This document shows, one piece after another, positions 1 to 64,000 of a stretch of 64,000 nucleotides of DNA. The translations under genes and the position numbers were made by a program. The first letter of the stretch is position 1, and each line of letters starts with the position of its first letter. Below the pieces are notes generated by a model. It saw only the letters and a list, made by a program, of their open reading frames with translations, made no database searches and was not told where the DNA came from. Location of the stretch: assembly GCA_964291625.2 (NCBI GenBank), contig OZ220089.1:4322554-4386553 (forward strand), given 5' to 3'. This DNA comes from Candidatus Latescibacterota bacterium (lineage in GTDB: Bacteria > Latescibacterota > UBA2968 > UBA8231).

Positions 1-272
1 ATCGGAATTTGACGGCCCCAGGCAGCTCCGATCTCGGCCCAGACGTACGGCCTGGTCAGCGACCACGGCGTCAGGAGGACCAGCAGTTCCGTTGCGGTGG
101 CGAGAGCCTTGAGAATCCTCTCCTCGAAGTCTTCGCTCACCGCGACATCTGTCTCGTCGAGAAAGGTAGAGGCTCCGGCCGCCTCGATCCCCTTGGCAAT
201 CTGCCTTGCGACCCAGGTATCGGTGCTGCTGTGGCTGAGGAACACAAGCCAGGTCGGACCGGACTCGGGCAA
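1..272 (-). CDS. TIR-domain protein, N-terminal part only (gene runs off the left edge)
   Basis: Not in the ORF track because it is open at the edge. Reverse-strand translation from TTG at 272, bounded upstream by in-frame TAA at 306-308: LPESGPTWLVFLSHSSTDTWVARQIAKGIEAAGASTFLDETDVAVSEDFEERILKALATATELLVLLTPWSLTRPYVWAEIGAAWGRQIP. This fits the bacterial TIR pattern: an (V/F)FLSHS first strand, an acidic loop, and a late W..E containing the conserved Glu. The start codon is uncertain. Confidence 0.6.
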   Translation of the reverse strand, partial: MPESGPTWLVFLSHSSTDTWVARQIAKGIEAAGASTFLDETDVAVSEDFEERILKALATATELLVLLTPWSLTRPYVWAEIGAAWGRQIP

Positions 273-361
273 GTCTGTCGTCTCACTCGTAGAAGGTAGT
301 TGAAATTACAGGGGGACTAAGGCAAGTTCAAGGGGGCTGAAACCGAGGATTGGACCGCGGA

Positions 362-3300
362 ATGACGACCAGAACGACGGCCCGCCTGACGGCGGCGGTC
401 GAGCACTACCTGACCGACCTGCACCGCATCCGCGCCTCCGGCAGCGCCACGGGAGAGCGCTCTAGCTACGGTCCGCTGGCCAACCTGCTCAACGCCGTCG
501 GCGGCACCCTCAAGCCCAAGGTGTTCTGCGTGGGCGAGCTGGCCGACCAGGGGGCAGGCCACCCCGACTTCGGGCTCTACTCGTCGCGGCAGGTGCAGAA
601 GGGGCAGCCCCGCCCGGGGCAGACACCGGAGCGCGGCGTGGTCGAGGTGAAGTCGGCTGACGACGACGCCTGGCTGACCGCGCACAGCAGACAGGTCAGC
701 CGCTACTGGGACCGCTACAGTCTCGTGCTGGTGACCAACACCCGCGACTTCGTGCTCCTCGGGGAGGACTCGGCGCGCCTTCCCGCCAAGCTCGAGACCT
801 TCCGGCTGGCGGAGAGCGCCGACGAGTTCGAGCAGCGCCTGGAGACGCCCCACGCCTTCGCCCGCGATGTCGGCGCGGGCTTGGCCGAATACCTGGGCCG
901 GGCGCTGGCGCACCGGGCGGCCCTGTCCGAGCCGAGGGATCTCGCCTGGCTGCTGGCGTCGTACGCCCGCGACGGGCTGGCGCGGGTCGAGGCCGCCGGC
1001 GACGCCCAGCCCCTGAAGGCGGTGCGCTCCGCTCTCGAGGAGGCCCTGGGGGTCCGCTTCGAGGGCCCCCGCGGCGAGGCCTTCTTCCGGTCGACCCTGG
1101 TACAGACCCTGTTCTATGGCCTGTTCTCCGCCTGGGTGCTGTGGGCCCGGCAAGCCAAGCAGGGAGACCGTTTCGACTGGCGCACCTCGGTCTGGCACCT
1201 GCGCGCCCCCGTGTTGCGTGCGCTCTTCCATCAACTTTCGGGCCCCGGCCGCCTGAAGCACCTCGACCTCGTCGAGGTGATGGACTGGACCGCCGCGGCC
1301 CTCGACCGGGTGGACCGGCCGGCCTTCTTCTCCCGCTTCAACGAGGGCGAGGCCGTGCCCTACTTCTACGAGCCCTTCCTCCAAGCCTTCGACCCCGGCC
1401 TGCGCAAGCAGCTCGGCGTCTGGTACACGCCATCCGAAGTGGTGCGATACATGGTAGCCCGCGTCGACCGGGCGCTGCGCGACGACCTCGGCATCGCCGA
1501 CGGGCTGGCGGCCGACAACGTCTACGTCCTCGACCCCTGCTGCGGCACCGGCGCCTACCTGGCCGAGGTACTGCGCCGCATCGCCGCCAACCTACAAGGC
1601 CGCGGCCTCGGCGCCCTCGCCGGCGCTCGGGTGAAGCAGGCGGCCCTGGAGCGGGTCTTCGGCTTCGAGATCATGCCCGCCCCCTTTGTCGTCGCCCACC
1701 TGCAGGTCGGCCTCACCCTGCAGGATCTCGACGCCCCGCTGGCGGAGGAGGGAGAGGAGCGGGCCACCGTCTTCCTCACCAACGCCCTGACCGGATGGGA
1801 GCCGAAGGCCGACAAGCCCCTGCCCTTCCCGGAGTTGGAGGAGGAACGGGACCGCGCCGAGCGCGTGAAGCGGGACACGCCGATCCTCGTGATCCTCGGC
1901 AATCCACCCTACAACGGATTTGCCGGTATGGCGGTGGAAGAGGAGCGGGAGCTGTCCGAAGCCTACCGCACGACGAGGCGGGTACGCCGGCCCGAAGGCC
2001 AGGGGCTGAACGATCTCTACGTGCGGTTCTTCCGCATGGCGGAAAGGCGCATCGCCGAAAGGACGGGCCAGGGGGTGGTCTGCTTCATCTCCAACTACTC
2101 CTGGCTGGACGGCCTGTCCTTCACCGGCATGCGGGAGCGTTACCTGGAGGCGTTCGACGCGATCCGCATCGACAATCTGCACGGAGACCGCATCATCTCA
2201 GAATATGCGCCTGATGGTCGCACCAGTGAGACTGTCTTCGCCCTGCCAGGCCAATCCCCGGGTATCAAAGTCGGCACCAGCATCGCCTTGCTTGCCAAGA
2301 CTGGCAACCCCGTCGACCCATCGAAAGGCGGGCACATCCTATATAGGGATTTCCATCAGGCAAGAGCCGAGGAGAGACGGGCAGCGTTGTTGGAGAGTCT
2401 CGATAGTCCTCAACTGGATGCCGGCTACACAACCTTGGAAATGAATCTTCGCCTCGGCCTGCCATTCAGGCCCGCGACGGTCAGCGAGGACTGGTTCGGC
2501 TGGCCGGCCGTGCCCGACCTGTTTCCAGTTTCCTTTCCAGGCGTCAAGACCAGCCGCGATGGATTCCTCGTCGATACCGATCTCGACCGACTCAAGGCAC
2601 GGATTGGCGAGTACTACGACCCAACCTTGAGCCACGACGACATCGCGCGTCGCTATCCAGGTGTGATGAAGAGCACGGCGCGGTATGACGCCCGTGCAGT
2701 GCGGGATGCGCTGCTCGCACGCGGTGGACCGATTGACACCGGTTTCGTCCGCCACGCTTATAGACCCCTAGACAATCGATGGATCTATTGGGAGGCCGAC
2801 ACTCAGTTGCTCGACAGGAACCGTGCGGACTACAAGCCGCACGTGTTCGAGGGCAATCTATGGCTTGGCTCGAGCAAACGAGAAGTCCACGAAGAGTTCT
2901 CCAACGGCATCTTGACGTATCATCTCGGAAACTGGAAGCTCGGCAACTGGGGGATTCACTTCTTTCCTCTATGGCTCCGAGACGAGGGCTTTGGAGTCGG
3001 CAACGAGGCCCAACGGCGTCCGAACATCTCTGGCGCCGCTCAAGGATACCTACAGCGTCTCGGAGCGAGCGTAGAGGATCTGTTTCACCACGTCCTCGTC
3101 ACCGTCCACCATCCCGACTACCGCAAAGCCAACGCAGGGGCGCTCCGCATGGAATGGCCGCGCATCCCGCTGCCTGGCTGGGCCGATGGCGAAACCTCGG
3201 GCGCGGCCGAGGCGCTTGCCGAATCGGCCGCGAGGGGCCGTGGACTGGCCCGCCTCCTCGACCCGGACACGCCGGTACCCGGCGTCACCTACGGTGAGTT

Positions 3301-3724
3301 GCGGCCGGGATCCGCCTCCCTCGCCGTACCCGCCACCACCGCCGGGTGCAACATGACCAGCGACGACTTCGCGGTCACCGCCGGGTGGGGCCACTTCGGA
3401 ACAGGCGATGTCGTCATGCCGGGCAAGGGCCGCATCGTCGAGCGCGACTACACCCCTTCGGAACGCGCCGCCCTCGGCGACGCAATACCTACGCTCGGCG
3501 TCAAGACGCTCGACGTGTACCTGAATGACCGGGCCTTCTGGAGCAACGTCCCCGCCGGCATCTGGGACTACAAACTCGGCGGCTACCAAGTCCTCAAGAA
3601 ATGGCTGTCCTACCGAGAACGCGTTGTCCTTGGGCGAAGTCTGTCGGCGGAGGAAGTGCTGTACTTTGCAGAAACCGCTAGGAGGGTGGCGCGGATAAGG
3701 CTGTCAAGCCGATGCTTGGGATAG
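362..3724 (+). CDS. Single-chain type IIG/IIL-like restriction-modification enzyme (PD-(D/E)XK nuclease + gamma-class N6-adenine methyltransferase + C-terminal specificity region)
   Basis: ORF 350..3724. ATG at 362 lies 12 nt after GAGGA; TTG at 350 is the alternative start. N-terminal 'GHPDFGLY...(24 aa)...GVVEVKS' is a D...EXK nuclease motif as in MmeI-type enzymes. SAM motif I 'VLDPCCGTGAYL' is at about 1526-1561. Motif IV 'GNPPYNG' has its NPPY at 1901-1912. The long C-terminal region resembles the type ISP / IIG C-terminal domain. Confidence 0.8.
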   Translation: MTTRTTARLTAAVEHYLTDLHRIRASGSATGERSSYGPLANLLNAVGGTLKPKVFCVGELADQGAGHPDFGLYSSRQVQKGQPRPGQTPERGVVEVKSADDDAWLTAHSRQVSRYWDRYSLVLVTNTRDFVLLGEDSARLPAKLETFRLAESADEFEQRLETPHAFARDVGAGLAEYLGRALAHRAALSEPRDLAWLLASYARDGLARVEAAGDAQPLKAVRSALEEALGVRFEGPRGEAFFRSTLVQTLFYGLFSAWVLWARQAKQGDRFDWRTSVWHLRAPVLRALFHQLSGPGRLKHLDLVEVMDWTAAALDRVDRPAFFSRFNEGEAVPYFYEPFLQAFDPGLRKQLGVWYTPSEVVRYMVARVDRALRDDLGIADGLAADNVYVLDPCCGTGAYLAEVLRRIAANLQGRGLGALAGARVKQAALERVFGFEIMPAPFVVAHLQVGLTLQDLDAPLAEEGEERATVFLTNALTGWEPKADKPLPFPELEEERDRAERVKRDTPILVILGNPPYNGFAGMAVEEERELSEAYRTTRRVRRPEGQGLNDLYVRFFRMAERRIAERTGQGVVCFISNYSWLDGLSFTGMRERYLEAFDAIRIDNLHGDRIISEYAPDGRTSETVFALPGQSPGIKVGTSIALLAKTGNPVDPSKGGHILYRDFHQARAEERRAALLESLDSPQLDAGYTTLEMNLRLGLPFRPATVSEDWFGWPAVPDLFPVSFPGVKTSRDGFLVDTDLDRLKARIGEYYDPTLSHDDIARRYPGVMKSTARYDARAVRDALLARGGPIDTGFVRHAYRPLDNRWIYWEADTQLLDRNRADYKPHVFEGNLWLGSSKREVHEEFSNGILTYHLGNWKLGNWGIHFFPLWLRDEGFGVGNEAQRRPNISGAAQGYLQRLGASVEDLFHHVLVTVHHPDYRKANAGALRMEWPRIPLPGWADGETSGAAEALAESAARGRGLARLLDPDTPVPGVTYGELRPGSASLAVPATTAGCNMTSDDFAVTAGWGHFGTGDVVMPGKGRIVERDYTPSERAALGDAIPTLGVKTLDVYLNDRAFWSNVPAGIWDYKLGGYQVLKKWLSYRERVVLGRSLSAEEVLYFAETARRVARIRLSSRCLG

Positions 3725-4303
3725 AGTTGAGTCGTCTAGTTTACGGACAAGATGGTTAGCTAGCACAAGCATCTCTAGTGCGACCTCTGGGTGATCGTCA
3801 AGCTCATGGTCGTGGGCTCGGGGGTTTCTAATTCCGGTCATTGTCCCAGCGTACACTTCCATGTAGCCACGCTGCTCACTCCTCTCTGACTCTGAGGTGA
3901 ATCTATTCATCTTGAGAACAGGAGAGTTTGCGCTGAATGCTGCCCGCATCAAGTCTGCGCCGTCCCTTTCGGTCAGTCCAGACCTTTCCTTCACCGCATT
4001 GTTCAGATACTTGAAGGCCTCCTCAACGGCTCGTGCGTAGTGGCCATCGGCAAACAGCCTTCTGCTCACGGCTCGAAGCTTCTGAATGGACACCGCTTCG
4101 TCGAATCGGTCAAGCGGCGACCGTTCGTTGATTGCCCCTTCATCAGGCTCTGACCTAGACGGACCCAGCCCAACTTCGTCCACGTCGCGTTGAATCCTGT
4201 GGGCTATTTCGAACCAGTCGTGCAGGCTGAGAATGCTGGGCAATTCCTCAGTTAGCCTCACGGCCATACAGATGGCGAGCCATGCTTGCGAAGATTTGAT
4301 CAA
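3704..4303 (-). CDS. TIGR02391 (Hypoth_Ymh)-like protein
   Basis: ORF-track 199 aa. The C-terminal half 'FADGHYARAVEEAFKYLNNAVKERSG...DGADLMRAAFS...PVLKMN...SERSEQRGYMEVYAGTMTGIRNPRAH' matches my memory of the TIGR02391/Ymh family core (..RNP.AH..). The start is uncertain: TTG at 4303 or ATG at 4267. The 3' end overlaps the convergent RM gene by 21 nt. The segment is lower in GC. Confidence 0.65.
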   Translation of the reverse strand: MIKSSQAWLAICMAVRLTEELPSILSLHDWFEIAHRIQRDVDEVGLGPSRSEPDEGAINERSPLDRFDEAVSIQKLRAVSRRLFADGHYARAVEEAFKYLNNAVKERSGLTERDGADLMRAAFSANSPVLKMNRFTSESERSEQRGYMEVYAGTMTGIRNPRAHDHELDDHPEVALEMLVLANHLVRKLDDSTLSQASA

Positions 4304-5045
4304 TCTGCTTGGGACTGGCTGTTGAGTCTATATGGATCTGAACGTCGACATGCAACTCGGGTAGATTCGACATGAGATCATTGTTCATAGTTGCCTCGGC
4401 GGGTGTAGGTGACCCACTGGGAGAATCGGTGCTGTGCGCTTCCTTGGATTCCTCCGCTGCACGGATTGGCTCTTTCGTCTCTTGTTCAAGCGTCTGCTCA
4501 ATAGACCGGACATAGTCGCTGCCCGAGATCTTGTGTATGAGGCGCAAGAACCGAAGGTTCGCGGTGAAGATCTCTACGGCCCTATCGCGGTCGGACTCCT
4601 CAATCCCTAGATTTGCGAACTCGTCTCTCAGCACTTGGTCGTCGGGAAGGCGCCGATCTTTCAGCTTTTGGTAGAGATTCTTGAATGGCCCGAACTGCTC
4701 TATCGCGAGTTGGAACTGCGTCTCGATCGCTTTGTAGGGAGACTGCTCCACGGCCAAGGCAATCTGCCCGCTATCGGTAATCGCCAAAGAGGTTGCACCG
4801 TAGCTGCCCGACGTCAGTCCATACCTTGAGGCATTAGTGACCAAACCCCGACTCGGGCCGCTGCTTGGCGAGCGGTTGAGTTTGTCGAATAGGGTTAGGC
4901 GTCGGATCTCACCACCGACACCGTGCTCATGGATCGCCTTGGGCAATAGAAGCGCTTCTTCGAACTCCATCGCGGGAAATGGTAGTTGGCGAGGGCGCCG
5001 CCTCTTCCTTGTTGGCTCTCTCTCGACATTTGTATGCTGTGTCAC
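4248..5045 (-). CDS. Hypothetical protein, no family recognised (possible N-terminal winged-helix-like region)
   Basis: ORF-track 265 aa, in the lower-GC segment. It is co-directional with the Ymh-like gene and overlaps its start. It has a basic N-terminus (KRRRPRQ), an acidic/Ser-Pro linker, and a conserved-looking C-terminal 'VDVQIHIDSTASPKQIDQIFASMARHLYG'. Confidence 0.55.
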   Translation of the reverse strand: MTQHTNVEREPTRKRRRPRQLPFPAMEFEEALLLPKAIHEHGVGGEIRRLTLFDKLNRSPSSGPSRGLVTNASRYGLTSGSYGATSLAITDSGQIALAVEQSPYKAIETQFQLAIEQFGPFKNLYQKLKDRRLPDDQVLRDEFANLGIEESDRDRAVEIFTANLRFLRLIHKISGSDYVRSIEQTLEQETKEPIRAAEESKEAHSTDSPSGSPTPAEATMNNDLMSNLPELHVDVQIHIDSTASPKQIDQIFASMARHLYGREAN

Positions 5046-5232
5046 CTATCGTCTCCCTTTCCTCACTATGGAATTCCTATCCTGGGCCCTTCTTCCTTCA
5101 TATGGAAGGCAAATGGTGTCCCAGTAGCCTCTCGGGTAATATTATCCTACGACTAGCAAGGTGATATGGCAAGCGAGGTCGAGAAGCGGTGCCGTGGACA
5201 GTATCTTCAGAACCTGAGGTAGCTCAGTCCTT

Positions 5233-7647
5233 TCAATCCAGCCAGTCCTCGAAGATCGCGACTCGACCATCCACCGGCTGGATCTCCACCGCCTCCCCCT
5301 CGCCGAGGATCAGCCGCCGGGCGCCCCCGGCCCACAGGTCCGCCCCCACCGGGTGGCCGGCGTCCACCCGTAGCGCATCCCCCTCCCAGGACAGCTCCAG
5401 CCGCGGGAAGGTCTCCTCGGCGGCCACGAGGAGGCGGCCCTCCAGGCTGACGTAGCTGCCGTTGATCAGCGCCAGTTCGCGGGGCCGACCGTCGCCGCCG
5501 CAGCGCACGAGCGCCACCTCGCCGTCGCTCTCGAGGGGTCCGGCGGTGCGCAGGGCGCGGCGCTCGTGGGAGGCGTAGTAGTAGTCCCGCCCTCCGTCGA
5601 CGTGCACGCAGAGCGCGGACACCTGCCAAGTGGGGACAACCTCCCCCTGTTCCTCCACCTGCAGCCGTTCCACCGCCACCGCCGGGACGCTGTCCCCCGG
5701 GTGGGGATGCAGCACCATGTCCCAGGCCAGCGGCAGCTCCTCCTCCACCGAGTAGATGGCCGCCGGCGAGGGACGGTGCTCGCCCCAGCCCGCCGGGACC
5801 CACCCCTGCAGGGGATCCTCCTGGCCCTTGACGATGCGCACCTCCAGCTCGGCTCCCGGGGCGGGCAGGATCACCAGGCCGGCGCGGCCGTTCACGGTGC
5901 GCACCGAGCCGTCCTCCGGCTCGACGCGGGCCGTGGCCGAGGCCTGGAAGTGGAACAGGGATTCGGCCTTGTGCCGGCCTCGGCCGAGGAGCCGGTCGGA
6001 GAGGATCCAGTAGTCGGGCTTGACGAACAGGACCCGGCGGTCGTGATCGACGAAGACGCGCTCGTGGGGCGGCACCTGCAGGCCGCCGCCCTGGCTCCGC
6101 GTCCAGGGCTGCATGCGTTCCACCGTGTCGACGCGCTTGCTCTCGTAGGCGAACCCGCGCCGGCGGCTCTGCTCCGAGCCGTAGGCGGCGTACCCGTCCT
6201 CGTAGCGGCTGCGGACGCAGTCGAAGCGGCGGCCGCTGACCCAGGTGTTGGGCAACGGCTCCGGGGCGATCTCGTGCCAGGCGGTGCGCCCGCGCAGCGA
6301 GGGGATCTCGAAGAGGGGGAGGCCGGCCACCTGGCCGCGGCCGTCGACCATGATCGTGTTGTGGCCGGCGGGGCCGACGAAGTACTCGCTGCGCCAGGCC
6401 GACGCCCAGGGCCCGGCGCAGCCGCTGTCGGTGACCAGGGTGTTGCCGTAGGCGTAGAGCTCGAAGCTGAGCTTGTCCACGTGGTTGTGCCCCCCGGCGC
6501 TGCGGCCGCCGTCGAAGACCAGGTAGCGGGCCTCGGCGGACCAGTCGGAGCGCATGACGTAGAACCCGGCGTAGGGGAAGGCGCGGGAGGTCCAGGCCGG
6601 GGGCGCGCCCTCGGCGCCGAAGGACTGGATGTAGCGCAGGTCGGGCCGGCCGGTGATCTCCACGCCGTGCTCGATCAGGCCGCCGCGGCGCTCGGGCAGC
6701 TTCTCCGGGTCCTGGGCGGAGTAGTTGTCGTTGACCGAGGGATAGCTGCCGTTGGGCTTCACCATGTAGGCGGGGAAGTCGAAGATCCCCTCCACCTTGT
6801 CGCGGTATCCCGGCGGCAGCTCGATCTCGCCCCCCTCGCCCCGCTGCAGGACGCGGGTGAAGCTCTCGTGGGCGAAGTAGCACAGCTCGATGTAGGCGCC
6901 GTCGGGGTAGAAGTAGTCGTCCAGCAGCGCCCGGAGTCCCTCCACGCCGGCGCGGGACCAGCGCTCCGACTCGGCGAACTCCGGCCACTGCTCCCCGAGG
7001 CCGATGAGCTGCTCGTGGAGGTGGACGATCATGTTGGGCATGCCCGGCATCTGGTTACCGGCGGCGTAGCGCAGGTGATGGAGGATCACCTTGAGCAAAG
7101 CGATCACCTCCTCGTCGGTCACGGCGGAACAGTGCCGGAGCGACATCAGGCACCGCGTCCAGTTGGCGGTGCGAGGAAGGGTGTAGAAGATCGTCCGCCA
7201 GAAGGCGCCGGTGGCGCCGGTGGGAGGACGGTCCGGCAGCGGTCCGTTGGCCTCGACCCACTCGAGCATGCGGGTCACGCACTCGCGGGCGTAGCGGGGG
7301 TTTCCGGTCGAGCCGTACTCCTGGGCCAGGGCGGCGAAATCACCGTGGTCGTTGAGCCCCATGACCTGGGTGCTGTGCAGCCTCTCGGGGACGTCCTCCG
7401 GGTGGGGCACCGCGAGCCAGTCGCGGGCGGCGAGATCGCGGCACAGCTCCTCGCCGCGGTCCGAGACGGCCTCGGGCCGGTCGCCGGGTCCGCTCCCGGG
7501 ACCGTCGCCGCCCCCTCCGCGCCGGCGGATGTACCCCGCCAGCTCAGCCGTCGCCGCGGCCTCACCGCCGGTCTCGCGGGCCCGGCGCACCGGCTCCAGG
7601 CCCGGGTGCTCGGGGGCGAGGGCGTCCAGCAGCTCTTCGTCACTCAT
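5233..7647 (-). CDS. Heparinase II/III-family polysaccharide lyase-like protein
   Basis: ORF 5233..7716. The likely start is the internal ATG at 7647 (MSDEELLDAL). 'GGRSAGGHNHVDKLSFELYAYGNTLVTDSGC' is typical of the heparinase II/III C-terminal domain. The N-terminal half looks like an alginate-lyase-type alpha/alpha toroid. Confidence 0.75.
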   Translation of the reverse strand: MSDEELLDALAPEHPGLEPVRRARETGGEAAATAELAGYIRRRGGGGDGPGSGPGDRPEAVSDRGEELCRDLAARDWLAVPHPEDVPERLHSTQVMGLNDHGDFAALAQEYGSTGNPRYARECVTRMLEWVEANGPLPDRPPTGATGAFWRTIFYTLPRTANWTRCLMSLRHCSAVTDEEVIALLKVILHHLRYAAGNQMPGMPNMIVHLHEQLIGLGEQWPEFAESERWSRAGVEGLRALLDDYFYPDGAYIELCYFAHESFTRVLQRGEGGEIELPPGYRDKVEGIFDFPAYMVKPNGSYPSVNDNYSAQDPEKLPERRGGLIEHGVEITGRPDLRYIQSFGAEGAPPAWTSRAFPYAGFYVMRSDWSAEARYLVFDGGRSAGGHNHVDKLSFELYAYGNTLVTDSGCAGPWASAWRSEYFVGPAGHNTIMVDGRGQVAGLPLFEIPSLRGRTAWHEIAPEPLPNTWVSGRRFDCVRSRYEDGYAAYGSEQSRRRGFAYESKRVDTVERMQPWTRSQGGGLQVPPHERVFVDHDRRVLFVKPDYWILSDRLLGRGRHKAESLFHFQASATARVEPEDGSVRTVNGRAGLVILPAPGAELEVRIVKGQEDPLQGWVPAGWGEHRPSPAAIYSVEEELPLAWDMVLHPHPGDSVPAVAVERLQVEEQGEVVPTWQVSALCVHVDGGRDYYYASHERRALRTAGPLESDGEVALVRCGGDGRPRELALINGSYVSLEGRLLVAAEETFPRLELSWEGDALRVDAGHPVGADLWAGGARRLILGEGEAVEIQPVDGRVAIFEDWLD

Positions 7648-7748
7648 CACGTAGGGCAAGTCGCTTCTCCTTTTTGGCGGGCGGCCACGCACCGGCTCCA
7701 GGGCCGGGTGCTCCAATCGAGGGGGCCGCGCAACTCTTCGTCACCCAT
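7587..7748. repeat. Imperfect direct duplication (~60 nt, offset ~101 nt) of the 5' end of the lyase gene
   Basis: Copy A is 7587-7647 and copy B is 7689-7748. The first 25 nt differ at 1 position (gcaccggctccagg[c/g]ccgggtgctc). Both copies end in ctcttcgtcac[t/c]cat, the reverse complement of ATG(A/G)GTGACGAAGAG. Confidence 0.7.
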
Positions 7749-7921
7749 GAGCAGTGACGCGATCGATCTCCTGGCTGTGGATGCGACGGCCGGGCGGCAC
7801 GTAACGGCCCCGGGGGCGGGGGGGCAACCCGAGGGGACGGGTACCGGTCCGCTGCGGAAATGTTGCAGCCTCCTTCCAGGCCCGCTAGTGTAGGCGGCCC
7901 TCACCCGACCCGGAGAAGCCC

Positions 7922-8623
7922 GTGGCCCTCCTCGACATCCCCGTCCGCTACTACAAGGATTTCCCCGACGGCTACGACTACGGGTACGAGACCCTCTCCC
8001 TGCCGCTGGCGGAGTGCACCTTCCTCCTCGTCGACGTGGACGGCACCTCGCCCAACCCGGTCACCGAGACCCGCATCGCCCCGGCCCTGGAGGCGGCCCG
8101 GAACGTGGGTCTGCGCGTCGCCTACGTCCACAACGACCTGCGCCTGGTGGCCGACCCCGGCAACATCGTCGGCGAGTTCTGGGGCAAGACCAAGCACGGC
8201 CAGGGCCGCGACGGGCTCCAGCCGTGGCGGGAGATGGGGCCGGACTTCGAGCCGCGCTACCTGGACTGCGTCGCTCCCCGCGGGGGGGAGCCGAACTTCC
8301 CCAAGTGGATCTGGAGCGGCTTCCACGACACCTTCCTCGACCAGCACCTGCGCAGCTGGGGCACGCGCACCCTCATCGTCGTCGGCTACAGCCGCCGCGC
8401 CTGCATGCACTACACCTGCGCCGAGGCCGTGGGCCGCAACTACCGCGTGGTGCTGCTGCGCGACGCCTCCAACGGCGCCGAGATCGAGTTCCCCGACACC
8501 ATCGACGAGACCATCCCCGAGGGCGGCTGGCTCAACAAGGTCGTGCTGCGCAACTTCGAGCACCTCATCGGCTACACCACCACCTCGGCGGAGTTCGTCG
8601 ACGCCTGCGAGGACCTGCGATGA
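7922..8623 (+). CDS. Isochorismatase-family (cysteine hydrolase) protein
   Basis: ORF-track 233 aa with a GTG start. 'LLVDVDG' is at the N-terminal strand. 'TLIVVGYSRRACMHYTCAEA' has the family's conserved Cys context. Its stop overlaps the next start (ATGA). Confidence 0.7.
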   Translation: MALLDIPVRYYKDFPDGYDYGYETLSLPLAECTFLLVDVDGTSPNPVTETRIAPALEAARNVGLRVAYVHNDLRLVADPGNIVGEFWGKTKHGQGRDGLQPWREMGPDFEPRYLDCVAPRGGEPNFPKWIWSGFHDTFLDQHLRSWGTRTLIVVGYSRRACMHYTCAEAVGRNYRVVLLRDASNGAEIEFPDTIDETIPEGGWLNKVVLRNFEHLIGYTTTSAEFVDACEDLR

Positions 8624-9747
8624 AGATCACCGACATCGACACCCTGATGATCGACTCCCCGGGCCGCAGGTGGACCATCGTGCGGGTCCACACCGACGAG
8701 GGGATCACCGGCCTGGGAGAGGCCACCTACTCCCTCAAGGAGCCCGTGGTCTGCGCCGCCGTGGACCACATGAAGCAGGAGCTGATCGGCCACGACCCGG
8801 CCCGCATCGAGTACCTGTGGCACCACATCTACAAGCGTTCGTCGCCGAGCGGCATCTGGCGCATGGCCGGCCCCGTGTGGATGAGCGCCCTGGCCGGCAT
8901 CGACATCGCCCTGTGGGACATCAAGGGCAAGGTGGCGGGCCTGCCCGTGTACGAGCTGCTCGGCGGCGCCTTCCGCGAGGCGGTCGACGTGTACACCCAC
9001 TTCGGCGGCGCCACCCCCGAAGCGGCGGCGGCGATGGCGAAGGCCAAGCAGGAGGAGGGCTACTTCGCCCTGAAGGGAGGCGCCAGCTGGCGCGACCGGG
9101 CCGCCCAGGACTGGGACACCTATCTCGACGACGGCCACCCCGAGAAGACGGCGGCCCACTTCGAGGCCGTGCGCGAGGCCGTGGGGCCCGACGTGAAGCT
9201 GTTCATCGACTGCCACGGCCGCTTCACCGTGGCCAACTCCATCCGCCTGGCCCGGCGCCTGGAGCACCTCGACCTCTTCGCCTACGAGGACCCGGTGGCG
9301 CCCGACGACCTGACGGCGTACCCGAAGATCCGGCGGGAGATCCGGATCCCGGTCATGGGCTCGGAGCGGCTCAACACCAAGAGCCAGTTCCGCCGCCTCC
9401 TCGAGATGGAGGGCATCGACATCGCCCAGCCCGACCTGATGTACTCGGGCGGCATCACCGAGGCGAGGAAGATCGCCGCCATGGCCGACACCTTCCACGT
9501 GCCGATCTCCTTCCACAACACCAAGGGGCCCGTGGGCATCCTGGCGGCGGCCCACGTGATGATGTCGATCCCCAACGCCGCGCCCATGGAGTTCGTCACC
9601 GGCATCGACTGGCGCGACGAGGTGATCGACGAGCCCCTGCAGGTCGTGGAGGGGCGGGTCGTAGTGCCGGACCGGCCGGGCCTCGGGGTGGAGCTGGACA
9701 TGGAGGGCGTGGAGAAGCACCGCTGGCGGGCGGGGGACCCGCCCTGA
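8620..9747 (+). CDS. Enolase-superfamily enzyme (mandelate racemase / muconate lactonizing family, sugar-acid dehydratase-like)
   Basis: The internal ATG of ORF 8014..9747 is residue 203, giving 8620. Motifs seen: 'TDEGITGLGEAT', 'AGIDIALWDIKGKVAGLPVYELLGG', 'FIDCHGRF', 'FAYEDP'. Confidence 0.85.
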   Translation: MKITDIDTLMIDSPGRRWTIVRVHTDEGITGLGEATYSLKEPVVCAAVDHMKQELIGHDPARIEYLWHHIYKRSSPSGIWRMAGPVWMSALAGIDIALWDIKGKVAGLPVYELLGGAFREAVDVYTHFGGATPEAAAAMAKAKQEEGYFALKGGASWRDRAAQDWDTYLDDGHPEKTAAHFEAVREAVGPDVKLFIDCHGRFTVANSIRLARRLEHLDLFAYEDPVAPDDLTAYPKIRREIRIPVMGSERLNTKSQFRRLLEMEGIDIAQPDLMYSGGITEARKIAAMADTFHVPISFHNTKGPVGILAAAHVMMSIPNAAPMEFVTGIDWRDEVIDEPLQVVEGRVVVPDRPGLGVELDMEGVEKHRWRAGDPP

Positions 9748-9772
9748 CCGCACTCGAAGGGAGTCGCGACAG

Positions 9773-10792
9773 ATGAAGATCGCCGTGCTGCACGGACCGC
9801 GGGACCTGCGCATCGAGGAGCAGCCCCTCGACACCGACCTCGGCCCCACGCAGATCCACGTGGAGACCGAGATCTCGGCGCTGAAGATCGGCACCGACCG
9901 CGGCAACTACGAGGGGGCGGAGCGCGTGCCCGGGGCGCCCGACTACCCGCGCTGGGTGGGGGACAGCAACCTCGGGGTGGTGCGCGCCGTCGGCCCCGAG
10001 GTGTCGCGTATCCGGGTGGGGGACCGGGTGGTGACGCGGGCCCCGCACCAGTCGGAGTACGTCGTCGACGAGGCGCAGAGCGTGGTCCGCGTGCCCGAGG
10101 GCGTCGATGCTGAGGACGCCGTCTGGGCCCACCTCTACACCCTGAGCGCCCACTGCTACCGCAAGGCCTGGTTCACGCCGGGGGAGAACGTGGCCGTCGT
10201 CGGCCTCGGCGTCCTCGGCCTCGGGGCGGTGGCCCTCGGTCCCTTCTTCGGGGCGCGGGTGGTCGGTCTCGGCAACCACCCCGGCCGCCTGGGCATGGCC
10301 ACCGACATGGGGGCCGAGGCGGCCTGGCTCTCCGACGATCCCGACCTGGAGGCCCGTCTCGACGAGTTCACCGGCGGCGCCGGCATCGACCTGGTGATCC
10401 TCACCGCCAACCCCTGGCCGGCCTGGCGCACCGCCTGCGAGGTGGTGCGCGACAACGGCCGGGTCTCGGTGGTCGCCCTGCCGGGGCGGGGCGAGGAGCC
10501 CCTCGACGACTTCAACCCCGTGGCCATGGAGTGGTTCTACAACAAGGGGATCGCCCTCGTCGCCGTCTCGGGACGGGGCGGCTATCTCTTCCCCTCGGCG
10601 GAGGGGGACCGCTTCGACGCGGTGCGTACCTGCGAGCACACCTTGTCCCTCATGGCGCGGGGCCTGGCGCCGAGCCGGCTGATCACCCACCGGCTGCCGT
10701 ACACGAGAATGGCCGAGGCCTACGAGATGATCTACCGCCGGGAGAAGGGGATGCTCGGCGTCATCTTCCAGTGGCAGGGCAGCCCTCCCTGA
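9773..10792 (+). CDS. Zinc-type medium-chain dehydrogenase/reductase (MDR) family oxidoreductase
   Basis: ORF-track 339 aa. It has a GroES-like N-terminus and the Rossmann motif 'VAVVGLGVLGLGAV'. Confidence 0.75.
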   Translation: MKIAVLHGPRDLRIEEQPLDTDLGPTQIHVETEISALKIGTDRGNYEGAERVPGAPDYPRWVGDSNLGVVRAVGPEVSRIRVGDRVVTRAPHQSEYVVDEAQSVVRVPEGVDAEDAVWAHLYTLSAHCYRKAWFTPGENVAVVGLGVLGLGAVALGPFFGARVVGLGNHPGRLGMATDMGAEAAWLSDDPDLEARLDEFTGGAGIDLVILTANPWPAWRTACEVVRDNGRVSVVALPGRGEEPLDDFNPVAMEWFYNKGIALVAVSGRGGYLFPSAEGDRFDAVRTCEHTLSLMARGLAPSRLITHRLPYTRMAEAYEMIYRREKGMLGVIFQWQGSPP

Positions 10793-10804
10793 AAGGAGGA
10801 TCGC

Positions 10805-12289
10805 ATGCGTGGGAAATCGCATATCGTGCTTCACGGTCTGGTGGGATGCTCCTTGCTGGGCATGTCGATGGCCTTCGGCCAGGCCGTGAGCAGCAACCGG
10901 GACCCATCGCCGGGCGGATTCACCGCGGAAGCGCTCTCACCGGCCGGCCCGCCCACGATGCAACGCGGGCATCGCTGGGTGCGCAGCCATCCCTTCACCA
11001 TCATGGGGCTGACCCGGATGACACCCAGGCCCTTTGATGCCGATCAGTACCGCGAAGCCAACATGAGCTCACTCCTCGCGTGGGAGCCGAGCACCTTCGA
11101 CGAGCTGCTGCCCATCGCATCTGCGAACCGACTGCCCTATCACCTCTACCTCGACCATTGGGGCGACGAGGAGACCAACCGCGACGACGCCAGCGAACAG
11201 TCGCTGCGCGAAGCCCTGGGTGAACTGGACAGTGAGGAAAACCGGGCTTACATCCGGAACCTGATCAGCAATCCGGGATGCATCGGATGGCTCGTGAATG
11301 ACGAGCCCGTGGTCTCCACCTACATGCGCTACACCCGGCACATGCTCAAGTGGCTGCGGCAGCTCCACCCCGAAGCGCTCGCCTACTGCAATGCCAGGCC
11401 CGAAGGCGAGATGCTCCTCGGGCCCGACTACGAGCGATACATCGACGACTTCGCCGCCATCATCGATCCCGATGTCCTGATGGTGGATGTCTACCCCCTC
11501 GGCGCCCTGGAAGAGGTGGACGGCTGGGTCCATGCAGAGAGCTACTTCAACGTCCTGGAAGTCGTCCGACACGTGGCCCTGGAGCAGGGCATGCCCTACT
11601 GGCTCTTCATCCAGTCATTCGAGACACACAACGGATGGCATCGACGCCTGCCCAGTGAATCGGACATTCGATTCCAGCTCTTCACGCCGTTGACCTATGG
11701 CTACACGGGCATCGCCTACTTCACCTACGACATCGCATTCGAGCGCGGTCTCATCGAAGCAGACGGTCAGCCGAATCGCCTGTATCACCATGCGGCCCAA
11801 GCCAATATCGAGGTGGCGAATCTCGGTACGGCACTTCGTTTCCTCACCAGCACCGATGTGCGCTTTGTGAGGGGCCAGCACGGCGAAGGCTCCGCGCGTG
11901 TGGCCAACCCGACCCCGAGGGGGGCCACCGCCTGGTCCTACGGTGCAGGCAACGATCATCAGATCACCGATGTGGCAGTCGAATCGCCCGGTGAGTACAA
12001 GGATGGCCTGCTGGGGTTCTTCACCGATGATCGAGGAGAGCGCTATTTCATGCTGACCAACCTCTGGCACGACAAGGGCGGCACCGCGGAAGAGTTCGAG
12101 CTGACCTTCACCGTCAGGTTCAAACCCCAGGTGAGCGAGCTCTATCGCCTGAACCGCCTCAGCGGCAACGTCGAGACCGTCGAAGTGAGCGGGGGCGCAC
12201 TGACGATCCGTCTGCCGGGGGGAACCGGTGACCTGTTCAGATACACGCCGGGGCCCTTTCCTGGACGAAGCGCAGATCGCCAACACTGA
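10805..12289 (+). CDS. Secreted clan GH-A-like (TIM-barrel) glycoside hydrolase candidate
   Basis: ORF-track 494 aa. Signal-like N-terminus 'LLGMSMAFGQA'. 'GWLVNDEP' resembles the NEP acid/base motif of clan GH-A, and 'WLFIQSFE' is a possible nucleophile strand. GC is lower than in the flanks. Confidence 0.45.
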   Translation: MRGKSHIVLHGLVGCSLLGMSMAFGQAVSSNRDPSPGGFTAEALSPAGPPTMQRGHRWVRSHPFTIMGLTRMTPRPFDADQYREANMSSLLAWEPSTFDELLPIASANRLPYHLYLDHWGDEETNRDDASEQSLREALGELDSEENRAYIRNLISNPGCIGWLVNDEPVVSTYMRYTRHMLKWLRQLHPEALAYCNARPEGEMLLGPDYERYIDDFAAIIDPDVLMVDVYPLGALEEVDGWVHAESYFNVLEVVRHVALEQGMPYWLFIQSFETHNGWHRRLPSESDIRFQLFTPLTYGYTGIAYFTYDIAFERGLIEADGQPNRLYHHAAQANIEVANLGTALRFLTSTDVRFVRGQHGEGSARVANPTPRGATAWSYGAGNDHQITDVAVESPGEYKDGLLGFFTDDRGERYFMLTNLWHDKGGTAEEFELTFTVRFKPQVSELYRLNRLSGNVETVEVSGGALTIRLPGGTGDLFRYTPGPFPGRSADRQH

Positions 12290-12358
12290 TTCACTCGACG
12301 AGCAGAAGGTGGCGCACTGCGCCGACCGCTGTCCGCCGCAATGCCTGGCCTGGCCCTG

Positions 12359-13171
12359 CTAACCGAACTGTTCTTCCAGCCATGCTACCGCGAAATCCGT
12401 CAGATCCCTGGCGTTGAACAGATACGAGTCTGCGGCACCGACCCGTCCCGTGGCGTAGCTCCTGCAAGCCATGTACTCTCCTGTGATGGACGGGAAATAG
12501 CTGCCACCGGGCCAGTCGGCGATGCCGTCGGAAGTGTCAAACTGCTCGAACTCCATCCATTCGCACGAGCCACCACGCAAGACCGGCCAACGATAGCGCT
12601 CGGTCCTCTTGTCGGGCACGTCGGCGATGTGCTCTGCGTAGTGAAGAATGGTGAGGCTGTCGAAGAGGGGTCCAAGGAGGAGCACTCTCCCCCCAACTGT
12701 GCACAGCTTCTCGAGGGGAGAATCCACGCCATAGCCAAACTGGAGCGGATGGTCTGACGTTATCCACTCCGCTCTGGCGCCAACGGCCGCCATTCTTGCT
12801 TCAGGATGGGCGCTGCAGCAGGCCCCGGGCCATGTGCGCAGATACTCCGTGAGGATGCTCCACTCACGAAGGGCGCGAGTCCGGGAAGGATCAAACGGTG
12901 GACACTCTTCCAGGTACGCTCTCTGCCAGTCCTCCGGCCAATCATCGATTTCGTTCAAGGGCTCCTCGCACTTCACGTACATCATCAGGGTCCCGGTGGA
13001 GCCGAGGACGTCCAGGATGGCCCGAAGCACCATGTCGGGTCCGCCAACGATCCAGCCGACGGCCTTGACAGAAGCATGCAGCATCACGGTGTCGCCTGAG
13101 GCAAGGCCCAGTCTCGACAGGTCAGCTACCAATCCACTTCGTGTGATCACTGGCAGATTCGTGTTGGCCAT
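12359..13171 (-). CDS. Aminoglycoside N(3)-acetyltransferase family protein, AAC(3)-like
   Basis: ORF 12359..13261. ATG at 13171 (MANTNLPV) is preceded by GGGAGG. 'GDTVMLHASVKAVGWIVGGPDMVLRAILDVLGSTGTLMMY' and 'LTILHYAEH' match the Antibiotic_NAT / AAC(3) fold pattern. Confidence 0.8.
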   Translation of the reverse strand: MANTNLPVITRSGLVADLSRLGLASGDTVMLHASVKAVGWIVGGPDMVLRAILDVLGSTGTLMMYVKCEEPLNEIDDWPEDWQRAYLEECPPFDPSRTRALREWSILTEYLRTWPGACCSAHPEARMAAVGARAEWITSDHPLQFGYGVDSPLEKLCTVGGRVLLLGPLFDSLTILHYAEHIADVPDKRTERYRWPVLRGGSCEWMEFEQFDTSDGIADWPGGSYFPSITGEYMACRSYATGRVGAADSYLFNARDLTDFAVAWLEEQFG

Positions 13172-13211
13172 CCGGTTCGCCTCCCGTGTCAGGAAAGACC
13201 CTGAGTCGGGC

Positions 13212-13623
13212 CTACGTGCCCAGCTCTCTGAACAGGAAGAGCTCCCCCCGGTCGTCCGCAAACGGGAAGCCTGCCAGGAATCCGCACTCTGAAAACCCCA
13301 TCTGTCTATGCCATCTCTGCGGCTCGTATTCCTCCACGACGCACGAACTCAACAGGATCCTGTGGCCTCGGCGCCGCAGATCGTCTTCTACGAACGCAGC
13401 AGAGCCTTCCCAACCCCTCTTCGCTGGTGCTCACGCAATACACTGATCAGGACACACCACTCGACGTCCGCCTTGCCAGCAAGTCTCACCAGGATTCTCT
13501 GCCATGGTTCACCGTATACGGACGTGATATACCACATTGGAGCACCAACAGCGCTCCATTGGGTATCGACAGGCTGTCGACTATGGCGGGAGTCAGAACC
13601 TCGAACTGACGCTCTCGACGCAC
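13212..13623 (-). pseudogene. GNAT-family acetyltransferase remnant with two frameshifts
   Basis: My own reverse-strand translation gives three frame pieces. Piece 1: 'MRRERQFEVLTPAIVDSLSIPNGALLVLQCG...'. Piece 2: '...ITSVYGEPWQRILVRLAGKADVEWCVLISVLREHQRRGVGKALLRS*', which carries classic GNAT motif A. Piece 3: 'VEDDLRRRGHRILLSSCVVEEYEPQRWHRQMGFSECGFLAGFPFADDRGELFLFRELGT*'. The ORF track lists no long reverse-strand ORF here, which is consistent with a broken frame. Confidence 0.5.
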
Positions 13624-13628
13624 CGGCG

Positions 13629-13988
13629 CTACTTCACTCGCTCTTGAGGAACGACACGAATTGCATCATCTGGCCGGCGCGACAATGGCGGCAGGTCAGC
13701 ACGAGATTTCGGATCAATAACTGCGATCGTGTAGTCAACTGTGGTATCAGGGTAGACCTGAACAATCTTGTAGTCGATGGAGGGGTTCGGCTCCACAACG
13801 TGGATCGAATACTTGACGCCCAACTCAGGAACATGCATGTGGCGCCTTTTCTTCAGGGCGTGATCGACCCTTCGAACCGAAGACGAGTCACCTTGAAAAG
13901 CCAGCGTCAATGGCTTCTCGGCGGGCTCGGCGCAGCTGGTCGCCAGGAGTGCCCCTACTGCTGAACAGAGGATCCAGAGTCGTCGCAT
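13629..13988 (-). CDS. Small probable lipoprotein / secreted protein
   Basis: ORF-track 119 aa. Signal peptide 'MRRLWILCSAVGALLATSC' has a lipobox-like ATSC. The core 'HVPELGVKYSIHVVEPNPSIDYKIVQVYPDTTVDYTIAVIDP' is the unit that is duplicated at 14168-14292. Confidence 0.5.
   Translation of the reverse strand: MRRLWILCSAVGALLATSCAEPAEKPLTLAFQGDSSSVRRVDHALKKRRHMHVPELGVKYSIHVVEPNPSIDYKIVQVYPDTTVDYTIAVIDPKSRADLPPLSRRPDDAIRVVPQERVK
13721..13845. repeat. Diverged direct repeat, copy 1 (inside the lipoprotein gene)
   Basis: A 125-nt ungapped alignment with 14168-14292 shows about 16 mismatches counted by eye (~87% identity). Confidence 0.8.
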
Positions 13989-14164
13989 GCTCTCATCTCA
14001 ACCGTGACCTTGTCGGCCTTCGCCGCCTCTCCCTGCAAACCTGGCGTATGGATGACAAAGTGGTAATGGTCCTCGGAACAAGACAAGAACGTGTGCACCT
14101 CGCCCGGTTCGATGATGACGCCGGATCTCTCGCCAAAGTGGAACTCCTCGCCATCGACAAGCAT
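13955..14164 (-). pseudogene. Cupin-domain fragment (C-terminal half only)
   Basis: Internal Met of ORF 13955..14281: 'MLVDGEEFHFGERSGVIIEPGEVHTFLSCSEDHYHFVIHTPG' looks like the second half of a small cupin barrel. The N-terminal half is missing and the fragment overlaps the lipoprotein start. Confidence 0.35.
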
Positions 14165-14167
14165 CCA

Positions 14168-14292
14168 CTGCAATCGTGTAGTCAATTGAGGTATCAGGGT
14201 AGATCTGAGCAATCTTGTAGTCGATGGACGGGTCTGGCTCCACAACGCGGATTGAGTACCTGGCGCCCGAGTCAGGAACATGCACGTGGCGC
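14168..14292. repeat. Diverged direct repeat, copy 2 (truncated paralog fragment of the lipoprotein gene)
   Basis: It encodes 'RHVHVPDSGARYSIRVVEPDPSIDYKIAQIYPDTSIDYTIA' within ORF 13998..14306. The reading frame then degenerates. Confidence 0.8.
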
Positions 14293-14312
14293 AAATAGAT
14301 CGCCAAAGGTCA

Positions 14313-15845
14313 TCAGGAACTCGGTTGCGCCGCCTCGCGCTCCGGCCGCCCTATATTGGGTCCCGCTTTGGTGTTGACGAAGCGTCGCTCGCGATTGGGG
14401 TTGCGCCAGCTGCGCACGCCGTGCGTCGTCGTGGCCGTGTACATGATCACCGTTCCGGCAACCCCCTGCATATGCTTGACCTGCGGCAGGTCGCAGCTGG
14501 TTTGCTTCGGGCGCGGCAGCGGCAGCCGCGCTTTGTGGCTTCCGGGGACTAACATCAGTCCACCGTCGCCCGTCGACGTCTCGACGTCTTGGAGCAGCCA
14601 GCCGATGTTCACCTGCTCCGTACGAGGCTGTCCGTCCCGGAAGTGATAGGTAGGGCCGGCGCCGTAAAACCAGCCGCCATGAAGGGGCTGGCCGGCCGCC
14701 CCGTCGCGGCTGACGATGGTGTAGCACGTCGTCATGACGAAGCCCGGGTCGATCATCCACTTCAGCCGCGCATTCACGAGCGGATTGTCGATCATGCGTC
14801 GAAAGCCGTCGCTGAAGGGTGAGGGATGGGTCCAGGTCTGCGAGATGCGCTCTTCGGTGCAGCGCGTGCCCGGGGCCGGGGCAATAGTCTGAGAACAGCC
14901 CTCGTAGTTCGGGTACTCGCCCACGACACTGCTCGAAAGGCCCAGCGGCCGACGGTTGGCTTCGGCGAAGGGCGAGTCGAGCGCTGCATTGCACTGCGCT
15001 AACCACTCGCGGTCCATCACGCCAGGCAGCACCAGGTAGCCTCTTAGGTCCCAGAACCACACCTCCTCGTGGTTCGGCGCGTCAGGCCGCGTGTTGACGC
15101 CCAGCAGCGACGGCGCCAGCTGCTGCTCGTTGCTGAGGGGCTGGCCGTCGTGGCCGAGGCCGCGTGGTGGGCCGGCCACCAGCGCTCGGCGCGCCGGCGC
15201 GAGCTCATCCAGCCAGCTGTCCACACCCGTCGTGCCGTGGCCGAAGGCCCCCCCAGGGTAGCGGGAGTCGTCGCAAAAGATGCACTCCTGCAGCGAGGAG
15301 CCCGGGGCGGCGCCGACCAGCGTGGTGGCAACCGCGAGCAGACAGTCGCCAGCGCGGAGCTGCACGCACTCCGTCGCCCCGAGCTCCTCGGCGCGCGCCA
15401 TGCTCGGGGGCGGCTGGACGTTGGCTTTGTGCGACGCGGGGCACACCACCGCGCGGCTGTCGCCCACGGCCCACAGCGCGCGCAGCCCCCAGACGCACAC
15501 CCGGTCGGGCCGGCTGGTCGTGTCGTAGCCCAGCCGGCGCTGCTCATCCACCGTCAGATCATTGGCCCACTGCCCCTCTTTGGTCAGGCGGCGCGACGGC
15601 CGGTCCAGCTCAAACTTGATCGTGTGGAACTCCTGTTCCTTCCCTTCAGTACCGTCGTACGCAGCGCGGTGCCACAGTGGTAACTCCCCGCCAGCTAGCT
15701 GATCAATCGCAGCCAGCAAGTCCGGATGCTCAGCCAGAGCGGCGGGTGTGGCGTGCGCCGCTGCCGGCGCGTCGAGCAGGCTCGGGAGGAGGATATAGCC
15801 GTCGAGCTCGAAGGCCCACTTCTGCTCCTCGGTCATCAGCGCCAT
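14313..15845 (-). CDS. Phytanoyl-CoA dioxygenase (PhyH)-family protein with tandem PhyH-like halves
   Basis: ORF 14313..15899; likely start MALMTEEQKW at 15845. There are two PhyH-type N-terminal motifs, 'FELDGYILLPSLL' and 'FWDLRGYLVLPGVMDREW'. The C-terminal half carries 'LMLVPGSHK' and 'GTVIMYTATTTHG'. Confidence 0.65.
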   Translation of the reverse strand: MALMTEEQKWAFELDGYILLPSLLDAPAAAHATPAALAEHPDLLAAIDQLAGGELPLWHRAAYDGTEGKEQEFHTIKFELDRPSRRLTKEGQWANDLTVDEQRRLGYDTTSRPDRVCVWGLRALWAVGDSRAVVCPASHKANVQPPPSMARAEELGATECVQLRAGDCLLAVATTLVGAAPGSSLQECIFCDDSRYPGGAFGHGTTGVDSWLDELAPARRALVAGPPRGLGHDGQPLSNEQQLAPSLLGVNTRPDAPNHEEVWFWDLRGYLVLPGVMDREWLAQCNAALDSPFAEANRRPLGLSSSVVGEYPNYEGCSQTIAPAPGTRCTEERISQTWTHPSPFSDGFRRMIDNPLVNARLKWMIDPGFVMTTCYTIVSRDGAAGQPLHGGWFYGAGPTYHFRDGQPRTEQVNIGWLLQDVETSTGDGGLMLVPGSHKARLPLPRPKQTSCDLPQVKHMQGVAGTVIMYTATTTHGVRSWRNPNRERRFVNTKAGPNIGRPEREAAQPSS

Positions 15846-16186
15846 GGACGCGCTCCGTGGAGATCGAAGAGGTACTTTTCCGTTTCGGTCATGAGGCAAC
15901 CCTCTCTCTCACAGATCGTCGCATTTGCGATTTGAGTTTGTTAGTGGGATGTGACAATCATCGGAACGAAATGGCTCGGTAAGCCCGCTGTGGCGTTCTC
16001 TGTTTGCTTCGTGATATTGATTCACACCGATGCTCTCTTTTGTTGCCGATAACTCCCCATAGCCGAAGAAATCGTTCGGATATGGGTTGCCAGTTGTCAG
16101 CTATCCGAAACGTAGGTACCGAGGTAAACAGTGGCCAGCGGTACTTCCAGGCGGACGGATTCAAGGCGCGACCGTGAAGGCCGCTG

Positions 16187-17017
16187 CTATCCAGCCCTGC
16201 TCCCCCGGTAGGCCTCCACCTCGTCCCGGGCCGCCCGCGCCGTCAGCTCCAGCTCGCTGCCCAACTCGAAGAACCCGGCGCCGCGGCGGACCCAGTCCCG
16301 CGCCGTCCCGGGGCCGGAGGGAGTGGTCCCGAAGCAAACCCGGCGCTCGCGGCACAGCCGCAGGATTCGCCTCATGGGGCCGGTCACCTCGGGGTGGTCG
16401 TAGTCGCCGGGACGGCCCATGGCGATGGAGAAGTCGTAGGGGCCCACGTAGACCACGTCCGCGTGGGGGCTGGCGGCGATGGCGGCGGCGTTGCGGAGGC
16501 CCTCGGCGGTCTCGATGTGGGCCACGATGCTGACGGACTGGTTCGCCCGCCGCAGCCAGGCGCCGTGGTCCTCGGGGATCCGGTAGTCGGTGCTGCCGTA
16601 TCCCGGGGCCCCGGCGCGGGACCCCTTGGGCGGGAAGAGGGCGTAGTCGGCCAACTCGGCGAGCTGCTCGGGCGATTCGGTACGCGGCAGCTGCAGGCCG
16701 CACAGGCCGGCGTCGAGGAGGCGGGTCACCTCGCCGCGGTCGAGGCTCGTCTTGGCGATCGCCGGCAGGCCCAGGCCGCGGGCGGCGTGGACGAAGCCGG
16801 CCAGCTCCGGGGTCTGCAGGAAGGCGTGCTCAGTCTCGACGAAGAGGAAGTCGTACCCGGCCTCGGCCAGCAGGGTCGCCATCGACGGCCGCAGGTACTC
16901 CGAGACCATGCAGCCGAGGGCCGGCGGCCCTCGGCGCCGGCGCGGCGCAGGCGCCGGCGGAAGGCCCGGCCCAGGGCGGTGGGATCGGCGGGTCTCTTGC
17001 TCATTCAGCGCAATCAA
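16187..17017 (-). CDS. HpcH/HpaI-family aldolase (N-terminus uncertain, possible frameshift)
   Basis: ORF-track 276 aa. 'LLAEAGYDFLFVETEH', 'SIVAHIETAEGL' and 'VYVGPYDFSIAMG' are family-typical. The best N-terminus ('MSKRPADPTALGRAFRRRLRRAGAEG') lies in another frame (ORF 16726..17004). Confidence 0.7.
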   Translation of the reverse strand: MIALNEQETRRSHRPGPGLPPAPAPRRRRGPPALGCMVSEYLRPSMATLLAEAGYDFLFVETEHAFLQTPELAGFVHAARGLGLPAIAKTSLDRGEVTRLLDAGLCGLQLPRTESPEQLAELADYALFPPKGSRAGAPGYGSTDYRIPEDHGAWLRRANQSVSIVAHIETAEGLRNAAAIAASPHADVVYVGPYDFSIAMGRPGDYDHPEVTGPMRRILRLCRERRVCFGTTPSGPGTARDWVRRGAGFFELGSELELTARAARDEVEAYRGSRAG

Positions 17018-17076
17018 GGAGTCCCCCCGGCGGGCGGCAAGGCGCTTGATGAGGTTCGCGGGCGCCGTTAGGTTGG

Positions 17077-19899
17077 ATGCTCTCCATGACGACCGCCTCC
17101 GCCCCCACCGATGCCGCCAGCCGCGCCCTCGGCCGCACCGGCGAGCTGGATCTCGAAGACCGCCGCGTCCTCTGCCTCCTCGACGGCCTGGCCCTGGCCT
17201 ACCGCGCCCACTTCGCGCTGATCAACAACCCGGTCACCAACTCCCGGGGGATGAACACCTCGGCGCCCTTCGTCTTCACCAACACCCTGCTGGAGCTTCT
17301 GGAGCGCTTCGAGCCGACCCACCTGGCCGCCGTCTTCGACACCGGCGAGCCGACCCACCGGCACGAGGAGTTCGCCGAGTACAAGGCCCAGCGCGAGAGC
17401 ATGCCCGAGGATCTGGGCACGGCCATGCCCTACGTCTTCCGCATCCTCGAGGGGTTCAACATCCCCGTGGTGCGCGTCGACGGCTGGGAGGCCGACGACG
17501 TCATCGGCACCCTGGCGCGCCGCGCCGAGTCGGCGGGCATGACGACCTACATGGTCACGCCCGACAAGGACTTCGCCCAGCTCGTGTCGGAGCGGACCCT
17601 GCTCTACCGGCCGGGCCGCTCCGGCCGGCCTCCGGAGCTGCTCAACCAGGACGACGTGCTGGCCAAGTGGAAGATCGAGCGCATCGAGCAGATCCCCGAC
17701 CTCTTCGGGCTCATGGGAGACGCCATCGACAACGTCCCCGGCGTGCCCGGCATCGGCGAGAAGACGGCCCAGAAGCTGCTCGCCGACTTCGGCACCGTGG
17801 AGCAGCTCCTCGACCGCGTCGAGGAGATCAAGGGCAAGCGCCGCCAGGTCCTTCAGGAGCACGCCGACCAGGCGCGGCTCTCCAAGCGGCTGGTGACGAT
17901 CGAGACCGACGTTCCCGTGGAGCTAGAGATCGAAACCCTCAAGCGGGGGCCCGCCGACGACAAGGCTCTCACCGGGCTGTTCTCGGAGCTGGAGTTCAAC
18001 GCCCTCGGCAAGCGCCTCTTCGGCGACGACTTCGAGGCCGGGGTGCAGCGCCTCCACGCCGGCGTCGAGGATCCCCACGAGGTCCGCTCCATCGCCGACG
18101 TGGAGCACGACTACCGCACCGTCGAGGACGCCGCCGGCCGCGCCGCGCTGATCTCCGAGCTGAAGCAGGCCGGCGCCTTCGCCCTCGACCTGGAGACGAC
18201 GAGCCTCAACCCGCGCACCTGCGAGTTGCTGGGCCTGGCGGTGAGCCACACGCCTCACGCCGGCGCCTACGTCCCCTTCCCGGAAGACGAGGAGGAGGGC
18301 CGCGCCGTGCTCGAGGAGCTGCGCCCGCTGCTCGAGGACCCGGCGGTGGCCAAGATCGGCCACAACCTCAAGTTCGATCTCGTCGCCCTGCGCTGGCACG
18401 GCATCGAGGTGCAGGGCCGCCTCTTCGACACGATGGTGGCCGCCTTCCTCGCCGTGCCCGACCTGCGCCGCTCCCTCGACTACCTCTCCCAGGCCCTGCT
18501 CGGGTACAGGCCGGTGCCCATCGCCGACCTGATCGGCGAGCGCGGCGAGGACCAGCGCAGCATGCGCGAGGTGCCGCTTCGGGAGCTGACGGAGTACGCG
18601 GTGGAGGACGCCGACGTGGCCCTGCAGCTGAGCCACAAGCTGGAGCCGATGCTCGAGGAGTCGGGGCAGATGCCGCTCTACGAGGAGGTCGAGGCGCCCC
18701 TGATCCCGGTGCTGGCGGCCATGGAGCACGCCGGCATCCGCGTCGACCCCGCCATCCTCAAGACGATCTCCGACGAGTTGGCGGAGCGGATCGAGTCGGC
18801 GGCGCAACGGATCGAGGAGCTGGCGGGCGAGCCCTTCAACCTCAACTCGCCCCAGCAGCTCGGCAACATCCTCTTCGAGAAGCTGCAGCTCGATCCAAAC
18901 GCCCGCCGCACCTCCAAGTCGAAGCAGTACAAGACCGACGAGATGGTCCTCACGCGGCTCTCCCACGAGCACGAGATCGCCGCCCGGATCCTCGACCACC
19001 GGCTGTGCACCAAGCTGAAGTCGACCTACCTCGACATGCTCCCCGGGGCGATCTTCCCCGGCACCGGCCGCGTCCACACCCACTACGAGCAGGCCGTGGC
19101 CGCCACCGGCCGCATGCAGTCGAGCGGCCCCAACCTGCAGAACATCCCGATCCGCACCGAGCAGGGGCGCGAGATCCGCAAGGCCTTCGTGCCCGGAGGG
19201 CCCGAGTACACCCTGCTGGCCGCCGACTACTCCCAGATCGAGCTGCGCATCATCGCCGAGATCTGCGGCGACGAGCGCATGAACCGCGCCTTCCGCGAAC
19301 GCGAGGACATCCACGCGGTGACCGCCTCGCGCATCTGGGGGGTGCCGGAGGAGATGGTCGACGACGAGATGCGGCGCCAGGCGAAGACGGTCAACTTCGG
19401 CATCATCTACGGTATCTCCGCCTTCGGTCTGTCCGAGCGGCTGGGCCTGCCGCGCAAGCTGGGGCAGCAGTTCATCGAGCAGTACTTCGAGGAGTACCCC
19501 GGGGTGCGCCGCTACATGGACGAGACGATCGAGTTCTGCAAGGAGCACGGGTACGTGGAGACGATGCTCGGCCGCCGCCGCTACCTGAAGGACATCCACT
19601 CCCGCAACCGGGCGGTGCGCGCCGCCGCCGAGCGCAACGCCATCAACTCGCCGATCCAGGGCACGGCGGCGGACATGATCAAGCGCGCCATGGTGGCCAT
19701 CCACCGGCAGCAGGTCGAGCGGGGCTGGAAGACGCGCATGCTGCTGCAGGTCCACGACGAGCTGCTCTTCGACCTCCACCGCGAGGAGGAGGAGGAGGTG
19801 CGGGAGGTGGTGTCCCGGGAGATGAAGGAGGCGATCCCCATGAAGGTTCCCATCGACGTGGAGATGGGCACCGGCGAGACCTGGCTGGACGCCCACTGA
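17077..19899 (+). CDS. polA: DNA polymerase I
   Basis: ORF-track 940 aa. It has a 5'-3' exonuclease N-terminus and polymerase motifs A 'AADYSQIELRI', B 'RRQAKTVNFGIIYG' and C 'QVHDEL'. Confidence 0.97.
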   Translation: MLSMTTASAPTDAASRALGRTGELDLEDRRVLCLLDGLALAYRAHFALINNPVTNSRGMNTSAPFVFTNTLLELLERFEPTHLAAVFDTGEPTHRHEEFAEYKAQRESMPEDLGTAMPYVFRILEGFNIPVVRVDGWEADDVIGTLARRAESAGMTTYMVTPDKDFAQLVSERTLLYRPGRSGRPPELLNQDDVLAKWKIERIEQIPDLFGLMGDAIDNVPGVPGIGEKTAQKLLADFGTVEQLLDRVEEIKGKRRQVLQEHADQARLSKRLVTIETDVPVELEIETLKRGPADDKALTGLFSELEFNALGKRLFGDDFEAGVQRLHAGVEDPHEVRSIADVEHDYRTVEDAAGRAALISELKQAGAFALDLETTSLNPRTCELLGLAVSHTPHAGAYVPFPEDEEEGRAVLEELRPLLEDPAVAKIGHNLKFDLVALRWHGIEVQGRLFDTMVAAFLAVPDLRRSLDYLSQALLGYRPVPIADLIGERGEDQRSMREVPLRELTEYAVEDADVALQLSHKLEPMLEESGQMPLYEEVEAPLIPVLAAMEHAGIRVDPAILKTISDELAERIESAAQRIEELAGEPFNLNSPQQLGNILFEKLQLDPNARRTSKSKQYKTDEMVLTRLSHEHEIAARILDHRLCTKLKSTYLDMLPGAIFPGTGRVHTHYEQAVAATGRMQSSGPNLQNIPIRTEQGREIRKAFVPGGPEYTLLAADYSQIELRIIAEICGDERMNRAFREREDIHAVTASRIWGVPEEMVDDEMRRQAKTVNFGIIYGISAFGLSERLGLPRKLGQQFIEQYFEEYPGVRRYMDETIEFCKEHGYVETMLGRRRYLKDIHSRNRAVRAAAERNAINSPIQGTAADMIKRAMVAIHRQQVERGWKTRMLLQVHDELLFDLHREEEEEVREVVSREMKEAIPMKVPIDVEMGTGETWLDAH

Positions 19900-19910
19900 G
19901 AGGAGGAAGA

Positions 19911-21695
19911 GTGAACGAGAACGGCTGGATGCAGGTCGCCACCGTCGGCGAGATCGATCCCGGACAGGCCAAGGCCGTGCGCCTGGGCCAGGAAGGTCGC
20001 AGCGTGGCCCTCTTCAACGAGGGAGGGCGCATCTACGCCACCGACAACCAGTGCCCCCACATGGGCTACCCCCTCACGCGCGGAGTGGTGCGCAACGGCG
20101 TCGTCACCTGCGACTGGCATGGGCGGCGCTTCGACCTCGAGGGCGGCGGCTGCTTCAACAACATGTGCGACGACCTCGCCGTCTTCCCCGTGGAGATCCG
20201 GGCCGGCGGCCAGGTGTGGATTCAGGTGGAGGAGGAGGGCTACCGGCGCAAGGAGGTGCACCTCGAGCTGCTGCGCGAGGGGCTCCTCCACGGCGACCGC
20301 TGGACGATCTCCAAGGCCCTGGCCCTGCTGTCCCGCGGCGGCGTGCCGCGGGAGGAGGTCGTGGCCGTGGTGCTGCGCCACTTCGGCCGCCGCGTGGCCA
20401 GCTCCGGCGGCGACGAGGCGGGCACCGACCTGGGGCGCCTGGTGGGCGGCCTGGCGGTGGCCGACCGCTACGACGGCGCCGATCAGCTGGCCTGCCTGGC
20501 CACGGCGGCCACGGCCGCCTCGGGCGAGGCGGCTTCGCGGCTGCGGGTCGTGCCCCTGCCCGAGCCGGTGACGCAGGAGCGCATCGAGGACTGGGTGCGC
20601 GTGTTCTCGCGCAACGGCCAGGCCAACCGCATCGAGCGCTGCCTCTTCACCACCCGTTCGCGCGGCGACACGGAGCGCATCCTGCCGCTGCTCTTCGAGT
20701 GCGCCGTGCAGCCGGGGTTCCTCGGCTTCGGCGGCAACCTCGTCAGCCTCGCCTGCCTGGCCGACGTGGTGGACCGCTTCGGCTGGGAGGCGTCGTCCGA
20801 GCTGGTCCTCAACCTCGGGTCGCGCACGGTGGGACAGGGACGCGGCGAGCCCGAGCTGTTCCGCCGCGACGCCATCCGCAAGATGCGGGACCTCGCCGGC
20901 GTCATCGACCAGGCGGCGGAGTCTCCCGGGCAGGGGCTCGAGTTCGACGAGGACGCCCTGGCGGCGGACCTGCTCAGCGGCGACCTGGAACGGTCCTTCG
21001 ACTCCCTGGCGCGGACGCTGCAGTCCGGCGTGTCCCCGCAGCGCCTGATCACCACCTTCCTGCTGGTCGCCGCCGACCGCATGGCGCGCACGCCGGTGAA
21101 CGTCGACGCCGGCTGGAGCTGCCTCACTCTCGAGCTGGACCTGGCGCGGTCGCTGCGCACGGCCCTGCGCATCGGCGGCCCCCGGGTCGCCGCCATGGGG
21201 TTGTTCCACGCCGCCTGGCACCTGTTCGCCGACCGCTGGCTCAACATCCCCGCCCGGCCCCTGTCCGAGCCCCCGGAGGCCGTCCCGTCGACGGCCGCCT
21301 CGGCCGGGGAAGGGGTCGAGGAGGTGGCCCGGGCGGTGCAGACCCTGGACGTGCACGCCGCCGGCGAGAGCGCCGCGGGCTACCTGGCGGCCGGACTCGA
21401 CGCCGATCTGCTGCTGCACCGGTTGGGGGTGCTGGTCCTGTGGAACGACACCGGCGCCCGTCTGCTGCCGACGCTCCGGTCGGTGGTCGACGAGTTCGCC
21501 GGCACCCGGGGCTCCGACGCCGCCCTCGGCGCGGGCCACCCGGCGGCGGCGCAGCTGGTGGCGGGCCTGGCGAGGTACGCCACCGACGTGCGCACCAGCA
21601 AGGCCAGCGGCGCGGCGACGACCACCGCCCTGCGCTTCGCCGAGGGCCTCACCACCATCGACGTATTCGCCGACGAGGAGCCGGCCCAGCCATGA
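19911..21695 (+). CDS. Rieske [2Fe-2S]-domain protein fused to a ~480-aa uncharacterised helical domain (paralog 1)
   Basis: This is the real gene inside chimeric ORF 16752..21695. GTG at 19911 lies 11 nt after the polA stop and is preceded by GAGGAGG. Rieske ligand motifs are 'CPHMGYPL' (20052-) and 'CDWHG' (20109-). The rest of the protein has no family I recognise. Confidence 0.8.
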   Translation: MNENGWMQVATVGEIDPGQAKAVRLGQEGRSVALFNEGGRIYATDNQCPHMGYPLTRGVVRNGVVTCDWHGRRFDLEGGGCFNNMCDDLAVFPVEIRAGGQVWIQVEEEGYRRKEVHLELLREGLLHGDRWTISKALALLSRGGVPREEVVAVVLRHFGRRVASSGGDEAGTDLGRLVGGLAVADRYDGADQLACLATAATAASGEAASRLRVVPLPEPVTQERIEDWVRVFSRNGQANRIERCLFTTRSRGDTERILPLLFECAVQPGFLGFGGNLVSLACLADVVDRFGWEASSELVLNLGSRTVGQGRGEPELFRRDAIRKMRDLAGVIDQAAESPGQGLEFDEDALAADLLSGDLERSFDSLARTLQSGVSPQRLITTFLLVAADRMARTPVNVDAGWSCLTLELDLARSLRTALRIGGPRVAAMGLFHAAWHLFADRWLNIPARPLSEPPEAVPSTAASAGEGVEEVARAVQTLDVHAAGESAAGYLAAGLDADLLLHRLGVLVLWNDTGARLLPTLRSVVDEFAGTRGSDAALGAGHPAAAQLVAGLARYATDVRTSKASGAATTTALRFAEGLTTIDVFADEEPAQP

Positions 21696-23440
21696 GCGCG
21701 AATGGAGACTTCGTGAGAGTCGCCTCCATCGACGAGGTCGTCGAGGGGCAGCCGAAAGCGGTCCGCGTCGAGGGCCGGAGCGTCGCCCTCTTCCAGCACC
21801 GGGGCCGCTACTACGCCACCGACAACCAGTGCCCCCACATGGGCTACCCCCTCACCCGCGGCATCGTGCGCGACGGGGTGCTGACCTGCGACTGGCACGG
21901 GTACAGCTACGACCTGGGCGGCGGCGGCTGTTTCACCGGCGGCTGCGACGACCTCGATACCTACCCGGTGGAGGTTCGGGACGGCGAGATCCACATCGAC
22001 GTCAGGAGCGGCGGCTCCCGGCGGGACGACGCCCACTTCCTGCTGCTGGAGGAGGGCCTGAACAACGGCGACAGCTGGACCCTCTCCAAGGCGATCGCCA
22101 TCCTCCTGGCCCGCGGCGTCTCCGAGGGCGAGACCCTCGAGAAGCTGGTGCGCCACATGGGCCGCTACGCGGCCACCCAGCTCGACGCCCGTCAGGCGGG
22201 CAACGAGGTGGCCCTCTTCGTCAACGGTCTCGCCGTGGCCCGGCGCTACGAGCCGGAGGAGCGGCTGATCCCGCTGATGATGGCGGCCACGGCCGCCTCG
22301 GGGCGCGCCGGCGACCGGCCGCCCCTGCGGGAGCTGCCCGGGGTCTCGGCCGGCGGAACGGTTCCCTACGACAGGCTCGCCGGCTGGGTGCGGTACTTCT
22401 CCGAGGACAAGATGTGGGAGGGGATCGAGAAGTGCCTGCTCACGATGCGAAGCCAGGGCGGCCGCGACGACGACATACCTCCCCTGCTCTTCGAGTGCGC
22501 CGTGGCCCCCCACTTCATCGCCGTCCGCGACAACCTGCGCAACCTCGGTTACCTCATGGAGTTGCTCGACGAGTTCGGCTGGGAGATCGGCGAGGAACTG
22601 GTCTGCAACACGGCGGCGAAGATGCTCGGTCGCGGCCGGGGCGTTCCCGGCGATCTGCTGCGCGAGGCCATGGATCTCTTCGAGGGGACGCCGATCCCCG
22701 ACGATCCGGACGAGGCCTCGGGCGAGTTCGACGAGGCGGCCTTCGTCGAGGGGCTGGTGAGCGGCAACGTGCGCGCCACCTTCGAGGCCGTGACCCAGGC
22801 CCTGAGGGAGGGGGCCGGCGTCGAGCAGCTGGCCACCTCGATGGTGATGCTCGCCGCCGACCGCATGGCGCGCACCCCCGTGGGCATGAGCCCGGGGTGG
22901 GGGGACCTGGCCTGGGAGATGTCCCTGGCCTCGGCGGTGCGCACCGTCAACCGCCGGGCCGGGGCCGGAGCCGCGCGCCGGAGCCTCTACCACGCCGCCT
23001 GGGTGTTCTTCGACAACCGCTGGCTGAACATCCCCCAGCGCCGGCTCGCCGAGGCCGAAGCCGCCTCGGGCAACGGCACCGCCCCCGGGGAGGAGGATGC
23101 CGCCCTCGAGCGGATCGTCGAGGCCATCGAGTCGATCCAGGTGCGCCGCATCGGCCGCATGACGCGGGACTACCTCAACGCCGGCCACGACGGCGACCGC
23201 CTGCTGCGCGAGCTGGGCCTGGTCATCCTGGGCGACGACAACGGCTGGGATCTGCTGCACACCCTGCGCACCGTCTTCGACGAGTGGGAGCGCTGCGCCG
23301 GCCACCCGGCGCGCAACCAGCTCCTCGTGGGACTGTCGCGCTGGGCGGCGGACACGCGCCGCCGGATCGGCAGCCAGTCGGCGGCGGCCACGGCCCAGCG
23401 CTTCGCCCGCGGCGAGACGGCGGTGGAGCTGTACGAGTAG
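21692..23440 (+). CDS. Rieske [2Fe-2S]-domain protein fused to a ~480-aa uncharacterised helical domain (paralog 2)
   Basis: ATG at 21692 overlaps the paralog-1 stop (ATGA) and is in frame with ORF 20051..23440. 'ATDNQCPHMGYPLTRG' and 'TCDWHG' are present. It aligns end to end with paralog 1 through shared blocks PLLFECAV, LAADRMARTPV and YHAAW.FFDNRWLNIP. Confidence 0.8.
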   Translation: MSANGDFVRVASIDEVVEGQPKAVRVEGRSVALFQHRGRYYATDNQCPHMGYPLTRGIVRDGVLTCDWHGYSYDLGGGGCFTGGCDDLDTYPVEVRDGEIHIDVRSGGSRRDDAHFLLLEEGLNNGDSWTLSKAIAILLARGVSEGETLEKLVRHMGRYAATQLDARQAGNEVALFVNGLAVARRYEPEERLIPLMMAATAASGRAGDRPPLRELPGVSAGGTVPYDRLAGWVRYFSEDKMWEGIEKCLLTMRSQGGRDDDIPPLLFECAVAPHFIAVRDNLRNLGYLMELLDEFGWEIGEELVCNTAAKMLGRGRGVPGDLLREAMDLFEGTPIPDDPDEASGEFDEAAFVEGLVSGNVRATFEAVTQALREGAGVEQLATSMVMLAADRMARTPVGMSPGWGDLAWEMSLASAVRTVNRRAGAGAARRSLYHAAWVFFDNRWLNIPQRRLAEAEAASGNGTAPGEEDAALERIVEAIESIQVRRIGRMTRDYLNAGHDGDRLLRELGLVILGDDNGWDLLHTLRTVFDEWERCAGHPARNQLLVGLSRWAADTRRRIGSQSAAATAQRFARGETAVELYE

Positions 23441-23478
23441 CCCGGCCACAGAAGCTGCATCATCACGGAAAGGGCACC

Positions 23479-24852
23479 ATGGCAGAGACAGCCTCATCGA
23501 ACAACGGGCCCCGGGACCGACGCCGGGCGTTCCTGTGCGGCGCCATGCTCACCTGGCTCCTGGCCCCGGCCGCGGCCGGGGCCGAGGGCCTCGACTCCGG
23601 GGACACGGCATGGATGCTGACCTCCACGGCCCTCGTGCTGTCCATGACGATCCCCGGGCTGGCCCTGTTCTACGGCGGCCTGGTGCGCACCAAGAACGTG
23701 CTCTCCGTGCTGATGCAGTGCTTCGCCCTGGCGGCGGTGATGACCTTGGTCTGGGTGGTCTGGGGCTACAGCCTGGCCTTCGACACCGCGGGGATGGAAG
23801 CGGGCGTCACCAACGCCGCCTCCTTTGTCGGCGGCCTCGACAAGGCCCTGCTGCGCGGCGTCGGCATCGACGCCCTCACCGGCACGGTGCCCGAGACGGT
23901 CTTCGTCACCTTCCAGCTGACCTTCGCCATCATCACCCCGGCCCTGATCGTCGGCGCCTTCGCCGAGCGCATGAAATTCTCGGCCATGCTGCTGTTCATG
24001 GTCGTCTGGGTCACCGTGGTCTACGCGCCGATCTGTCACATGACCTGGAGCGGTGACGGCGCCTTCTTCTGGGACTTGGGCATCCTCGACTTCGCCGGCG
24101 GCACCGTGGTCCACATCAACTCCGGCGTGGCCGCCCTGGTGGCGGCCCTGGTCATCGGCAAGCGCCGCGGCTATCCGGACACCCTCATCCCGCCCCACAG
24201 CCTGGTGATCACCGTCATCGGCGCCTCCATGCTGTGGGTCGGCTGGTTCGGCTTCAACGCCGGCTCGGCCCTGGCCGCCGACGGCGCCGCGGGCATGGCC
24301 ATGCTCGTCACCCAGGTAGCCACCGCCGCCGCCGCCGCCGCGTGGATGGTGGTGGAGTGGATCAAGCACGGCAAGGCGAGCGTCCTCGGCGTCGTCACCG
24401 GCGCCGTGGGGGGCATGGTGGCCATCACCCCCGCCTCGGGCAGCGTCGGTCCCCTCGGGGCCATCGCCATCGGCGCCGCCGCCGGAGTTCTGTGCTTCCT
24501 GGGCGCCACCACCCTCAAGCAGCGCCTCGGCTACGACGACTCCCTCGACGTCTTCGGCGTCCACGGCATCGGCGGCATGGCCGGCGCCATTCTCACGGGG
24601 GTCTTCGCCGCCGAGTCTCTCGGCGGACAGGGCTTCGGCGCTACCGCCGCCGGAGTGACCCACACCATGGGCGGCCAGGTGTGGGCGCAGATCGTGGGCG
24701 TGCTCGTCACCACCATCTACTGCGCCGTGCTCTCCTTCGTCATCCTCAAGGCCGTCGATGCCGTCATCGGCCTGCGCGTCGACGAGGACGAGGAGGAGCG
24801 CGGTCTGGACATCTCCCTGCACAACGAGCAGGGCTACTATTCGGAGGTTTGA
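23479..24852 (+). CDS. amtB: Ammonium transporter (Amt family)
   Basis: ATG at 23479 in frame with ORF 21829..24852. It has a signal-like N-terminus. 'DSGDTAWMLTSTALVLSMTIPGLALFYGGLVR' and 'FAGGTVVHINSGVAALV' are Amt hallmarks. Confidence 0.95.
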   Translation: MAETASSNNGPRDRRRAFLCGAMLTWLLAPAAAGAEGLDSGDTAWMLTSTALVLSMTIPGLALFYGGLVRTKNVLSVLMQCFALAAVMTLVWVVWGYSLAFDTAGMEAGVTNAASFVGGLDKALLRGVGIDALTGTVPETVFVTFQLTFAIITPALIVGAFAERMKFSAMLLFMVVWVTVVYAPICHMTWSGDGAFFWDLGILDFAGGTVVHINSGVAALVAALVIGKRRGYPDTLIPPHSLVITVIGASMLWVGWFGFNAGSALAADGAAGMAMLVTQVATAAAAAAWMVVEWIKHGKASVLGVVTGAVGGMVAITPASGSVGPLGAIAIGAAAGVLCFLGATTLKQRLGYDDSLDVFGVHGIGGMAGAILTGVFAAESLGGQGFGATAAGVTHTMGGQVWAQIVGVLVTTIYCAVLSFVILKAVDAVIGLRVDEDEEERGLDISLHNEQGYYSEV

Positions 24853-24863
24853 AGGAGGAGGCC

Positions 24864-25202
24864 ATGAAGCTGCTGAAGTGCATCGTTCGTCCCAACGCGC
24901 TCGAGAGGGTCAAGGAGGCTCTGAGCGAGTTGGGCGTGATGGGCATGACGGTGAGCGAGGTGAAGGGATTCGGGAGGCAGAAGGGGCACCGGGAGATCTA
25001 CCGCGGCTCCGAGTACAACATCGACTTCACGCCGAAACTCCAGATCGACGTGGTCGTGGCCGACTCGATCGCCCAACGCTCCATCGACGCGGTGAAGGAA
25101 GCGGCCGGCACGGGACACATCGGCGACGGCAAGATCTTCGTGCTCTCCGTCGACGAGGTGGTCCGCATCCGCACGGGGGAGACGGGCGAATCGGCGATCT
25201 GA
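24864..25202 (+). CDS. glnK: Nitrogen regulatory protein P-II
   Basis: 112 aa: 'MKLLKCIVRPNALERVKEAL...VKGFGRQKGHREIYRGSEY...GDGKIFV'. AGGAGG lies upstream. The gene starts 11 nt after amtB. Confidence 0.95.
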   Translation: MKLLKCIVRPNALERVKEALSELGVMGMTVSEVKGFGRQKGHREIYRGSEYNIDFTPKLQIDVVVADSIAQRSIDAVKEAAGTGHIGDGKIFVLSVDEVVRIRTGETGESAI

Positions 25203-25279
25203 CTGGCCCGCCGCCGGCTCCGGCGGAGGCGGCCACCGAAGCCGGGACGCGGCTCCTGCGTTGTGAGGACGGCAGCCCC

Positions 25280-26059
25280 GTGGCCCGCCTCGGGCTGGCG
25301 GGGAATCCGAACACCGATCCTCGCTGTGTCTCCGCCGCCTTCGAGGCGGGCGTCAACCTGTTCTTCTTCTACAATCTCGGCTTCACCGGTCTCGTCGACG
25401 GCCTGACGCGCCTCGGGGAACGGAGGGACGCCTTCGTGGCCACCGGCTCCGAGAGCCGGGACCCGGCGGAGGTGGAGCGCTACCTGTCCCAGGTGGAGGA
25501 GCGGCTGCCGGCCGACTCCGTCGACCTGTTCTACGCCGAGTACGTGCATCCCGGCGACGACGTGGACGGACTGCTCGCCGACGACGGCGTCGTCGGCCTC
25601 CTGCACAGGTGGAAGGAGGCGGGCCGGATCCGCTACGTTGGCGCCACGGCGCACAACCGGCCCCTGGCGCGGCGGCTCCTGGAGAGCGGCCGCATCGACG
25701 TGCTCATGCACCGCTACAACATGGCCCACCGGGGCGCGGAGGAGGCCGTGCTGCCCGCCGCCCTGGAGCGGCGCATCCCCGTGGTGGCCTTCACCTGCAC
25801 ACGCTGGGGCGGGCTGCCGGCCGGTCATCCCGGCTGGTCGGGGCCGGTCCCCACGGCCGCCGACTGTTACCGCTTCGCCCTCGGACACGACGCCGTGCAG
25901 GTGGCCCTCACGGCGCCGGGGAGCCTCGAGGAGCTGCGGGCCAACCTCGCCGTCTTGCGGGAGCCGGACCCCACCGCGTCCGAGATCGCTGGCTGGCGCG
26001 CCTACGGAGACTTGGTCTACGGGGCGGGCCGGGACGAGTTCGAGACCCGGTGGCCGTGA
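25280..26059 (+). CDS. Aldo/keto reductase-family oxidoreductase (start uncertain)
   Basis: Frame of ORF 24758..26059. 'VDLFYAEYVHPGDD' and 'AGRIRYVGATAHN' are AKR-like. There is no ATG. GTG at 25280 is the first canonical start, but homology-like sequence ('RLLRCEDGSPVARLGLAG') extends upstream to about 25250. Confidence 0.6.
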   Translation: MARLGLAGNPNTDPRCVSAAFEAGVNLFFFYNLGFTGLVDGLTRLGERRDAFVATGSESRDPAEVERYLSQVEERLPADSVDLFYAEYVHPGDDVDGLLADDGVVGLLHRWKEAGRIRYVGATAHNRPLARRLLESGRIDVLMHRYNMAHRGAEEAVLPAALERRIPVVAFTCTRWGGLPAGHPGWSGPVPTAADCYRFALGHDAVQVALTAPGSLEELRANLAVLREPDPTASEIAGWRAYGDLVYGAGRDEFETRWP

Positions 26060-26187
26060 GGCGGTGTATCCGCAAGGGGGGAGGGGCCGTATATTCTCGT
26101 GAGACGACGGGATGGACTCTGGTGACGACAAGTGACAGCCCGGCTGGCCGGCCTGGAGCCGCGCAGCCGGGCCGGTGAACCAGCTCG

Positions 26188-27693
26188 ATGGAAGGCGCCG
26201 TCCGCCACAACTGCGGATTCTGCGTCGCCCATACCCTCCACGACGCCTACTCCTTCATCCGCGCCCTGCAGCACCGGGGCCGGGAAGCGGCGGGGATAGC
26301 CGCCGTTGGCGAAGGGCGAATCGACGTCATCAAGTGGTCGGGCGGCGTCGACCGCTTCGACATCACCGACCTCCACAAGATCTTCCCCAGCCCCAGCTAC
26401 CACACCTACATGGCCCACGTGCGCTACGCCACGCAGGGCCGCAAGGACGAGATCCTCGACGACGCCCACCCCCACGTGCTCGGGGGGCAGGTGGAGGACC
26501 GGGGCAGCCACATCCTGATCCGCGACTGCCAGATGGCCGCCGTCCACAACGGCCAGATCGACTTCGGGTACTTCGACGGCCTCGATCTCTCACAGATGAA
26601 GTCCAAGTGCGACACCGAGGCCCTCCTCTATCTCTACCGGCGCGACGGCGAGGAGGCCTTCCTGCGCCGGGTCCCCGGCGCCTACACGATGGCCATCGCC
26701 GATTGGCGCAAGCGGGACGTGATCGTCCTGCGCGACCGCACCGGCATCAAGCCGGGGGTCCTGGGCTGGAAGGACGGCAAGTACGGCGTCGCCTCCGAGG
26801 ACATCGCCTTCCGCAAGAACGGAGGCGAGTACATCGAGGACCTCGATCCCGGGTCGCTCTACTACCTGTCACCGGAGGGGGAGTACTCCAAGGAACTCCT
26901 GGTCGAGCCGCAGCCGCGTCACTGCTTCTTCGAGTGGAACTACATCTCCGACGTCGACTCGATCATCAACCACGTAGCCGCCCGCCGCGTCCGCGAGCAG
27001 CTGGGGGAGATCCTGGCCGAGGAGTTCACCCCCTCGGATGTGGACGTGGTCACTTTCCTGCCGCGGTGTCCCGAGGTGGCGGCGCGCTCCTACGCCCAGA
27101 TCCGGGGCCTGCCCTTCATGCCCGTGTTCTACAAGATGCGGGGCGAGCGGTCCTTCCAGGGGTCGACGGCCCGGGACCGGAGGCAGTCGATCGACGACAA
27201 CCTGCATCTGCTGCCCGGACTGCGCCCGCGCCTGTCGGGGAAGACGGTGCTGCTCATCGACGACAGCATCGTGCGCGGCAACAACCTGATCCGCGCCCGC
27301 AACCTGCTCTACGACGCCCTCGGTGTGAAGAAGGCCTACGTGGCCTCGTACACCCCGCCCATCGGCATCGTACCCGAAGACGGGGTGCCGCGGGGATGCA
27401 TGTTCGGCGTCGACATGCCGCCCACGCCGCCGAAAGGCGAGGAGTTCATCGCCCGCGGCCGGGAGCCCCGCGAGATCAGCGAGAAGATGGGCCTGCCCGT
27501 GGTCTACATCTCCACCCGCGGCATGATGCGCGCCTTCGAGCGTCTGGGCCTCGAGTCCGGAAGGCTCTGCACCTACTGCATCGGCGGCGGCCACCCCTTC
27601 GCAGGCTGCGAGGCCAGTGACTCGGCGGGGGAGAGCCAGCTGGACCTGCTGACCGTCTCCAGGGCCGCCGCGGCCGGGTCTGCGGGCGGCTGA
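26188..27693 (+). CDS. purF: Amidophosphoribosyltransferase-like protein (class-II glutamine amidotransferase + PRTase)
   Basis: ORF-track 501 aa. Its 'MEGAVRHN' prefix precedes the 'CGFCVA' Ntn cysteine. Also present: 'AAVHNGQI', 'KCDTEALL', the PRPP loop 'VLLIDDSIVRGNN', and a C-terminal Cys cluster 'CTYCIGGGHPF'. It is divergent, so the purF assignment is tentative. Confidence 0.7.
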   Translation: MEGAVRHNCGFCVAHTLHDAYSFIRALQHRGREAAGIAAVGEGRIDVIKWSGGVDRFDITDLHKIFPSPSYHTYMAHVRYATQGRKDEILDDAHPHVLGGQVEDRGSHILIRDCQMAAVHNGQIDFGYFDGLDLSQMKSKCDTEALLYLYRRDGEEAFLRRVPGAYTMAIADWRKRDVIVLRDRTGIKPGVLGWKDGKYGVASEDIAFRKNGGEYIEDLDPGSLYYLSPEGEYSKELLVEPQPRHCFFEWNYISDVDSIINHVAARRVREQLGEILAEEFTPSDVDVVTFLPRCPEVAARSYAQIRGLPFMPVFYKMRGERSFQGSTARDRRQSIDDNLHLLPGLRPRLSGKTVLLIDDSIVRGNNLIRARNLLYDALGVKKAYVASYTPPIGIVPEDGVPRGCMFGVDMPPTPPKGEEFIARGREPREISEKMGLPVVYISTRGMMRAFERLGLESGRLCTYCIGGGHPFAGCEASDSAGESQLDLLTVSRAAAAGSAGG

Positions 27694-28019
27694 GGTCCCG
27701 CTCCGGCGGGGGCGCCTTCTCCAGAAGAGAGCCGTTCCACAGGGGTGCCGTTGCCCTCGAGGGCATGTGCTCCGGTACGGTCGGCAGCTGAGCCCGGGCG
27801 TCACGGAAGCGCTCTCCATCAAGACCCCTCCCATCCCCAAGGCTGACTTGCCCTGTTGGGCATGGTCACCCGGGCCCGTACCCGCCGAGGCTGCAGCTGG
27901 GGCGGATGCCGAACGCCACGACCGGGCGCCGGCCAAGCCATGCCTGCGGGCACGCGGCACCCGGGAGAGCGGGAGAGGTGGCCCCCCAACTCCCGGTGGT
28001 CCGGATCAGGAGGGTGCGG

Positions 28020-28841
28020 TCAGCACTCGGCGCCGCGCACCTCGCCGCCGTAGACCTGCATCCGTGCCTCGGTGGTGGTCTCTTCGGCGGCGGCGGGGCG
28101 GTAGTGGAACTGCAGGGCCCAGCGGCGGCGGCGGGAGTGGTTCACGGGACTGCCGTGGTGGGTCAGGCCGTGCCACAGGAGGATCCCCCCCGGGGGGAGG
28201 GGCACCACCACGTCGCGGCCGGGGGCGACGTCGGTGTCGCAGATCTGCCAGTCGCGGCGGTTGAAGTGGTTCCTCGGGCCCTCGCGGTGGGAGCCGGGGA
28301 TGACGTGAAGGGCGCCGTTGGCCGCCGTCGCCTCGTCGAGGGCGATCCACAGGCCGATGACGGGCGTGTCCAGGGAGACGTTGAAGTAGGCCATGTCCTG
28401 GTGCCAGGGCTTCTCCCGGCCTCCCGGCGGCTTGAGCAGAGCCATGTCCTGGAACATCCGCGGCGTTTGCCCATCCATGAGGGAGCTCACCAGGCCCAGC
28501 AGCCCCGGGTCCTCGCTCATCTCCTTCAGCGCCGGATGGTAGTCGACGAACTTCATCAGCTTGCGCACGCCCAGGCGCCGCCGCCGGGGCGGCCACGGCC
28601 GGCGGCCGCCGGCCTCGAACTGCAGGCCGCGGAAGGAGGGATCGCCGCCGTCGATGAGGGAGTCCACCGCGGCCCCCGCCGCCCGGATCCGCTGCCGGGA
28701 GACGGCCCGGCGCACGGCCAGGTACCCCTGGTCGTGGAAGAAGGCGCGTTCCGCCTCGCCGACGGAATCGAGACTCTCCACAAGCCGGGCGGCGCGCTCG
28801 TCGTTGTAGAGGCCCGCGGGGTGGGGGAGGGCTTCCGTCAT
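28020..28841 (-). CDS. Phytanoyl-CoA dioxygenase (PhyH)-family 2OG/Fe(II) oxygenase
   Basis: ORF-track 273 aa. Motifs seen: 'FFHDQGYLAVRRAV', 'WHQDMAYF', 'LHVIPGSHREGP', 'GGILLWHGLTHHGS'. Confidence 0.75.
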   Translation of the reverse strand: MTEALPHPAGLYNDERAARLVESLDSVGEAERAFFHDQGYLAVRRAVSRQRIRAAGAAVDSLIDGGDPSFRGLQFEAGGRRPWPPRRRRLGVRKLMKFVDYHPALKEMSEDPGLLGLVSSLMDGQTPRMFQDMALLKPPGGREKPWHQDMAYFNVSLDTPVIGLWIALDEATAANGALHVIPGSHREGPRNHFNRRDWQICDTDVAPGRDVVVPLPPGGILLWHGLTHHGSPVNHSRRRRWALQFHYRPAAAEETTTEARMQVYGGEVRGAEC

Positions 28842-29065
28842 GACCGCTTCTCACCGCCGCCGTTGCCGCGGTGGCGGACCAGGATCGCCGCCGGCAGGAT
28901 CACGCAGTAGCCGGCCACCAGCAGGATGGGGGCCGCCGTGAGGGACAGGAATCCGTCGACGGGGGGTATGCGCAGCAGCACGTAGCCGAGGGCGATGACC
29001 GCCAGGCCGACGAGGAAGAGGATCCAGTTCCGGCGGGTGAAGGGCAGTGTGGGGGGTGGTGACAC
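28838..29065 (-). CDS. Small two-TM membrane protein
   Basis: ORF-track 75 aa with two hydrophobic helices. Its stop overlaps the PhyH start (ATGA). It starts 11 nt after the rplS stop. Confidence 0.5.
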   Translation of the reverse strand: MSPPPTLPFTRRNWILFLVGLAVIALGYVLLRIPPVDGFLSLTAAPILLVAGYCVILPAAILVRHRGNGGGEKRS

Positions 29066-29076
29066 GGGGCTCTCCT

Positions 29077-29424
29077 TCAGCGCTTCTCGCGGATGCGGGC
29101 GGAGCGTCCCTTGCGGTTGCGCAGGTAGAACAGGCGCGCCCGGCGCACGCGGCCCTGGCGCAGGCGCTCGATCCTCAGGATGCGCGGTGAGTGCAGGGGG
29201 AAGATCCGCTCCACCGCCACGCCCTGGCTCACCTTGCGGACGGTGAAGGTCTCGTGGATGCCGCTGCCCTTGCGCTGGATGACGTCTCCCTCGAAGACCT
29301 GGGTGCGCTCCTTCTCGCCCTCGATGACGCGGACGTGGATGCGCAGCGAGTCTCCGGGCAGGAATTCAGGGAGATCGGTGCGCACCTGATCGGCGGTGAT
29401 CTCCCGCAGTATGCCAGTGTCCAT
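29077..29424 (-). CDS. rplS: 50S ribosomal protein L19
   Basis: ORF-track 115 aa: '[35 protein letters not shown]...FTVRK'. Confidence 0.95.
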
Positions 29425-30198
29425 TCAAACCCTCTCTCTCTCCAGTGATGGTTGGGACCGGCCGCTGCCGGCCTCTCTCTCCTTTGACCATTCCTCCACC
29501 AGCCGCAACTCCCTGTCGTCCAGGTCCGCCGCGGGCAGCAGGTCGGGCCGGCGCTCGAAGGTGCGGCGCAGAGCCTGACGCCGGCGCCAGGCCTCGACCT
29601 CGCCGTGGTCCCCGCGGAGCAGTTCCTCGGGGACGCGCTGGCCGTCGAACTCGGCGGGCCTCGTGTACCACGGGCAGTCGAGGAGCCCGTCGTGGAACGA
29701 GTCGGCCATGGCCGAACTGAAGTCGCCGAGAACGCCAGGCAACAGCCGGGTCACGGCATCGATCACCACGAGGGCCGCGGTCTCGCCGCCGGTGAGCACA
29801 TAGTCGCCGATGGACAGCTCGCGGTCGATGAAGCGCTCGCGCAGGCGCTCGTCGACGCCCTTGTAGTGGCCGCACAGCAGCACCAGGTGCGGCTGCAGCG
29901 ACAGCTCGACCGCAGTCTGCTGGCCGAAGCGCTCGCCGTCGGCGGTGAGATAGATGCCCAGGCCCCGGTCGAGTTCCAGCTCTTCCCAGCAGGCGGCCAC
30001 GGGCTCCGGTTTGATGAGCATGCCGCCGCCGCCGCCGAAAGGGGCGTCGTCGACGGTGCGGTGCCGGTCGATGGCCCAGGACCGCAGGTCGTGCACGGCC
30101 ACCTCCAGGTGGCCGCCCGAGGCGGCCCGGCCCAGGATGCTCGTCTCCAGTGGCTGGGTGAAGAACCGCGGAAACAGGGTCACCACGTCGATCCTCAC
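29425..30198 (-). CDS. trmD: tRNA (guanine37-N1)-methyltransferase
   Basis: ORF-track 257 aa: 'MRIDVVTLFPRFF', 'VDDAPFGGGGGMLIKPEP', 'LLCGHYKGVDERL', 'SIGDYVLTGGE'. Confidence 0.95.
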   Translation of the reverse strand: MRIDVVTLFPRFFTQPLETSILGRAASGGHLEVAVHDLRSWAIDRHRTVDDAPFGGGGGMLIKPEPVAACWEELELDRGLGIYLTADGERFGQQTAVELSLQPHLVLLCGHYKGVDERLRERFIDRELSIGDYVLTGGETAALVVIDAVTRLLPGVLGDFSSAMADSFHDGLLDCPWYTRPAEFDGQRVPEELLRGDHGEVEAWRRRQALRRTFERRPDLLPAADLDDRELRLVEEWSKEREAGSGRSQPSLERERV

Positions 30199-30199
30199 A

Positions 30200-30769
30200 T
30201 CAGCCTCCCCGCTCCAGGAGGTCCTCGACGCCCCGTACGTCGATCCGCCGCCGGTCCACGTCGATGCGGGTCACGAAGTCCCGGACCGCCGGCAGCAGAA
30301 TCTCGCCGCCGTCCTCCAGCCGCACCGCGAAGACATCGCTGGCCGGCATCTCCAGCACTTCGGTCACCTCGCCGAGACAGCGGCCCTGGTCATCCCGGAC
30401 CCGGCAGCCGATCACGTCGAAGACGAAGTAACGGCCCTCGGGAGGCGGGGCGACCTGATCCCCGGGGACCGTCAGGTATCCGCCCGTGATCCCCTCCCGC
30501 ACCTCCTCCGGGGAGTCGATGCCCGCGAACTTCACAAGCACCCCCCTGGGGACCGGGCGGCACATTTCGACCTGCAGGTCGACATCCGGATGCCCGTCGC
30601 GCTCGAGCCGCACGGAGCGCAGCCCGTCGAATCGGTCCGGATCCCAGGTGAGGGGCTCCACGAGAACCTCGCCGCGGACGCCCCTGGCGCGCCGGGCAAA
30701 GCCGACGGCGACGCGTCCCGGTGCCCGCCCGTCGGCGGACCTACTCCTCTGCCGGCTCCCCGCCCTCAC
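30200..30769 (-). CDS. rimM: 16S rRNA processing protein RimM
   Basis: ORF-track 189 aa with a GTG start that overlaps the rpsP 3' end. 'VAVGFARRARGVRGEVLVEPLT' is followed by a PRC-barrel-like C-terminus. It sits in the canonical position between rpsP and trmD. Confidence 0.8.
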   Translation of the reverse strand: MRAGSRQRSRSADGRAPGRVAVGFARRARGVRGEVLVEPLTWDPDRFDGLRSVRLERDGHPDVDLQVEMCRPVPRGVLVKFAGIDSPEEVREGITGGYLTVPGDQVAPPPEGRYFVFDVIGCRVRDDQGRCLGEVTEVLEMPASDVFAVRLEDGGEILLPAVRDFVTRIDVDRRRIDVRGVEDLLERGG

Positions 30770-31154
30770 TGGACGCGGCCTCCGGGGCCTCCTCGGCCGG
30801 CGCGGCCTCCGGGGCTTCCTCCGCCTCAGCCGGCGCGGCGGCGCCGAGCTTCTTGCGGCGTTTGGGCTTGTCGGTGGTCAGCGCGCCCTGGCGCTCGACG
30901 CCCTCGAAGCCGCGCCAGCGGGCGAGGATGCCCTTGCTGCGCAGCAGGTCGTGGACCGTGGGGGTCATCTGGGCGCCCTTCTTCAGCCAGTCCACGGCGG
31001 CCTCCTCGTCGACCTCGAAGCGGGCGTGCACGGGGTCGTACGTGCCCAGCTCCTGCAGCGAGTGGCCGGAACGGGGGAGGCTGTCCGTCGTGGCGACTAT
31101 GCGGTAGAAGGGGCGCTTCCTGCGTCCCATTCTCTTGAGTCGAAGCTTGACCAA
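30741..31154 (-). CDS. rpsP: 30S ribosomal protein S16 with Ala/Pro/Glu-rich C-terminal extension
   Basis: ORF-track 137 aa. It begins 'MVKLRLKRMGRRKRPFYRIVATTD' and has a roughly 55-aa low-complexity tail. Confidence 0.95.
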   Translation of the reverse strand: MVKLRLKRMGRRKRPFYRIVATTDSLPRSGHSLQELGTYDPVHARFEVDEEAAVDWLKKGAQMTPTVHDLLRSKGILARWRGFEGVERQGALTTDKPKRRKKLGAAAPAEAEEAPEAAPAEEAPEAASSEGGEPAEE

Positions 31155-31202
31155 GTGTCGATGGCTCCTGGAGTGGAGGAAGTGGTGGGGTTCGGAGTGG
31201 AA

Positions 31203-32549
31203 TCAGAGGGCCGGCATGGACAGGGGCAGGGACCTTCGGCCCCGTCCCTTGCGCCCCGGCCGGCTCATCTGGCGCAGCATCTTCTGCATGGCGTGGAACT
31301 GCTTGACGAGACGGTTCACGTCCTGGATGGAGGTGCCGCTGCCGCGGGCGATCCGCCGCCGGCGGCTGCCGTTGAGGATCTGCGGACGACGGCGCTCCTG
31401 AAGGGTCATGGAGTTGATGATCGCCTCGGTGCGGGTGAAGGCGCCGTCGTCGACGGGGGCCCCCTTCAGCGCCTTGCCGGCGCCGGGGATCATGCCCATC
31501 AACTGGTCCAGCGGCCCCATGCCCCGCACCGCCTGCAGCTGTTGCTGGAAGTCCTCGAAGGTGAACGCCTCCTTGCTCAGGCGGGCCTCCATGGCCGCGG
31601 CCTGCTCGCGGTCGAAGCTCTGCTCCGCCTTCTCCACCAGGGAAAGCACGTCCCCCATCCCCAGGATGCGGGAGGCGACGCGGTCCGGGTGGAAGGGCTC
31701 CAGCCCCTCGAGGGTTTCGCCCGTGCCGACGTAGCGGATCGGCTGCCCGGTGGTCTGGCGGATCGACAGGGCCGCGCCCCCGCGGGCGTCGGAGTCCATC
31801 TTGGTCAGCACCACGCCCTGGAAGGCGATCCGCTCGTGGAAGCGGCTCGCCGTCTCCACCGCGTCCTGGCCGAGCATGGCGTCGGCGACGAAGAGGATCT
31901 CGTGGGGTTGCACGGCCTCGCGGACGGCCGTCAACTCGGCCATCATCTCCTCGTCGATGCTCAGACGGCCGGCGGTGTCGAGGAGGACGATGCTGCGGTT
32001 GTTGAGGCGCGCCTGCTGCACGCCGAGGCGGCAGATCTCGACCGGGTCGTCGGAGCCGGCTTCACCGGGCCCGAAGACGCCGACGTCGATGCTGGCCCCG
32101 AGGGTGCGCAACTGCTCGACGGCGGCGGGGCGGTAGGTGTCGGCCGCCACCAGGCAGGGGAGTCGCCCCCGCTCCTTGAAGTGGCGGGCGAGCTTGGCGG
32201 CCACCGTGGTCTTGCCGCAGCCTTGCAGACCGACGAGGAGCACCGCCGTCGGCGGCTGCGGCGCCAGCTCCAGCGGCGCGGCGGTGCCTCCGAGAAGGGC
32301 GACGAGCTCCTCGTGGACGACCTTGATCACCTGCTGCCCCGGGCTCAGGCTGCGCAGGACTTCGCGTCCGAGGGCCCGTTCGCGAACGCGCCCGAGGAAG
32401 CTCCTGGCCACCTTGAAGTTGACGTCCGCCTCGAGGAGGGCGCGGCGGATCTCGCGCAGGGACTGGTCGAGGGCTTTCTCGCTGATGCGCCCGTGGCCGC
32501 GCAACTGGCGGAAGACATCGTCGAAACGCTCTGTCAGTCTCTCGAACAA
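31203..32549 (-). CDS. ffh: Signal recognition particle protein Ffh
   Basis: Frame of ORF 31203..32780. TTG at 32549 gives 'LFERLTERF'. P-loop 'GLQGCGKTT', 'DTAGR', and a Met-rich M domain are present. Confidence 0.95.
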   Translation of the reverse strand: MFERLTERFDDVFRQLRGHGRISEKALDQSLREIRRALLEADVNFKVARSFLGRVRERALGREVLRSLSPGQQVIKVVHEELVALLGGTAAPLELAPQPPTAVLLVGLQGCGKTTVAAKLARHFKERGRLPCLVAADTYRPAAVEQLRTLGASIDVGVFGPGEAGSDDPVEICRLGVQQARLNNRSIVLLDTAGRLSIDEEMMAELTAVREAVQPHEILFVADAMLGQDAVETASRFHERIAFQGVVLTKMDSDARGGAALSIRQTTGQPIRYVGTGETLEGLEPFHPDRVASRILGMGDVLSLVEKAEQSFDREQAAAMEARLSKEAFTFEDFQQQLQAVRGMGPLDQLMGMIPGAGKALKGAPVDDGAFTRTEAIINSMTLQERRRPQILNGSRRRRIARGSGTSIQDVNRLVKQFHAMQKMLRQMSRPGRKGRGRRSLPLSMPAL

Positions 32550-32695
32550 ACCGCCGTCCCCGCGAGCGTAACCCCTTGCCGGAAAAGGAGTAAATATAGG
32601 TTGGAGGTGCCGCTCCCGCCACGGGCGGGAGGCCGCCGGGCGCGCTTCCCCGACAGCCCGGGGGATACCTCGGGCCGCGAGGCGCAACAGTAGGG

Positions 32696-34132
32696 GTGAT
32701 GGTGGACGAGGACGGAAAGGACTTGGTGAGAGCGGCGGCCTCGGGTGACGCCGGGGCCTTCGGCCGCCTGGCGGAAGCACACGCGGGCTGGCTGCTGGCG
32801 CGGATCTCGTCGAGGATGGGTTCGCGGGAGACCGCCGAGGACCTCCTGCAGGAGGTCTTCCTGGCGGCCTGGGAGCGGCTGGGGACGCTGCGCGATCCCG
32901 CCAGCTTTCCCGCCTGGCTGCGCTCGATCGCCGACAACCAGGTGCGCATGTGGCAGCGCCGCCGCCTCACCCAGCTCGACCTGCTGGCCCGGCTGGAGAT
33001 CGAGACCGGCCCCCCCGAGGCGCAGGCTCCGCGGGAGGAGGAGGTCCGCGGCCTCCTGCAGGAGGCCATCGGGCGCCTCGGCGCCGCCCAGCGGGAGGTC
33101 GTCGTCCACCACTACCTCAAGGGCTACTCCTACCGGCAGACGGCCCTCCTGCTGAACCTGAGGCCGGAGACCGTCCGCAGCCGTCTGCAGAAAGCCCGGT
33201 CACGACTGCGAGAGGAGATCATCGCCATGCCGGACTCGAGCTTCACCCAAGAGTATGAACTCACCGCCTCCGACCTGACCGGACTGCGTCACCTGGCCCG
33301 CGTCCGGGGCCGCGACCACCGGCGGATCCTGCGGTGCGTCTGCCTGGACGCGGGAGGCCGCATGGTGGCCTGCGACGGCGCCCGGCTGCTGAGCTGGTCG
33401 AGCGGGGGTCTGGCCGCCCTCACGGCTCCCGTGATCCTGGAGTCGGTGGTTTCCGAGGCGATCCCGGAGGCGGAGGGAGCCACCCTGACGATCGGGGAGG
33501 AGGAGGCGACCTTGACGACCTTGAAGACGGGGGACGGCGTCAGCGTGGCTTTCCCCCTGCACCCGGGTCCCTACGTGCGCTACGAGGAGGTCCTGGCCAG
33601 CTATCCGCCCGGCCCCGTCTCCGCAGTCGCGGGGACCGCGGAGCTGATGGCCTGCGTCGAGGAGATCGAGCCGTACCTGAGACCCCGGCACCCTGTCGAA
33701 ACCCGGGGATGGGTCTACCGTCCTCTCGTCGAGATCCGCCTCTCGGGTCCGGAGAGCCGGCTGACGCTGCGCACGGGCCGGGACCAGGGATTCACCCGCG
33801 TCGAAGATGCGGCGCCGGACCTGGGTCCGGGGGGGCCCGAATGGACCCACTCGGTGGCTTGCCCGGTGCGGGCGAAGGGTCTGGAGGGGGAATCCTTCCG
33901 GGTGGGAGTCAACCACGATTTCCTGAAGGCGATCGCGGCGGCTCTGGGGGACGCGGGCGAGGAGATCCGGATCCGCCCCGGGGAAGGGACCGGGGAGGGC
34001 TGGCCGCCGGCCCTCCACTTCGACGTGGGCGGCGGCCGCCACAGCGCCCTGCTCATGCCGATGCGCATGGAATCTCGGGAGCCCCGGGAGGGTGCCTCGG
34101 CCGCGACGGCCGGGCAAGTCCCTCAACCCTGA
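32696..34132 (+). CDS. ECF-type sigma-70 family factor fused to a DnaN (beta-clamp) domain II-III-like C-terminal module
   Basis: ORF-track 478 aa; start is GTG 32696 or ATG 32699. Sigma region 2 is 'DLLQEVFLAAWERL'. Sigma region 4 is 'QREVVVHHYLKGYSYRQTALLLNLRPETVRSRLQKARSRL'. C-terminal blocks are 'GGRMVACDGARLL', 'GPYVRYEEVL', 'VGVNHDFLKAIAAAL' and 'ALLMPMRM'. These align in order with E. coli DnaN 'TVATDGHRLA', 'GRFPDYRRVLP', 'IGFNVSYVLDVLNAL' and 'YVVMPMRL'. Confidence 0.85.
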   Translation: MMVDEDGKDLVRAAASGDAGAFGRLAEAHAGWLLARISSRMGSRETAEDLLQEVFLAAWERLGTLRDPASFPAWLRSIADNQVRMWQRRRLTQLDLLARLEIETGPPEAQAPREEEVRGLLQEAIGRLGAAQREVVVHHYLKGYSYRQTALLLNLRPETVRSRLQKARSRLREEIIAMPDSSFTQEYELTASDLTGLRHLARVRGRDHRRILRCVCLDAGGRMVACDGARLLSWSSGGLAALTAPVILESVVSEAIPEAEGATLTIGEEEATLTTLKTGDGVSVAFPLHPGPYVRYEEVLASYPPGPVSAVAGTAELMACVEEIEPYLRPRHPVETRGWVYRPLVEIRLSGPESRLTLRTGRDQGFTRVEDAAPDLGPGGPEWTHSVACPVRAKGLEGESFRVGVNHDFLKAIAAALGDAGEEIRIRPGEGTGEGWPPALHFDVGGGRHSALLMPMRMESREPREGASAATAGQVPQP

Positions 34133-34163
34133 GGTCCGGGCTGCCGAGCGGAGGGTCCGCGGG

Positions 34164-34835
34164 TCAGGAGGGGCGGTAGCGCTCCGACCCGCGGATCCGC
34201 CGAATGGCCTCGGCCGGATCGGCGGCGCCGAAGACGGACGACCCGGCCACCAGCCAGGAGGCCCCGGCCCGGCGGCACTCGGCGGCGTTGCCGGGGCCGA
34301 CGCCGCCGTCGATCTCGATGGGCACCTCGAGGCCGCGCTCGGCGAGCACGGCGCGCAGGGCGCGCACCTTGTCGAGCACCCCGGGCATGAAGGACTGGCC
34401 GCCGAAGCCGGGCTCCACCGACATCACCAGCAGCAGGTCGAGACTTTCCAGATGAGGCAGAAGCGGGTCCACGGGCGTGCCGGGGTTGACGGCCAGGCCG
34501 CGGCCGAGGCCCAGGCGCCCGATCTCGGCCAGCAGCGGGGCGGGGTCGGCGTCGATCTCGACGTGCACCGTCAGGGAGTCGGCTCCGGCGCGGGCGAAGG
34601 CCTCGAGATAGGCCCCGGGGTCGGTGAGCATCAGGTGCGTGTCGAGGCGCAGGCGCGTGCACCGGCGCACGGCCTCGACCACGGGGATTCCGTAGCTGAG
34701 GTTGGGGACGAAGCGGCCGTCCATGATGTCCAGGTGGAGGAAGTCGGCGCCCGCCGCCTCCACGCGCTCGATCTCGCTCTCGAGGCGGGCGAAGTCGGCG
34801 GCCAGGAGGGAGGGGGCCACGGAGACGGCGCTCAT
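34164..34835 (-). CDS. rpe: Ribulose-phosphate 3-epimerase
   Basis: ORF-track 223 aa: 'APSLLAADFARL', 'LHLDIMDGRFVPN', 'MSVEPGFGGQ'. Confidence 0.95.
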   Translation of the reverse strand: MSAVSVAPSLLAADFARLESEIERVEAAGADFLHLDIMDGRFVPNLSYGIPVVEAVRRCTRLRLDTHLMLTDPGAYLEAFARAGADSLTVHVEIDADPAPLLAEIGRLGLGRGLAVNPGTPVDPLLPHLESLDLLLVMSVEPGFGGQSFMPGVLDKVRALRAVLAERGLEVPIEIDGGVGPGNAAECRRAGASWLVAGSSVFGAADPAEAIRRIRGSERYRPS

Positions 34836-35587
34836 CGGGGATCCTCTCCGGCGTTGGCGGCGGGCGGCGCACTGATGACCACTTCGACGGCCGTGCGGCG
34901 GCTGGCGCGGGCGCCTGCCTCGGGGGTCTGGGACAGCACCTTTCCGGCCGCTCCGTCCACCGTCCGCCGCCGGATGGCGCCGAGGGTCATCTCGTACTTG
35001 CGAAGGCTGTCGGCCACGACGTCGATCGGCAGACCCACGACGTCGGGGACCCGCTTCGGGGCGGAAGGAGAGCCGCTGCTCACCACGAGATGCACCGTGG
35101 ACCCGCGCTCGACCCGCTCACCGGCCTCGGGGCGCTGCCGAATGACCACGCCCGAGGGAAAGGTGGTGGAGGAGGCGTACTCGACGGTGCCCCGCCGGAG
35201 CTGGCCTCCCTGGATCTTGAGGCCCGCCTCGCGCTCGCTGCCGCCCGTCACCTCCGGCACCGGGTAGAGCCGCGGACCCCGGCTGACGTCGACGAAGACC
35301 CGCCGCGCCCGCTTGATCTCCTCCCCGGTCCGCGGCGCCTGGTCGACGATGTGGCCGATGGGCGCCGATTCCGAGAACACGCTGTCGCGGAGGGCCAGGC
35401 GCAGGCCCTCTCCCGCCACCCGCTCCCGTGCCGCCTCCGCCGTGCCGCCGCGCAGGTCGGGCACCGTGACCATCGGCACCTGGACGATGGCGGGCATGAT
35501 CAGCTTGTCGAGGGCCGCCAGGAACAGGAGGCCGGTGCCGCCGGCCGCCACCGCGAACGTCAACAGGGTGCGCAGGAGCCGATTCAC
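34832..35587 (-). CDS. Membrane-anchored PASTA-domain protein (three PASTA-like repeats)
   Basis: C-terminal part of ORF 34832..36772. GTG at 35587 ('VNRLLRTLLTFAVAAGG') overlaps the rsmB stop (GTGA). It contains repeated 'VPD..G....A...L...GL' units. Confidence 0.7.
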   Translation of the reverse strand: MNRLLRTLLTFAVAAGGTGLLFLAALDKLIMPAIVQVPMVTVPDLRGGTAEAARERVAGEGLRLALRDSVFSESAPIGHIVDQAPRTGEEIKRARRVFVDVSRGPRLYPVPEVTGGSEREAGLKIQGGQLRRGTVEYASSTTFPSGVVIRQRPEAGERVERGSTVHLVVSSGSPSAPKRVPDVVGLPIDVVADSLRKYEMTLGAIRRRTVDGAAGKVLSQTPEAGARASRRTAVEVVISAPPAANAGEDPR

Positions 35588-36927
35588 GGTTTCCTCCCGC
35601 GGTGGTGCAGCTTGTGGATCAGGGCGGCGTAGGCGCCGTCCCCGGCTTCCCGGCCGGGCAGCGTCTGGACCGTGCGCGCCGCCCAGGCGACGCCGGGGAA
35701 CCGCCGCGAGGCCGCCTCCAGGCGGGCGTCCGCCCTGCGGGCCAGCAGGCCGTCGACGACGGTGTCGTTCTCCTCGTCCTCGAGGGAGCAGGTGCTGTAG
35801 ACGAGCCGACCCCCGGGCCTCAGGGCCTCGAAGGCGGCCCCGAGGATGGCCGACTGCCGCTGCGACTGCCGCGCCAGGTCGGACTCGGACTTCCGCCAGC
35901 GCGCCTCGGGCCGCCGCCGCAGGACGCCGGTGCCGCTGCAGGGCGCGTCCACCAGGACGCGATCGAAGGCTCCCGGCGGGTGGGGTCCCGCGGCGGCGTC
36001 CCCCGCAAACAGATCGATCCCCTTCAGACGCATGCGGTCCCGGTTCTCCCGCAGACGCCGCAGGCGGGCCCGGGACAGGTCTCCCGCCGCCACTCGCACC
36101 TGCCCCGCGGCGAGGGCGAGCTGCACCGACTTGCCGCCCGGGGCGGCACAGGCGTCGAGGACCCGGTCCCCCGGTCTCGGGGCCAGCAGCTCGACGGCCA
36201 GTCCGGCGTTGAGGTCCTGCACGAAGCACCGCCCCTGACGAAAAGGGTGGGAATCGAAGAAACCCTCGGGCCGTTCGAGCCGGCAGGCCTCCGGTCGGCT
36301 GTCCACGAGCGCGGCGCCGAGGCTCTCCGGGAGGGACTCGACGAGACGCTCGGCGTTCCCGAACCGCGGGTCGGGGCGCACGAAGAGCGCCGGCGGCTCG
36401 TTGTTGGCCCGCAGCAAGGCCTCGGTGCGGGCCGGCCCCCAGCGGTGGAGCCAGCGGCTCACGAGCCACTGCGGGTGCGAGTGATAGACGGACAGGTAGC
36501 CCTCCGGATCCCCGTCGCGGTGCGGGTAGGCCACGCGGGCGCCCTCCGCCGAGACGCGCCGGAGGACGGCGTTCACGAAGCCGGCGGCCCCGGCGTGGCC
36601 GTGGCGCCGGGCCAGACCGACGGCGGTATGAACGGCGGCGCTCGGAGGCACGCGATCGAGCCAGAGCAACTGGTAGGCGCCAAGGCGCAGGATGTGGAGG
36701 ACGCGGGGCGTCAGGGAGTCGAGGGGACGGCTGGAGAACGACGCCAGGATCCAGTCGAGGCGGCCTCGCCACTGGAGGACCCCGGAGGTCAACTGGCGGA
36801 CGAAGCGCCGGTCGCGGCCGTCGAAGCGGCTCTCCAGGCCCTCGAGGAGGGGTGCGAGCCGGGCGCCCGACTCGACCTCCTCCAGCAGGCGCACCGCCTC
36901 GGTGCGGACCGGGTCCGTCCTCGTCAT
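35584..36927 (-). CDS. rsmB: 16S rRNA (cytosine967-C5)-methyltransferase RsmB/Sun
   Basis: ORF 35584..37092 with the likely start MTRTDPVR at 36927. It has a NusB-like N-terminus, 'VLDACAAPGGKS', 'DRVLVDAPCSGTGVLRR' and 'LVYSTCS'. Confidence 0.9.
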   Translation of the reverse strand: MTRTDPVRTEAVRLLEEVESGARLAPLLEGLESRFDGRDRRFVRQLTSGVLQWRGRLDWILASFSSRPLDSLTPRVLHILRLGAYQLLWLDRVPPSAAVHTAVGLARRHGHAGAAGFVNAVLRRVSAEGARVAYPHRDGDPEGYLSVYHSHPQWLVSRWLHRWGPARTEALLRANNEPPALFVRPDPRFGNAERLVESLPESLGAALVDSRPEACRLERPEGFFDSHPFRQGRCFVQDLNAGLAVELLAPRPGDRVLDACAAPGGKSVQLALAAGQVRVAAGDLSRARLRRLRENRDRMRLKGIDLFAGDAAAGPHPPGAFDRVLVDAPCSGTGVLRRRPEARWRKSESDLARQSQRQSAILGAAFEALRPGGRLVYSTCSLEDEENDTVVDGLLARRADARLEAASRRFPGVAWAARTVQTLPGREAGDGAYAALIHKLHHRGRKP

Positions 36928-37112
36928 CTCCACAGGGCCGTCACCCCGGCCAAAGGTAGAGCCCGGTGGGGATGAGGCAAAGGCGCCGAGGGCCGCAGGG
37001 GACACCTTGACCCTGCGGGGTCCACGGCTATATTCGGCGACTCTCCCCCCCAGGAGGGTCTCGCGCCGGCACGGCCGGGGCCCCTCCTCCACCGCCTGCG
37101 TCAGAAGTCATC

Positions 37113-38849
37113 TTGCGTACCTACCCGGTGTGGCACCTGGCCCACGAGGGGGAATACGGCGATCTGCTCGACGCCCTCCTCTCGGGCCGCCGACTGGGCC
37201 TCGACGAGCTCGACACCGGCCCCGAAGGCCTGCACCGGCCCGAGCTGCTCACCGACCTCGACCGCGGCGCCCAACGCATCGAGCGCGCCGTGCGCCAGGA
37301 CGAGACCATCGTCGTCTACGGCGACTACGATGTCGACGGGGTCAGCAGCACCGCCCTGCTCCTCGACTTCCTCGAGCGCGTGAAGGCGCGGGGCCACGCC
37401 CTGCTCCCCGACCGCCGCACCGACGGCTACGGCCTCAAACCGCCAGGCGTGCGCAAGGCCCTCGATTTCGGCGCCGACCTCGTGGTGACGGTGGACAACG
37501 GCATCTCCGCCGGCGAGGCCCTCGAACTGGCCCGCGACGAAGGTCTCGACGTGGTCGTCATCGACCACCACCGGCAGAACGAGGAGCTGCCGCCGGCGCA
37601 CAGCATCATCAATCCCAACCGGGTGGACTGCGACTACCCCTTCAAGGGACTGGCCGGGGTGGGCGTGACCTTCAAGGTCGTGCAGCGATTGAGCGAGTCC
37701 CTCCTCGAGTCAGGGGAGCGCCGCCGTTACCTGAACGACCTGCTCGACCTCGTCGCCCTCGGCACCGTGGCCGACATGGTCCCCCTTCTCGACGAGAACC
37801 GGATCCTCGTGCGCCACGGCCTCAAGGCCGTCGAGCGCAGCGCCCGGCCCGGCCTGCAGGAGCTGCGCATCGCCGCCCGCTGCCCCCGGGGGCGGGTCGA
37901 CAGCACGGCCGTGGCCTTCTACCTGGGACCCCGCCTGAACGTCGCCGGCCGTCTGGAAAAGCCCGACCTGGCCCTCGACCTGCTGCGCACGCGGGACCAC
38001 GAGCAGGGCCGCCTCCTGGCCGGCCGGCTCAACGAGCTGAACCTCCGGCGCCAGCGGCTGCAGCGGGAGGGAGTCCGCGAGGCCCGGTCGCTGGTCTCGG
38101 AGGACCAGCTGGAGCGCGAGCGCCTGTTGTGCGTCCTCGGCGAGGAGTGGGACCTGGGCGTCATCGGACTGATCGCCAGCGACCTGTCGGAGAGCTTCTG
38201 GAGGCCCGCCGTGGTCCTCAGCGACGTGCTGCGCGACGGATTCTACGTCGGATCGGCGCGCAGCATCCCGGGGTACGACATGAACGACGGCCTCCGCCAC
38301 TGCTCCCGGTTCCTCACCCGGTACGGCGGCCACGCCGGCGCCGCCGGGTTCACCCTGCCCGCCGAGGCCTTCGAGGAGTTTCGGGCGTGCCTCATCGACC
38401 ACGCCGGCGCCGAGCTGACGCCGCAACATCTCGAGGCCCACCTCGACATCGATCTGGAGCTGCAGCCGGGGGACATCGACATGCGCACGGTCGAGGTGCA
38501 GCGCCAGCTCGAACCCTTCGGGCAGGAGAACCGCATGCCCCTGTTCCTGACCCGCGGTCTCGAGCTGGCCAGCCGGACCCGGGTCGGCAAGGAGGGGGAA
38601 CACCTCAAGGTGGCTTTCAGGGCCGGCGGCGTGCGCGCGGGCGTGTGGTGGCACCAGGGGGCCCTGGCCCGCGACCTGGAACCCGGCCAGCGCCTCGACG
38701 TGGCCTACGAGCTGTCGGAGGACACCTTCAACGGCACGGGCACGGTGCAGATGGTGATCCGCGACATGGACTCCTCCCCCGGGTGCGAGTCTGCCCCGGC
38801 GCCGGCCGAGAGCGTTCCCTCCGCCGTGCTCGACTCCGAGGTGCCGTGA
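37113..38849 (+). CDS. recJ: Single-stranded-DNA-specific exonuclease RecJ
   Basis: ORF-track 578 aa with a TTG start. DHH motifs are 'VVYGDYDVDGVSS', 'TVDNGIS' and 'VVVIDHH'. The DHHA1 motif is 'GGHAGAAG'. Confidence 0.9.
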   Translation: MRTYPVWHLAHEGEYGDLLDALLSGRRLGLDELDTGPEGLHRPELLTDLDRGAQRIERAVRQDETIVVYGDYDVDGVSSTALLLDFLERVKARGHALLPDRRTDGYGLKPPGVRKALDFGADLVVTVDNGISAGEALELARDEGLDVVVIDHHRQNEELPPAHSIINPNRVDCDYPFKGLAGVGVTFKVVQRLSESLLESGERRRYLNDLLDLVALGTVADMVPLLDENRILVRHGLKAVERSARPGLQELRIAARCPRGRVDSTAVAFYLGPRLNVAGRLEKPDLALDLLRTRDHEQGRLLAGRLNELNLRRQRLQREGVREARSLVSEDQLERERLLCVLGEEWDLGVIGLIASDLSESFWRPAVVLSDVLRDGFYVGSARSIPGYDMNDGLRHCSRFLTRYGGHAGAAGFTLPAEAFEEFRACLIDHAGAELTPQHLEAHLDIDLELQPGDIDMRTVEVQRQLEPFGQENRMPLFLTRGLELASRTRVGKEGEHLKVAFRAGGVRAGVWWHQGALARDLEPGQRLDVAYELSEDTFNGTGTVQMVIRDMDSSPGCESAPAPAESVPSAVLDSEVP

Positions 38850-40060
38850 TCAGCTCCGACCTCACCCGGGAGCTCTTCGTCACCGGTTCCGGGGCGCGCA
38901 TCCTCCTCCTCGTCATCGACGGCCTCGGAGGACTGCCCCACTCCGAGACGGGTCTCAGCGAGCTGGAGACGGCCTCGCTGCCCAACCTCGACGGCCTGTG
39001 CGGCCGCTCCAGTTGCGGCCTCCACTCCCCCCTGGGACCCGGGTTCACCCCGGGCAGCGGTCCGGCGCACCTGGCCCTCTTCGGCTACGACCCGTGGCTT
39101 CGGAGGATCGGCCGCGGAGCCCTCTCCTGCCTCGGTCTCGGCCTCGACTTCGGGCCGGGAGACGTGGCGGCGCGGCTGAACTTCTGCACCGTCGACGCCG
39201 ACGGCCTGGTCAGCGACCGTCGGGCGGGGCGGATCCCGACCGAGACCTGCCGGCGGCTGTGCGGTCTGCTCGCCGATGTCGACATCCCCGGCGTCGAGGT
39301 GACCGTGGCTCCGGAGATGGAGTACCGGGCCGCGGTCCGCTTCCGCGGGGAAGGGCTGTCCGACGGGGTCGGCGACTCGGACCCCCAGGTGACCGGGAGA
39401 CCCCCGCTGCCGCTGCGGGCGGAGTCCGCCGATGACCGGCGCATGGCGGCGGTGGCGGAATCCTTCGTCGCCCGGGCCGGAGAGCTCCTGGCCGGTGAGA
39501 GCCCGGCGAACATGGTGCTGATCCGCGGCTTCGGAAGCTACCCGGAGCTGCCCTCCATGCAGGAGGTCTACGGCCTCGACCCGGTGGGTCTCGCCGGGTA
39601 TCCCATGTACCGGGGCATCGCCCGCGCCGTCGGCATGGACACCCCCGGCTGCGACGCCCGCATCGACGCCCAGCTCGACCTGCTGGCGGCGCGCTGGCAG
39701 GCGGGCCCCGAGGACTTCTGGTACGTCCACTTCAAGCCGACGGACAGCGCCGGGGAGGACGGCGACTTCGACCGCAAGGTGTCCCTCCTGGAGGAGATCG
39801 ACGGATACCTTCCCCGTCTCCTCGACCTGCAGCCTGAGGTCCTCGTGGTCACCGGCGACCACTCGACGCCGTCGCGGATGGGCGGCCACAGCTGGCACCC
39901 CGTGCCGGTGCTGATCCTCGGCGAGGCCGGCTTTCCCGTCGCCGGAACGCGCATGACCGAGCGCGGCTGCGCCGGCGGCAGTCTCGGCCGCATCGCCACC
40001 ACGGAGCTGATGGCCCTCGCCCTGGCCCACGCCGGGCGCCTGGCCAAGTTCGGCGCCTGA
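38846..40060 (+). CDS. apgM: Cofactor-independent phosphoglycerate mutase, archaeal-type (ApgM family)
   Basis: Frame of ORF 36692..40060. GTG at 38846 overlaps the recJ stop (GTGA). Motifs seen: 'LLLVIDGLGG', 'DSDPQ', 'VVTGDHSTP'. Confidence 0.8.
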   Translation: MISSDLTRELFVTGSGARILLLVIDGLGGLPHSETGLSELETASLPNLDGLCGRSSCGLHSPLGPGFTPGSGPAHLALFGYDPWLRRIGRGALSCLGLGLDFGPGDVAARLNFCTVDADGLVSDRRAGRIPTETCRRLCGLLADVDIPGVEVTVAPEMEYRAAVRFRGEGLSDGVGDSDPQVTGRPPLPLRAESADDRRMAAVAESFVARAGELLAGESPANMVLIRGFGSYPELPSMQEVYGLDPVGLAGYPMYRGIARAVGMDTPGCDARIDAQLDLLAARWQAGPEDFWYVHFKPTDSAGEDGDFDRKVSLLEEIDGYLPRLLDLQPEVLVVTGDHSTPSRMGGHSWHPVPVLILGEAGFPVAGTRMTERGCAGGSLGRIATTELMALALAHAGRLAKFGA

Positions 40061-40082
40061 GCGCCGCCGCCATCGAGGTCGG

Positions 40083-40934
40083 GTGATCCACCCGGTGCGC
40101 ATCGCCCACCGCGGGGCCTCCGGAGCCGGTCTGGCGCCGGAGAACACCCTGACCGCCTTCGAGCGCGCCATCGAGATCGGCGTCGACGCCGTCGAGCTCG
40201 ACGTGCGCTCCACTCGCGACGGCGCCCTCGTCGTCCTCCATGATCCGCTGCTGGACCGCACCACCGACCGCGAGGGGCCGGTGCACGAGCTGACGCTGGC
40301 GCAGGTCCGCGAAGCCGATGCCGGCGGCTGGTTCGGCCGCCCCTTCGCCGGCGAGAAGGTGCCCACCCTGGCCGAGGCCCTCGACCTGCTGCGGCGCCGG
40401 GCCCTGGCGGTGATCGAGATCAAGGCCGACCACCTGGCGGAGGCGGTCCTGCGCGTCGTGGACGACCTCGTCGTGGCCGACCAGGTCGTCATCCAGTCCT
40501 TCTCCTCCGAGACCCTGCGGCGGGTGAAGGCGATCGATGGGGCCGCACCGGCGGCCCTGCTGGTGGGCAACCTGCCCACCTCCCCCTCGAGGATGCGGGC
40601 CCGGCGCATGGTCCGCGAGGTCCTTTCCCTGGGGGCCAACATCCTCAACATCTGGCACACGACCCTGACCCCGGCCTTCTACGAAGAGGTGCGCAAGCGC
40701 GGACTCACGGTCTGGACCTGGACCGTGGACGAGGAGGTCGTCCTGCGGGACGTGGTCCAGATGGGGGTTCAGGGTATCGCCACGAACCATCCCGACCGCC
40801 TCAACGGCGTCCTCGAGGAGCTGGCGCGGGAGGGAGCGATCCTGGTCCCCCTGGGCCGCAGCAAGCGCCTCAAGCCCGGCCGCTGGCGCCGGCGCCGGGA
40901 GATCCGCAGGGCGAGCCGGCGACGGGACGCCTGA
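40083..40934 (+). CDS. Glycerophosphodiester phosphodiesterase-family protein
   Basis: ORF-track 283 aa: 'IAHRGASG.APENT', 'VELDVRSTRDGALVVLHD'. It has a basic Arg-rich C-terminal tail. Confidence 0.85.
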   Translation: MIHPVRIAHRGASGAGLAPENTLTAFERAIEIGVDAVELDVRSTRDGALVVLHDPLLDRTTDREGPVHELTLAQVREADAGGWFGRPFAGEKVPTLAEALDLLRRRALAVIEIKADHLAEAVLRVVDDLVVADQVVIQSFSSETLRRVKAIDGAAPAALLVGNLPTSPSRMRARRMVREVLSLGANILNIWHTTLTPAFYEEVRKRGLTVWTWTVDEEVVLRDVVQMGVQGIATNHPDRLNGVLEELAREGAILVPLGRSKRLKPGRWRRRREIRRASRRRDA

Positions 40935-40960
40935 TCCGGCAAGGGGAGCGGCATTCCCGC

Positions 40961-40990
40961 TTGACGCTTCCGCGGAAGCGGGGGTATAAT
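40961..40990 (+). promoter_or_regulatory. Near-consensus sigma-70 promoter with a perfect 16-bp palindrome in the spacer
   Basis: TTGACG is at 40961-40966 and TATAAT at 40985-40990, with an 18-nt spacer. CGCTTCCGCGGAAGCG at 40965-40980 is a perfect inverted repeat. Confidence 0.5.
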
Positions 40991-41210
40991 TGGCTCGTCC
41001 CCGCCCTGTTCTTCCCGTCCGTTTCAACGAGCATACGCGTCCCACCGTGAGCCAAGACGAGGTGTGGCCGTACCCTGTTCCCCGCCGGTCCGGCGGGCAG
41101 GGGGGGCCGCCCGACACCGAGCCACGGACCTCTGCGCCGCCGGCCTGTGACGCTGCCGTCACCCCCTCCCTCCGGACGGCGGCCGACTTCGCCCCGTCGA
41201 ATCCGAGCCC

Positions 41211-41417
41211 GTGCTGGTCTCCGCCGCTTTTGCCGCGCTTCTCATCCTGGTGGTCATCGCCTACTACCTGGTTCCACGGAAGGCGCGCTGCCCGGAGTGC
41301 GGCTCAAACAGGGAGGAGGGCCCCCTGTGCCCCTCCTGCGGCTGGATCTTCGAGGACGACGAGGACGACGAGGACGGCGACGAGCCGGAGGTGATCGACG
41401 CGTGGGAGGACCGGTAA
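41211..41417 (+). CDS. Small membrane-anchored zinc-ribbon protein with acidic tail
   Basis: ORF-track 68 aa with a GTG start. One TM helix is followed by 'CPECG...(9)...CPSCG' and 'EDDEDDEDGDE'. Confidence 0.45.
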   Translation: MLVSAAFAALLILVVIAYYLVPRKARCPECGSNREEGPLCPSCGWIFEDDEDDEDGDEPEVIDAWEDR

Positions 41418-41421
41418 GACG

Positions 41422-41709
41422 ATGGAATGGGTAACGGCCCTGCTCGCCGTGGGATGTCTGTTCGTCGCCGCCCAGGTCGTGGTCGACTACCTGCGCTACC
41501 GCAGGGCCCTGGAGCCGCGGCTGGAGACCGCCCGCAGCGCTGACGAGCAGCTTCGACACCGCATGGAGGCCGCCCGCAGGGAGCTGGCGAGGAGGCGGAA
41601 GGAGGGGGATGCACCCCGTCCGGGTCCGGGGGACGGTCCCGGCGATCCACCCCGGGGGGAGGTGCGGGCAGGCCCGGAAAGGATGGCGCCGGCGCGGGCC
41701 GATGGCTAG
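41422..41709 (+). CDS. Small single-TM protein
   Basis: ORF-track 95 aa. An N-terminal TM helix is followed by a charged coiled segment. It starts 4 nt after the previous stop. Confidence 0.4.
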   Translation: MEWVTALLAVGCLFVAAQVVVDYLRYRRALEPRLETARSADEQLRHRMEAARRELARRRKEGDAPRPGPGDGPGDPPRGEVRAGPERMAPARADG

Positions 41710-41816
41710 GGTGCGCCTCGGGGCTTTTCGCTTGACAATCGCAAGAACCGATATGTAGCTTCCCCGCCGTCAGTTACGGCCATCACGCCATCAACGAACA
41801 CGGTCTGGAGGATGTC

Positions 41817-42467
41817 ATGATGCGGGCAGCAAAACACCTCACCCTGCGGGTTGCAGGCCTGTTCGCCGTCGCCGCTCTCGTCGGCTGCGGAGGTGAGCCA
41901 CCCCAGGCCGATCTGGACGCCGCCCAGGCGGCCCTCGCCGCGGCCGAAGCGGCCGAGGCCGAGAAGTACGCCGGCAGCGATCTCTCCGCGGCTCAGAAGG
42001 CCTTCGCCGACGCCAAGACCGCCTTCGACGCCGAGGCCGAGAAGATGCTGTTCAAGGACTGGGAATCGGTGGTGCCGCAGATCGCCGACGCCAAGTCCAA
42101 GGCCGACATGGCCCGTTCGTCGGCCGAGGCCGCCAAGGCCGCCGCCATGGCCGCCGCCGAGTCCGCCATCGCCGACGCCGCCATGGTCATCCAGGGGGTC
42201 CGCGCCAGCCTCGAAGCCGCCCCGGCCGGCAAGGGCACCGAGGGCGATATCGAGCAGTTGCGCGCCGACCTCGACGCCGCCGACGCCGACCTGAGCTCGG
42301 CGCGAGCCGCTGTCTCCTCCGAAGACTTCGAAATGGCCACATCCAAGGCCGGGTCCGCCAAGATGGCGGCCGAGACCGTCAGCGAGGGCGTCGACGCGGC
42401 CGTGGCCCGGTATCACCAGTTGGTCGAGGAGAGAACCCCCTGGTACGAGCGCGGAATGGGCGGCTAG
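41817..42467 (+). CDS. Ala-rich helical lipoprotein (DUF4398-like)
   Basis: ORF-track 216 aa. Lipobox 'LVGC'. The repeated 'A..A...AE.YA...L..A...' pattern is as I recall for DUF4398. Confidence 0.6.
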   Translation: MMRAAKHLTLRVAGLFAVAALVGCGGEPPQADLDAAQAALAAAEAAEAEKYAGSDLSAAQKAFADAKTAFDAEAEKMLFKDWESVVPQIADAKSKADMARSSAEAAKAAAMAAAESAIADAAMVIQGVRASLEAAPAGKGTEGDIEQLRADLDAADADLSSARAAVSSEDFEMATSKAGSAKMAAETVSEGVDAAVARYHQLVEERTPWYERGMGG

Positions 42468-42520
42468 TCCAACCTGGCCACACCGGGATCCGCCGCGACG
42501 GATCCCGCGCGTCCCATGTC

Positions 42521-42562
42521 GACGGCCGGAGAGGGCGATCCTCTCCGGCCGTCCTTCTTTTT
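42521..42562 (+). terminator. Rho-independent terminator
   Basis: A 14-bp perfect stem, GACGGCCGGAGAGG / CCTCTCCGGCCGTC, with loop GCGAT, is followed by CTTCTTTTT. A second hairpin, GGGATCCG..CGGATCCC, lies at 42485-42506. Confidence 0.7.
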
Positions 42563-42646
42563 CCTGCGTCCCTCGCGCTGATCCTGGTCGTCCTGTCCGC
42601 ACTCCCCGGCGCCGCCCGTGCCGAGGGCAAGGCCGCCTGCCCGGCT

Positions 42647-43168
42647 GTGGGAACCCCCTCCGAGCTGGCCCTCGAGCACCGGGACCTCCTTTCCCGCCTG
42701 GCTTCCCGCCGCCGCCTGCCCACGCCCTACATGGTGATCGACACACGCGCCAACCTTCTGGTGCTGAGGGACTCCGTCCATCAGGTGGAGCACAGGGCGG
42801 TCTGCTCCACCGGCGCGGCGCGGCGCTTCGCGGGGCGCAAGGCCTGGCAGAAGTGGGTCTTTGCCACCCCCAAGGGTCGCTTCGAGATCCAGCGCAAGGT
42901 GAAGGACCCTCTGTGGACGAAGCCGCCGTGGCACTTCCTGGAGTCGGGAGAGGAGGTGCCCGTCCTCCCCGAGGACTTTCGCCGGTTCCAGCGCGGCGTT
43001 CTCGGCCGCTATGCACTCTACTTCCTTCCCGACTACATGATCCACGGTACGCTCTACGAGACGAACCTGGGGAAGAGCATCACCCATGGATGCGTCCGCG
43101 TGGGCGACGAGGACCTGAGCCATCTTTTCGAGCGCGTGCAGACCGGCTGGCCGGTCTACGTATTCTGA
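42647..43168 (+). CDS. L,D-transpeptidase (YkuD domain); true start probably upstream
   Basis: ORF-track 173 aa with a GTG start. Catalytic motif 'HGT.....LG.SITHGCVRV'. An in-frame signal-peptide-like stretch lies upstream without a canonical start codon. Confidence 0.75.
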   Translation: MGTPSELALEHRDLLSRLASRRRLPTPYMVIDTRANLLVLRDSVHQVEHRAVCSTGAARRFAGRKAWQKWVFATPKGRFEIQRKVKDPLWTKPPWHFLESGEEVPVLPEDFRRFQRGVLGRYALYFLPDYMIHGTLYETNLGKSITHGCVRVGDEDLSHLFERVQTGWPVYVF

Positions 43169-43298
43169 GTCCGCCTCCGGGAGAGCGCCGCTTCTGCCTG
43201 GAGGGTGGCCTGGCTTTCTCCGGGGGACCGGAAGCTCGTGGAGAGCCGTCCAGGCCCTCGCGGCGGCGGCGCTCGTCGGCTGGAGTACCGCCGGGCCC

Positions 43299-43769
43299 GT
43301 GCAGGCCTCCGAGGACCTCGGCCGCGTCAACGAGGCTCTGAGGGAGTGGCTGCAGCTGATGGAGGCAGACCAGGTCTACCTTCTCCTCGACGAGTCGGCG
43401 GGGGATCTGCGGGTCCACCACGGGCCCGCGGTACTCCGCCAGTGTCCGGTCGTCTCCGACTCCCTAGGGGCCGGCACTCCGGTTCGGCAGCGGTTGACGG
43501 CGAGGCTGCGCCGCCATCGGCGGGCCGATCCCTTCACCTCGATCGAGCCCGGGCCCTTCGACTGGGAGCACTACCTGGTTTCGGAGGCCGCGGCAGAGGC
43601 CGGGCTGCTGTTCTCCGAAGGCCTGCTGCTGTACGCCTCCGAGATCTGGAGTCCCGCGCGGGCACCCTCGATCCGGCTGCGGAGGGAGGACCTGCGCGCC
43701 CTCTTCGACGCCGCCGCGGACAGCGTCGACCTGATCCTGCTGCCCTCCGGCTGGGAGCGTGAGCGATGA
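43299..43769 (+). CDS. Hypothetical protein (likely exported; start uncertain)
   Basis: ORF-track 156 aa with a GTG start. Its stop overlaps the next start (ATGA). A signal-peptide-like sequence continues in frame upstream. Confidence 0.5.
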   Translation: MQASEDLGRVNEALREWLQLMEADQVYLLLDESAGDLRVHHGPAVLRQCPVVSDSLGAGTPVRQRLTARLRRHRRADPFTSIEPGPFDWEHYLVSEAAAEAGLLFSEGLLLYASEIWSPARAPSIRLRREDLRALFDAAADSVDLILLPSGWERER

Positions 43770-45103
43770 CGGGAATGTGCGCCGGCTGGGCGCGGGAGGA
43801 GATCACTCCCCCGGCGGGGATCCACATGGGCGGCTACTGGGGACGCCGGTCGGGCGCCACCGGGATCCACGATCCGCTCTCCGCCTCGGTGATCCTGTGG
43901 CGTTCGCGCGGCAGGGGCGCCGCTCTGGTCGCCCTCGACCTGGTGGGCGTGGCCCCCGGGCTTGCGGACCGCATCCGGGGCCAGGTGGCGGCGGCGGCGG
44001 GCTCTGCCCTCTCCATCCGCCCCGAAGCGGTGACCGTCTGCTGCAGCCACACCCACGCCGGCCCCCTGACCATGCCCTTCCGCGGCATGGGGGAGGTGGA
44101 CACCGGCTACCTGGAAACGGTATGCGAGGGCGTGGGGCGCTGCGCCGGGAGGGCCGCGGAGGGCCTTCGGCCGGTGCGCCTGCGATACGCCCGTCCGCCG
44201 GTCCGCATCGGCGTCAACCGGAGGCAGGCCCGGCGGGGCGAGGTCGTCATCGGCGAGGACCCCCTCGGACCGGTGGCCTCCCACGCGCATGTCCTCGTAC
44301 TCGAGGCGCTCTCCGGAGCCCCCCGCAAGGCGGTCCTGTTCCAGCACGCGTGCCATCCCGTCGTCCTCCCCGGCGCCAACCACGAGATCAGCGCCGACTT
44401 CCCTGGGGCCGCCCGCCGAGCCGTGGAGGAGCGCACCGGCGCCCTGGCGGTCTTCGTCAACGGCGCCGCCGCCGACATCAATCCCCGCGGAGGCCACGGC
44501 ACCTTCGACGAGGTCGAGTCCCTGGGCGCCGAGCTGGGCGCCGCCGTCGCCGCCGCCGAGGCCGCGGCCCGGGAACTCGAAGGGGACGGCATCGCCTGGA
44601 GCCAGGCTCGTCTCGACCTGCCCCTGACCGCCGCCACCGCTGCCATGGAGGAGGAGGTCCGGCGCTCCCTGGACGACTTGGAAGAGGCGGTGAGCAGCGC
44701 CGGTCCGGATCCGTGGGAACGCCGGGTCCCGGAGGCTGGCCGCGACTGGGCCCGGCAGTGGCTCGCCGAGGCCGCCCGCGGCGGTCCCGCGGGGAGCCAG
44801 GCCTTCGAGATCCACGGCCTGCGGATCGGCCCCCTCGCCCTGCTGGGGATGGAAGGCGAGATCTTCGTGCGCTACCAGCTCGACCTGGAGCGCGGGTGCG
44901 CGGCGCCGATGATCCTGTGCGGCTATGCCAACGGCTGCGTCGGGTACGTGCCCACCGCCGACGAGTACGAGCGCGGCGGCTACGAGATCGACCAGGCCTA
45001 CAAGGTCTACCCGAGCGTCCGCATGATCGCCCCGGAGAGCGAGGCGATCGTCCGGGCGGGGGCCTGGCAAGTGCTCGACAGTCTGGGGATCGGCCGGCGC
45101 TGA
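43766..45103 (+). CDS. Neutral/alkaline ceramidase-like hydrolase family protein
   Basis: ORF-track 445 aa. 'GIHMGGY', 'DPLSASV' and 'VCCSHTHAGP' resemble the neutral ceramidase N-terminal domain. Confidence 0.6.
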   Translation: MTGMCAGWAREEITPPAGIHMGGYWGRRSGATGIHDPLSASVILWRSRGRGAALVALDLVGVAPGLADRIRGQVAAAAGSALSIRPEAVTVCCSHTHAGPLTMPFRGMGEVDTGYLETVCEGVGRCAGRAAEGLRPVRLRYARPPVRIGVNRRQARRGEVVIGEDPLGPVASHAHVLVLEALSGAPRKAVLFQHACHPVVLPGANHEISADFPGAARRAVEERTGALAVFVNGAAADINPRGGHGTFDEVESLGAELGAAVAAAEAAARELEGDGIAWSQARLDLPLTAATAAMEEEVRRSLDDLEEAVSSAGPDPWERRVPEAGRDWARQWLAEAARGGPAGSQAFEIHGLRIGPLALLGMEGEIFVRYQLDLERGCAAPMILCGYANGCVGYVPTADEYERGGYEIDQAYKVYPSVRMIAPESEAIVRAGAWQVLDSLGIGRR

Positions 45104-45140
45104 TCACGACCGGCGCCCGAGGTTTGCCCCGGCTCTGCCC

Positions 45141-45899
45141 TTGAGGCATCTTCATCGAGCGATGAGCCAATCGCTTTCTCCGCCGGCCATGGACCTGTCC
45201 CGCGAGCAGCTCGACACCCTCGCGCTCGAGCTCGAGGCGCTCTACGAGCAGGTGCCCTCCACCTGCTGCGCCAACTCGGGGGAGTGCTGCGAGCTGACGG
45301 AGGAGGAGATGGACGAGGGCTACGCCACGATGTTTCCCCTCTATCGGGCCGAGTACGCCCACATCGTCGATCACGTCCGCTCGAACTTCCCGGAGGAACG
45401 TCAGCGCCAGCTGCTGACCTTCACCGAGGAGCGGCCCCGCCGCTGCCCCTTCCTGGGGCCCGACCGCGGCTGCACGATCTACGCCGCGAGGCCGCTGATC
45501 TGCCGGACCTACGCGGTGATGAACCCCGAGACCATCCGCGAAGCGGCCCGGCGCCACGAGGGCGAGGTGCCGGAGGAGTGGGTCCGCCGCTTCGTCCGGC
45601 GCGAGGGCGGCATGGTCTGCCCGCGGGTGACGGTGACGCAGCCGGAGAAGCTGGTCCGCCACGCCCGCAACCTCGTCACCGGCGCCTACGAGCACGCCCT
45701 CGCGCGGCTGAGCAACCGCCTCTCCCTGGTCACCCCGCATCGGGAGAGCCTGGTCCGCCGCATCATCCGGCGCCGCTCGTGGCCGCTGCGCTGGACCTGG
45801 GGCGGGTACAACGCCCTGAGCCTGACGCCCGTCGCATGGGTGGAATCCAGGTTGAGGGGGTACTGGCGCCGCGCCCAGTTGAAGGACCTCGATTCCTGA
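45141..45899 (+). CDS. YkgJ-family cysteine-cluster protein
   Basis: ORF-track 252 aa. 'CCANSGECCE' and 'RCPFLGPDRGCTIYAARPLICRTY' are present. The start may be the internal ATG at 45162. Confidence 0.65.
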   Translation: MRHLHRAMSQSLSPPAMDLSREQLDTLALELEALYEQVPSTCCANSGECCELTEEEMDEGYATMFPLYRAEYAHIVDHVRSNFPEERQRQLLTFTEERPRRCPFLGPDRGCTIYAARPLICRTYAVMNPETIREAARRHEGEVPEEWVRRFVRREGGMVCPRVTVTQPEKLVRHARNLVTGAYEHALARLSNRLSLVTPHRESLVRRIIRRRSWPLRWTWGGYNALSLTPVAWVESRLRGYWRRAQLKDLDS

Positions 45900-45915
45900 A
45901 GGGAGGGGAAGGAGC

Positions 45916-47082
45916 ATGAAGACCTATCGCGTAGCGATTCTCGGGTGCCGGGGCCGCGGCGGAGCCGCGGGACGCGCCTACTTCCAGCATCCACGGACCG
46001 AGGTCGTGGCCCTCTGCGACCTGGTGCCGGAGCGACTCGAGGAGCTCGGCGGGGAGTTGGGCGTGTCGGCGCGCTACGACGACTACCACCGCATGATCGA
46101 GCAGGAGGCCCCGGACATCGTCGCCATTCCCACGGGCACCGAGTTCCACTACGCCCTGTCCATGGGCGTTCTCGAGCACGGGGTCTCCATCGACGTGGAG
46201 AAGCCCATGTGCCAGGCCCTGGACGAGGCCGATCGGGTCATCGACAGGGCCGCCGGGAAGGGGGTGCGCATCGCCGTCCACCACCAGGGGCGCACGGGAG
46301 GGGCCATGCGGGCCGTGAAGAAGGCCGTCGACGAGGGCGCCATCGGCTCCCTCCGGTTCCTCCTCGGCAGCTGCAAAGGGTACTACGCCGGCTACGGCTT
46401 GATGAACATCGGCACCCACATGCTCAACAACATGATCGGCCTTGCCGGCCACTGCCGGGCGGTGCAGGCCACGGCCCTCACCGCCGGCCGGCCGGTCACC
46501 CCCGAGGATGTGGTCCCCGCGGCCTCGGGCATGGGCATCGTCGCCGGCGAGCACGTCACCGCCAACCTGCGCTTCGATCCCTGCGAGGGCCACGGCCTCA
46601 CCGGCGTCCTCGTGCAGCACCGCTTTCCCGTGGTCGATTCCACCGGGTACTGCCTGGAGGTGTACGGCTCGGAGGGCCGGCTGTTCTGGACGATGCGCAA
46701 TGCCTGGCTGCTGCCGACGCCCCACGACGTGCCCGGCTCCGGGGTCGAGTGGCAGCGCCTGGAGAGCATCGTCCCCGATCACTACGACCCGGAGGGCCCG
46801 TCCACCGAGGCCGACTACAACTACGCCGACGAGTACGTGCGCGCCCTCGACGAGGGCCGCGAGCACGAGTGCAGCGGCATCGAGGGCCGTCACGTGATGG
46901 AGATCCTCATGGGGATCTTCGAGTCCGGCGCCCATCGCCGGGAAGTCGAGCTGCCCCAGGCCGACCGGGGCCACCCCCTGGAGGCCTGGCGGGAGGCGGC
47001 CGGCCTCGACGAGCCGGCGGAGATGCCGCGCCCCTACGGGGAGTGGCTGCAGGTCGAGGACCGCCGTCTCGGCCGAGCCTGA
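45916..47082 (+). CDS. Gfo/Idh/MocA-family oxidoreductase
   Basis: ORF-track 388 aa. Rossmann N-terminus 'YRVAILGCRGRG' and 'VEKPMC' are present. Confidence 0.85.
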   Translation: MKTYRVAILGCRGRGGAAGRAYFQHPRTEVVALCDLVPERLEELGGELGVSARYDDYHRMIEQEAPDIVAIPTGTEFHYALSMGVLEHGVSIDVEKPMCQALDEADRVIDRAAGKGVRIAVHHQGRTGGAMRAVKKAVDEGAIGSLRFLLGSCKGYYAGYGLMNIGTHMLNNMIGLAGHCRAVQATALTAGRPVTPEDVVPAASGMGIVAGEHVTANLRFDPCEGHGLTGVLVQHRFPVVDSTGYCLEVYGSEGRLFWTMRNAWLLPTPHDVPGSGVEWQRLESIVPDHYDPEGPSTEADYNYADEYVRALDEGREHECSGIEGRHVMEILMGIFESGAHRREVELPQADRGHPLEAWREAAGLDEPAEMPRPYGEWLQVEDRRLGRA

Positions 47083-47121
47083 CCGGCGCCCGAAGTCCTC
47101 CCATCAGCCTGCAGCATCGAC

Positions 47122-47153
47122 GACCTCCCCCGGGCGTACCACCGGGGGAGGTC
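47122..47153 (+). terminator. Perfect 12-bp hairpin after the oxidoreductase gene (no U-tract)
   Basis: GACCTCCCCCGG, loop GCGTACCA, CCGGGGGAGGTC. The absence of a T-run makes intrinsic termination uncertain. Confidence 0.35.
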
Positions 47154-47272
47154 GCCGCTCCATGCGGTTGCGCGAACACCGCGTATATGGATGTTCTCTT
47201 GAATCTCCTTTCCGCTGGACAGGGAGGCGGGGAGGAGGGACAGACCGGTTTCTTGCACCCACGAGGAGCCCC

Positions 47273-48115
47273 ATGGTCATCCACACCGACGACGACGCCG
47301 AGGTTCTGCGCCGCTACTTCCACGACATCGAGGACTCCCGGCCATTGCCTCGGGAGCGCGAGGTCGAGTTGGCCGAGCGCATCACCCGGGGGGACATGGA
47401 GGCCCGGGACGAGTTGGTGCGGGCCAACCTGCGCTTTGTCGTCGACGTGGCCCGCCAGTACCAGAACCGCGGGCTCACCATGGCCGAGCTGGTCAGCGCC
47501 GGCAACATGGGCCTCATGAAGGCGGCCGACCGCTTCGACGGAGAGCGGGGGTTCAAGTTCATCTCCTACGCCGTCTGGTGGATCCGCCAGTCGATCATGC
47601 AGACCCTGACGGATCAGACGCGCACGGTGCGGGTGCCGGTGACGCGACAGAACATGATGCGCGACATCACCCGGGCGACCCAGCATCTCGGGGGCGACCA
47701 GCGCGACGTCACCGTGGGCGAGATCGCGGAGAGGCTGGGCGTGGCCGAGGCCGAGGTCCTGGAGACGATGATGAAGGGGCGGCCCGAGACCTCCCTCGAC
47801 CGCACCTTCGAGGAGGGCGACGACCGCAACCTGCTGAGCACGATCCCCGACGAGTCCGTCGACCTGGCCGACGACGCCGTCTCCGAGCGCGACTGCAGGG
47901 CCCGGATCGAGGGCGTGCTGTCCACCCTCGAGGACCGTGAGCGCTACATCGTCCGCTGCTACTACGGTCTCGACGGGGAGGAGCCCCTGACCCTGGAGCA
48001 GATCGGCGGGTCCATGGGTCTGACGCGGGAGCGCGTGCGCCAGTTGAAGGAGCGCGCCCTTGGCCGGATGCGCGATCCCGAGCGCTACCACCTCCAGGAG
48101 CAGGCCGCCGGCTGA
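47273..48115 (+). CDS. RNA polymerase sigma factor, RpoD/RpoS-like (short, lacks region 1.1)
   Basis: ATG at 47273 follows GAGGAG (residue 38 of ORF 47162..48115). Region 2 is 'GNMGLMKAADRFDGERGFKFISYAVWWIRQSI'. Region 4.2 is 'TLEQIGGSMGLTRERVRQLKERAL'. Confidence 0.9.
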   Translation: MVIHTDDDAEVLRRYFHDIEDSRPLPREREVELAERITRGDMEARDELVRANLRFVVDVARQYQNRGLTMAELVSAGNMGLMKAADRFDGERGFKFISYAVWWIRQSIMQTLTDQTRTVRVPVTRQNMMRDITRATQHLGGDQRDVTVGEIAERLGVAEAEVLETMMKGRPETSLDRTFEEGDDRNLLSTIPDESVDLADDAVSERDCRARIEGVLSTLEDRERYIVRCYYGLDGEEPLTLEQIGGSMGLTRERVRQLKERALGRMRDPERYHLQEQAAG

Positions 48116-48156
48116 GGCCCTGGACCGTGGCGGTCGGGGTCTCTGTTCTGCGGGGG

Positions 48157-49014
48157 TTACTCTGCCGCCAGGCGGCGCAGAGTCTCGAGGTTCATCACGT
48201 CCTCGGCCAGGTCCGGGCCCTTCGGCGTCTCCAGGATCATGGGCACCCCGCGCAGACGCGGGTCGGCGAGGACGTTGCGGAACCCCCGGAGACCGATGCA
48301 CCCGGCGCCGATGTGCTCGTGGCGGTCCCGCCGCGAGCCCAGGGGCGCCTTGCTGTCGTTCACGTGCAGGACCTTGAGCCTCTCCAGGCCGACGGTCTCG
48401 GCGAATCGACTCATCATGCCGGCGTAGCCGTCGGCGCCGGTCAGGTCGTACCCCGCGGCGAAGACGTGGCACGTGTCCAGGCAGACGCCCATCATCGCCC
48501 GGTTGTCCACCCCGTCGATGATCGCGGCCAGCTCCTCGAAGCGGGCCCCCAGGTGGGTGCCGGTCCCCGCGGTCGTCTCCAGGCAGAGGACGACCTCGCT
48601 GCCGGGCAGCTCGTCGAAGAGGCGGTTGCAGGCGGCCGCGATCCGCGCCACTCCCGCGTCGGCGCCCGAGCCCAGGTGGGCCCCGGGATGGAAGACGAGG
48701 TTGGGAATGCCCAGGACGTGGCAGCGCTCCACCTCCTCCCGGAAGGACTGCCAGGACTTCTCCCTGAGCTCCCCGTCCGGCGTCGCCAGGTTGATCAGAT
48801 AGCTGTTGTGGGAGCAGGCCACGATGATGCCCGCCTCCGTCATCGCCTCGAACCAGAGCTCCAGCTCCCCGGCCATGAGGTCGCGCGCCGCCCACTGGTG
48901 GTTCGCCTTGTTGAAGACCTGGATGGCGTCGCAGGTGGCCTCCTGGGCCCGGTCGAAGGCCCGGTGCAGGCCGCCGGCGATCGACACGTGGGCGCCGAGG
49001 AGGTGGCCGGACAC
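48157..49014 (-). CDS. nfo: Endonuclease IV
   Basis: C-terminal part of ORF 48157..50022. GTG at 49014 lies 2 nt after the upstream stop. Motifs seen: 'LGAHVSIAGG', 'LVFHPGAH', 'LETTAG', 'CLDTCH', 'LHVNDSK'. Confidence 0.9.
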   Translation of the reverse strand: MSGHLLGAHVSIAGGLHRAFDRAQEATCDAIQVFNKANHQWAARDLMAGELELWFEAMTEAGIIVACSHNSYLINLATPDGELREKSWQSFREEVERCHVLGIPNLVFHPGAHLGSGADAGVARIAAACNRLFDELPGSEVVLCLETTAGTGTHLGARFEELAAIIDGVDNRAMMGVCLDTCHVFAAGYDLTGADGYAGMMSRFAETVGLERLKVLHVNDSKAPLGSRRDRHEHIGAGCIGLRGFRNVLADPRLRGVPMILETPKGPDLAEDVMNLETLRRLAAE

Positions 49015-49016
49015 GC

Positions 49017-50246
49017 TCAGGAACCCGCCGCCGGGGGCAGGACCAGCTCTTCCTGGTCGCGGACCCCGTACGTCGGCGGCAGCTCCCGGTAGTCGGTGCC
49101 GGAGCGAGCGTTCCAGTCCCAGACGATCCCTCCGTCCTTGAGGGTCAGCTCGCAGAGCAGCCGCCGGTCCCCCTCGAGCCGCCCGTCGAAGGAGTCCATG
49201 TAACCGAAGCGGCCCTCCTCCAGCCGCAGGACGGCCACGTCGGCGGCGGCGCCCACGGACAGGGTTCCGTGCTCGGGACGGTTGATCACCCGGGCGGGCT
49301 CCACCGTCGACAGCCGAACCACGTCGGCCAGAGGCATGCCCATGACGAGGAACTTCGACATCGTCGTCGGCATGTCGAGCATGCCCAGGTTCATGCTGCT
49401 GTGGTGCAGATCGGTGGAGATCGAGTCCGGCCAGAAGCCCTGCTCCACGCACGGCACGGCGTTGCGGAAGCAGAAGCTGCCGGCCCCGTGGCCGACGTCG
49501 AAGAGCACGCCCCGCTCGCGGGCGGCGGGCAGGTAGGGCAGCACCCGGCCCTCGGCGTCGACGCAGGGCACGGGACCGCGGTAGACGTGTGTGGAGATGT
49601 CCCCGGGCCTGAGCTTGTGCCCCACGAGCTCGTAGTACGGGCGCTCCCGTTTGAAGAACCCGAAGTCGACCATGACCGGCATGTCCGCCTGCTCGCCGGC
49701 CTGCAGGACCCGGTCCACCTGGGTCCAGTCGGGGGGGATGTAGTGGGCGCACTTCAGGCCGACGACCACGTCCTCGTGCTCGCGGGCGACGCCGGCGCAG
49801 GCCTCCGGGTCCATGTCCCAGACGTTCTGCTCCGCCGACATCATGGTCATGCCCAGGCCGACGATGTTCACCAGGGCATAGGTGCGGGTCTGGAAGCGGT
49901 CGAGGACCCGGTTGCGGAAGTCGGGTAGATTGCGGTACCCGGCCGAGCCGGTGTCGACCATGGTCGTCGTGCCGGAGCGGAAGCTGAAGCCGTCGGGCAG
50001 GACGCTCTTGTCGCCGGCCCATCCCTGGGGGTTGCCGGGGGTGGCGTAGAGGTGGACGTGAATGTCCACCAGGCCGGGGGTGACGTAGAGGCGGCTCACG
50101 TCGATGACACGGGCCGCCTGATCGGGAGGGATGCGGGTGTCCACGGCGGCGATGCGGCCACCGGCGACGGCCACGTCACGGCCCTCGTCGATGCCGTTGG
50201 CCGGGTCGATGACGTGCCCGCCCCTCAACAACAGGTCGAAGCGCAT
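49017..50246 (-). CDS. Metal-dependent amidohydrolase (dihydroorotase/deacetylase-like)
   Basis: C-terminal part of ORF 49017..51626. ATG at 50246 follows AGGAG. 'LLLRGGHVIDP' and 'PGLVDIHVHL' (the HxH metal site) are present. Confidence 0.8.
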   Translation of the reverse strand: MRFDLLLRGGHVIDPANGIDEGRDVAVAGGRIAAVDTRIPPDQAARVIDVSRLYVTPGLVDIHVHLYATPGNPQGWAGDKSVLPDGFSFRSGTTTMVDTGSAGYRNLPDFRNRVLDRFQTRTYALVNIVGLGMTMMSAEQNVWDMDPEACAGVAREHEDVVVGLKCAHYIPPDWTQVDRVLQAGEQADMPVMVDFGFFKRERPYYELVGHKLRPGDISTHVYRGPVPCVDAEGRVLPYLPAARERGVLFDVGHGAGSFCFRNAVPCVEQGFWPDSISTDLHHSSMNLGMLDMPTTMSKFLVMGMPLADVVRLSTVEPARVINRPEHGTLSVGAAADVAVLRLEEGRFGYMDSFDGRLEGDRRLLCELTLKDGGIVWDWNARSGTDYRELPPTYGVRDQEELVLPPAAGS

Positions 50247-50312
50247 GAGGTCTCCTGAGACGGATCGGGGTTGAGCCGTTAAGATAGCAGGATCGCCCGG
50301 GTCCGCTGATCG

Positions 50313-51497
50313 ATGAGCCATCCCTCCAGACGCGTCCTCCTGTCCCTCCTCGCCTCGGCTTTGATACACCTGGTGGTGGTCGGCCTGCTGGAGTGGCTGG
50401 TGCCCCCGAGGATCGAGCGCGAGAGCTGGCGGCCCACCGTCCGGCGCTACCGCCCCCTGCCCGTGCGGCGCCACGAGACGCGGGCGCCGGTCCCCGTGTC
50501 GCGGGAGATGGTCCGGCGCGTGCTGGGAACCGAGCCGTCCCTGGCGGCCGTGCCTCCTGCCGGCGACGCCGCACCCCTCCCCCTGCCGGAGAGGCCGCCC
50601 CCGGCGGCGGAGCGGGTCCAGCCTCTCGACGTCAGGCAACCACGGGAGCGCGAGGCGGACACGGTGCCCGACAGCGTGATGTGGAAGGACCAGGTGACGG
50701 ACCTGCCGGTCCCCGACCCGGTCGAGCTGGACGCGGAGCGCCGGCGCCGCAACGTGGCCATCATCGACCCGGCCACGGGAAAGCTCGAGCGGGCCTGGCT
50801 GCACCTGCCCGTCTACGGGGCCGGGGGGCCTGCAGATCCCCGGGCGGGGGCCTTGGCCGACGCGCCGGCATTCCTCGAGCGCGGAGCCATGCTGCCAGGC
50901 CCGGTACCCCTCCAGATCGAGATCAAGTGGTTCCGCCTGGGCAGACCGGCCCGGATCATCGAGGGGATCACGAAGAAGGTCGAACCCATCCACTCCTTTC
51001 CGAGCTATCCGGAGCGGCACATCCTTCACCGAAGCGAGATGCGGGAGTTCTCGGTCCTCCATCTCGGGCACGTCGACGTCGAGTCCCTCGAGGCGATGGT
51101 GGAGTACCTGGCGCAGGGAGGACTTGGCATCATGGATTCGAGGCAGCTGGCCCTGTGCGAGACCGGGCTGAAGCGCCTCTACGGCAGTCGCGTGGAACGG
51201 CGGCTCCTCGAGCTGGGTCATCCCCTGTTCCACTCCTTCTACGACATCACCCGCTACGGTCTCAGCAACGCTCTCTGCACGGGCTTCGGACCGGTCACCG
51301 CCCTGGTCCTCGACGGGCGCGTCGCGGCCACGACACCGTCCTCCCCGCTTCAACGCCCGGATGACCTGTCCGTCGAACCGCATGTTCGTCAACCACCTGG
51401 CCTTCGCCCTCATCCAGCCGAGCCGCCATGGGGGGGCGGTACGAGGCCCGGCGTTGATCGGCACCGCCGGGAAGACTTGAATCTCCCGCTCCACTGA
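50313..51497 (+). CDS. Membrane-anchored DUF4159-like protein (3' end probably frameshifted)
   Basis: ORF-track 394 aa with an N-terminal TM helix. 'LEAMVEYLAQGG' and 'LELGHPLFHSFYDI' resemble DUF4159. After about 51345 the high-GC3 coding signal moves to another frame. Confidence 0.55.
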   Translation: MSHPSRRVLLSLLASALIHLVVVGLLEWLVPPRIERESWRPTVRRYRPLPVRRHETRAPVPVSREMVRRVLGTEPSLAAVPPAGDAAPLPLPERPPPAAERVQPLDVRQPREREADTVPDSVMWKDQVTDLPVPDPVELDAERRRRNVAIIDPATGKLERAWLHLPVYGAGGPADPRAGALADAPAFLERGAMLPGPVPLQIEIKWFRLGRPARIIEGITKKVEPIHSFPSYPERHILHRSEMREFSVLHLGHVDVESLEAMVEYLAQGGLGIMDSRQLALCETGLKRLYGSRVERRLLELGHPLFHSFYDITRYGLSNALCTGFGPVTALVLDGRVAATTPSSPLQRPDDLSVEPHVRQPPGLRPHPAEPPWGGGTRPGVDRHRREDLNLPLH

Positions 51498-51522
51498 CCG
51501 CAGGCCATCCGAGGAGGCACGA

Positions 51523-52284
51523 GTGAGCGACATGATACGAGAGGGACGGCGGGTGCTGGTCTTCAGCGCCCACGCCGCCGACTTCTGCTCCCGGGCGGGG
51601 GGCACCATCGCGCGGCTGACCGACAAGGGCAGCGAGGTCCGCGTCTACGACCTCAGCTACGGCGAGAAGTGCGAGTCCCCTGCCCTGTGGGCGCGGCAGC
51701 CGGCGCCGACCATGGAGGAGGTGAAAGCCGAGCGCGGGCGCGAGATGAGCGCGGCGGCGCAGGTCCTCGGCGCCGAGATCGAGTGCCTCGACTGGGGCGA
51801 CAGCCCCCTCATCGTCGACGAGGACCGCCGGCAGCAGTTGCTGACCCTGTTCCGTCGCTTCCGGCCCGACCTGGTGCTGAGCCACTGGATCGACGACGTC
51901 CTGCACCCCGATCACATGGAGACCACCCGCGCCGTGGTCTGGGCCAGCCGCTACTGCTCCCGGCCCGGTCTCGAGCTCGACGAGCCGCCGACGCCGGCCC
52001 CCCAGGTGGCGTTCTACGAGACCACCCTGGGCACGGCCCCGGTGGCCCGCTTCCTGCCCAACCTGTTCGTCGACATCGGCCCGGTGCAGGCCCGCAAGCG
52101 GGAGGCCCTGGAGCACCTGAAGGCCCAGCCGGACCTGCCCGACCGCTACGAAACCCTCGCCCGCTACCGCGCCTTGGAGGCCCAGTCCACGGCCTGGATG
52201 AAGGGCTGCGAGTTCGCCGAGGCCTTCGTGCGCCTGGGCACGGAGGCGGCCGGCTTCGAGGGCCCGAGCGGCTTCGGCCCCTAG
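51523..52284 (+). CDS. PIG-L/LmbE-family deacetylase
   Basis: ORF-track 253 aa. Motifs seen: 'VLVFSAHAADF', 'VLHPDHMET'. Confidence 0.8.
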   Translation: MSDMIREGRRVLVFSAHAADFCSRAGGTIARLTDKGSEVRVYDLSYGEKCESPALWARQPAPTMEEVKAERGREMSAAAQVLGAEIECLDWGDSPLIVDEDRRQQLLTLFRRFRPDLVLSHWIDDVLHPDHMETTRAVVWASRYCSRPGLELDEPPTPAPQVAFYETTLGTAPVARFLPNLFVDIGPVQARKREALEHLKAQPDLPDRYETLARYRALEAQSTAWMKGCEFAEAFVRLGTEAAGFEGPSGFGP

Positions 52285-53228
52285 TCCGTCCGGGGGGGCC
52301 GCCGGAAGAGGAACAGCAGGGGGCGCGTGTCCCCGGGGTCGGTCTGCCGGCCGCGGCCGTTGTTGTCGAGCACGACGTACACGTGCTCGGCGTCCATGCA
52401 CAGACCCTCGGCGCGGCCGGAGCGCTGGTTCAGGTAGCGGTACTCCGGTGCGCCGGTGACCTCGCCGAAGCTCCAGAAGGCCAGCTCCCGCAGCTCGCCC
52501 GCCTCGTACTCGATGCGCAGCACCGCCTCGGCGTTGCGGCTGAGGGCGTAGAGATGCTCCCCGTCGTGGAACAGGTCGGAGAAGTCGGGCTCAAGCGGCT
52601 CCGGCAGTTCCAGCAGGGACTCGCCGAAGGCGTGGGCGGAGACGGCCGCCTCGCCGTCGCCGGGATCGACGACGACCTCCACCAGGCCCCGGGGGGCGCG
52701 CTCGGCGGCCAGCAGGAGGCGGCCGCCCCCGAGCAGGGCCAGGCCCTCGAGGCGGGCCTTCTTGTCGCCGAAGAGTCCGGCCTTCAGGCCCTCCGCCTCG
52801 ACGCCGGGGGTGACCCAGGCGAGGTCGGTGCCGGTCTCGTGGACGCGCAGCACCCGCAGGATCGCCTCGCTCACCAGGAAGAAGAAGCCGTCCTTGTAGG
52901 CGATGCCCTCGAAGTCGAGGGAGAGGACCCAGGCTCCCGACCAGGGGGGGTTGAAGGTGACGTGAGGCTCGAGGACGGCGCGGTCGGGGCCCAGGCGGAT
53001 GCGGCAGACGGCGTGGTCGTGCTGGTCGGAGACGGCGTAGAGCCGGCCGTCGACAATGGTCAGCCCCGAGGGATGGGCGTTGTCCAGGCCTTCCACCGGC
53101 AGGGCGCGGACCAGCTGCAGGGGGATCGTCTCGGCGGACCACGCCGCCTGGGCCGCCAGGGCCGCGGCGCATACCAGGGCGAGCAACTGGCGGCGGGTCG
53201 ACGAGCCTCGGAGTCCGGAGAGAGCCAT
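52281..53228 (-). CDS. Exported repeat/propeller-like protein with Tat-type signal; family uncertain
   Basis: ORF 52281..53330. The likely start is the ATG at 53228: 'MALSGLRGSSTRRQLLALVCAAALAAQAAWS' carries a twin-arginine STRRQLL. The rest is beta-rich, possibly SdiA-regulated/phytase-like. Confidence 0.5.
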   Translation of the reverse strand: MALSGLRGSSTRRQLLALVCAAALAAQAAWSAETIPLQLVRALPVEGLDNAHPSGLTIVDGRLYAVSDQHDHAVCRIRLGPDRAVLEPHVTFNPPWSGAWVLSLDFEGIAYKDGFFFLVSEAILRVLRVHETGTDLAWVTPGVEAEGLKAGLFGDKKARLEGLALLGGGRLLLAAERAPRGLVEVVVDPGDGEAAVSAHAFGESLLELPEPLEPDFSDLFHDGEHLYALSRNAEAVLRIEYEAGELRELAFWSFGEVTGAPEYRYLNQRSGRAEGLCMDAEHVYVVLDNNGRGRQTDPGDTRPLLFLFRRPPRTD

Positions 53229-53380
53229 CGGCCTTTTCCATCCCGGGGGGGAATCCAGCGGTCTCGGACCTCCCGCCGGCGTCCCTCCCGGGCTCACAGA
53301 ATACCGCCTCGGGATGGCGCGGGAAAGCATCTCCCTTTTCCGCCCGGAGGGGCGCGGTCGGGACTGTGCTGCGGCTCCGC

Positions 53381-54283
53381 TCAGGGGCTCGCTGCCAGCA
53401 GCTCCTCGACCTCCTCCCGGCTCGGGAGCCCGGCCTGTCCCCCGAGGGCGCGGCAGTTCAGGGCGCCCGCGGCGCAGGCGTAGCGCAGGCTCCGATCCAG
53501 CGGCCAGCCCTGGAGCACTCCGAAGATGAACCCCCCGTGGAAGGCGTCACCGGCTCCGGTGGTGTCGACCACCTCCACCGCGGGCGCCGGGCACTCGACC
53601 GGTCCGCGGGCGTCCTCGGCGGCGGCGCCGTGTTCGCCTCGGGTCAGGACCGCGGTTCTCGCCCCGAGGGCGCGCAGCCGCCGCAGCACCTGCCAGGGCC
53701 CGGCGCCGGGGAGCCAGCGGCGGGCGAAGAACTCGCTCACCACGGCGTAGTCGACCAGGGGCAGCAGCTCCTCCAGGCGGTCGCTCTGCCAGGTGCCGTC
53801 GAGGACGACGGCGGCTCCGCCTTCGCGGGCCCGGCGGGCGGCACCGATGGCGGCGTCGTCGGCGTCGTCGAGGTGCAGGACCCGGGCGCCGGCGACGTCC
53901 TCCGGCCCGAGATCGGCAGCGGACAGGGGCGGAAAGGACTCCGGCCGGGAGACGAAGGCGCGCTCGCCCCCGTCCTCCTCGACGAGCACCAGGACGAGGC
54001 GGGACCGCCCCCGGGCCACGCGCACCCGGGAGACGTCGACGCCCTGCCGCAGAAGCTCCGACCGCGCGAACCCCCCCTCCTCGTCGTCACCCACCTTGCC
54101 GACGAAACGGGTCGAGATCCCGAGGCGCGACAGGCACGCCAAGGCGTTGGGCACGGGGCCGCCGCAGGCGCGCGCGTGGCCCGAGGCCCGGCGGGGCGCG
54201 CCGACGGCGGGCAGTCCCGGCACCCGGAAGAGGTGGTCCACGGTGACCATGCCGAGACCGGCGACGTCGGCGGGGGAGGCCAC
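53381..54283 (-). CDS. PfkB-family carbohydrate kinase
   Basis: ORF-track 300 aa. 'GGPVPNAL' and 'VVDTTGAGDAFHGGF' are present. Confidence 0.85.
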   Translation of the reverse strand: MASPADVAGLGMVTVDHLFRVPGLPAVGAPRRASGHARACGGPVPNALACLSRLGISTRFVGKVGDDEEGGFARSELLRQGVDVSRVRVARGRSRLVLVLVEEDGGERAFVSRPESFPPLSAADLGPEDVAGARVLHLDDADDAAIGAARRAREGGAAVVLDGTWQSDRLEELLPLVDYAVVSEFFARRWLPGAGPWQVLRRLRALGARTAVLTRGEHGAAAEDARGPVECPAPAVEVVDTTGAGDAFHGGFIFGVLQGWPLDRSLRYACAAGALNCRALGGQAGLPSREEVEELLAASP

Positions 54284-54287
54284 GGAT

Positions 54288-55199
54288 TCAGCCCGCGCCG
54301 GCGGTCCCCAGCCGCGCCTCGAGCTCCTCGATCGTCTTCGGCCAGTCGTCCTTCAGCATGCGCGACAACTGACGGTCGGCGAGCACCCGCCCTCCGGTCT
54401 GGCACCGCGGGCAGTAGTTGGTCTCCTTCGAGGCGTAGGCGATCTCCTGAACGGCGGTGCCGCAGACGGGACAGGGCTTGCCGTAGCGGCCGTGGACGGC
54501 CATCTCGGGGCGGAAGGCGGTGACCTTCTCGGGGAAGGCCTGCTCGGCCTCGGCCCGGAGGCGGGCGCACCAGTCCTCCAGGGTCGAGCGCGCGGCCTCG
54601 TAGAGACGCTCGACCTCGTCGTCGCCGAGGCGGGAGGTCCACTTCACCGGCGACAGCCCGGCGGCGTGCAGGATCTCGTCGGAGTAGGCGTTGCCGATGC
54701 CGGAGAACAGCCGCGGGTCGGTGAGGGCCCGCTTGAGGGTGTGGTTGCGGCTTCGCAGGACGCGGGCGAACTCGTCGAGGTCGGCCTCCAGCACCTCCAG
54801 GCCGCCCGGGTCGTGGTCGGCCAGCCCGCCGGCGCCCCGGATCACGTGCAGCGAGGCCCGTTTCTTCGAGCCGGCCTCGGTGACCATCAGCGTTCCCGCG
54901 TCGAAGTGGAAGGCCGCCAGATCGACCCTCCGCGTCGGCCGGGTGCCGGCCTTCTTCCAGTGAAAGCGCCCGGCGATCATCAGGTGGAAGACGAGGAACA
55001 GATCGTCCTCCAGCTCCCAGACGATGCGCTTGCCGATGCGACGGAAGGCGGCCACTCGCTGGCCCTCGGCGGCGTCGAGCCGGGGCTCGACGGAGCGCAC
55101 CAGGAAGGGGCTGCGCAACTGGATCCCCTCGATCACCCGGCCGCGGATCCCGCGCTCGAGGGCGGTCAGGTAGGCGAGGACGTCGGGCAACTCGGGCAT
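54288..55199 (-). CDS. mutM: Formamidopyrimidine-DNA glycosylase
   Basis: ATG at 55199 in frame with ORF 54288..55574. N-terminal 'MPELPDV' and the zinc finger 'CPVCG...(15)...CPRCQ' are present. Confidence 0.9.
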
Positions 55200-55317
55200 G
55201 GCGTTCGGAATCCCCGGGGGCAAATGTGTATACTGAAAACCTCCGGCGCCACGAGCGGCGCCGAGGCGCGCCGCCCCCAGCTCCGGGAGCGGCTTTCCCG
55301 CAAGGGGGATACGGAGG

Positions 55318-55821
55318 ATGGACGCGGTGGCCGTGGTGCTCATGGGCGTCACCGGATGCGGCAAGACCACCGTGGGCCGCCTCCTCGAAGAGCGCCTCGG
55401 CTGGCCCTTCCTCGACGGCGACGACTTCCACCCCGAGGCCAACGTGGCCAGGATGGCCGCCGGCATCCCCCTGCGCGACGAGGACCGCTGGCCCTGGCTC
55501 CGCCGGCTGTCCGATGAGATCGGCGGGCGCCTGGACGCCGGCCGCAGCTGCCTCCTCGGCTGCTCGGCCCTCAAGGAGAGCTACCGGGCCGTCCTGCGCG
55601 GCGACTGCGCAGACCGGGTCCGCTTCGTCCATCTCTCGGCCCCGGAGGCGCTGATCGCCGATCGCCTGCGCGGCCGCGTGCACCGCTACATGCCCGCCGG
55701 CCTCCTGCGCAGCCAGTTCGAGGCCCTCGAGCCGCCCCTCGACGCGGCTCTCGTGGACGTCTCCGGCACCCCGGAAGAGGCGGCCTCCGCCGTGGTGGCG
55801 GCCCTCGGCCTCCCGGCCTGA
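55318..55821 (+). CDS. gntK: Gluconokinase
   Basis: ORF-track 167 aa: '[13 protein letters not shown]', '[31 protein letters not shown]'. Confidence 0.85.
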
Positions 55822-55899
55822 GGCCGGGTTCCAGGTGCCGCGATCACCGGACCCAACCGTGGCCGGCGTGCAAGCGGCCCCGGGCCTGTCCTGTCTCGA

Positions 55900-57615
55900 T
55901 CAGAACGTCCGGTAGACGTAGAGCAGGTACGCCGCCAGGACCCCGACCACGACGAGGACGGAGGTGCTGGTGAGCCAGGTCCGTCCCGCCCAGGCGGAGG
56001 GTCCGTGATGGGCGTGGAGGAAGCCGATCGTCCAGGCGGTCAGACCCCGGCCCGCCCCTGAGAACCCCTCTCGCAGCGGCGCCGTGAGAGTCCCGAGTCC
56101 CTCGATTCCCCGGGGCAGCAGCTTCCGCCCCAGCCAGTCGGCGTCGAGGTTCACCCCGCGCAGCTCGGGTGGGTAGAGGTGGGTCAGCTTGAGGGCGGCG
56201 AAGGCGAGGGCCGAGAAGAACAGGAGCTGCAGCTGGTGCAGGACGTGGCTCGGCTCGAACGGGTGGTACGGGGTGCCGTCGGAGAACACCACGGGGTAGG
56301 GCAGGAGACCGTAGAGGACCCCCGGCCAGATGCCGTTGAAGAGGCAGACGGCGGCCCCGAGGCCCATGGCGATCAGCATGTTCCGCGGCGCCTCCCGGCA
56401 GCGGATGCCGGCGTCGTGGGAGAAGAAGGCGAAGAAGGGGATCTTGATGCCGGCGTGATGGAAGACCCCCGCCGAGGCGAAGAGGAGCATGAGCCAGAGC
56501 GCGACATGCCCCTGGTGGGCGGCCTCGGCCATGACCATCGACTTGCTGACGAAGCCGCTGAAGAGGGGGAAGGCCGAGATCGACGAGGCGCCGACGATGC
56601 AGAACCCCGCCGTCCACGGCATCGACTTGTAGAGGCCCCCCAGGTCGGAGCCGTTCATCCGTCCCGTGCGCAGCAGGACGGCCCCCATGGACATGAACAG
56701 CACGCCCTTGAAGAACACGTCGTTGAAGGCGTGGGCCACGGCGCCGTTGACCCCCAGCCCCTCGCCGAGGCCGACGCCGACGACCATGAAGCCGATCTGG
56801 TTGATCATGCTGTAGCCGAGGACCCGGCGCAGGTCGTTCTCGATGACGGCGAAGAAGATGGGGAAGAGGGTCATCACCGCCCCGATCCAGATCAGCACCT
56901 CGGCGCCGGCGAACCCGCGGGCCAGGCAGTAGACGGCGGCCTTGGTGGTGAAGGCGGAGAGGAAGACGGTGCCCGTGGGCGTCGCCTCCGGATAGGCGTC
57001 GATGAGCCACGTATGCAGCAGGGGGAAGGCGCACTTGACGCCGATGGCCAGCAGCAGCAGCCAGGCCGCCAGGCCTTCGAGCTCCATGGGTCCGAAGGCC
57101 AGGGAGCCGGTCTCGTGGTAGTGCAGCGCGGCCCCGGCCAGCAGCAGCAGCCCCGAGGTGACGTGAACCAGCAGGTAGCGCATCCCCGCCCCCAGGGCGC
57201 GCTCGCTCCGCCGGGCCCAGATCTGGAAGACCGAGGTGACGGCCAGCAGCTCCCAGAACAGGAAGAGGGTGACCAGGTCGCCGGCGAAGACGGCGCCCAC
57301 GGCGCTGCCGGCGTAGATCAGGCCCGTCGTCGGCTGCAGCCAGTCCTTCAGGTGCAGGGCGTAGACGGCGCCCACGAGGGCCGCCAGGTGGAAGAGGTAT
57401 CCGAAGATCAGGCTGAGCCGGTCGACGCGCAGCACGTGCAGCTCGACGCCGGCCAGCTCCAGGCGCAGCTCGGCTCCCGCCTCCAGCCCCAGGAGGTTGA
57501 GAAAGCCGGCCAGGGGGAGTACCACCGTGGCCGCCCCCCGCCAGGGGCCCCGCAGCAGCGGCAGCACCAGCCCTCCCGCCACCAGGATGAGGGCGGGGTG
57601 GAGGCTACCGCTCAT
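55900..57615 (-). CDS. NuoL/M/N-type antiporter-like subunit (MrpD/MrpA-like, 571 aa)
   Basis: ORF-track 571 aa, polytopic. 'DLVTLFLFWELLAVTS' and 'KAAVYCLARG' are typical of proton-conducting membrane transporter subunits. Confidence 0.8.
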   Translation of the reverse strand: MSGSLHPALILVAGGLVLPLLRGPWRGAATVVLPLAGFLNLLGLEAGAELRLELAGVELHVLRVDRLSLIFGYLFHLAALVGAVYALHLKDWLQPTTGLIYAGSAVGAVFAGDLVTLFLFWELLAVTSVFQIWARRSERALGAGMRYLLVHVTSGLLLLAGAALHYHETGSLAFGPMELEGLAAWLLLLAIGVKCAFPLLHTWLIDAYPEATPTGTVFLSAFTTKAAVYCLARGFAGAEVLIWIGAVMTLFPIFFAVIENDLRRVLGYSMINQIGFMVVGVGLGEGLGVNGAVAHAFNDVFFKGVLFMSMGAVLLRTGRMNGSDLGGLYKSMPWTAGFCIVGASSISAFPLFSGFVSKSMVMAEAAHQGHVALWLMLLFASAGVFHHAGIKIPFFAFFSHDAGIRCREAPRNMLIAMGLGAAVCLFNGIWPGVLYGLLPYPVVFSDGTPYHPFEPSHVLHQLQLLFFSALAFAALKLTHLYPPELRGVNLDADWLGRKLLPRGIEGLGTLTAPLREGFSGAGRGLTAWTIGFLHAHHGPSAWAGRTWLTSTSVLVVVGVLAAYLLYVYRTF

Positions 57616-57871
57616 AGTAGTCCTCGCCGCGCATGAGGAACTTGCGCATCTGCCGGGCCGCCAGGACCAGCAGCACGCAGGCGACGAACCCGTAGACCGG
57701 GTAGAAGCCGTACCAGCCCTCGGTGCCGAAGACGCCCTCCCGGAAGCTCAGGTGGCCGTGGATGAGGAAATCGATCACCAGGAGGACGGCGCAGCAGGCG
57801 AAGAGGAGCCGGATGATGCGCTTCACGTTGCGCGCGTCGTCGAAGAGGTGGCGCTTTCCGGAGGGTTCCAT
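57605..57871 (-). CDS. Small two-TM protein embedded in the Mrp cluster
   Basis: ORF-track 88 aa. It overlaps the downstream subunit by 11 nt and starts 3 nt after the upstream stop. Confidence 0.5.
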   Translation of the reverse strand: MEPSGKRHLFDDARNVKRIIRLLFACCAVLLVIDFLIHGHLSFREGVFGTEGWYGFYPVYGFVACVLLVLAARQMRKFLMRGEDYYER

Positions 57872-57874
57872 CGT

Positions 57875-59350
57875 TCAGTCTCCCGCGAGGCCGGGGGCCA
57901 GTGCCGCCAGGAACCGGTAGATGGGCCCGGCCTGGAAGAACAGGACCACGCACCCCAGGGCCGTGAGCGCCAGCGCCGCCACGCACGGCAGCGGCGCCTC
58001 TCGGAGGCCCGCGCCCTCTTCCTCCCCTTCGGAGCGGGAGAAGAAAGCGCGCACCGGGATCGGCACGAGATAGGCGATGTTGAGGAGGGAGCTGACCATC
58101 AGCACGGCGACGAAGACGAGCTGGTCGGCCTCCAGGGCCCCGAGGAACAGGTACCACTTGCTCCACAGCCCGCCCAGCGGGGGCAGGCCGATGACGCACA
58201 GGGCCCCCACGAGGAAGGCGGCCATGGTGAAGGGCATCCGCCGTCCGATGCCGCCCATGTCGCTGACCTCGGTCTTGTGGAGGGCCACGTCGATGGCGCC
58301 GGCGCAGAAGAACAGGGTGATCTTGCCGAAGGCGTGCATGACGATGTGCATGGCGCCGCCGACCACGGCCAGGGGCGTGGCCAGGGCCGCTCCGAGGACG
58401 ATGTAGGAGAGCTGGCTCACCGTGGAGTAGGCGAGCCTCGCCTTGAGGTTGTCCCGGGTCATGGCCACCAGCGAGGCCGCCAGGACCGTGGCCCCGGCGA
58501 CGTACATGAGCCACACGCTGGCGCCGGTCTCGCCCAGGTAGTCGAGGCCGAAGACATAGACCAGCAGCTTCAGGATGGTGAACACCCCCGCCTTGACCAC
58601 GGCCACCGCGTGCAGCAGGGCGCTCACCGGCGCCGGGGCCACCATCGCCGCCGGCAGCCACCGGTGAAAGGGCATGATCGCCGCCTTGCCGGTGCCGAAG
58701 GCGAACAGGCCCAGGAGCAGGTACAGGGCGGGCCCGTCGACCTTGCCGGCCAGGATCCCCCCCGGCTCGAAGTCGAGGGTGCCGGCGGCGGCGTAGGTCC
58801 AGACCACGGCCAGCAGCAGGAGTCCCACCGACGTGGCCATGAGGATCCCCAGGTAGAGGCGCCCTCCCGCCCGGGCCTCGTCCGTGCGACGGTGGGTGAC
58901 CAGGGGATAGGTGGAGAGCGTGAGGACCTCGTAGAAGATGAACAGCGTCAGGAGGTTGCCGGCGAAGGCCACGCCCAGGGCGGCGCTGATGGCGACGGCG
59001 AAGAAGAAGAAGAACCGGGTCTGGTTCTGCTCGTGGTGGCCGCGCATGTAGCCGATGCCGTAGAGGGTGGTGACGGTCCACAGGCCGGAGGCCACGAGGG
59101 CGAAGATCATCCCCAGGGGCTCGGCGTGGAAGGCGAGATGCAGGCCCGGCACGACCTCGAGCAGGACCGCCTCCGGGACCCGGCCGGCGGCCACGGCGGG
59201 CATCAGGCTGAGGACCACCGCGAAGGTGGCGCCCCCCGCAACCAGGCTCAGGCCGTCCCGCAGGTTCGGCCGCCCCCCGGCCAGGGCCACCAACCCCGCG
59301 GCCAAGGCCGGCAGCAGGACGGCCAGCAGGAGGGAGGTCTCGGCGGTCAC
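57875..59350 (-). CDS. mrpD: Na+/H+ antiporter subunit D-like (NuoM/N family)
   Basis: Part of ORF 57875..59632. GTG at 59350 overlaps the upstream stop (GTGA). 'NLLTLFIFYEVLTLSTYPLV' and 'GKAAIMPFHRWLP' are present. Confidence 0.8.
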   Translation of the reverse strand: MTAETSLLLAVLLPALAAGLVALAGGRPNLRDGLSLVAGGATFAVVLSLMPAVAAGRVPEAVLLEVVPGLHLAFHAEPLGMIFALVASGLWTVTTLYGIGYMRGHHEQNQTRFFFFFAVAISAALGVAFAGNLLTLFIFYEVLTLSTYPLVTHRRTDEARAGGRLYLGILMATSVGLLLLAVVWTYAAAGTLDFEPGGILAGKVDGPALYLLLGLFAFGTGKAAIMPFHRWLPAAMVAPAPVSALLHAVAVVKAGVFTILKLLVYVFGLDYLGETGASVWLMYVAGATVLAASLVAMTRDNLKARLAYSTVSQLSYIVLGAALATPLAVVGGAMHIVMHAFGKITLFFCAGAIDVALHKTEVSDMGGIGRRMPFTMAAFLVGALCVIGLPPLGGLWSKWYLFLGALEADQLVFVAVLMVSSLLNIAYLVPIPVRAFFSRSEGEEEGAGLREAPLPCVAALALTALGCVVLFFQAGPIYRFLAALAPGLAGD

Positions 59351-60834
59351 GGCGCCAGACCTGCCATGAGCACCTCCGCGCCCCGGCGGGCGACACCGGC
59401 GGTGAACACGGCGGTGATCCCGAACCAGAGGGTGGCGCCCACCAGGATCCAGGTCGGCGCCAGCATGGACACGGGCGCCTCTCCGGCCTCGGCGGTGCGG
59501 CCCTCGGGGGGCTGGAAGTAGGCCGCCTCCACCACCCGCCAGACGTAGGCCACGGCGATCAGGGAGCCGAGGAGGACGAGGACCGCCAGCGGCCACCAGC
59601 CGCGCTCGACGGCCGCCAGAACCAGGTACCACTTGCTGACGAAACCCGCCGTGAGGGGCACCCCGATCAGGCTCAGCCCGCCGAGGACGACGGCCGCCGT
59701 GGTCAGCGGCATGCGCCGTCCGATACCCCGCAGGTCGTCGAGCTCACAGGCGCCGAGGCGGGCCACCATGCAGCCCACGGCGAGGAACAGGGCGCCCTTG
59801 GTCACGGCGTGGTTGAAGAGGTGCACCAGGGTCGCCGTCAGCCCCGTGGCCGAGCCCAGCCCGACGCCGACCATCATGTAGCCGACCTGGGCGATGCTCG
59901 ACCAGGCGAGGAGGCGCTTGAGGTTCTCCTGGAAGACGGCGACCAGGGAGGCGACGAAGACGCCCGCCAGCCCCAGGGCGACGAGCAGCACGTCCATGCC
60001 CAGGGTCCCGAAGGAGAAGGCGGGGCCGAAGATCCCGTAGTAGAACCGCAGGAAGACATAGACCGACACCTTGGTGGCCGTCGCCGCCAGCAGGGCGGTC
60101 ACCGCCGAAGGGGCGTAGGCATAGGCGTTGGGCAGCCACAGATGCAGCGGGAAGAGGGCCAGCTTCAGGCCGATTCCGACGGTGAGGAAGGCGAAGGCGG
60201 CCAGCACCGTGCGCGTGTGCATCACCGGCTGCAGACGCTGGGCCAGATCGACCATGTTCAGGGTGCCCGTCATCATGTAGAGCAGGCCGATGCCGATGAC
60301 GAAGAAGGTGGCCCCCACCGTCCCCATGATGAGGTACTGGAAGGAGGCGCTCAGGGCGCGCCGGTCGCGGCCGAGGGCGATGAGGGTATAGCTCGAGAGG
60401 GAGGAGATCTCGAGGAAGACGAAGAGGTTGAAGACATCCCCCGTGATCGCCATCCCCATGAGTCCGGTGTGGCAGAGGAGGTAGGCGCTGTAGAACAGGT
60501 TGCCCCGGATACCGTCCAGCTCGGCGGCGAGGCTGCGCGGCGTGTAGAGCAGGACCACGCCGCCGATGAGGGCCACCAGGAGGACGACGAAGGCGTTGAC
60601 CGGGTCGACGCGGTACTCGATCCCCCAGGGCGGCTCCCAGCCGCCGAGAGCGTAGACGACGACGCCTTCCGCCAGGGCCCGGTGGAGCAGCAGCGCGGCG
60701 AGGCCGAAGGCGGTCCAGGCGGCGCCCAGGGCCAAGCCCCAGCTCCAGCCGCGTCGGCGCAGGAGGATGCAGACCGGCGATGCCGCGAGGGGCACGACGA
60801 TCTGCAGGACCGGCAGGTGCTCGGAGAGACTCAC
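59347..60834 (-). CDS. mrpD: Na+/H+ antiporter subunit D-like (NuoM/N family)
   Basis: ORF-track 495 aa. Its GTG start overlaps the mrpC stop. 'DVFNLFVFLEISSLSSY' and 'LKLALFPLHLWLPNAY' are present. Confidence 0.8.
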   Translation of the reverse strand: MSLSEHLPVLQIVVPLAASPVCILLRRRGWSWGLALGAAWTAFGLAALLLHRALAEGVVVYALGGWEPPWGIEYRVDPVNAFVVLLVALIGGVVLLYTPRSLAAELDGIRGNLFYSAYLLCHTGLMGMAITGDVFNLFVFLEISSLSSYTLIALGRDRRALSASFQYLIMGTVGATFFVIGIGLLYMMTGTLNMVDLAQRLQPVMHTRTVLAAFAFLTVGIGLKLALFPLHLWLPNAYAYAPSAVTALLAATATKVSVYVFLRFYYGIFGPAFSFGTLGMDVLLVALGLAGVFVASLVAVFQENLKRLLAWSSIAQVGYMMVGVGLGSATGLTATLVHLFNHAVTKGALFLAVGCMVARLGACELDDLRGIGRRMPLTTAAVVLGGLSLIGVPLTAGFVSKWYLVLAAVERGWWPLAVLVLLGSLIAVAYVWRVVEAAYFQPPEGRTAEAGEAPVSMLAPTWILVGATLWFGITAVFTAGVARRGAEVLMAGLAP

Positions 60835-61178
60835 CCGGAGTCGGCCGCGTGGATCTCGTCCTCCTCCACGGTGCCGTAGGCCTCCTGGATGCGGACGATG
60901 AGGGCCAGGCCCAGGGCCGTCGTGGCGATGCCGACGACGATGGCGGTGAGGATGAGGACGTGGGGCAGGGGATTGGAGTAGGCGGCGCCCGCCTCCGTGA
61001 GGATCGGCGCCGTCCCTCCCTCGATCTTGCCCATGGTGATGTAGAGGATGAAGACCGAGGTCTGGAAGAGGCCCAGTCCGACCATCTTCTTGATCAGGTT
61101 TCGGCTCGACATGACGATGTAGAAGCCGGTCATCATCAGGAAGATGACGACCCAGTAGTTGATCAGTCCGACGTGCAC
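60831..61178 (-). CDS. mrpC: Na+/H+ antiporter subunit C (NuoK-like)
   Basis: ORF-track 115 aa: 'NLIKKMVGLGLFQTSVFILY'. Confidence 0.8.
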   Translation of the reverse strand: MHVGLINYWVVIFLMMTGFYIVMSSRNLIKKMVGLGLFQTSVFILYITMGKIEGGTAPILTEAGAAYSNPLPHVLILTAIVVGIATTALGLALIVRIQEAYGTVEEDEIHAADSG

Positions 61179-61597
61179 GGCTCCCCCTTGCGTCCGGCGA
61201 AGGCGAGGAAGACGGCGATCATCACCGCGGCCACGGTGAGGCCCACCCCGAGCTCGACGAGCAGGATGCCGTGGTGCTGGCCCTCCACGGGATCGCCGGC
61301 GAGGACGTCGTAGTCGAGGAATCGGCCCCCCATGAACAGCCCCGCCAGGCCGGTCCCCGCGAAGAGCAGCACCCCGGCGGCGATACCCGCCTCGAGCAGG
61401 CGGGCGGGGGCGACCCGCCGCGCCGCCTCGACGCCGAAGACGAGGGTGTAGAGCACGAAGGCGGCGGCGAAGATCACCCCGGCCTGGAACCCGCCGCCCG
61501 GGCCGTAGTCGCCGTGGAACTGCACGTAGAGGCCGAAGAGGAGGATGAAGGGGATCAGGAGCTTGGCCACGACCCGGAGGATGAGATGGTGGCTCAC
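61163..61597 (-). CDS. mrpB: Na+/H+ antiporter subunit B (MnhB domain)
   Basis: ORF-track 144 aa: 'FHGDYGPGGGFQAGVIFAAAF'. Confidence 0.8.
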   Translation of the reverse strand: MSHHLILRVVAKLLIPFILLFGLYVQFHGDYGPGGGFQAGVIFAAAFVLYTLVFGVEAARRVAPARLLEAGIAAGVLLFAGTGLAGLFMGGRFLDYDVLAGDPVEGQHHGILLVELGVGLTVAAVMIAVFLAFAGRKGEPCTSD

Positions 61598-62130
61598 GGG
61601 GCGTCCCGGCTCCGCCGGCGGCCCCCCAGGAGCAGCAGAACCCCGACGCCGGCGGTGAAGATCACGGTCAGCTCGCCGAGGGTGTCGTAGCCCCGGTAGC
61701 TGGCCAGCACGGAGGTGACGATGTTGGGCACGCCGATCTCCTCTCCCGACCGCTCGATGTAGCGCGGGGCCACATGCTGGTGGACCGGGGCCCCGGGGTC
61801 CCCGTAGCGCGGCATGTCGAGGGTGGCGAAGACCAGAGCCGCCCCCGTGATGACCACCACGAGGAGGGGAACGACCGTCGGATGGCCGGACTCCTCCCGC
61901 CTCGTCGTCAGCAGCATGGTGCCGAGGAAGATCACCGTGGAGACGCCGGCGCCCACGGCGGCCTCGGTGAAGGCCACGTCCACGGCGTCGAGTACCGTGA
62001 AGAGGGCGGCCGAGACGAGGCTGTAGAAGCCCATGAAGACGACAACGGCCAGGAGGTTGCGGAGGCGGGCCACGGCCACGGCGATGCCGGCCAGGAAGAG
62101 GAGGAGGCTGAGGTCGATCAGCCCGGTCAA
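61594..62130 (-). CDS. DUF4040 / MbhD-MbhE-like subunit (equivalent to the MrpA C-terminal region)
   Basis: Part of ORF 61594..62292. TTG at 62130 overlaps the mrpG stop (TTGA). 'AVDVAFTEAAVGAGVSTV' and 'NIVTSVLASYRGYDTLGE' are present. Confidence 0.7.
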   Translation of the reverse strand: MTGLIDLSLLLFLAGIAVAVARLRNLLAVVVFMGFYSLVSAALFTVLDAVDVAFTEAAVGAGVSTVIFLGTMLLTTRREESGHPTVVPLLVVVITGAALVFATLDMPRYGDPGAPVHQHVAPRYIERSGEEIGVPNIVTSVLASYRGYDTLGELTVIFTAGVGVLLLLGGRRRSRDAP

Positions 62131-62468
62131 GAGGGCTCGTCCTCTTGACCGGCGTGGGGTTCCTCCGTCTCGGGGGTGTACGGCTCCAGCCCGTCCTCGA
62201 GGGCGGCCCTGGCGATGGCGTGAGCCGCCGTCGGACTGGTGATCCACAGGAGGCCGAGGACGAAGGCCAGCTTCACCAGCACCAGCGTCCATCCCGCCTG
62301 CAGCATCAGCCCCCCGAGAACCAGTCCCGCGCCCAGGGTGTCGGTGACGCCCGCTCCGTGCATGCGGCTGAAGAAGTCCGGCAGCCGGTGGAGCCCGATG
62401 CCGCCGACGACGCAGAAGAACGCCCCCGACATCAGCAGGGCCCAGCTGGCCAGGTCGATGAAATCCAT
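62127..62468 (-). CDS. mrpG: Na+/H+ antiporter subunit G
   Basis: ATG at 62468 within ORF 62127..62645: 'FFCVVGGIGLHRLPDFFSRMHGAGVTDTLG'. Confidence 0.8.
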   Translation of the reverse strand: MDFIDLASWALLMSGAFFCVVGGIGLHRLPDFFSRMHGAGVTDTLGAGLVLGGLMLQAGWTLVLVKLAFVLGLLWITSPTAAHAIARAALEDGLEPYTPETEEPHAGQEDEPS

Positions 62469-62470
62469 GG

Positions 62471-62749
62471 TCAGCGGCGGCTCACTCGTCCGGGGCCGAA
62501 GAAGCTCCCGTACTGGACGAACTTCAGGATCGCCACGGTGGAGATGAAGTTGAGGAGGACGTAGATCAGGGCGAGGTCGAGGAACTCGGGCCGCCCCGTG
62601 AGGAACCCGAGGACGGCGATGAGCAGGACCGTCTTGGTGCCGCACATGTTGGCCCCGAGGACGCGGTCGTACACCGTCGGACCGAGGGCGGTGCGCGCCA
62701 GGGCCAGGGCCATGGTGAACAGCACGGCGGCCATGGTGGCTGCGAACAT
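62471..62749 (-). CDS. mrpF: Na+/H+ antiporter subunit F
   Basis: ATG at 62749 within ORF 62471..63307. 92 aa: 'GPTVYDRVLGANMCGTKTVLLIAV'. Confidence 0.75.
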   Translation of the reverse strand: MFAATMAAVLFTMALALARTALGPTVYDRVLGANMCGTKTVLLIAVLGFLTGRPEFLDLALIYVLLNFISTVAILKFVQYGSFFGPGRVSRR

Positions 62750-62754
62750 GGCTC

Positions 62755-63234
62755 TCAGTCCGCCGGGCCTTCGAGGCTGCGCACCCGCCGGTCCATCCGG
62801 CCCGCCTCCAGCTCCTCGGCGGCCTCCCGGGTCAGGGCGTGGACGGTGAATTCCTCGCCGTCGGCATCGCAGGTCAGGGTCCCCGGAGTCAGGGTGATGG
62901 AGTTGGCGTAGATCGCGCGGCCGAGGCTCGTCCTCTGTCCGGGCCGGACCCGCAGCATGCGCGGGGCGACAGGCGGTCCCGGCCGCAGGATGCGGAGGGC
63001 CACGTCGATGTTGGACCGCAAGAGGGCCCGGATCAGCCAGGGGAGATAGAGCAGCAGGCGCGGTGTCAGGTGCAGAGGCACCACTTCCTCGTCGAGCAGT
63101 TCCATGCGCCGGACGATGAGGACGACGAGAAGGCAGGATCCGGCGCCGCAGGCCAGCAGCAGGAGGGTGTAGTGGTTGGACCAGAGGAGCCAGGATGCGC
63201 AACAGGCGAGGCCCAGGCTGACGGCGCGTATCAA
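62755..63234 (-). CDS. mrpE: Na+/H+ antiporter subunit E
   Basis: Part of ORF 62755..63615. A TTG at 63234 gives 159 aa. 'IYANSITLTPGTLTCD' is typical of MnhE. The start is uncertain. Confidence 0.65.
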   Translation of the reverse strand: MIRAVSLGLACCASWLLWSNHYTLLLLACGAGSCLLVVLIVRRMELLDEEVVPLHLTPRLLLYLPWLIRALLRSNIDVALRILRPGPPVAPRMLRVRPGQRTSLGRAIYANSITLTPGTLTCDADGEEFTVHALTREAAEELEAGRMDRRVRSLEGPAD

Positions 63235-63484
63235 GTGGCGTGACTCCGGGGGGGAGGGCTCGGGCCGGCAAGAGTTGCGCGAGGCGCCGGCGAATCCGCG
63301 TAGGCACAGAGTTCCCAAAAGGTTACGGGGCCGCCGTAGATCGTCAAGCCGTCGCCGGGCCTGCCGCGTCTGCTTGTGACCACACGGGGCGGCCCATACC
63401 TTGCGGCGAGAGAGCCCCCCATCGCCCGGCCGGGTGCCCGCCCTGGCGGACCCGCCGCCCTCACCCTCCAGCCTGGAGAGTCCC

Positions 63485-64000
63485 ATGCCCGCCCCCCTGC
63501 GCATCCAGGAGGTCGAGCGCATCACCGTGCGCGTGCCCTTCACCGAGCGCGTGAGCCGCTGGAACGCGCTCCTCGTCTGGCAGTGGCAGATCGTCGAGAT
63601 CATCCGCGTCACCACCGACGACGGCAGCGTCGGCTACGGCGAGACCCTGCCCCACTACACCTGGGGGCCGGTCGGCGACCAGGCCCTGGAGGGCGTGCGC
63701 GGCCGCAACCCCTCCGAGCTGCTCGGCGACGACAGCCTCGGCGCCGGCCTGCAGATGGCGCTCTACGACGTGGTCGGCAAGGCCCTGGGGGTACCCGCCT
63801 ACAAGCTGTTCAACCTGCCCAAGGTGCGCGACTGGTGCCCCATCGCCTGGTGGAACACCAAGATGAGCCCCGAGGACCTGGCCGGGGAGGCGAAGGACGC
63901 GGTGGCCGCAGGCTACATCTTCCACAAGTTCAAGACCCGGCCCTGGATCGACGTCTACCAGCAGGTGGAGGCCGTCAGCGCCGTCACCCCCCGCCATTAC
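63485..64000 (+). CDS. Enolase-superfamily (mandelate racemase/MLE-like) protein, N-terminal part; runs off the right edge
   Basis: Not in the ORF track because it is open-ended. My translation from ATG 63485: 'MPAPLRIQEVERITVRVPF...IIRVTTDDGSVGYGETL...GLQMALYDVVGKALGVPAYKLF'. Confidence 0.7.
   Translation, partial: MPAPLRIQEVERITVRVPFTERVSRWNALLVWQWQIVEIIRVTTDDGSVGYGETLPHYTWGPVGDQALEGVRGRNPSELLGDDSLGAGLQMALYDVVGKALGVPAYKLFNLPKVRDWCPIAWWNTKMSPEDLAGEAKDAVAAGYIFHKFKTRPWIDVYQQVEAVSAVTPRHY

Follow-up and report, generated by a model that had tools for sequence, protein, structure and literature searches.

A conserved pair of Rieske-helical fusion paralogs from uncultivated bacteria as candidate subunits of a redox protein

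Two adjacent genes in the 64-kb stretch of DNA analysed here (the window) encode paralogous proteins, A and B, in which an N-terminal ferredoxin-type Rieske [2Fe-2S] domain is followed by a large all-alpha domain that neither sequence searches nor a structural model could link to any characterised family or solved structure. Since the pair is retained in every genome bearing it, A and B are probably an undescribed two-subunit redox protein. The features of the locus are the following:

19900..19906, + strand: Shine-Dalgarno-like GAGGAGG of gene A, 4 nt 5' of the GTG at 19911 and directly 3' of the polA stop
19911..21695, + strand: gene A, A-type Rieske-helical fusion paralog, 594 aa, GTG start (from translation)
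19926..20225, + strand: Rieske [2Fe-2S] domain of A, residues about 6-105, PF00355 E = 8.2e-17, 61.3 bits, with CPHMGYPL and CDWHG
20238..21692, + strand: all-alpha C-terminal domain of A, residues about 110-594, no Pfam match at E <= 10
21675..21680, + strand: Shine-Dalgarno-like GAGGAG of gene B, within the 3' end of gene A, 11 nt 5' of the ATG at 21692
21692..21695, + strand: ATGA stop/start overlap of A and B (A stop TGA 21693-21695; B start ATG 21692-21694)
21692..23440, + strand: gene B, B-type Rieske-helical fusion paralog, 582 aa, ATG start (from translation)
21710..22000, + strand: Rieske [2Fe-2S] domain of B, residues about 7-103, PF00355 E = 2.2e-17, 63.2 bits
22019..23437, + strand: all-alpha C-terminal domain of B, residues 110-582, about 21 helices (model ma156087e1da0)

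The polA stop codon lies at 19897-19899 and gene A begins 11 nt further on, with a start that is called identically in orthologs of 93-94% identity (e.g. P0121). At the junction of the two genes the letters read ...CAG CCA TGA / ATG AGC... (context CCATGAGC), and the gene lengths, coordinates and ATGA overlap given in the original prediction were all correct in the sequence. The translational coupling that it read from this overlap holds for the lineage of the window and not beyond it, where the spacing between A and B varies from about -11 to +256 bp and reaches 0.7-6.4 kb in some Poribacteria and in two Acidobacteriota loci. The GC content at the three codon positions of gene A is 0.75/0.51/0.96, third positions of gene B also reach 0.96, and codon differences from a 95%-identical relative are synonymous-only rather than amino-acid-changing in proportions of 53:23 for A and 60:32 for B. 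With this GC3 and the excess of synonymous-only changes, both are genuine coding genes.

Both N-terminal domains score above the curated PF00355 cut-off of 20.3 bits and have the Rieske beta-sandwich fold, and that of A also matches PF13806 with 48 bits. As had been predicted, each protein carries both ligand boxes, CPHMGYPL and CDWHG, which together form a C-x-H-x16-C-x2-H motif with all four ligands present (C47, H49, C66 and H69 in B, as C47-P-H49 ... C66-D-W-H69, with the same motif in A). The pattern C-x-H-x(15-17)-C-x-x-H is invariant in all 68 members of the A/B clade that were aligned and in 28 of 28 sequences of a wider superfamily described below. The modelled Rieske domain superposes on Rieske ferredoxins with TM scores of 0.83-0.89 and an rmsd of about 1.6 A (1.6-1.7), and the best Foldseek matches of the B domain were 5bok, 2e4q and 2qpz (TM 0.87-0.89, rmsd 1.6 A). 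The best NCBIfam and PDB matches were NirD and dioxygenase ferredoxins, although all NCBIfam equivalog scores were below their cut-offs, and the proteins have no oxygenase catalytic domain, in agreement with the earlier reading of the domain as NirD- or ferredoxin-like rather than oxygenase alpha-subunit-like. These matches and models support the assignment of both N-termini as ferredoxin-type Rieske domains and predicted cluster carriers.

The remaining residues, about 470 in each protein, had been described as assignable to no family, and every search left them so: nothing was found in Pfam at E <= 10, in NCBIfam, among the known anti-phage defence proteins of PADLOC at E <= 0.1, or in a sequence-profile search of PDB sequences. 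The AlphaFold and Foldseek analysis proposed with the original prediction was run on residues 110-582 of B and gave a confident model (ma156087e1da0; pLDDT 87.6, pTM 0.89) with no structural match in the PDB (best E = 0.14, TM <= 0.15) or in BFVD (best E = 0.09), so that no well-characterised family claimed the domain. Full-length B was modelled with pLDDT 87.1 and pTM 0.80, the latter suggesting a fixed arrangement of the Rieske and helical domains, and the helix layout agreed between these two independent models. Diiron-carboxylate helical enzymes, whether ferritin-like BMM hydroxylase alpha/beta subunits or heme-oxygenase-like diiron oxidases, were considered and rejected, as neither Pfam nor Foldseek returned a match; the 68-sequence clade alignment holds no conserved ExxH motif, and no metal- or cofactor-binding motif could be named in the helical domain of A or B. 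The absence of transmembrane segments noted earlier was borne out in both proteins (19-residue hydropathy maxima of 1.58 and 1.05), which, with a predicted pI of about 5, are expected to be soluble and acidic.

Homologs were numerous for both proteins (412 listed with the A C-terminal domain, nearly all about 580 aa long, and 523 for gene B). A and B align end to end with 265 of 597 positions identical (44%, E = 8e-149) through the shared blocks that had been pointed out, of which PLLFECAV is exact in both, while B matches the other quoted C-terminal blocks exactly and A nearly so, with VAADRMARTPV and FHAAWHLFADRWLNIP. Mean identity is 67% among A sequences, 67% among B sequences and 48% between the types, and the duplication therefore predates all sampled lineages. 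Only nine fixed differences separate the two types, while 113 positions are at least 95% conserved and identical in both; with conservation equal and this near-invariant set in common, neither copy is degenerate and both are under equal purifying selection. Besides the four cluster ligands, the set includes, in the helical domain (B numbering), H115, D127, W129, T130, K133, H155, Y186, E246, C269, E290, E409, D516, E531, H538 and D554, together with nine arginines, and identity across phyla remains at 55-66%.

Wherever upstream DNA is present, in 81 of 81 loci, the B-type gene is preceded on its own strand by an A-type gene; the six B-only loci among the 87 end at a contig edge and were excluded from the count. 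These loci represent nine lineages at 75% B identity, all known from metagenome-assembled genomes (MAGs), as are the best 80 genome matches, and belong to Gemmatimonadota, 'Latescibacterota', Poribacteria, Acidobacteriota and Dehalococcoidia; many of the MAGs name sponge or coral microbiome projects. Homologs within the A/B clade were always paired, which strongly supports the proposal of an old duplication retained as a pair. As far as sampled, the family is limited to uncultivated lineages and MAGs, and this explains how it escaped study.

The profile of the C-terminal domain retrieved 450 cluster representatives at E <= 1e-3, many of them 580-600 aa long with a Rieske N-terminus and so far annotated only as 'Rieske 2Fe-2S domain-containing protein'. 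These relatives, from Chloroflexota, Methylomirabilota and other groups (P0301, P0286), have the same two-domain architecture of about 580-600 aa and show homology to A/B throughout the helical domain (profile E = 1e-45 to 1e-18), but they are only 23-29% identical to A/B and, unlike the paired genes, occur as single copies in variable contexts in the three loci examined. A and B combine the Rieske domain, the homologous helical domain of about 470 aa and the key residues of this superfamily, since its 28-sequence alignment shows K133, E246, R391, W403, N446 and R550 (B numbering) to be invariant or conserved to at least 90%, and on these comparisons they form a divergent branch of a larger, equally uncharacterised superfamily. 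Invariant residues of the wide clade (E240, H274, D277, E312, E517 and H522 in the helical domain) look like a possible non-heme iron site, whereas in the A/B clade most of this set is replaced (e.g. E312 by R316) and both histidines are gone. The chemistry of A/B therefore probably differs from that of its relatives, and the A/B helical domain could even be non-catalytic.

The reading that we prefer, at about even confidence, is that A and B, as its two subunits, make up a soluble and cytoplasmic Rieske redox protein of new architecture, a heteromeric oxidoreductase. Descended from a superfamily of single-copy Rieske-helical proteins, the two would assemble as a pseudo-symmetric heteromer, a reasonable inference from their obligate pairing, and their Rieske clusters would exchange single electrons with a site for catalysis or ligand binding in the helical domains, possibly across the subunit interface as in Rieske oxygenases, so that the pair would be a Rieske-dependent oxidoreductase of a new kind. 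The large number of invariant arginines hints at an anionic substrate or cofactor. More tentatively, and with clearly less confidence, A/B may represent a new class of enzyme and provide its catalytic core; this heteromer, an oxidoreductase or oxygenase dependent on its Rieske clusters, would have its active site in an all-alpha fold not seen before and act on a possibly anionic metabolite, in a chemistry confined to uncultivated Poribacteria, Gemmatimonadota, Latescibacterota, Acidobacteriota and Dehalococcoidia. Counted against the oxidoreductase reading are the lack of a conserved neighbour and of a nameable metal or cofactor motif, the lost His/carboxylate set, and rare fusions among distant relatives, which fit a sensor better than an enzyme.

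In these fusions the Rieske-helical unit is joined to regulatory or output domains: P0318 (843 aa) consists of an ECF sigma-70 domain followed by Rieske and helical domains and is encoded beside a TetR gene, 1 kb from a second Rieske protein (592 aa), while P0305 adds an adenylate/guanylate cyclase to the Rieske and helical domains and lies beside a MerR gene. They would suit a redox sensor or regulator whose cluster senses redox state, O2 or NO and whose helical domain signals through a bound partner, for example a sigma factor, with A/B as the stand-alone sensory module, and the absence from A/B of the metal-like His/carboxylate set of the wide clade points the same way. Nevertheless, the fusions are two of the 450 representatives, each a single protein on one short contig where mis-assembly is possible, and come from clades only 26-28% identical to B; A and B themselves contain neither a DNA-binding nor an output domain, conserved regulators or regulated genes are absent from their surroundings, and the cross-phylum identity and 113 near-invariant positions, many of them polar residues of buried type, are more typical of an enzyme. 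We thus regard a sensor as rather unlikely.

No neighbour other than A and B themselves is conserved across the annotated loci, and no pathway or reductase partner is indicated; the proposed neighbourhood comparison upheld the A/B pairing and not the surrounding context of polA and amtB-glnK. The sole neighbour cluster recurring in four of the nine lineages is PhyH (PF05721), found near the pair in most small loci examined first and in the window, where its genes lie at 14313..15899 and 28020..28841 and nowhere else in the 64 kb. Upstream of the pair in the 87 loci, PhyH genes number 25 at 0-2 kb against nine at 2-8 kb, counts that are inflated by synteny among close relatives. An electron-transfer or scaffold partnership with these Fe(II)/2-oxoglutarate oxygenases, for instance in re-reduction or iron delivery, could account for such proximity but seems improbable: Fe/2OG oxygenases normally do not need a protein electron donor, the neighbouring PhyH proteins share 20-30% identity between arrangement types and are not orthologous, and no PhyH gene occurs within +/-10 kb in the complete Dehalococcoidia loci, in any Acidobacteriota-labelled locus or in a second clade of Poribacteria. 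Moreover, no Pfam domain is more abundant in Poribacteria than PhyH, with more than 1.9% of genes (PMC3909097), so that chance proximity within 10 kb is expected in about one third of loci. In the window amtB begins 38 bp after B, and glnK and the genes for an aldo-keto reductase and a class-II glutamine amidotransferase come next, all on one strand and with no terminator-like site, which, given that NirD is the best NCBIfam match of the Rieske domain, might suggest a NirD-like component of nitrogen assimilation acting with AmtB and P-II (GlnK). That role is very improbable, however, since amtB-glnK follows B in the one close relative with genes listed (L001) and in no annotated locus of other lineages, the NirD scores of 49-51 bits do not reach the cut-off, and no NirB-like gene was called within +/-10 kb in L001 or elsewhere in the neighbourhood gene lists.

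The architecture of A and B, conserved as it is across phyla, probably indicates new redox chemistry, and its restriction to uncultivated lineages makes the family a marker of unexplored metabolism in its host groups, which include several dominant symbionts of sponges. The superfamily is likewise unannotated; it comprises hundreds of cluster representatives, may hold a non-heme iron site and is occasionally fused to a sigma factor or a cyclase, and one characterised member would therefore annotate thousands of 'Rieske domain-containing' proteins. Being soluble, of moderate size and confidently modelled, A and B are directly amenable to testing.

Compared with known Rieske systems, the N-terminal ~100 residues of A/B share the fold of Rieske ferredoxins (BphA3/BphF and those of naphthalene and 3-nitrotoluene dioxygenase; 2e4q, 1fqt, 2qpz, 5bok) and their C-x-H...C-x-x-H ligand pattern, with sequence E-values down to 1e-10, and, read from the sequence, they resemble the low-potential ferredoxin type in having no disulfide cysteines of the bc1/b6f type. 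Those ferredoxins are free-standing shuttles of 100-110 aa encoded with a reductase and an oxygenase, whereas A/B are fused to a 470-aa helical domain, are duplicated, and have no conserved reductase or oxygenase neighbour in the loci annotated. A free-standing ferredoxin component of an oxygenase was accordingly rejected, given proteins of 594 and 582 aa and scores of 33-48 bits for the HcaC, AndAb and MocE models, whose cut-offs are 113-150.

Rieske non-heme iron oxygenase alpha subunits (carbazole, phthalate, dicamba; SxtT/GxtA) likewise join an N-terminal Rieske domain to a larger C-terminal domain and are oligomeric, the Rieske cluster of each subunit delivering electrons to the active site of its neighbour. 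Their catalytic domain, however, adopts the alpha/beta START/Bet v 1-like fold and holds iron in a 2-His-1-carboxylate site, in contrast to the all-alpha domain of A/B, and they gave weak sequence and structure matches to the Rieske part only; with no Ring_hydroxyl_A or VanA_C match at E <= 10 and a Foldseek overlap of about 110 columns confined to the Rieske domain, this identity was also rejected. NirD (TIGR02378, PF13806) is the top NCBIfam model for the A/B Rieske domains (E about 1e-13), PF13806 is matched too, and its 'G-x-C...L..YPV' tail after box 2 resembles theirs, but A and B score 50.6 and 48.8 bits against a cut-off of 74.65, have no NirB partner and carry 470 extra residues, which excluded NirD itself. 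Many NirD proteins do not have the cluster ligands, unlike A/B, where all four are invariant. Known Rieske architectures comprise the respiratory bc1/b6f subunits, free ferredoxins, NirD and oxygenase alpha subunits with a START-like catalytic domain, to which a Rieske domain joined to a large helical domain of no known fold, duplicated as an obligate pair, would add another.

Genes A and B were delimited by frame-specific GC3 and translation in a window with a G+C content of about 70%, a composition that causes mechanically called ORFs to overrun the real genes by far. The segments 2001-6000 and 12001-14000 of the window are markedly lower in G+C (0.60-0.62, against about 0.70). Both genes lie exactly where the original prediction had placed them:

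17077..19899, plus strand: polA, encoding a 940-aa DNA polymerase I
19900-19906, plus strand: Shine-Dalgarno sequence GAGGAGG of gene A, read from the sequence
19911..21695, plus strand: gene A, GTG start, 594 aa
21692..23440, plus strand: gene B, 582 aa

The gap between the polA stop and gene A is 11 nt. The A/B junction reads CCATGAGC, and therefore the stop of A and the start of B share ATGA, which confirms the predicted overlap; a GAGGAG motif lies 11 nt 5' of the start of gene B. GC3 reaches 0.96 in each gene, and codon differences from a 95%-identical relative are synonymous-only rather than amino-acid-changing at ratios of 53:23 and 60:32 in the two genes. The encoded proteins are acidic (pI about 5), show no transmembrane segments, as had been anticipated, and align end to end with 44% identity (E = 8e-149), in line with the full-length paralogy originally proposed.

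Residues about 6-105 of both proteins matched PF00355 with 61-63 bits (cut-off 20.3) and also matched PF13806. The top NCBIfam and PDB sequence matches of this domain were NirD and the ferredoxin components of aromatic dioxygenases, with none of the NCBIfam matches reaching its equivalog cut-off. The ligands C47-x-H49-x16-C66-x2-H69 (residue numbers of B) are invariant in 68 members of the A/B clade, which comprises the orthologs of both genes, and across the wider superfamily. In the AlphaFold model of full-length B (pLDDT 87.1, pTM 0.80), the domain superimposed on solved Rieske ferredoxins with TM 0.83-0.89 and an rmsd of about 1.6 A, supporting the ferredoxin/NirD-like type assigned to it at the outset. 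Motif invariance, profile and PDB matches and structural superposition together identify the N-terminal region as a bona fide ferredoxin-type Rieske domain, with predicted cluster binding. By motif, profile and modelled fold, A and B thus belong to the Rieske family at the domain level.

The remainder of each protein, from about residue 110 to the end, proved as unassignable as the original prediction had stated. Pfam gave zero matches to it even at E <= 10, NCBIfam and PADLOC gave none, and all PDB sequences were searched without a match, either with a single sequence (phmmer) or with a 16-sequence profile (hmmsearch); the sole result of these PDB searches, annexin VI at E = 0.039, was discarded as spurious. 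The C-terminal domain was also modelled alone, because the full-length model returned only Rieske matches in Foldseek. The isolated model was confident (pLDDT 87.6, pTM 0.89) and wholly helical, with about 21 helices in a layout that agrees with the independent full-length model. Foldseek of this model against the PDB gave a best E of 0.14 with TM <= 0.15, the top matches (designed helical proteins and MFS/MATE transporters) being noise, and against BFVD a best E of 0.09, to an uncharacterised Pithovirus protein. The modelled domain accordingly has no known fold, in the sense that it is without a match among solved structures and among predicted viral structures. A check for internal repeats (hhalign, four segments of about 115 residues) returned one weak and unconvincing signal, between segments 1 and 3, with a probability of 27%.

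Database homologs of the C-terminal domain numbered 523 for the B-type (orthologs of gene B) and 412 for the A-type (orthologs of gene A), nearly all of them 575-595 aa long and with a Rieske N-terminus. Their annotation is limited to 'Rieske (2Fe-2S) protein' or 'nitrite reductase/ring-hydroxylating ferredoxin subunit'. A GTDB scan, in which each species was represented by a single genome, located 247 encoding stretches, and roughly 120 species carry the pair. The best 80 loci all come from MAGs, with no cultured isolate among them, assigned to Gemmatimonadota, 'Latescibacterota', Poribacteria, Acidobacteriota (Blastocatellia, Bryobacteraceae) and Dehalococcoidia. The closest relative of the window among these 80 is a Gemmatimonadaceae MAG (95% identity). 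NCBI labels are inconsistent here, as both Gemmatimonadaceae and Latescibacterota appear as names of loci with 90-95% identity to the window. Judging from isolate names, many of these MAGs look like products of sponge or coral microbiome projects.

B is preceded on the same strand by an A-type gene in 81/81 loci with DNA upstream of B; six further 'B only' loci end at a contig edge and fall outside this count. The spacing is mostly -11 to +256 bp; insertions of 0.7-6.4 kb occur in two Acidobacteriota loci and in some from Poribacteria, where they often include an ankyrin-repeat gene. Thus, the ATGA overlap is a feature of the window's lineage and the adjacency is universal. One of the few breaks in the pair is the ankyrin-repeat gene at L006:4425-5642, with homologs in 13 other loci, mainly from Poribacteria. 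Identity averages 67% among A-type proteins, 67% among B-type proteins and 48% between the two types, and 113 positions are conserved at 95% or above with the same residue in both types, compared with only nine fixed differences. The duplication therefore predates every lineage sampled, and neither A nor B has degenerated, which bears out the view of an old duplication retained as a pair.

The genomic surroundings of the pair invite two functional readings, for which the following features are relevant:

14313..15899, minus strand: PhyH-family (PF05721) Fe(II)/2OG oxygenase gene, 528 aa
17077-27693, plus strand: uninterrupted same-strand run from polA to the glutamine amidotransferase gene, gaps of 11-130 bp
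23479..24852, plus strand: amtB, beginning 38 bp past B
24861..25202, plus strand: glnK/P-II
about 25247..26059, plus strand: aldo-keto-reductase-like gene
26188..27693, plus strand: class-II glutamine amidotransferase gene
28020..28841, minus strand: PhyH-family (PF05721) Fe(II)/2OG oxygenase gene

The plus-strand order polA, A, B, amtB, glnK, aldo-keto-reductase-like gene and amidotransferase recurs in L001, the single close relative with listed genes, and no terminator-like site was found in the intergenic gaps of this run. A possible operon uniting polA with amtB-glnK would be unusual. A role of A/B in nitrogen assimilation through amtB-glnK was rejected, since that neighbourhood is lineage-specific, and we consider such a role very improbable. 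A partnership with PhyH oxygenases has somewhat more in its favour, as PhyH genes often occur near A/B (25 within 2 kb upstream across the 87 loci) and the only two in the 64 kb window flank the pair. However, the PhyH proteins next to the pair are paralogs rather than orthologs, with only 20-30% identity between arrangement types, PhyH genes are missing around the pair in several lineages, and the genomic background is very high in Poribacteria, where PhyH is the commonest Pfam domain, with >1.9% of genes (PMC3909097). The PhyH link is unproven, and we regard it as improbable. The PhyH protein encoded at 14313..15899 carries an unassigned N-terminal extension of roughly 280 residues, and in two related loci (L004 and L050) a gene for a PhyH-HEAT repeat fusion lies upstream of A in divergent orientation.

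When all ORFs of the 87 loci were clustered de novo, no neighbour extended beyond 4/9 lineages. Pfam analysis of Dehalococcoidia, Acidobacteriota, Gemmatimonadota and Latescibacterota loci identified unrelated neighbours, including VIT-VWA, transketolase, DGR, Sel1, Mo-oxidoreductase and shikimate kinase genes. The conserved unit is the A/B pair alone. Among individual contexts, an Acidobacteria MAG (L053:11635-13034) has a bAvd-like gene and a reverse transcriptase directly 3' of B, the signature of a diversity-generating retroelement; another Gemmatimonadota lineage (L018:11569-14255) has, after polA-A-B, genes for a Sel1-repeat protein and for a sulfite-oxidase-like molybdopterin oxidoreductase; and a Poribacteria locus (L003) has an ATP sulfurylase and a sulfate/molybdate-type ABC transporter just 5' of A. 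The whole 64 kb window contains no tRNA genes and no Rfam families at the gathering threshold.

A profile of the C-terminal domain, used in an exhaustive search, returned 450 cluster representatives, of which 3 represent the A/B clade; the others, among the 150 matches listed, had E-values of 1e-45 to 1e-18. These distant relatives, from Chloroflexota, Methylomirabilota and other taxa, mostly combine a Rieske and a helical domain at 23-29% identity, are annotated merely as Rieske proteins and, in the three loci examined, occur as single genes in varied, uninformative contexts. Their helical domain has E240, H274, D277, E312, E517 and H522 invariant (numbering of the wide-family protein P0301 in alignment A6) and D266, H267, E313, E402 and D518 nearly so, within the motifs TDHxF..GHxLDFxNK, RxEE, NExxDW and REDAxFHxxQ. 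From its residues, the invariant set looks like a putative non-heme iron site in a helical fold. Of this set, the first Glu (E246, B numbering) and an acidic residue at D516 are all that A and B keep; the His positions are gone, and E312 is aligned to the invariant R316. The A/B clade has invariants of its own, namely H115, H155, H538, D127, E290, E409, E531, D554, C269 and nine arginines.

This loss of the putative metal ligands would suit a redox-sensing regulatory module, as would rare fusions of distant relatives, observed once each, to an ECF sigma factor, an adenylate/guanylate cyclase, WD40 repeats and a 3-keto-disaccharide-hydrolase domain. The first two hint at a sensory role in the clades concerned; for A/B themselves, we consider this rather unlikely. 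Each was seen on a single contig: the ECF sigma-70 fusion P0318 (843 aa) adjoins TetR, with a second Rieske protein of 592 aa 1 kb downstream (region L090:1519-6885), and the cyclase fusion P0305 (734 aa, L091:789-2993) adjoins MerR. Two soluble Rieske-helical proteins, their obligate co-occurrence and equal constraint, the compact helical domain and the large uncharacterised superfamily form the basis of the mechanism that we favour, to which we give about an even chance. A and B would assemble as a pseudo-symmetric heteromer in which the tethered Rieske clusters exchange single electrons with a site located in the helical domains, perhaps in trans by analogy with Rieske oxygenases, and the pair would constitute a new kind of Rieske-dependent oxidoreductase. 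Its ligand may be anionic, as hinted by the many invariant arginines.

A literature search found no description of the Rieske-helical architecture. That A/B represent a categorically new enzyme class is a tentative proposal, towards which we remain more doubtful than convinced; the pair is in any case a well-defined, testable protein system of a known domain family. In comparison with NirD, A and B score under the cut-off and are without NirB, and they differ from free-standing ferredoxin components in being fused and in scoring below the equivalog cut-offs. Diiron helical enzymes have a motif that A/B do not carry and gave no fold match. Rieske oxygenase alpha subunits possess a START-like catalytic domain that is absent from A/B, which are outside that family. 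Nonetheless, Rieske oxygenases are the closest known systems in concept, as in both cases a Rieske domain is fused to a larger domain within an oligomer, which for A/B would be the proposed heteromer.

What the first reader, a model, noticed from the sequence alone, without database searches (positions are those of the whole stretch)
32696..34132. ECF-type sigma factor with a C-terminal two-domain beta-sliding-clamp (DnaN)-like module
This is one uninterrupted 478-aa ORF.

Residues ~1-175 are an ordinary group-4 sigma factor. Region 2 is 'DLLQEVFLAAWERL...FPAWLRSIADNQVRMW'. Region 4 is 'QREVVVHHYLKGYSYRQTALLLNLRPETVRSRLQKARSRL'.

The remaining ~300 aa align by eye, colinearly, with domains II-III of E. 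coli DnaN:
- 'RILRCVCLDAGGRMVACDGARLLSWS' vs 'YLNGMLFETEGEELRTVATDGHRLAVCS'
- 'FPLHPGPYVRYEEVLASYPPGP' vs 'SKLVDGRFPDYRRVLPKNPDKH'
- 'FRVGVNHDFLKAIAAAL' vs 'MEIGFNVSYVLDVLNAL'
- terminal 'HSALLMPMRM' vs 'AAYVVMPMRL'

No anti-sigma gene is adjacent; the next gene is the convergent rpe. That is the pattern of ECF groups that are regulated by their own C-terminal extension.

I am not aware of any described ECF group with a clamp-fold extension. Such a module could gate sigma activity, tether it to DNA or replisome partners, or mimic the clamp for clamp-binding proteins.
Basis: partly seen in the sequence, partly recalled or inferred. Interest (0 to 1): 0.8.

Follow-up and report, generated by a model that had tools for sequence, protein, structure and literature searches.

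The report
Sigma factor fused to clamp-like module
One gene in an uncultured Latescibacterota bacterium joins an ordinary ECF-type transcription sigma factor to a two-domain module descended from the DNA-replication sliding clamp (DnaN), a conserved fusion that no searchable paper or database annotation describes and that may use the clamp's partner-binding groove to control the sigma factor.

Summary
Window 32696-34132 (+) is one uninterrupted 478-aa ORF.

- Residues 1-175 are a group-4 (ECF) sigma factor.
- Residues ~185-458 are homologous to beta-clamp (DnaN) domains II-III. This rests on a family profile that reaches Pfam-verified DnaN in 1.84 billion proteins, on PDB hits that are all clamps, and on a confident AlphaFold model whose top 50 Foldseek PDB matches are all beta clamps.
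- Pfam's own DnaN models miss every member, which explains why sources call these proteins only "sigma-70 family" or "hypothetical".
- The fusion recurs in at least 92 protein clusters, from Latescibacterota (including closed chromosomes) and Handelsmanbacteria, so it is not an assembly artefact.
- No anti-sigma gene and no conserved neighbour accompanies it.

New findings:
- DnaN's peptide-binding cleft residues are retained.
- Domain I is absent and the ring-closing face of domain III is remodelled.
- A clamp-binding-motif-like peptide (Q-L-x-L-L) sits just after sigma region 2.4 in 89/93 fusions and in 0/16 nearest non-fused ECFs.

Best reading: a self-regulated ECF sigma whose clamp-derived module works as a peptide-binding regulatory extension, not as a DNA ring. 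The mechanism is inferred, not shown.

The parts
32663..32688 (+). Conserved upstream motif GGATAC-N15-GCAAC; candidate promoter or leader of the gene itself
   Evidence: It occurs once in the 64-kb window, against 0.03 expected by chance. It occurs once in each orthologous locus, always directly 5' of the sigma gene although the flanking genes differ.
32696..34132 (+). Whole sigma-clamp ORF (478 aa including the GTG codon; the conserved ATG is at 32699; stop codon 34130-34132)
   Evidence: The full-length fusion is conserved.
32768..32965 (+). Sigma region 2 (residues 25-90)
   Evidence: Pfam PF04542, 47.9 bits; helical in the model.
32972..32986 (+). Q93-L-D-L-L97, a motif resembling the clamp-binding motif, directly after region 2.4 (WQRRR)
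   Evidence: Q is present in 89/93 fusions and a hydrophobic residue (L/F/W/I) at position 96 in 87/93. Q is absent from this position in all 16 nearest non-fused ECFs. Among solved ECFs, SigL and 5uxx lack it while CnrH has RQFLF.
33053..33214 (+). Sigma region 4 (residues 120-173), helix-turn-helix for the -35 element
   Evidence: Pfam PF08281, 49.8 bits, and PF04545, 28.9 bits.
33248..33595 (+). Clamp-like domain A (residues 185-300), homologous to DnaN domain II; includes V224-A-C-D-G-A-R-L231, matching DnaN V170-L177
   Evidence: Profile matches to DnaN residues ~125-280; alignment; PHROG 947 hit in family member P0061. The segment matching DnaN's second inner helix of domain II is shortened: median 35 residues against 40.5.
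33596..34069 (+). Clamp-like domain B (residues 301-458), homologous to DnaN domain III; ends in L-L-M-P-M-R-M, matching DnaN V-V-M-P-M-R-L
   Evidence: hmmsearch against PDB aligns query positions 215-273 with DnaN 310-366; hhalign E=2.3e-4; M454 is conserved in 90/92 and P455 in 92/92 modules.
33692..33721 (+). Family-specific insertion 1 (residues 333-342, PVETRGWVYR). It contains conserved Y341 and is flanked by conserved H332 and P343. It begins a few residues after the equivalents of DnaN I272/L273.
   Evidence: H332 is conserved in 79/92, Y341 in 79/92 and P343 in 82/92 modules. At Y341 all 20 DnaN sequences have a gap; at H332 and P343 they mostly have other residues.
33791..33853 (+). 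Family-specific insertion 2 (residues ~366-386) with conserved W383; it replaces DnaN's acidic hairpin (E. coli ~298-304)
   Evidence: W383 is conserved in 88/92 modules, and DnaN has a gap there in 20/20 sequences.
34070..34129 (+). Disordered C-terminal tail (residues 459-478), found only in the window's subclade
   Evidence: pLDDT below 50 for residues 461-475; the tail is absent from most orthologues.

Best explanation
Shown: this is a genuine single-polypeptide ECF sigma factor. Its C-terminal ~275 residues descend from beta-sliding-clamp domains II and III.

Inferred: the module is not a DNA-encircling clamp. It works as a built-in regulatory or partner-binding extension, as in the 'one-component' ECF groups that lack an anti-sigma factor. 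It does so through the clamp's retained hydrophobic peptide-binding cleft.

Most specific proposal (inferred, least certain): the cleft binds in cis the motif Q-L-x-L-L, which resembles the clamp-binding motif and lies at the start of the sigma2-sigma4 linker. That would hold sigma2 and sigma4 in a compact state and so set whether the sigma can engage core RNA polymerase. A competing ligand for the cleft or the motif would flip the switch. The gene probably drives, or is driven from, its own conserved upstream element GGATAC-N15/16-GCAAC.
For: Fusion and fold:
- ORF and sigma domains.
- The module profile reaches Pfam-verified DnaN at E 1e-8 to 1e-5 in 1.84e9 proteins, with the first half aligned to domain II and the second half to domain III.
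- All 24 PDB sequence hits are clamps.
- The AlphaFold model has mean pLDDT 84.8, and its top 50 Foldseek PDB hits are all beta clamps. Phage DnaN proteins lead the viral library.

The fusion is conserved in at least 92 cluster representatives, in Latescibacterota chromosomes and in Handelsmanbacteria.

No anti-sigma gene is adjacent and no neighbour recurs. This matches the reported pattern that ECFs with C-terminal extensions lack anti-sigma factors (PMC7826278).

Cleft retained across 92 modules: R209 81/92, T/C226 86/92, G228 82/92, R230 73/92, N406 85/92, M454 90/92, P455 92/92.

Not a ring:
- Only two clamp domains are present.
- The segment matching the second inner helix of domain II is shortened.
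- Two family-specific insertions carrying or flanked by conserved H332, Y341, P343 and W383 fall on the domain III elements that close the DnaN dimer.

The linker motif is specific to the fusions: Q in 89/93 fusions against 0/16 nearest non-fused ECFs.

Precedent: the ECF41 extension acts by contacting a motif in the sigma2-sigma4 linker (PMC8999054).
Against: - No experiment or coordinate-level contact analysis was possible. The tool returns no PAE or coordinates, so cis docking of the motif into the cleft is untested.
- The model places residues 93-97 in a helix (pLDDT ~64), whereas clamp-binding peptides bind in an extended conformation.
- The covariation analysis did not enrich cleft columns (effective sequence number ~30).
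- The cleft residues are also the general sequence signature of the DnaN fold, so part of their conservation could be structural.
- One solved non-fused ECF (CnrH) has Q-F-L-F at the motif position.
- Whether the extension activates or inhibits the sigma is unknown.
Confidence: 0.5

Rival explanations
1. Trans coupling to the replication and repair machinery. Either the module's retained cleft captures proteins carrying clamp-binding motifs (polymerases, Hda, MutS/L-type partners), acting as a sensor or decoy, or the sigma's own Q-L-x-L-L motif binds the cell's genuine beta clamp. In both cases the sigma's activity or location would be tied to replication or DNA damage. This would be a cellular counterpart of phage T4 and Mu late transcription.
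For: The cleft residues are conserved. The linker motif matches the clamp-binding consensus QL[SD]LF / QLxLxL, which I recall from the literature, and it is specific to the fusions. There is precedent for sliding clamps activating transcription: T4 gp45 with gp55 and gp33 (PMC2988020, PMC7892883), and Mu C with the host beta clamp (PMC12867686).
Against: No replication or repair genes are linked to the locus. There is no direct evidence for any trans partner. A module that competed for clamp-binding proteins would be expected to be toxic unless it were tightly controlled.
Confidence: 0.2
2. DNA tethering. The two-domain module oligomerises, either as a PCNA- or gp45-like trimer or by pairing with DnaN, into a ring. 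Alternatively it binds DNA as a monomer, like herpesvirus UL42. Either way it would hold the sigma or the holoenzyme on DNA.
For: The module has a clamp fold. Two-domain protomers form trimeric rings in PCNA and gp45, and monomeric two-domain processivity factors exist (the viral hits include PCNA and herpesvirus factors). The T4 precedent applies here too (PMC7892883).
Against: Domain I is missing. The domain III elements that close the DnaN ring are replaced by family-specific insertions. One of the four channel-lining helices is shortened. The module is strongly acidic, with median net charge -14 and pI ~5; DnaN is acidic as well, so this is only weak evidence. A trimeric ring would carry three sigma factors, and no dedicated loader gene lies nearby.
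Confidence: 0.12
3. The module is a decaying or purely structural appendage, for example one that gives solubility or dimerisation, with no specific regulatory role.
For: Some genomes carry frameshifted or truncated copies: P0048 and P0014 on one 635-kb contig, P0049 in a 5.9-Mb chromosome, and P0221 and P0222.
Against: The module is as well conserved as the sigma part, from 80% down to below 35% identity, with invariant family-specific residues and a conserved cleft. The fusion persists across at least two candidate phyla.
Confidence: 0.06
4. Artefact: two adjacent genes joined by a sequencing or assembly error, or a chance resemblance to DnaN.
For: None beyond the initial lack of Pfam, NCBIfam and PDB hits for the single sequence.
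Against: The same continuous ORF occurs in at least 92 cluster representatives from independent assemblies, including closed chromosomes. Sequence profiles and structure both identify the clamp fold.
Confidence: 0.01

Closest known systems
ECF sigma factors with fused C-terminal regulatory extensions (ECF41/56/294/295 with SnoaL-like domains, ECF42 with TPR, ECF238 with Cys-rich tails; Casas-Pastor et al. 2021, PMC7826278)
   Same: A minimal sigma2-sigma4 core followed by a C-terminal domain longer than 50 aa. No adjacent anti-sigma factor. The extension type is conserved together with the core sigma sequence. In ECF41 the extension contacts a motif in the sigma2-sigma4 linker, and a fusion-specific linker motif exists here too.
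   Different: The extension here is a ~275-aa two-domain module derived from the beta clamp. It is not SnoaL, TPR, Cys-rich, DUF1835 or transmembrane. No Pfam domain detects it. The sigma core is only 30-40% identical to the nearest non-fused ECFs and reaches no NCBIfam subfamily cutoff.
Bacterial beta sliding clamp DnaN (DNA polymerase III beta subunit)
   Same: Homologous fold and an in-order alignment of domains II and III. The signature residues of the partner-binding cleft are conserved (R152, T172, G174, R176, L177, Y244, N320, M362, P363, in E. coli numbering), as is the C-terminal MPMR strand.
   Different: It lacks domain I. It is fused to a sigma factor. It has two conserved insertions at the dimer-interface elements of domain III and a shortened inner helix in domain II. 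It falls below Pfam thresholds. It is very unlikely to form the head-to-tail dimeric ring.
Phage clamp-activated transcription: T4 gp55 (sigma-like) and gp33 with the gp45 sliding clamp (PMC2988020, PMC7892883); Mu C with the host beta clamp (PMC12867686)
   Same: A promoter-specificity factor and a sliding-clamp-fold protein are physically coupled. The coupling in the phages runs through short clamp-binding peptides, and a similar-looking peptide is present in this sigma factor.
   Different: In the phages the clamp is a separate, complete, loader-dependent ring that tracks on DNA. Here an incomplete clamp derivative is covalently fused to a cellular ECF sigma, and there is no evidence of DNA loading.

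Membership tests
Group 4 (ECF) sigma-70 family | Sigma region 2 domain present | tested here: met
   PF04542 matches residues 25-90 at 47.9 bits, cutoff 24.
Group 4 (ECF) sigma-70 family | Sigma region 4 domain present | tested here: met
   PF08281 matches residues 120-171 at 49.8 bits, cutoff 25.7.
Group 4 (ECF) sigma-70 family | No regions 1.1 or 3; only a short sigma2-sigma4 linker; matches the ECF superfamily model | tested here: met
   TIGR02937 scores 97.6 bits against a cutoff of 42.9 over residues 21-174. No region 3 or 1.1 model matched.
Group 4 (ECF) sigma-70 family | Binds core RNA polymerase and directs transcription from a cognate promoter | not testable with these tools
   Only a conserved upstream candidate element was found.
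Defined ECF groups (ECF Hub classification 2.0) and NCBIfam ECF subfamilies | Score above the group- or subfamily-specific model threshold | tested here: not met
   No NCBIfam equivalog or subfamily model reaches its cutoff; the best is SigE-fam_strep at 85.7 bits against 141.55. The ECF Hub group HMMs are not available here, so membership in a numbered ECF group was not tested. The paper's main text mentions no clamp extension and its supplements are not held.
ECF groups regulated by a C-terminal extension | C-terminal extension longer than 50 aa conserved with the core, and no adjacent anti-sigma factor | tested here: met
   A ~300-aa extension is conserved in at least 92 clusters. No anti-sigma-like neighbour is present and no neighbour is conserved.
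ECF groups regulated by a C-terminal extension | Extension of a known type (SnoaL-like, TPR, Cys-rich, DUF1835, transmembrane) | tested here: not met
   No Pfam family matches the extension in any of 21 members. The fold is that of a beta clamp.
ECF groups regulated by a C-terminal extension | The extension modulates sigma activity | not testable with these tools
   This needs biochemistry or genetics.
Beta sliding clamp DnaN | Three structurally similar domains (Pfam DNA_pol3_beta, _beta_2 and _beta_3 above threshold) | tested here: not met
   Only two clamp domains are present, and no Pfam DnaN model hits the window protein or any of 21 members. Genuine DnaN controls hit all three models.
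Beta sliding clamp DnaN | Clamp (processivity) fold and detectable homology | tested here: met
Beta sliding clamp DnaN | Hydrophobic partner-binding cleft between domains II and III | tested here: met
   The residues are conserved at sequence level. The pocket geometry itself was not inspected because no coordinates are available.
Beta sliding clamp DnaN | Head-to-tail dimer ring through the domain I / domain III interface, encircling DNA | tested here: not met
   Domain I is absent, and the interface elements of domain III carry family-specific insertions. The oligomeric state itself is not testable here.
Phage T4-type clamp-activated transcription | A separate sliding clamp, loaded on DNA, that binds the sigma or co-activator through a C-terminal clamp-binding peptide | tested here: not met
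   The clamp-like part is covalently fused and incomplete. The candidate motif is internal (residues 93-97), not C-terminal.

The most novel reading that the evidence does not exclude
The fusion is a cellular counterpart of phage clamp-activated transcription. Through its retained clamp cleft and its own clamp-binding-like motif, this sigma factor would plug directly into the network of the replisome and clamp-binding proteins, or onto DNA as a non-canonical clamp assembly. A dedicated regulon would then be switched by replication or DNA-damage status, with no anti-sigma factor involved.
Probability: 0.15. Interest if true: 0.9.

Novelty: new variant of a known kind. Interest (0 to 1): 0.68.

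Why it matters
[quoted passage not shown] Those with fused C-terminal domains are the 'one-component' versions, and the sensing logic of most of them is unknown.

A clamp-derived extension would add an unexpected domain class to that list. It would also be a rare case of the replication clamp fold being recruited outside DNA replication and repair.

The partner-binding cleft is conserved, and a clamp-binding-like peptide appears in the sigma2-sigma4 linker only in the fusions. The family therefore offers a concrete, testable model for how a peptide-groove interaction can gate a sigma factor. It may also represent a cellular link between transcription initiation and the clamp interaction network, which so far is documented only for phages T4 and Mu.

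Pfam's DnaN models miss every member tested, so the family is invisible to standard annotation. A dedicated profile would re-annotate roughly a hundred protein clusters from candidate phyla.

Tried and rejected
1. Single-sequence searches of residues 177-478 against Pfam, NCBIfam and PDB found nothing. Scanning all 21 family members against Pfam gave 0 DnaN hits.
2. AlphaFold without an alignment gave pLDDT 40 and was unusable.
3. Stand-alone two-domain modules as evidence for an independent protein were rejected for the cases examined. P0053 is cut by the contig end (the upstream codons read QKARKRLQQEVIA). P0077's cluster contains a 449-aa member. P0058 lies next to a 490-aa ORF that looks like a transposase by eye and has no Pfam hit, so it may be a disrupted fusion.
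4. No conserved neighbour or operon partner exists: no gene recurs in more than 13 of 31 loci.
5. The regulon search failed. The motif GGATAC-N14-19-GCAAC is found only upstream of the gene itself in the window and the loci held.
6. A scan of viral contigs found no relative, and PADLOC gave no hit for the window protein.
7. Mutual-information covariation between the linker motif and the cleft columns was inconclusive.
8. An internal ribosome-binding site (AAGGAG-N9-ATG at M178) that would produce a free module is not supported. The AAG-GAG codons are invariant, but so are 10 of 27 other conserved E/K columns, so there is no excess constraint. L033 keeps GAGGAG-N9-ATG despite a different peptide, so the idea is not excluded.
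9. The sigma-70-type promoter and intrinsic terminator scans of the locus found nothing.
10. The supplementary tables of the ECF classification paper are not held in the library.
Full report
**1. The observation**

Window 32696..34132 (+) is a single 478-aa ORF without interruption. Orthologues begin V-[IT]-M-[DE]-R..., so the conserved ATG at 32699 is the likelier start.

Residues 25-90 match Pfam Sigma70_r2 and residues 120-171 match Sigma70_r4_2. The NCBIfam ECF superfamily model TIGR02937 scores 97.6 bits against a cutoff of 42.9, and no subfamily or equivalog model reaches its threshold.

The flanking genes are ffh (SRP54, divergent) and rpe (convergent), followed by a PASTA-domain protein and rsmB. 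Nothing resembling an anti-sigma factor is adjacent.

**2. Is the C-terminal part clamp-like?**

Taken alone, residues 177-478 hit nothing in Pfam, NCBIfam or PDB sequences. A search with this part found 49 protein clusters, nearly all 440-470 aa long and carrying the sigma domains. The fusion is therefore conserved down to about 50% identity, and a profile search extended it to 34-38%.

Four lines of evidence then identify the fold:
- A profile of 21 modules (A2) searched against PDB sequences returned 24 hits up to E=10, all of them beta sliding clamps (best E=0.0024). Two stretches align in order: DnaN ~126-179 with module positions 8-57, and DnaN ~310-366 with positions 215-273. hhalign against E. 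coli DnaN gave E=2.3e-4 over the C-terminal 55 columns.
- The exhaustive HMMER search of 1.84 billion representatives gave 268 hits at E≤1e-3. After the fusion family came a long series of 360-390-aa proteins matched at residues ~125-280, with E from 1e-8 to 1e-5. Pfam confirmed eight of those tested as three-domain DnaN.
- With a 45-sequence alignment, AlphaFold gave a confident model: mean pLDDT 84.8 and pTM 0.68, with low confidence only in the sigma2-sigma4 linker and the C-terminal tail. Its 50 best Foldseek matches in the PDB are all bacterial beta clamps (E 3.5e-12 to about 1e-10, probability 1.0, ~300 aligned columns). In the viral library, phage DnaN proteins lead, followed by PCNA and herpesvirus processivity factors.
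- PHROG 947 (DNA polymerase processivity factor) hits family member P0061 at 1.9e-15.

Pfam's DNA_pol3_beta_2 and beta_3 models detect none of the 21 members. That explains why the sources name these proteins only 'RNA polymerase sigma-70 factor, ECF subfamily' or 'hypothetical protein'.

**3. Distribution and integrity**

HMMs I built from the two halves show both parts in 92 cluster representatives.

The species-representative genome scan found 30 loci. Nearly all are in Candidatus Latescibacterota MAGs, including many closed chromosomes, and a few records are labelled Gemmatimonadota. A more distant fusion comes from Candidatus Handelsmanbacteria. No relatives were found in viral contigs.

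Apparent stand-alone modules turned out to be contig-end truncations, clusters that also contain full-length members, or a copy next to a transposase-like ORF. A few genomes carry frameshifted copies.

The gene has no conserved neighbour. It does carry its own conserved 5' element, GGATAC-N15/16-GCAAC. This element occurs once in the window (0.03 expected by chance) and once per orthologous locus.

**4. Anatomy relevant to mechanism**

An alignment of 92 modules with 20 DnaN sequences runs in order from the first strand of DnaN domain II to the C-terminus.

The residues that line DnaN's partner-binding cleft (assignment from established knowledge of E. coli beta) are retained:

| E. coli DnaN | Window residue | Conservation in modules |
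|---|---|---|
| R152 | R209 | 81/92 |
| T172 | T/C226 | 86/92 |
| G174 | G228 | 82/92 |
| R176 | R230 | 73/92 |
| L177 | L231 | L or M in 86/92 |
| Y244 | Y296 | 81/92 |
| N320 | N406 | 85/92 |
| M362 | M454 | 90/92 |
| P363 | P455 | 92/92 |
| R365 | R457 | 70/92 |

The ring-forming features, in contrast, are lost:
- Domain I is absent.
- The stretch corresponding to the second channel-lining helix of domain II is shortened: median 35 residues against 40.5, and only a three-residue helical turn in the model.
- Two family-specific insertions fall on the domain III elements that form the DnaN dimer interface. One begins a few residues after the equivalents of I272/L273, and the other replaces the acidic hairpin. 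They carry or are flanked by conserved H332, Y341, P343 and W383.

The module is acidic (median pI ~5), as is DnaN, so charge does not discriminate between the readings.

**5. A fusion-specific linker motif**

Directly after region 2.4 (W-Q/H-R-R-R) the fusions carry Q-[LIVP]-x-[LFW]-[LE]. The window has QLDLL and the consensus is QLNLL. Q is present in 89/93 fusions and a hydrophobic residue at position 96 in 87/93, in a family whose overall identity falls below 30%.

This resembles the bacterial clamp-binding motif QL[SD]LF / QLxLxL; UmuC, for example, has QLNLF (from memory).

None of the 16 closest non-fused ECFs (30-40% identical) has Q at this position. Among solved ECFs, SigL and 5uxx lack it, while CnrH has RQFLF. 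The motif therefore travels with the clamp-like module.

A covariation test between motif and cleft columns was inconclusive.

**6. Interpretation**

Shown: this is a real ECF sigma factor fused to a module homologous to DnaN domains II-III. The fusion is conserved, lacks an anti-sigma neighbour, and retains the cleft residues but not the ring-closing features.

Inferred: the module acts as a regulatory or partner-binding extension, as in ECF41 and ECF42-type one-component sigma factors. The reference classification reports 19 groups with C-terminal extensions, typically without anti-sigma factors (PMC7826278). In ECF41 the extension works by contacting a linker motif (PMC8999054).

The most economical specific model is an intramolecular latch between the cleft and the linker motif.

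The main rival is trans coupling, in which the cleft captures clamp-binding proteins or the motif binds the genuine clamp. That would echo T4 gp55/gp33/gp45 and Mu C with the beta clamp (PMC2988020, PMC7892883, PMC12867686).

Ring-type DNA tethering is disfavoured by the missing domain and the remodelled interface, but it is not excluded.

**7. Novelty**

Six literature searches found no paper describing a sigma-clamp fusion. The main text of the ECF classification and the 2022 review do not mention one. The ECF Hub models and supplementary tables were not available, so an unnamed group containing such proteins cannot be ruled out.

I rate it a new variant of a known kind: an ECF sigma with a C-terminal extension of a new domain type.

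Noticed in passing
window 32640-32698; L004-L033 at about 3440-3480: A ~45-nt block directly upstream of the start codon is conserved in about 30 orthologues although their flanking genes differ. The core is CGGATACC-N-AGCAACTATAAGG, and the window reads GGGGATACCTCGGGCCGCGAGGCGCAACAGTAGGGGTG. It may be an autoregulated ECF-type promoter, or a promoter plus ribosome-binding site.
   Followed up: partly
window 33203-33229 (codons 170-178); same position in L004-L033: AAGGAG or GAGGAG lies 9 nt before the ATG of M178 at the junction between the sigma part and the module; M178 is conserved in 82/92 modules. The most distant orthologue, L033, keeps GAGGAG-N9-ATG with a different peptide. This could be an internal translation start giving a free module, but the codon-level constraint is no greater than background (10 of 27 conserved E/K columns are invariant).
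   Followed up: yes
P0082, P0106, P0194, P0183, P0186, P0184: More distant two-domain clamp-like modules occur in other architectures. P0082 has an N-terminal zinc ribbon. P0106 and P0194 have a C-terminal SEC-C-type CPCGSGKKYKKCC motif. P0183 and P0186 are phage-like proteins with a Lys/Pro-rich linker and a C-terminal domain; P0183's C-terminal domain hits the ZorC 'EH signature' model, and both hit PHROG 947. The two-domain DnaN derivative may be a broader unannotated family.
   Followed up: partly
P0048 and P0014 (same 635-kb contig); P0049 / L031 (5.9-Mb chromosome); P0221; P0222; L032: Some genomes carry split, frameshifted or truncated copies of the sigma-clamp gene. These could be real pseudogenes or errors in long-read assemblies.
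   Followed up: no
L036 32-1504 (-) and 1537-2457 (+): The only module-only gene with an intact upstream context (P0058, 306 aa, with an unrelated 37-aa N-terminus) lies 33 nt from a divergent 490-aa ORF that looks like a DDE-type transposase by eye (no Pfam hit). An insertion may have removed the sigma part.
   Followed up: partly
window 29425-32549 (- strand): A conserved translation-related cluster, trmD, rimM, rpsP and ffh, lies upstream on the opposite strand. ffh and rpsP were confirmed by Pfam; trmD and rimM were read only from their translations. The listed ffh ORF (525 aa from a GTG) over-extends: the SRP54 N domain begins near 32549, so the ffh / sigma intergenic region is about 150 nt. 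This synteny with ffh is shared only by the window's own subclade (L004-L006, L014).
   Followed up: partly
window 33098-33133 (residues 135-146): Region 4.1 of this sigma family has an unusually invariant stretch, V-x-V-H-H-Y-L-K-G-Y-S-Y, identical in all 36 aligned Latescibacterota members. This is more conserved than most of the sigma core. Its significance is unknown.
   Followed up: no
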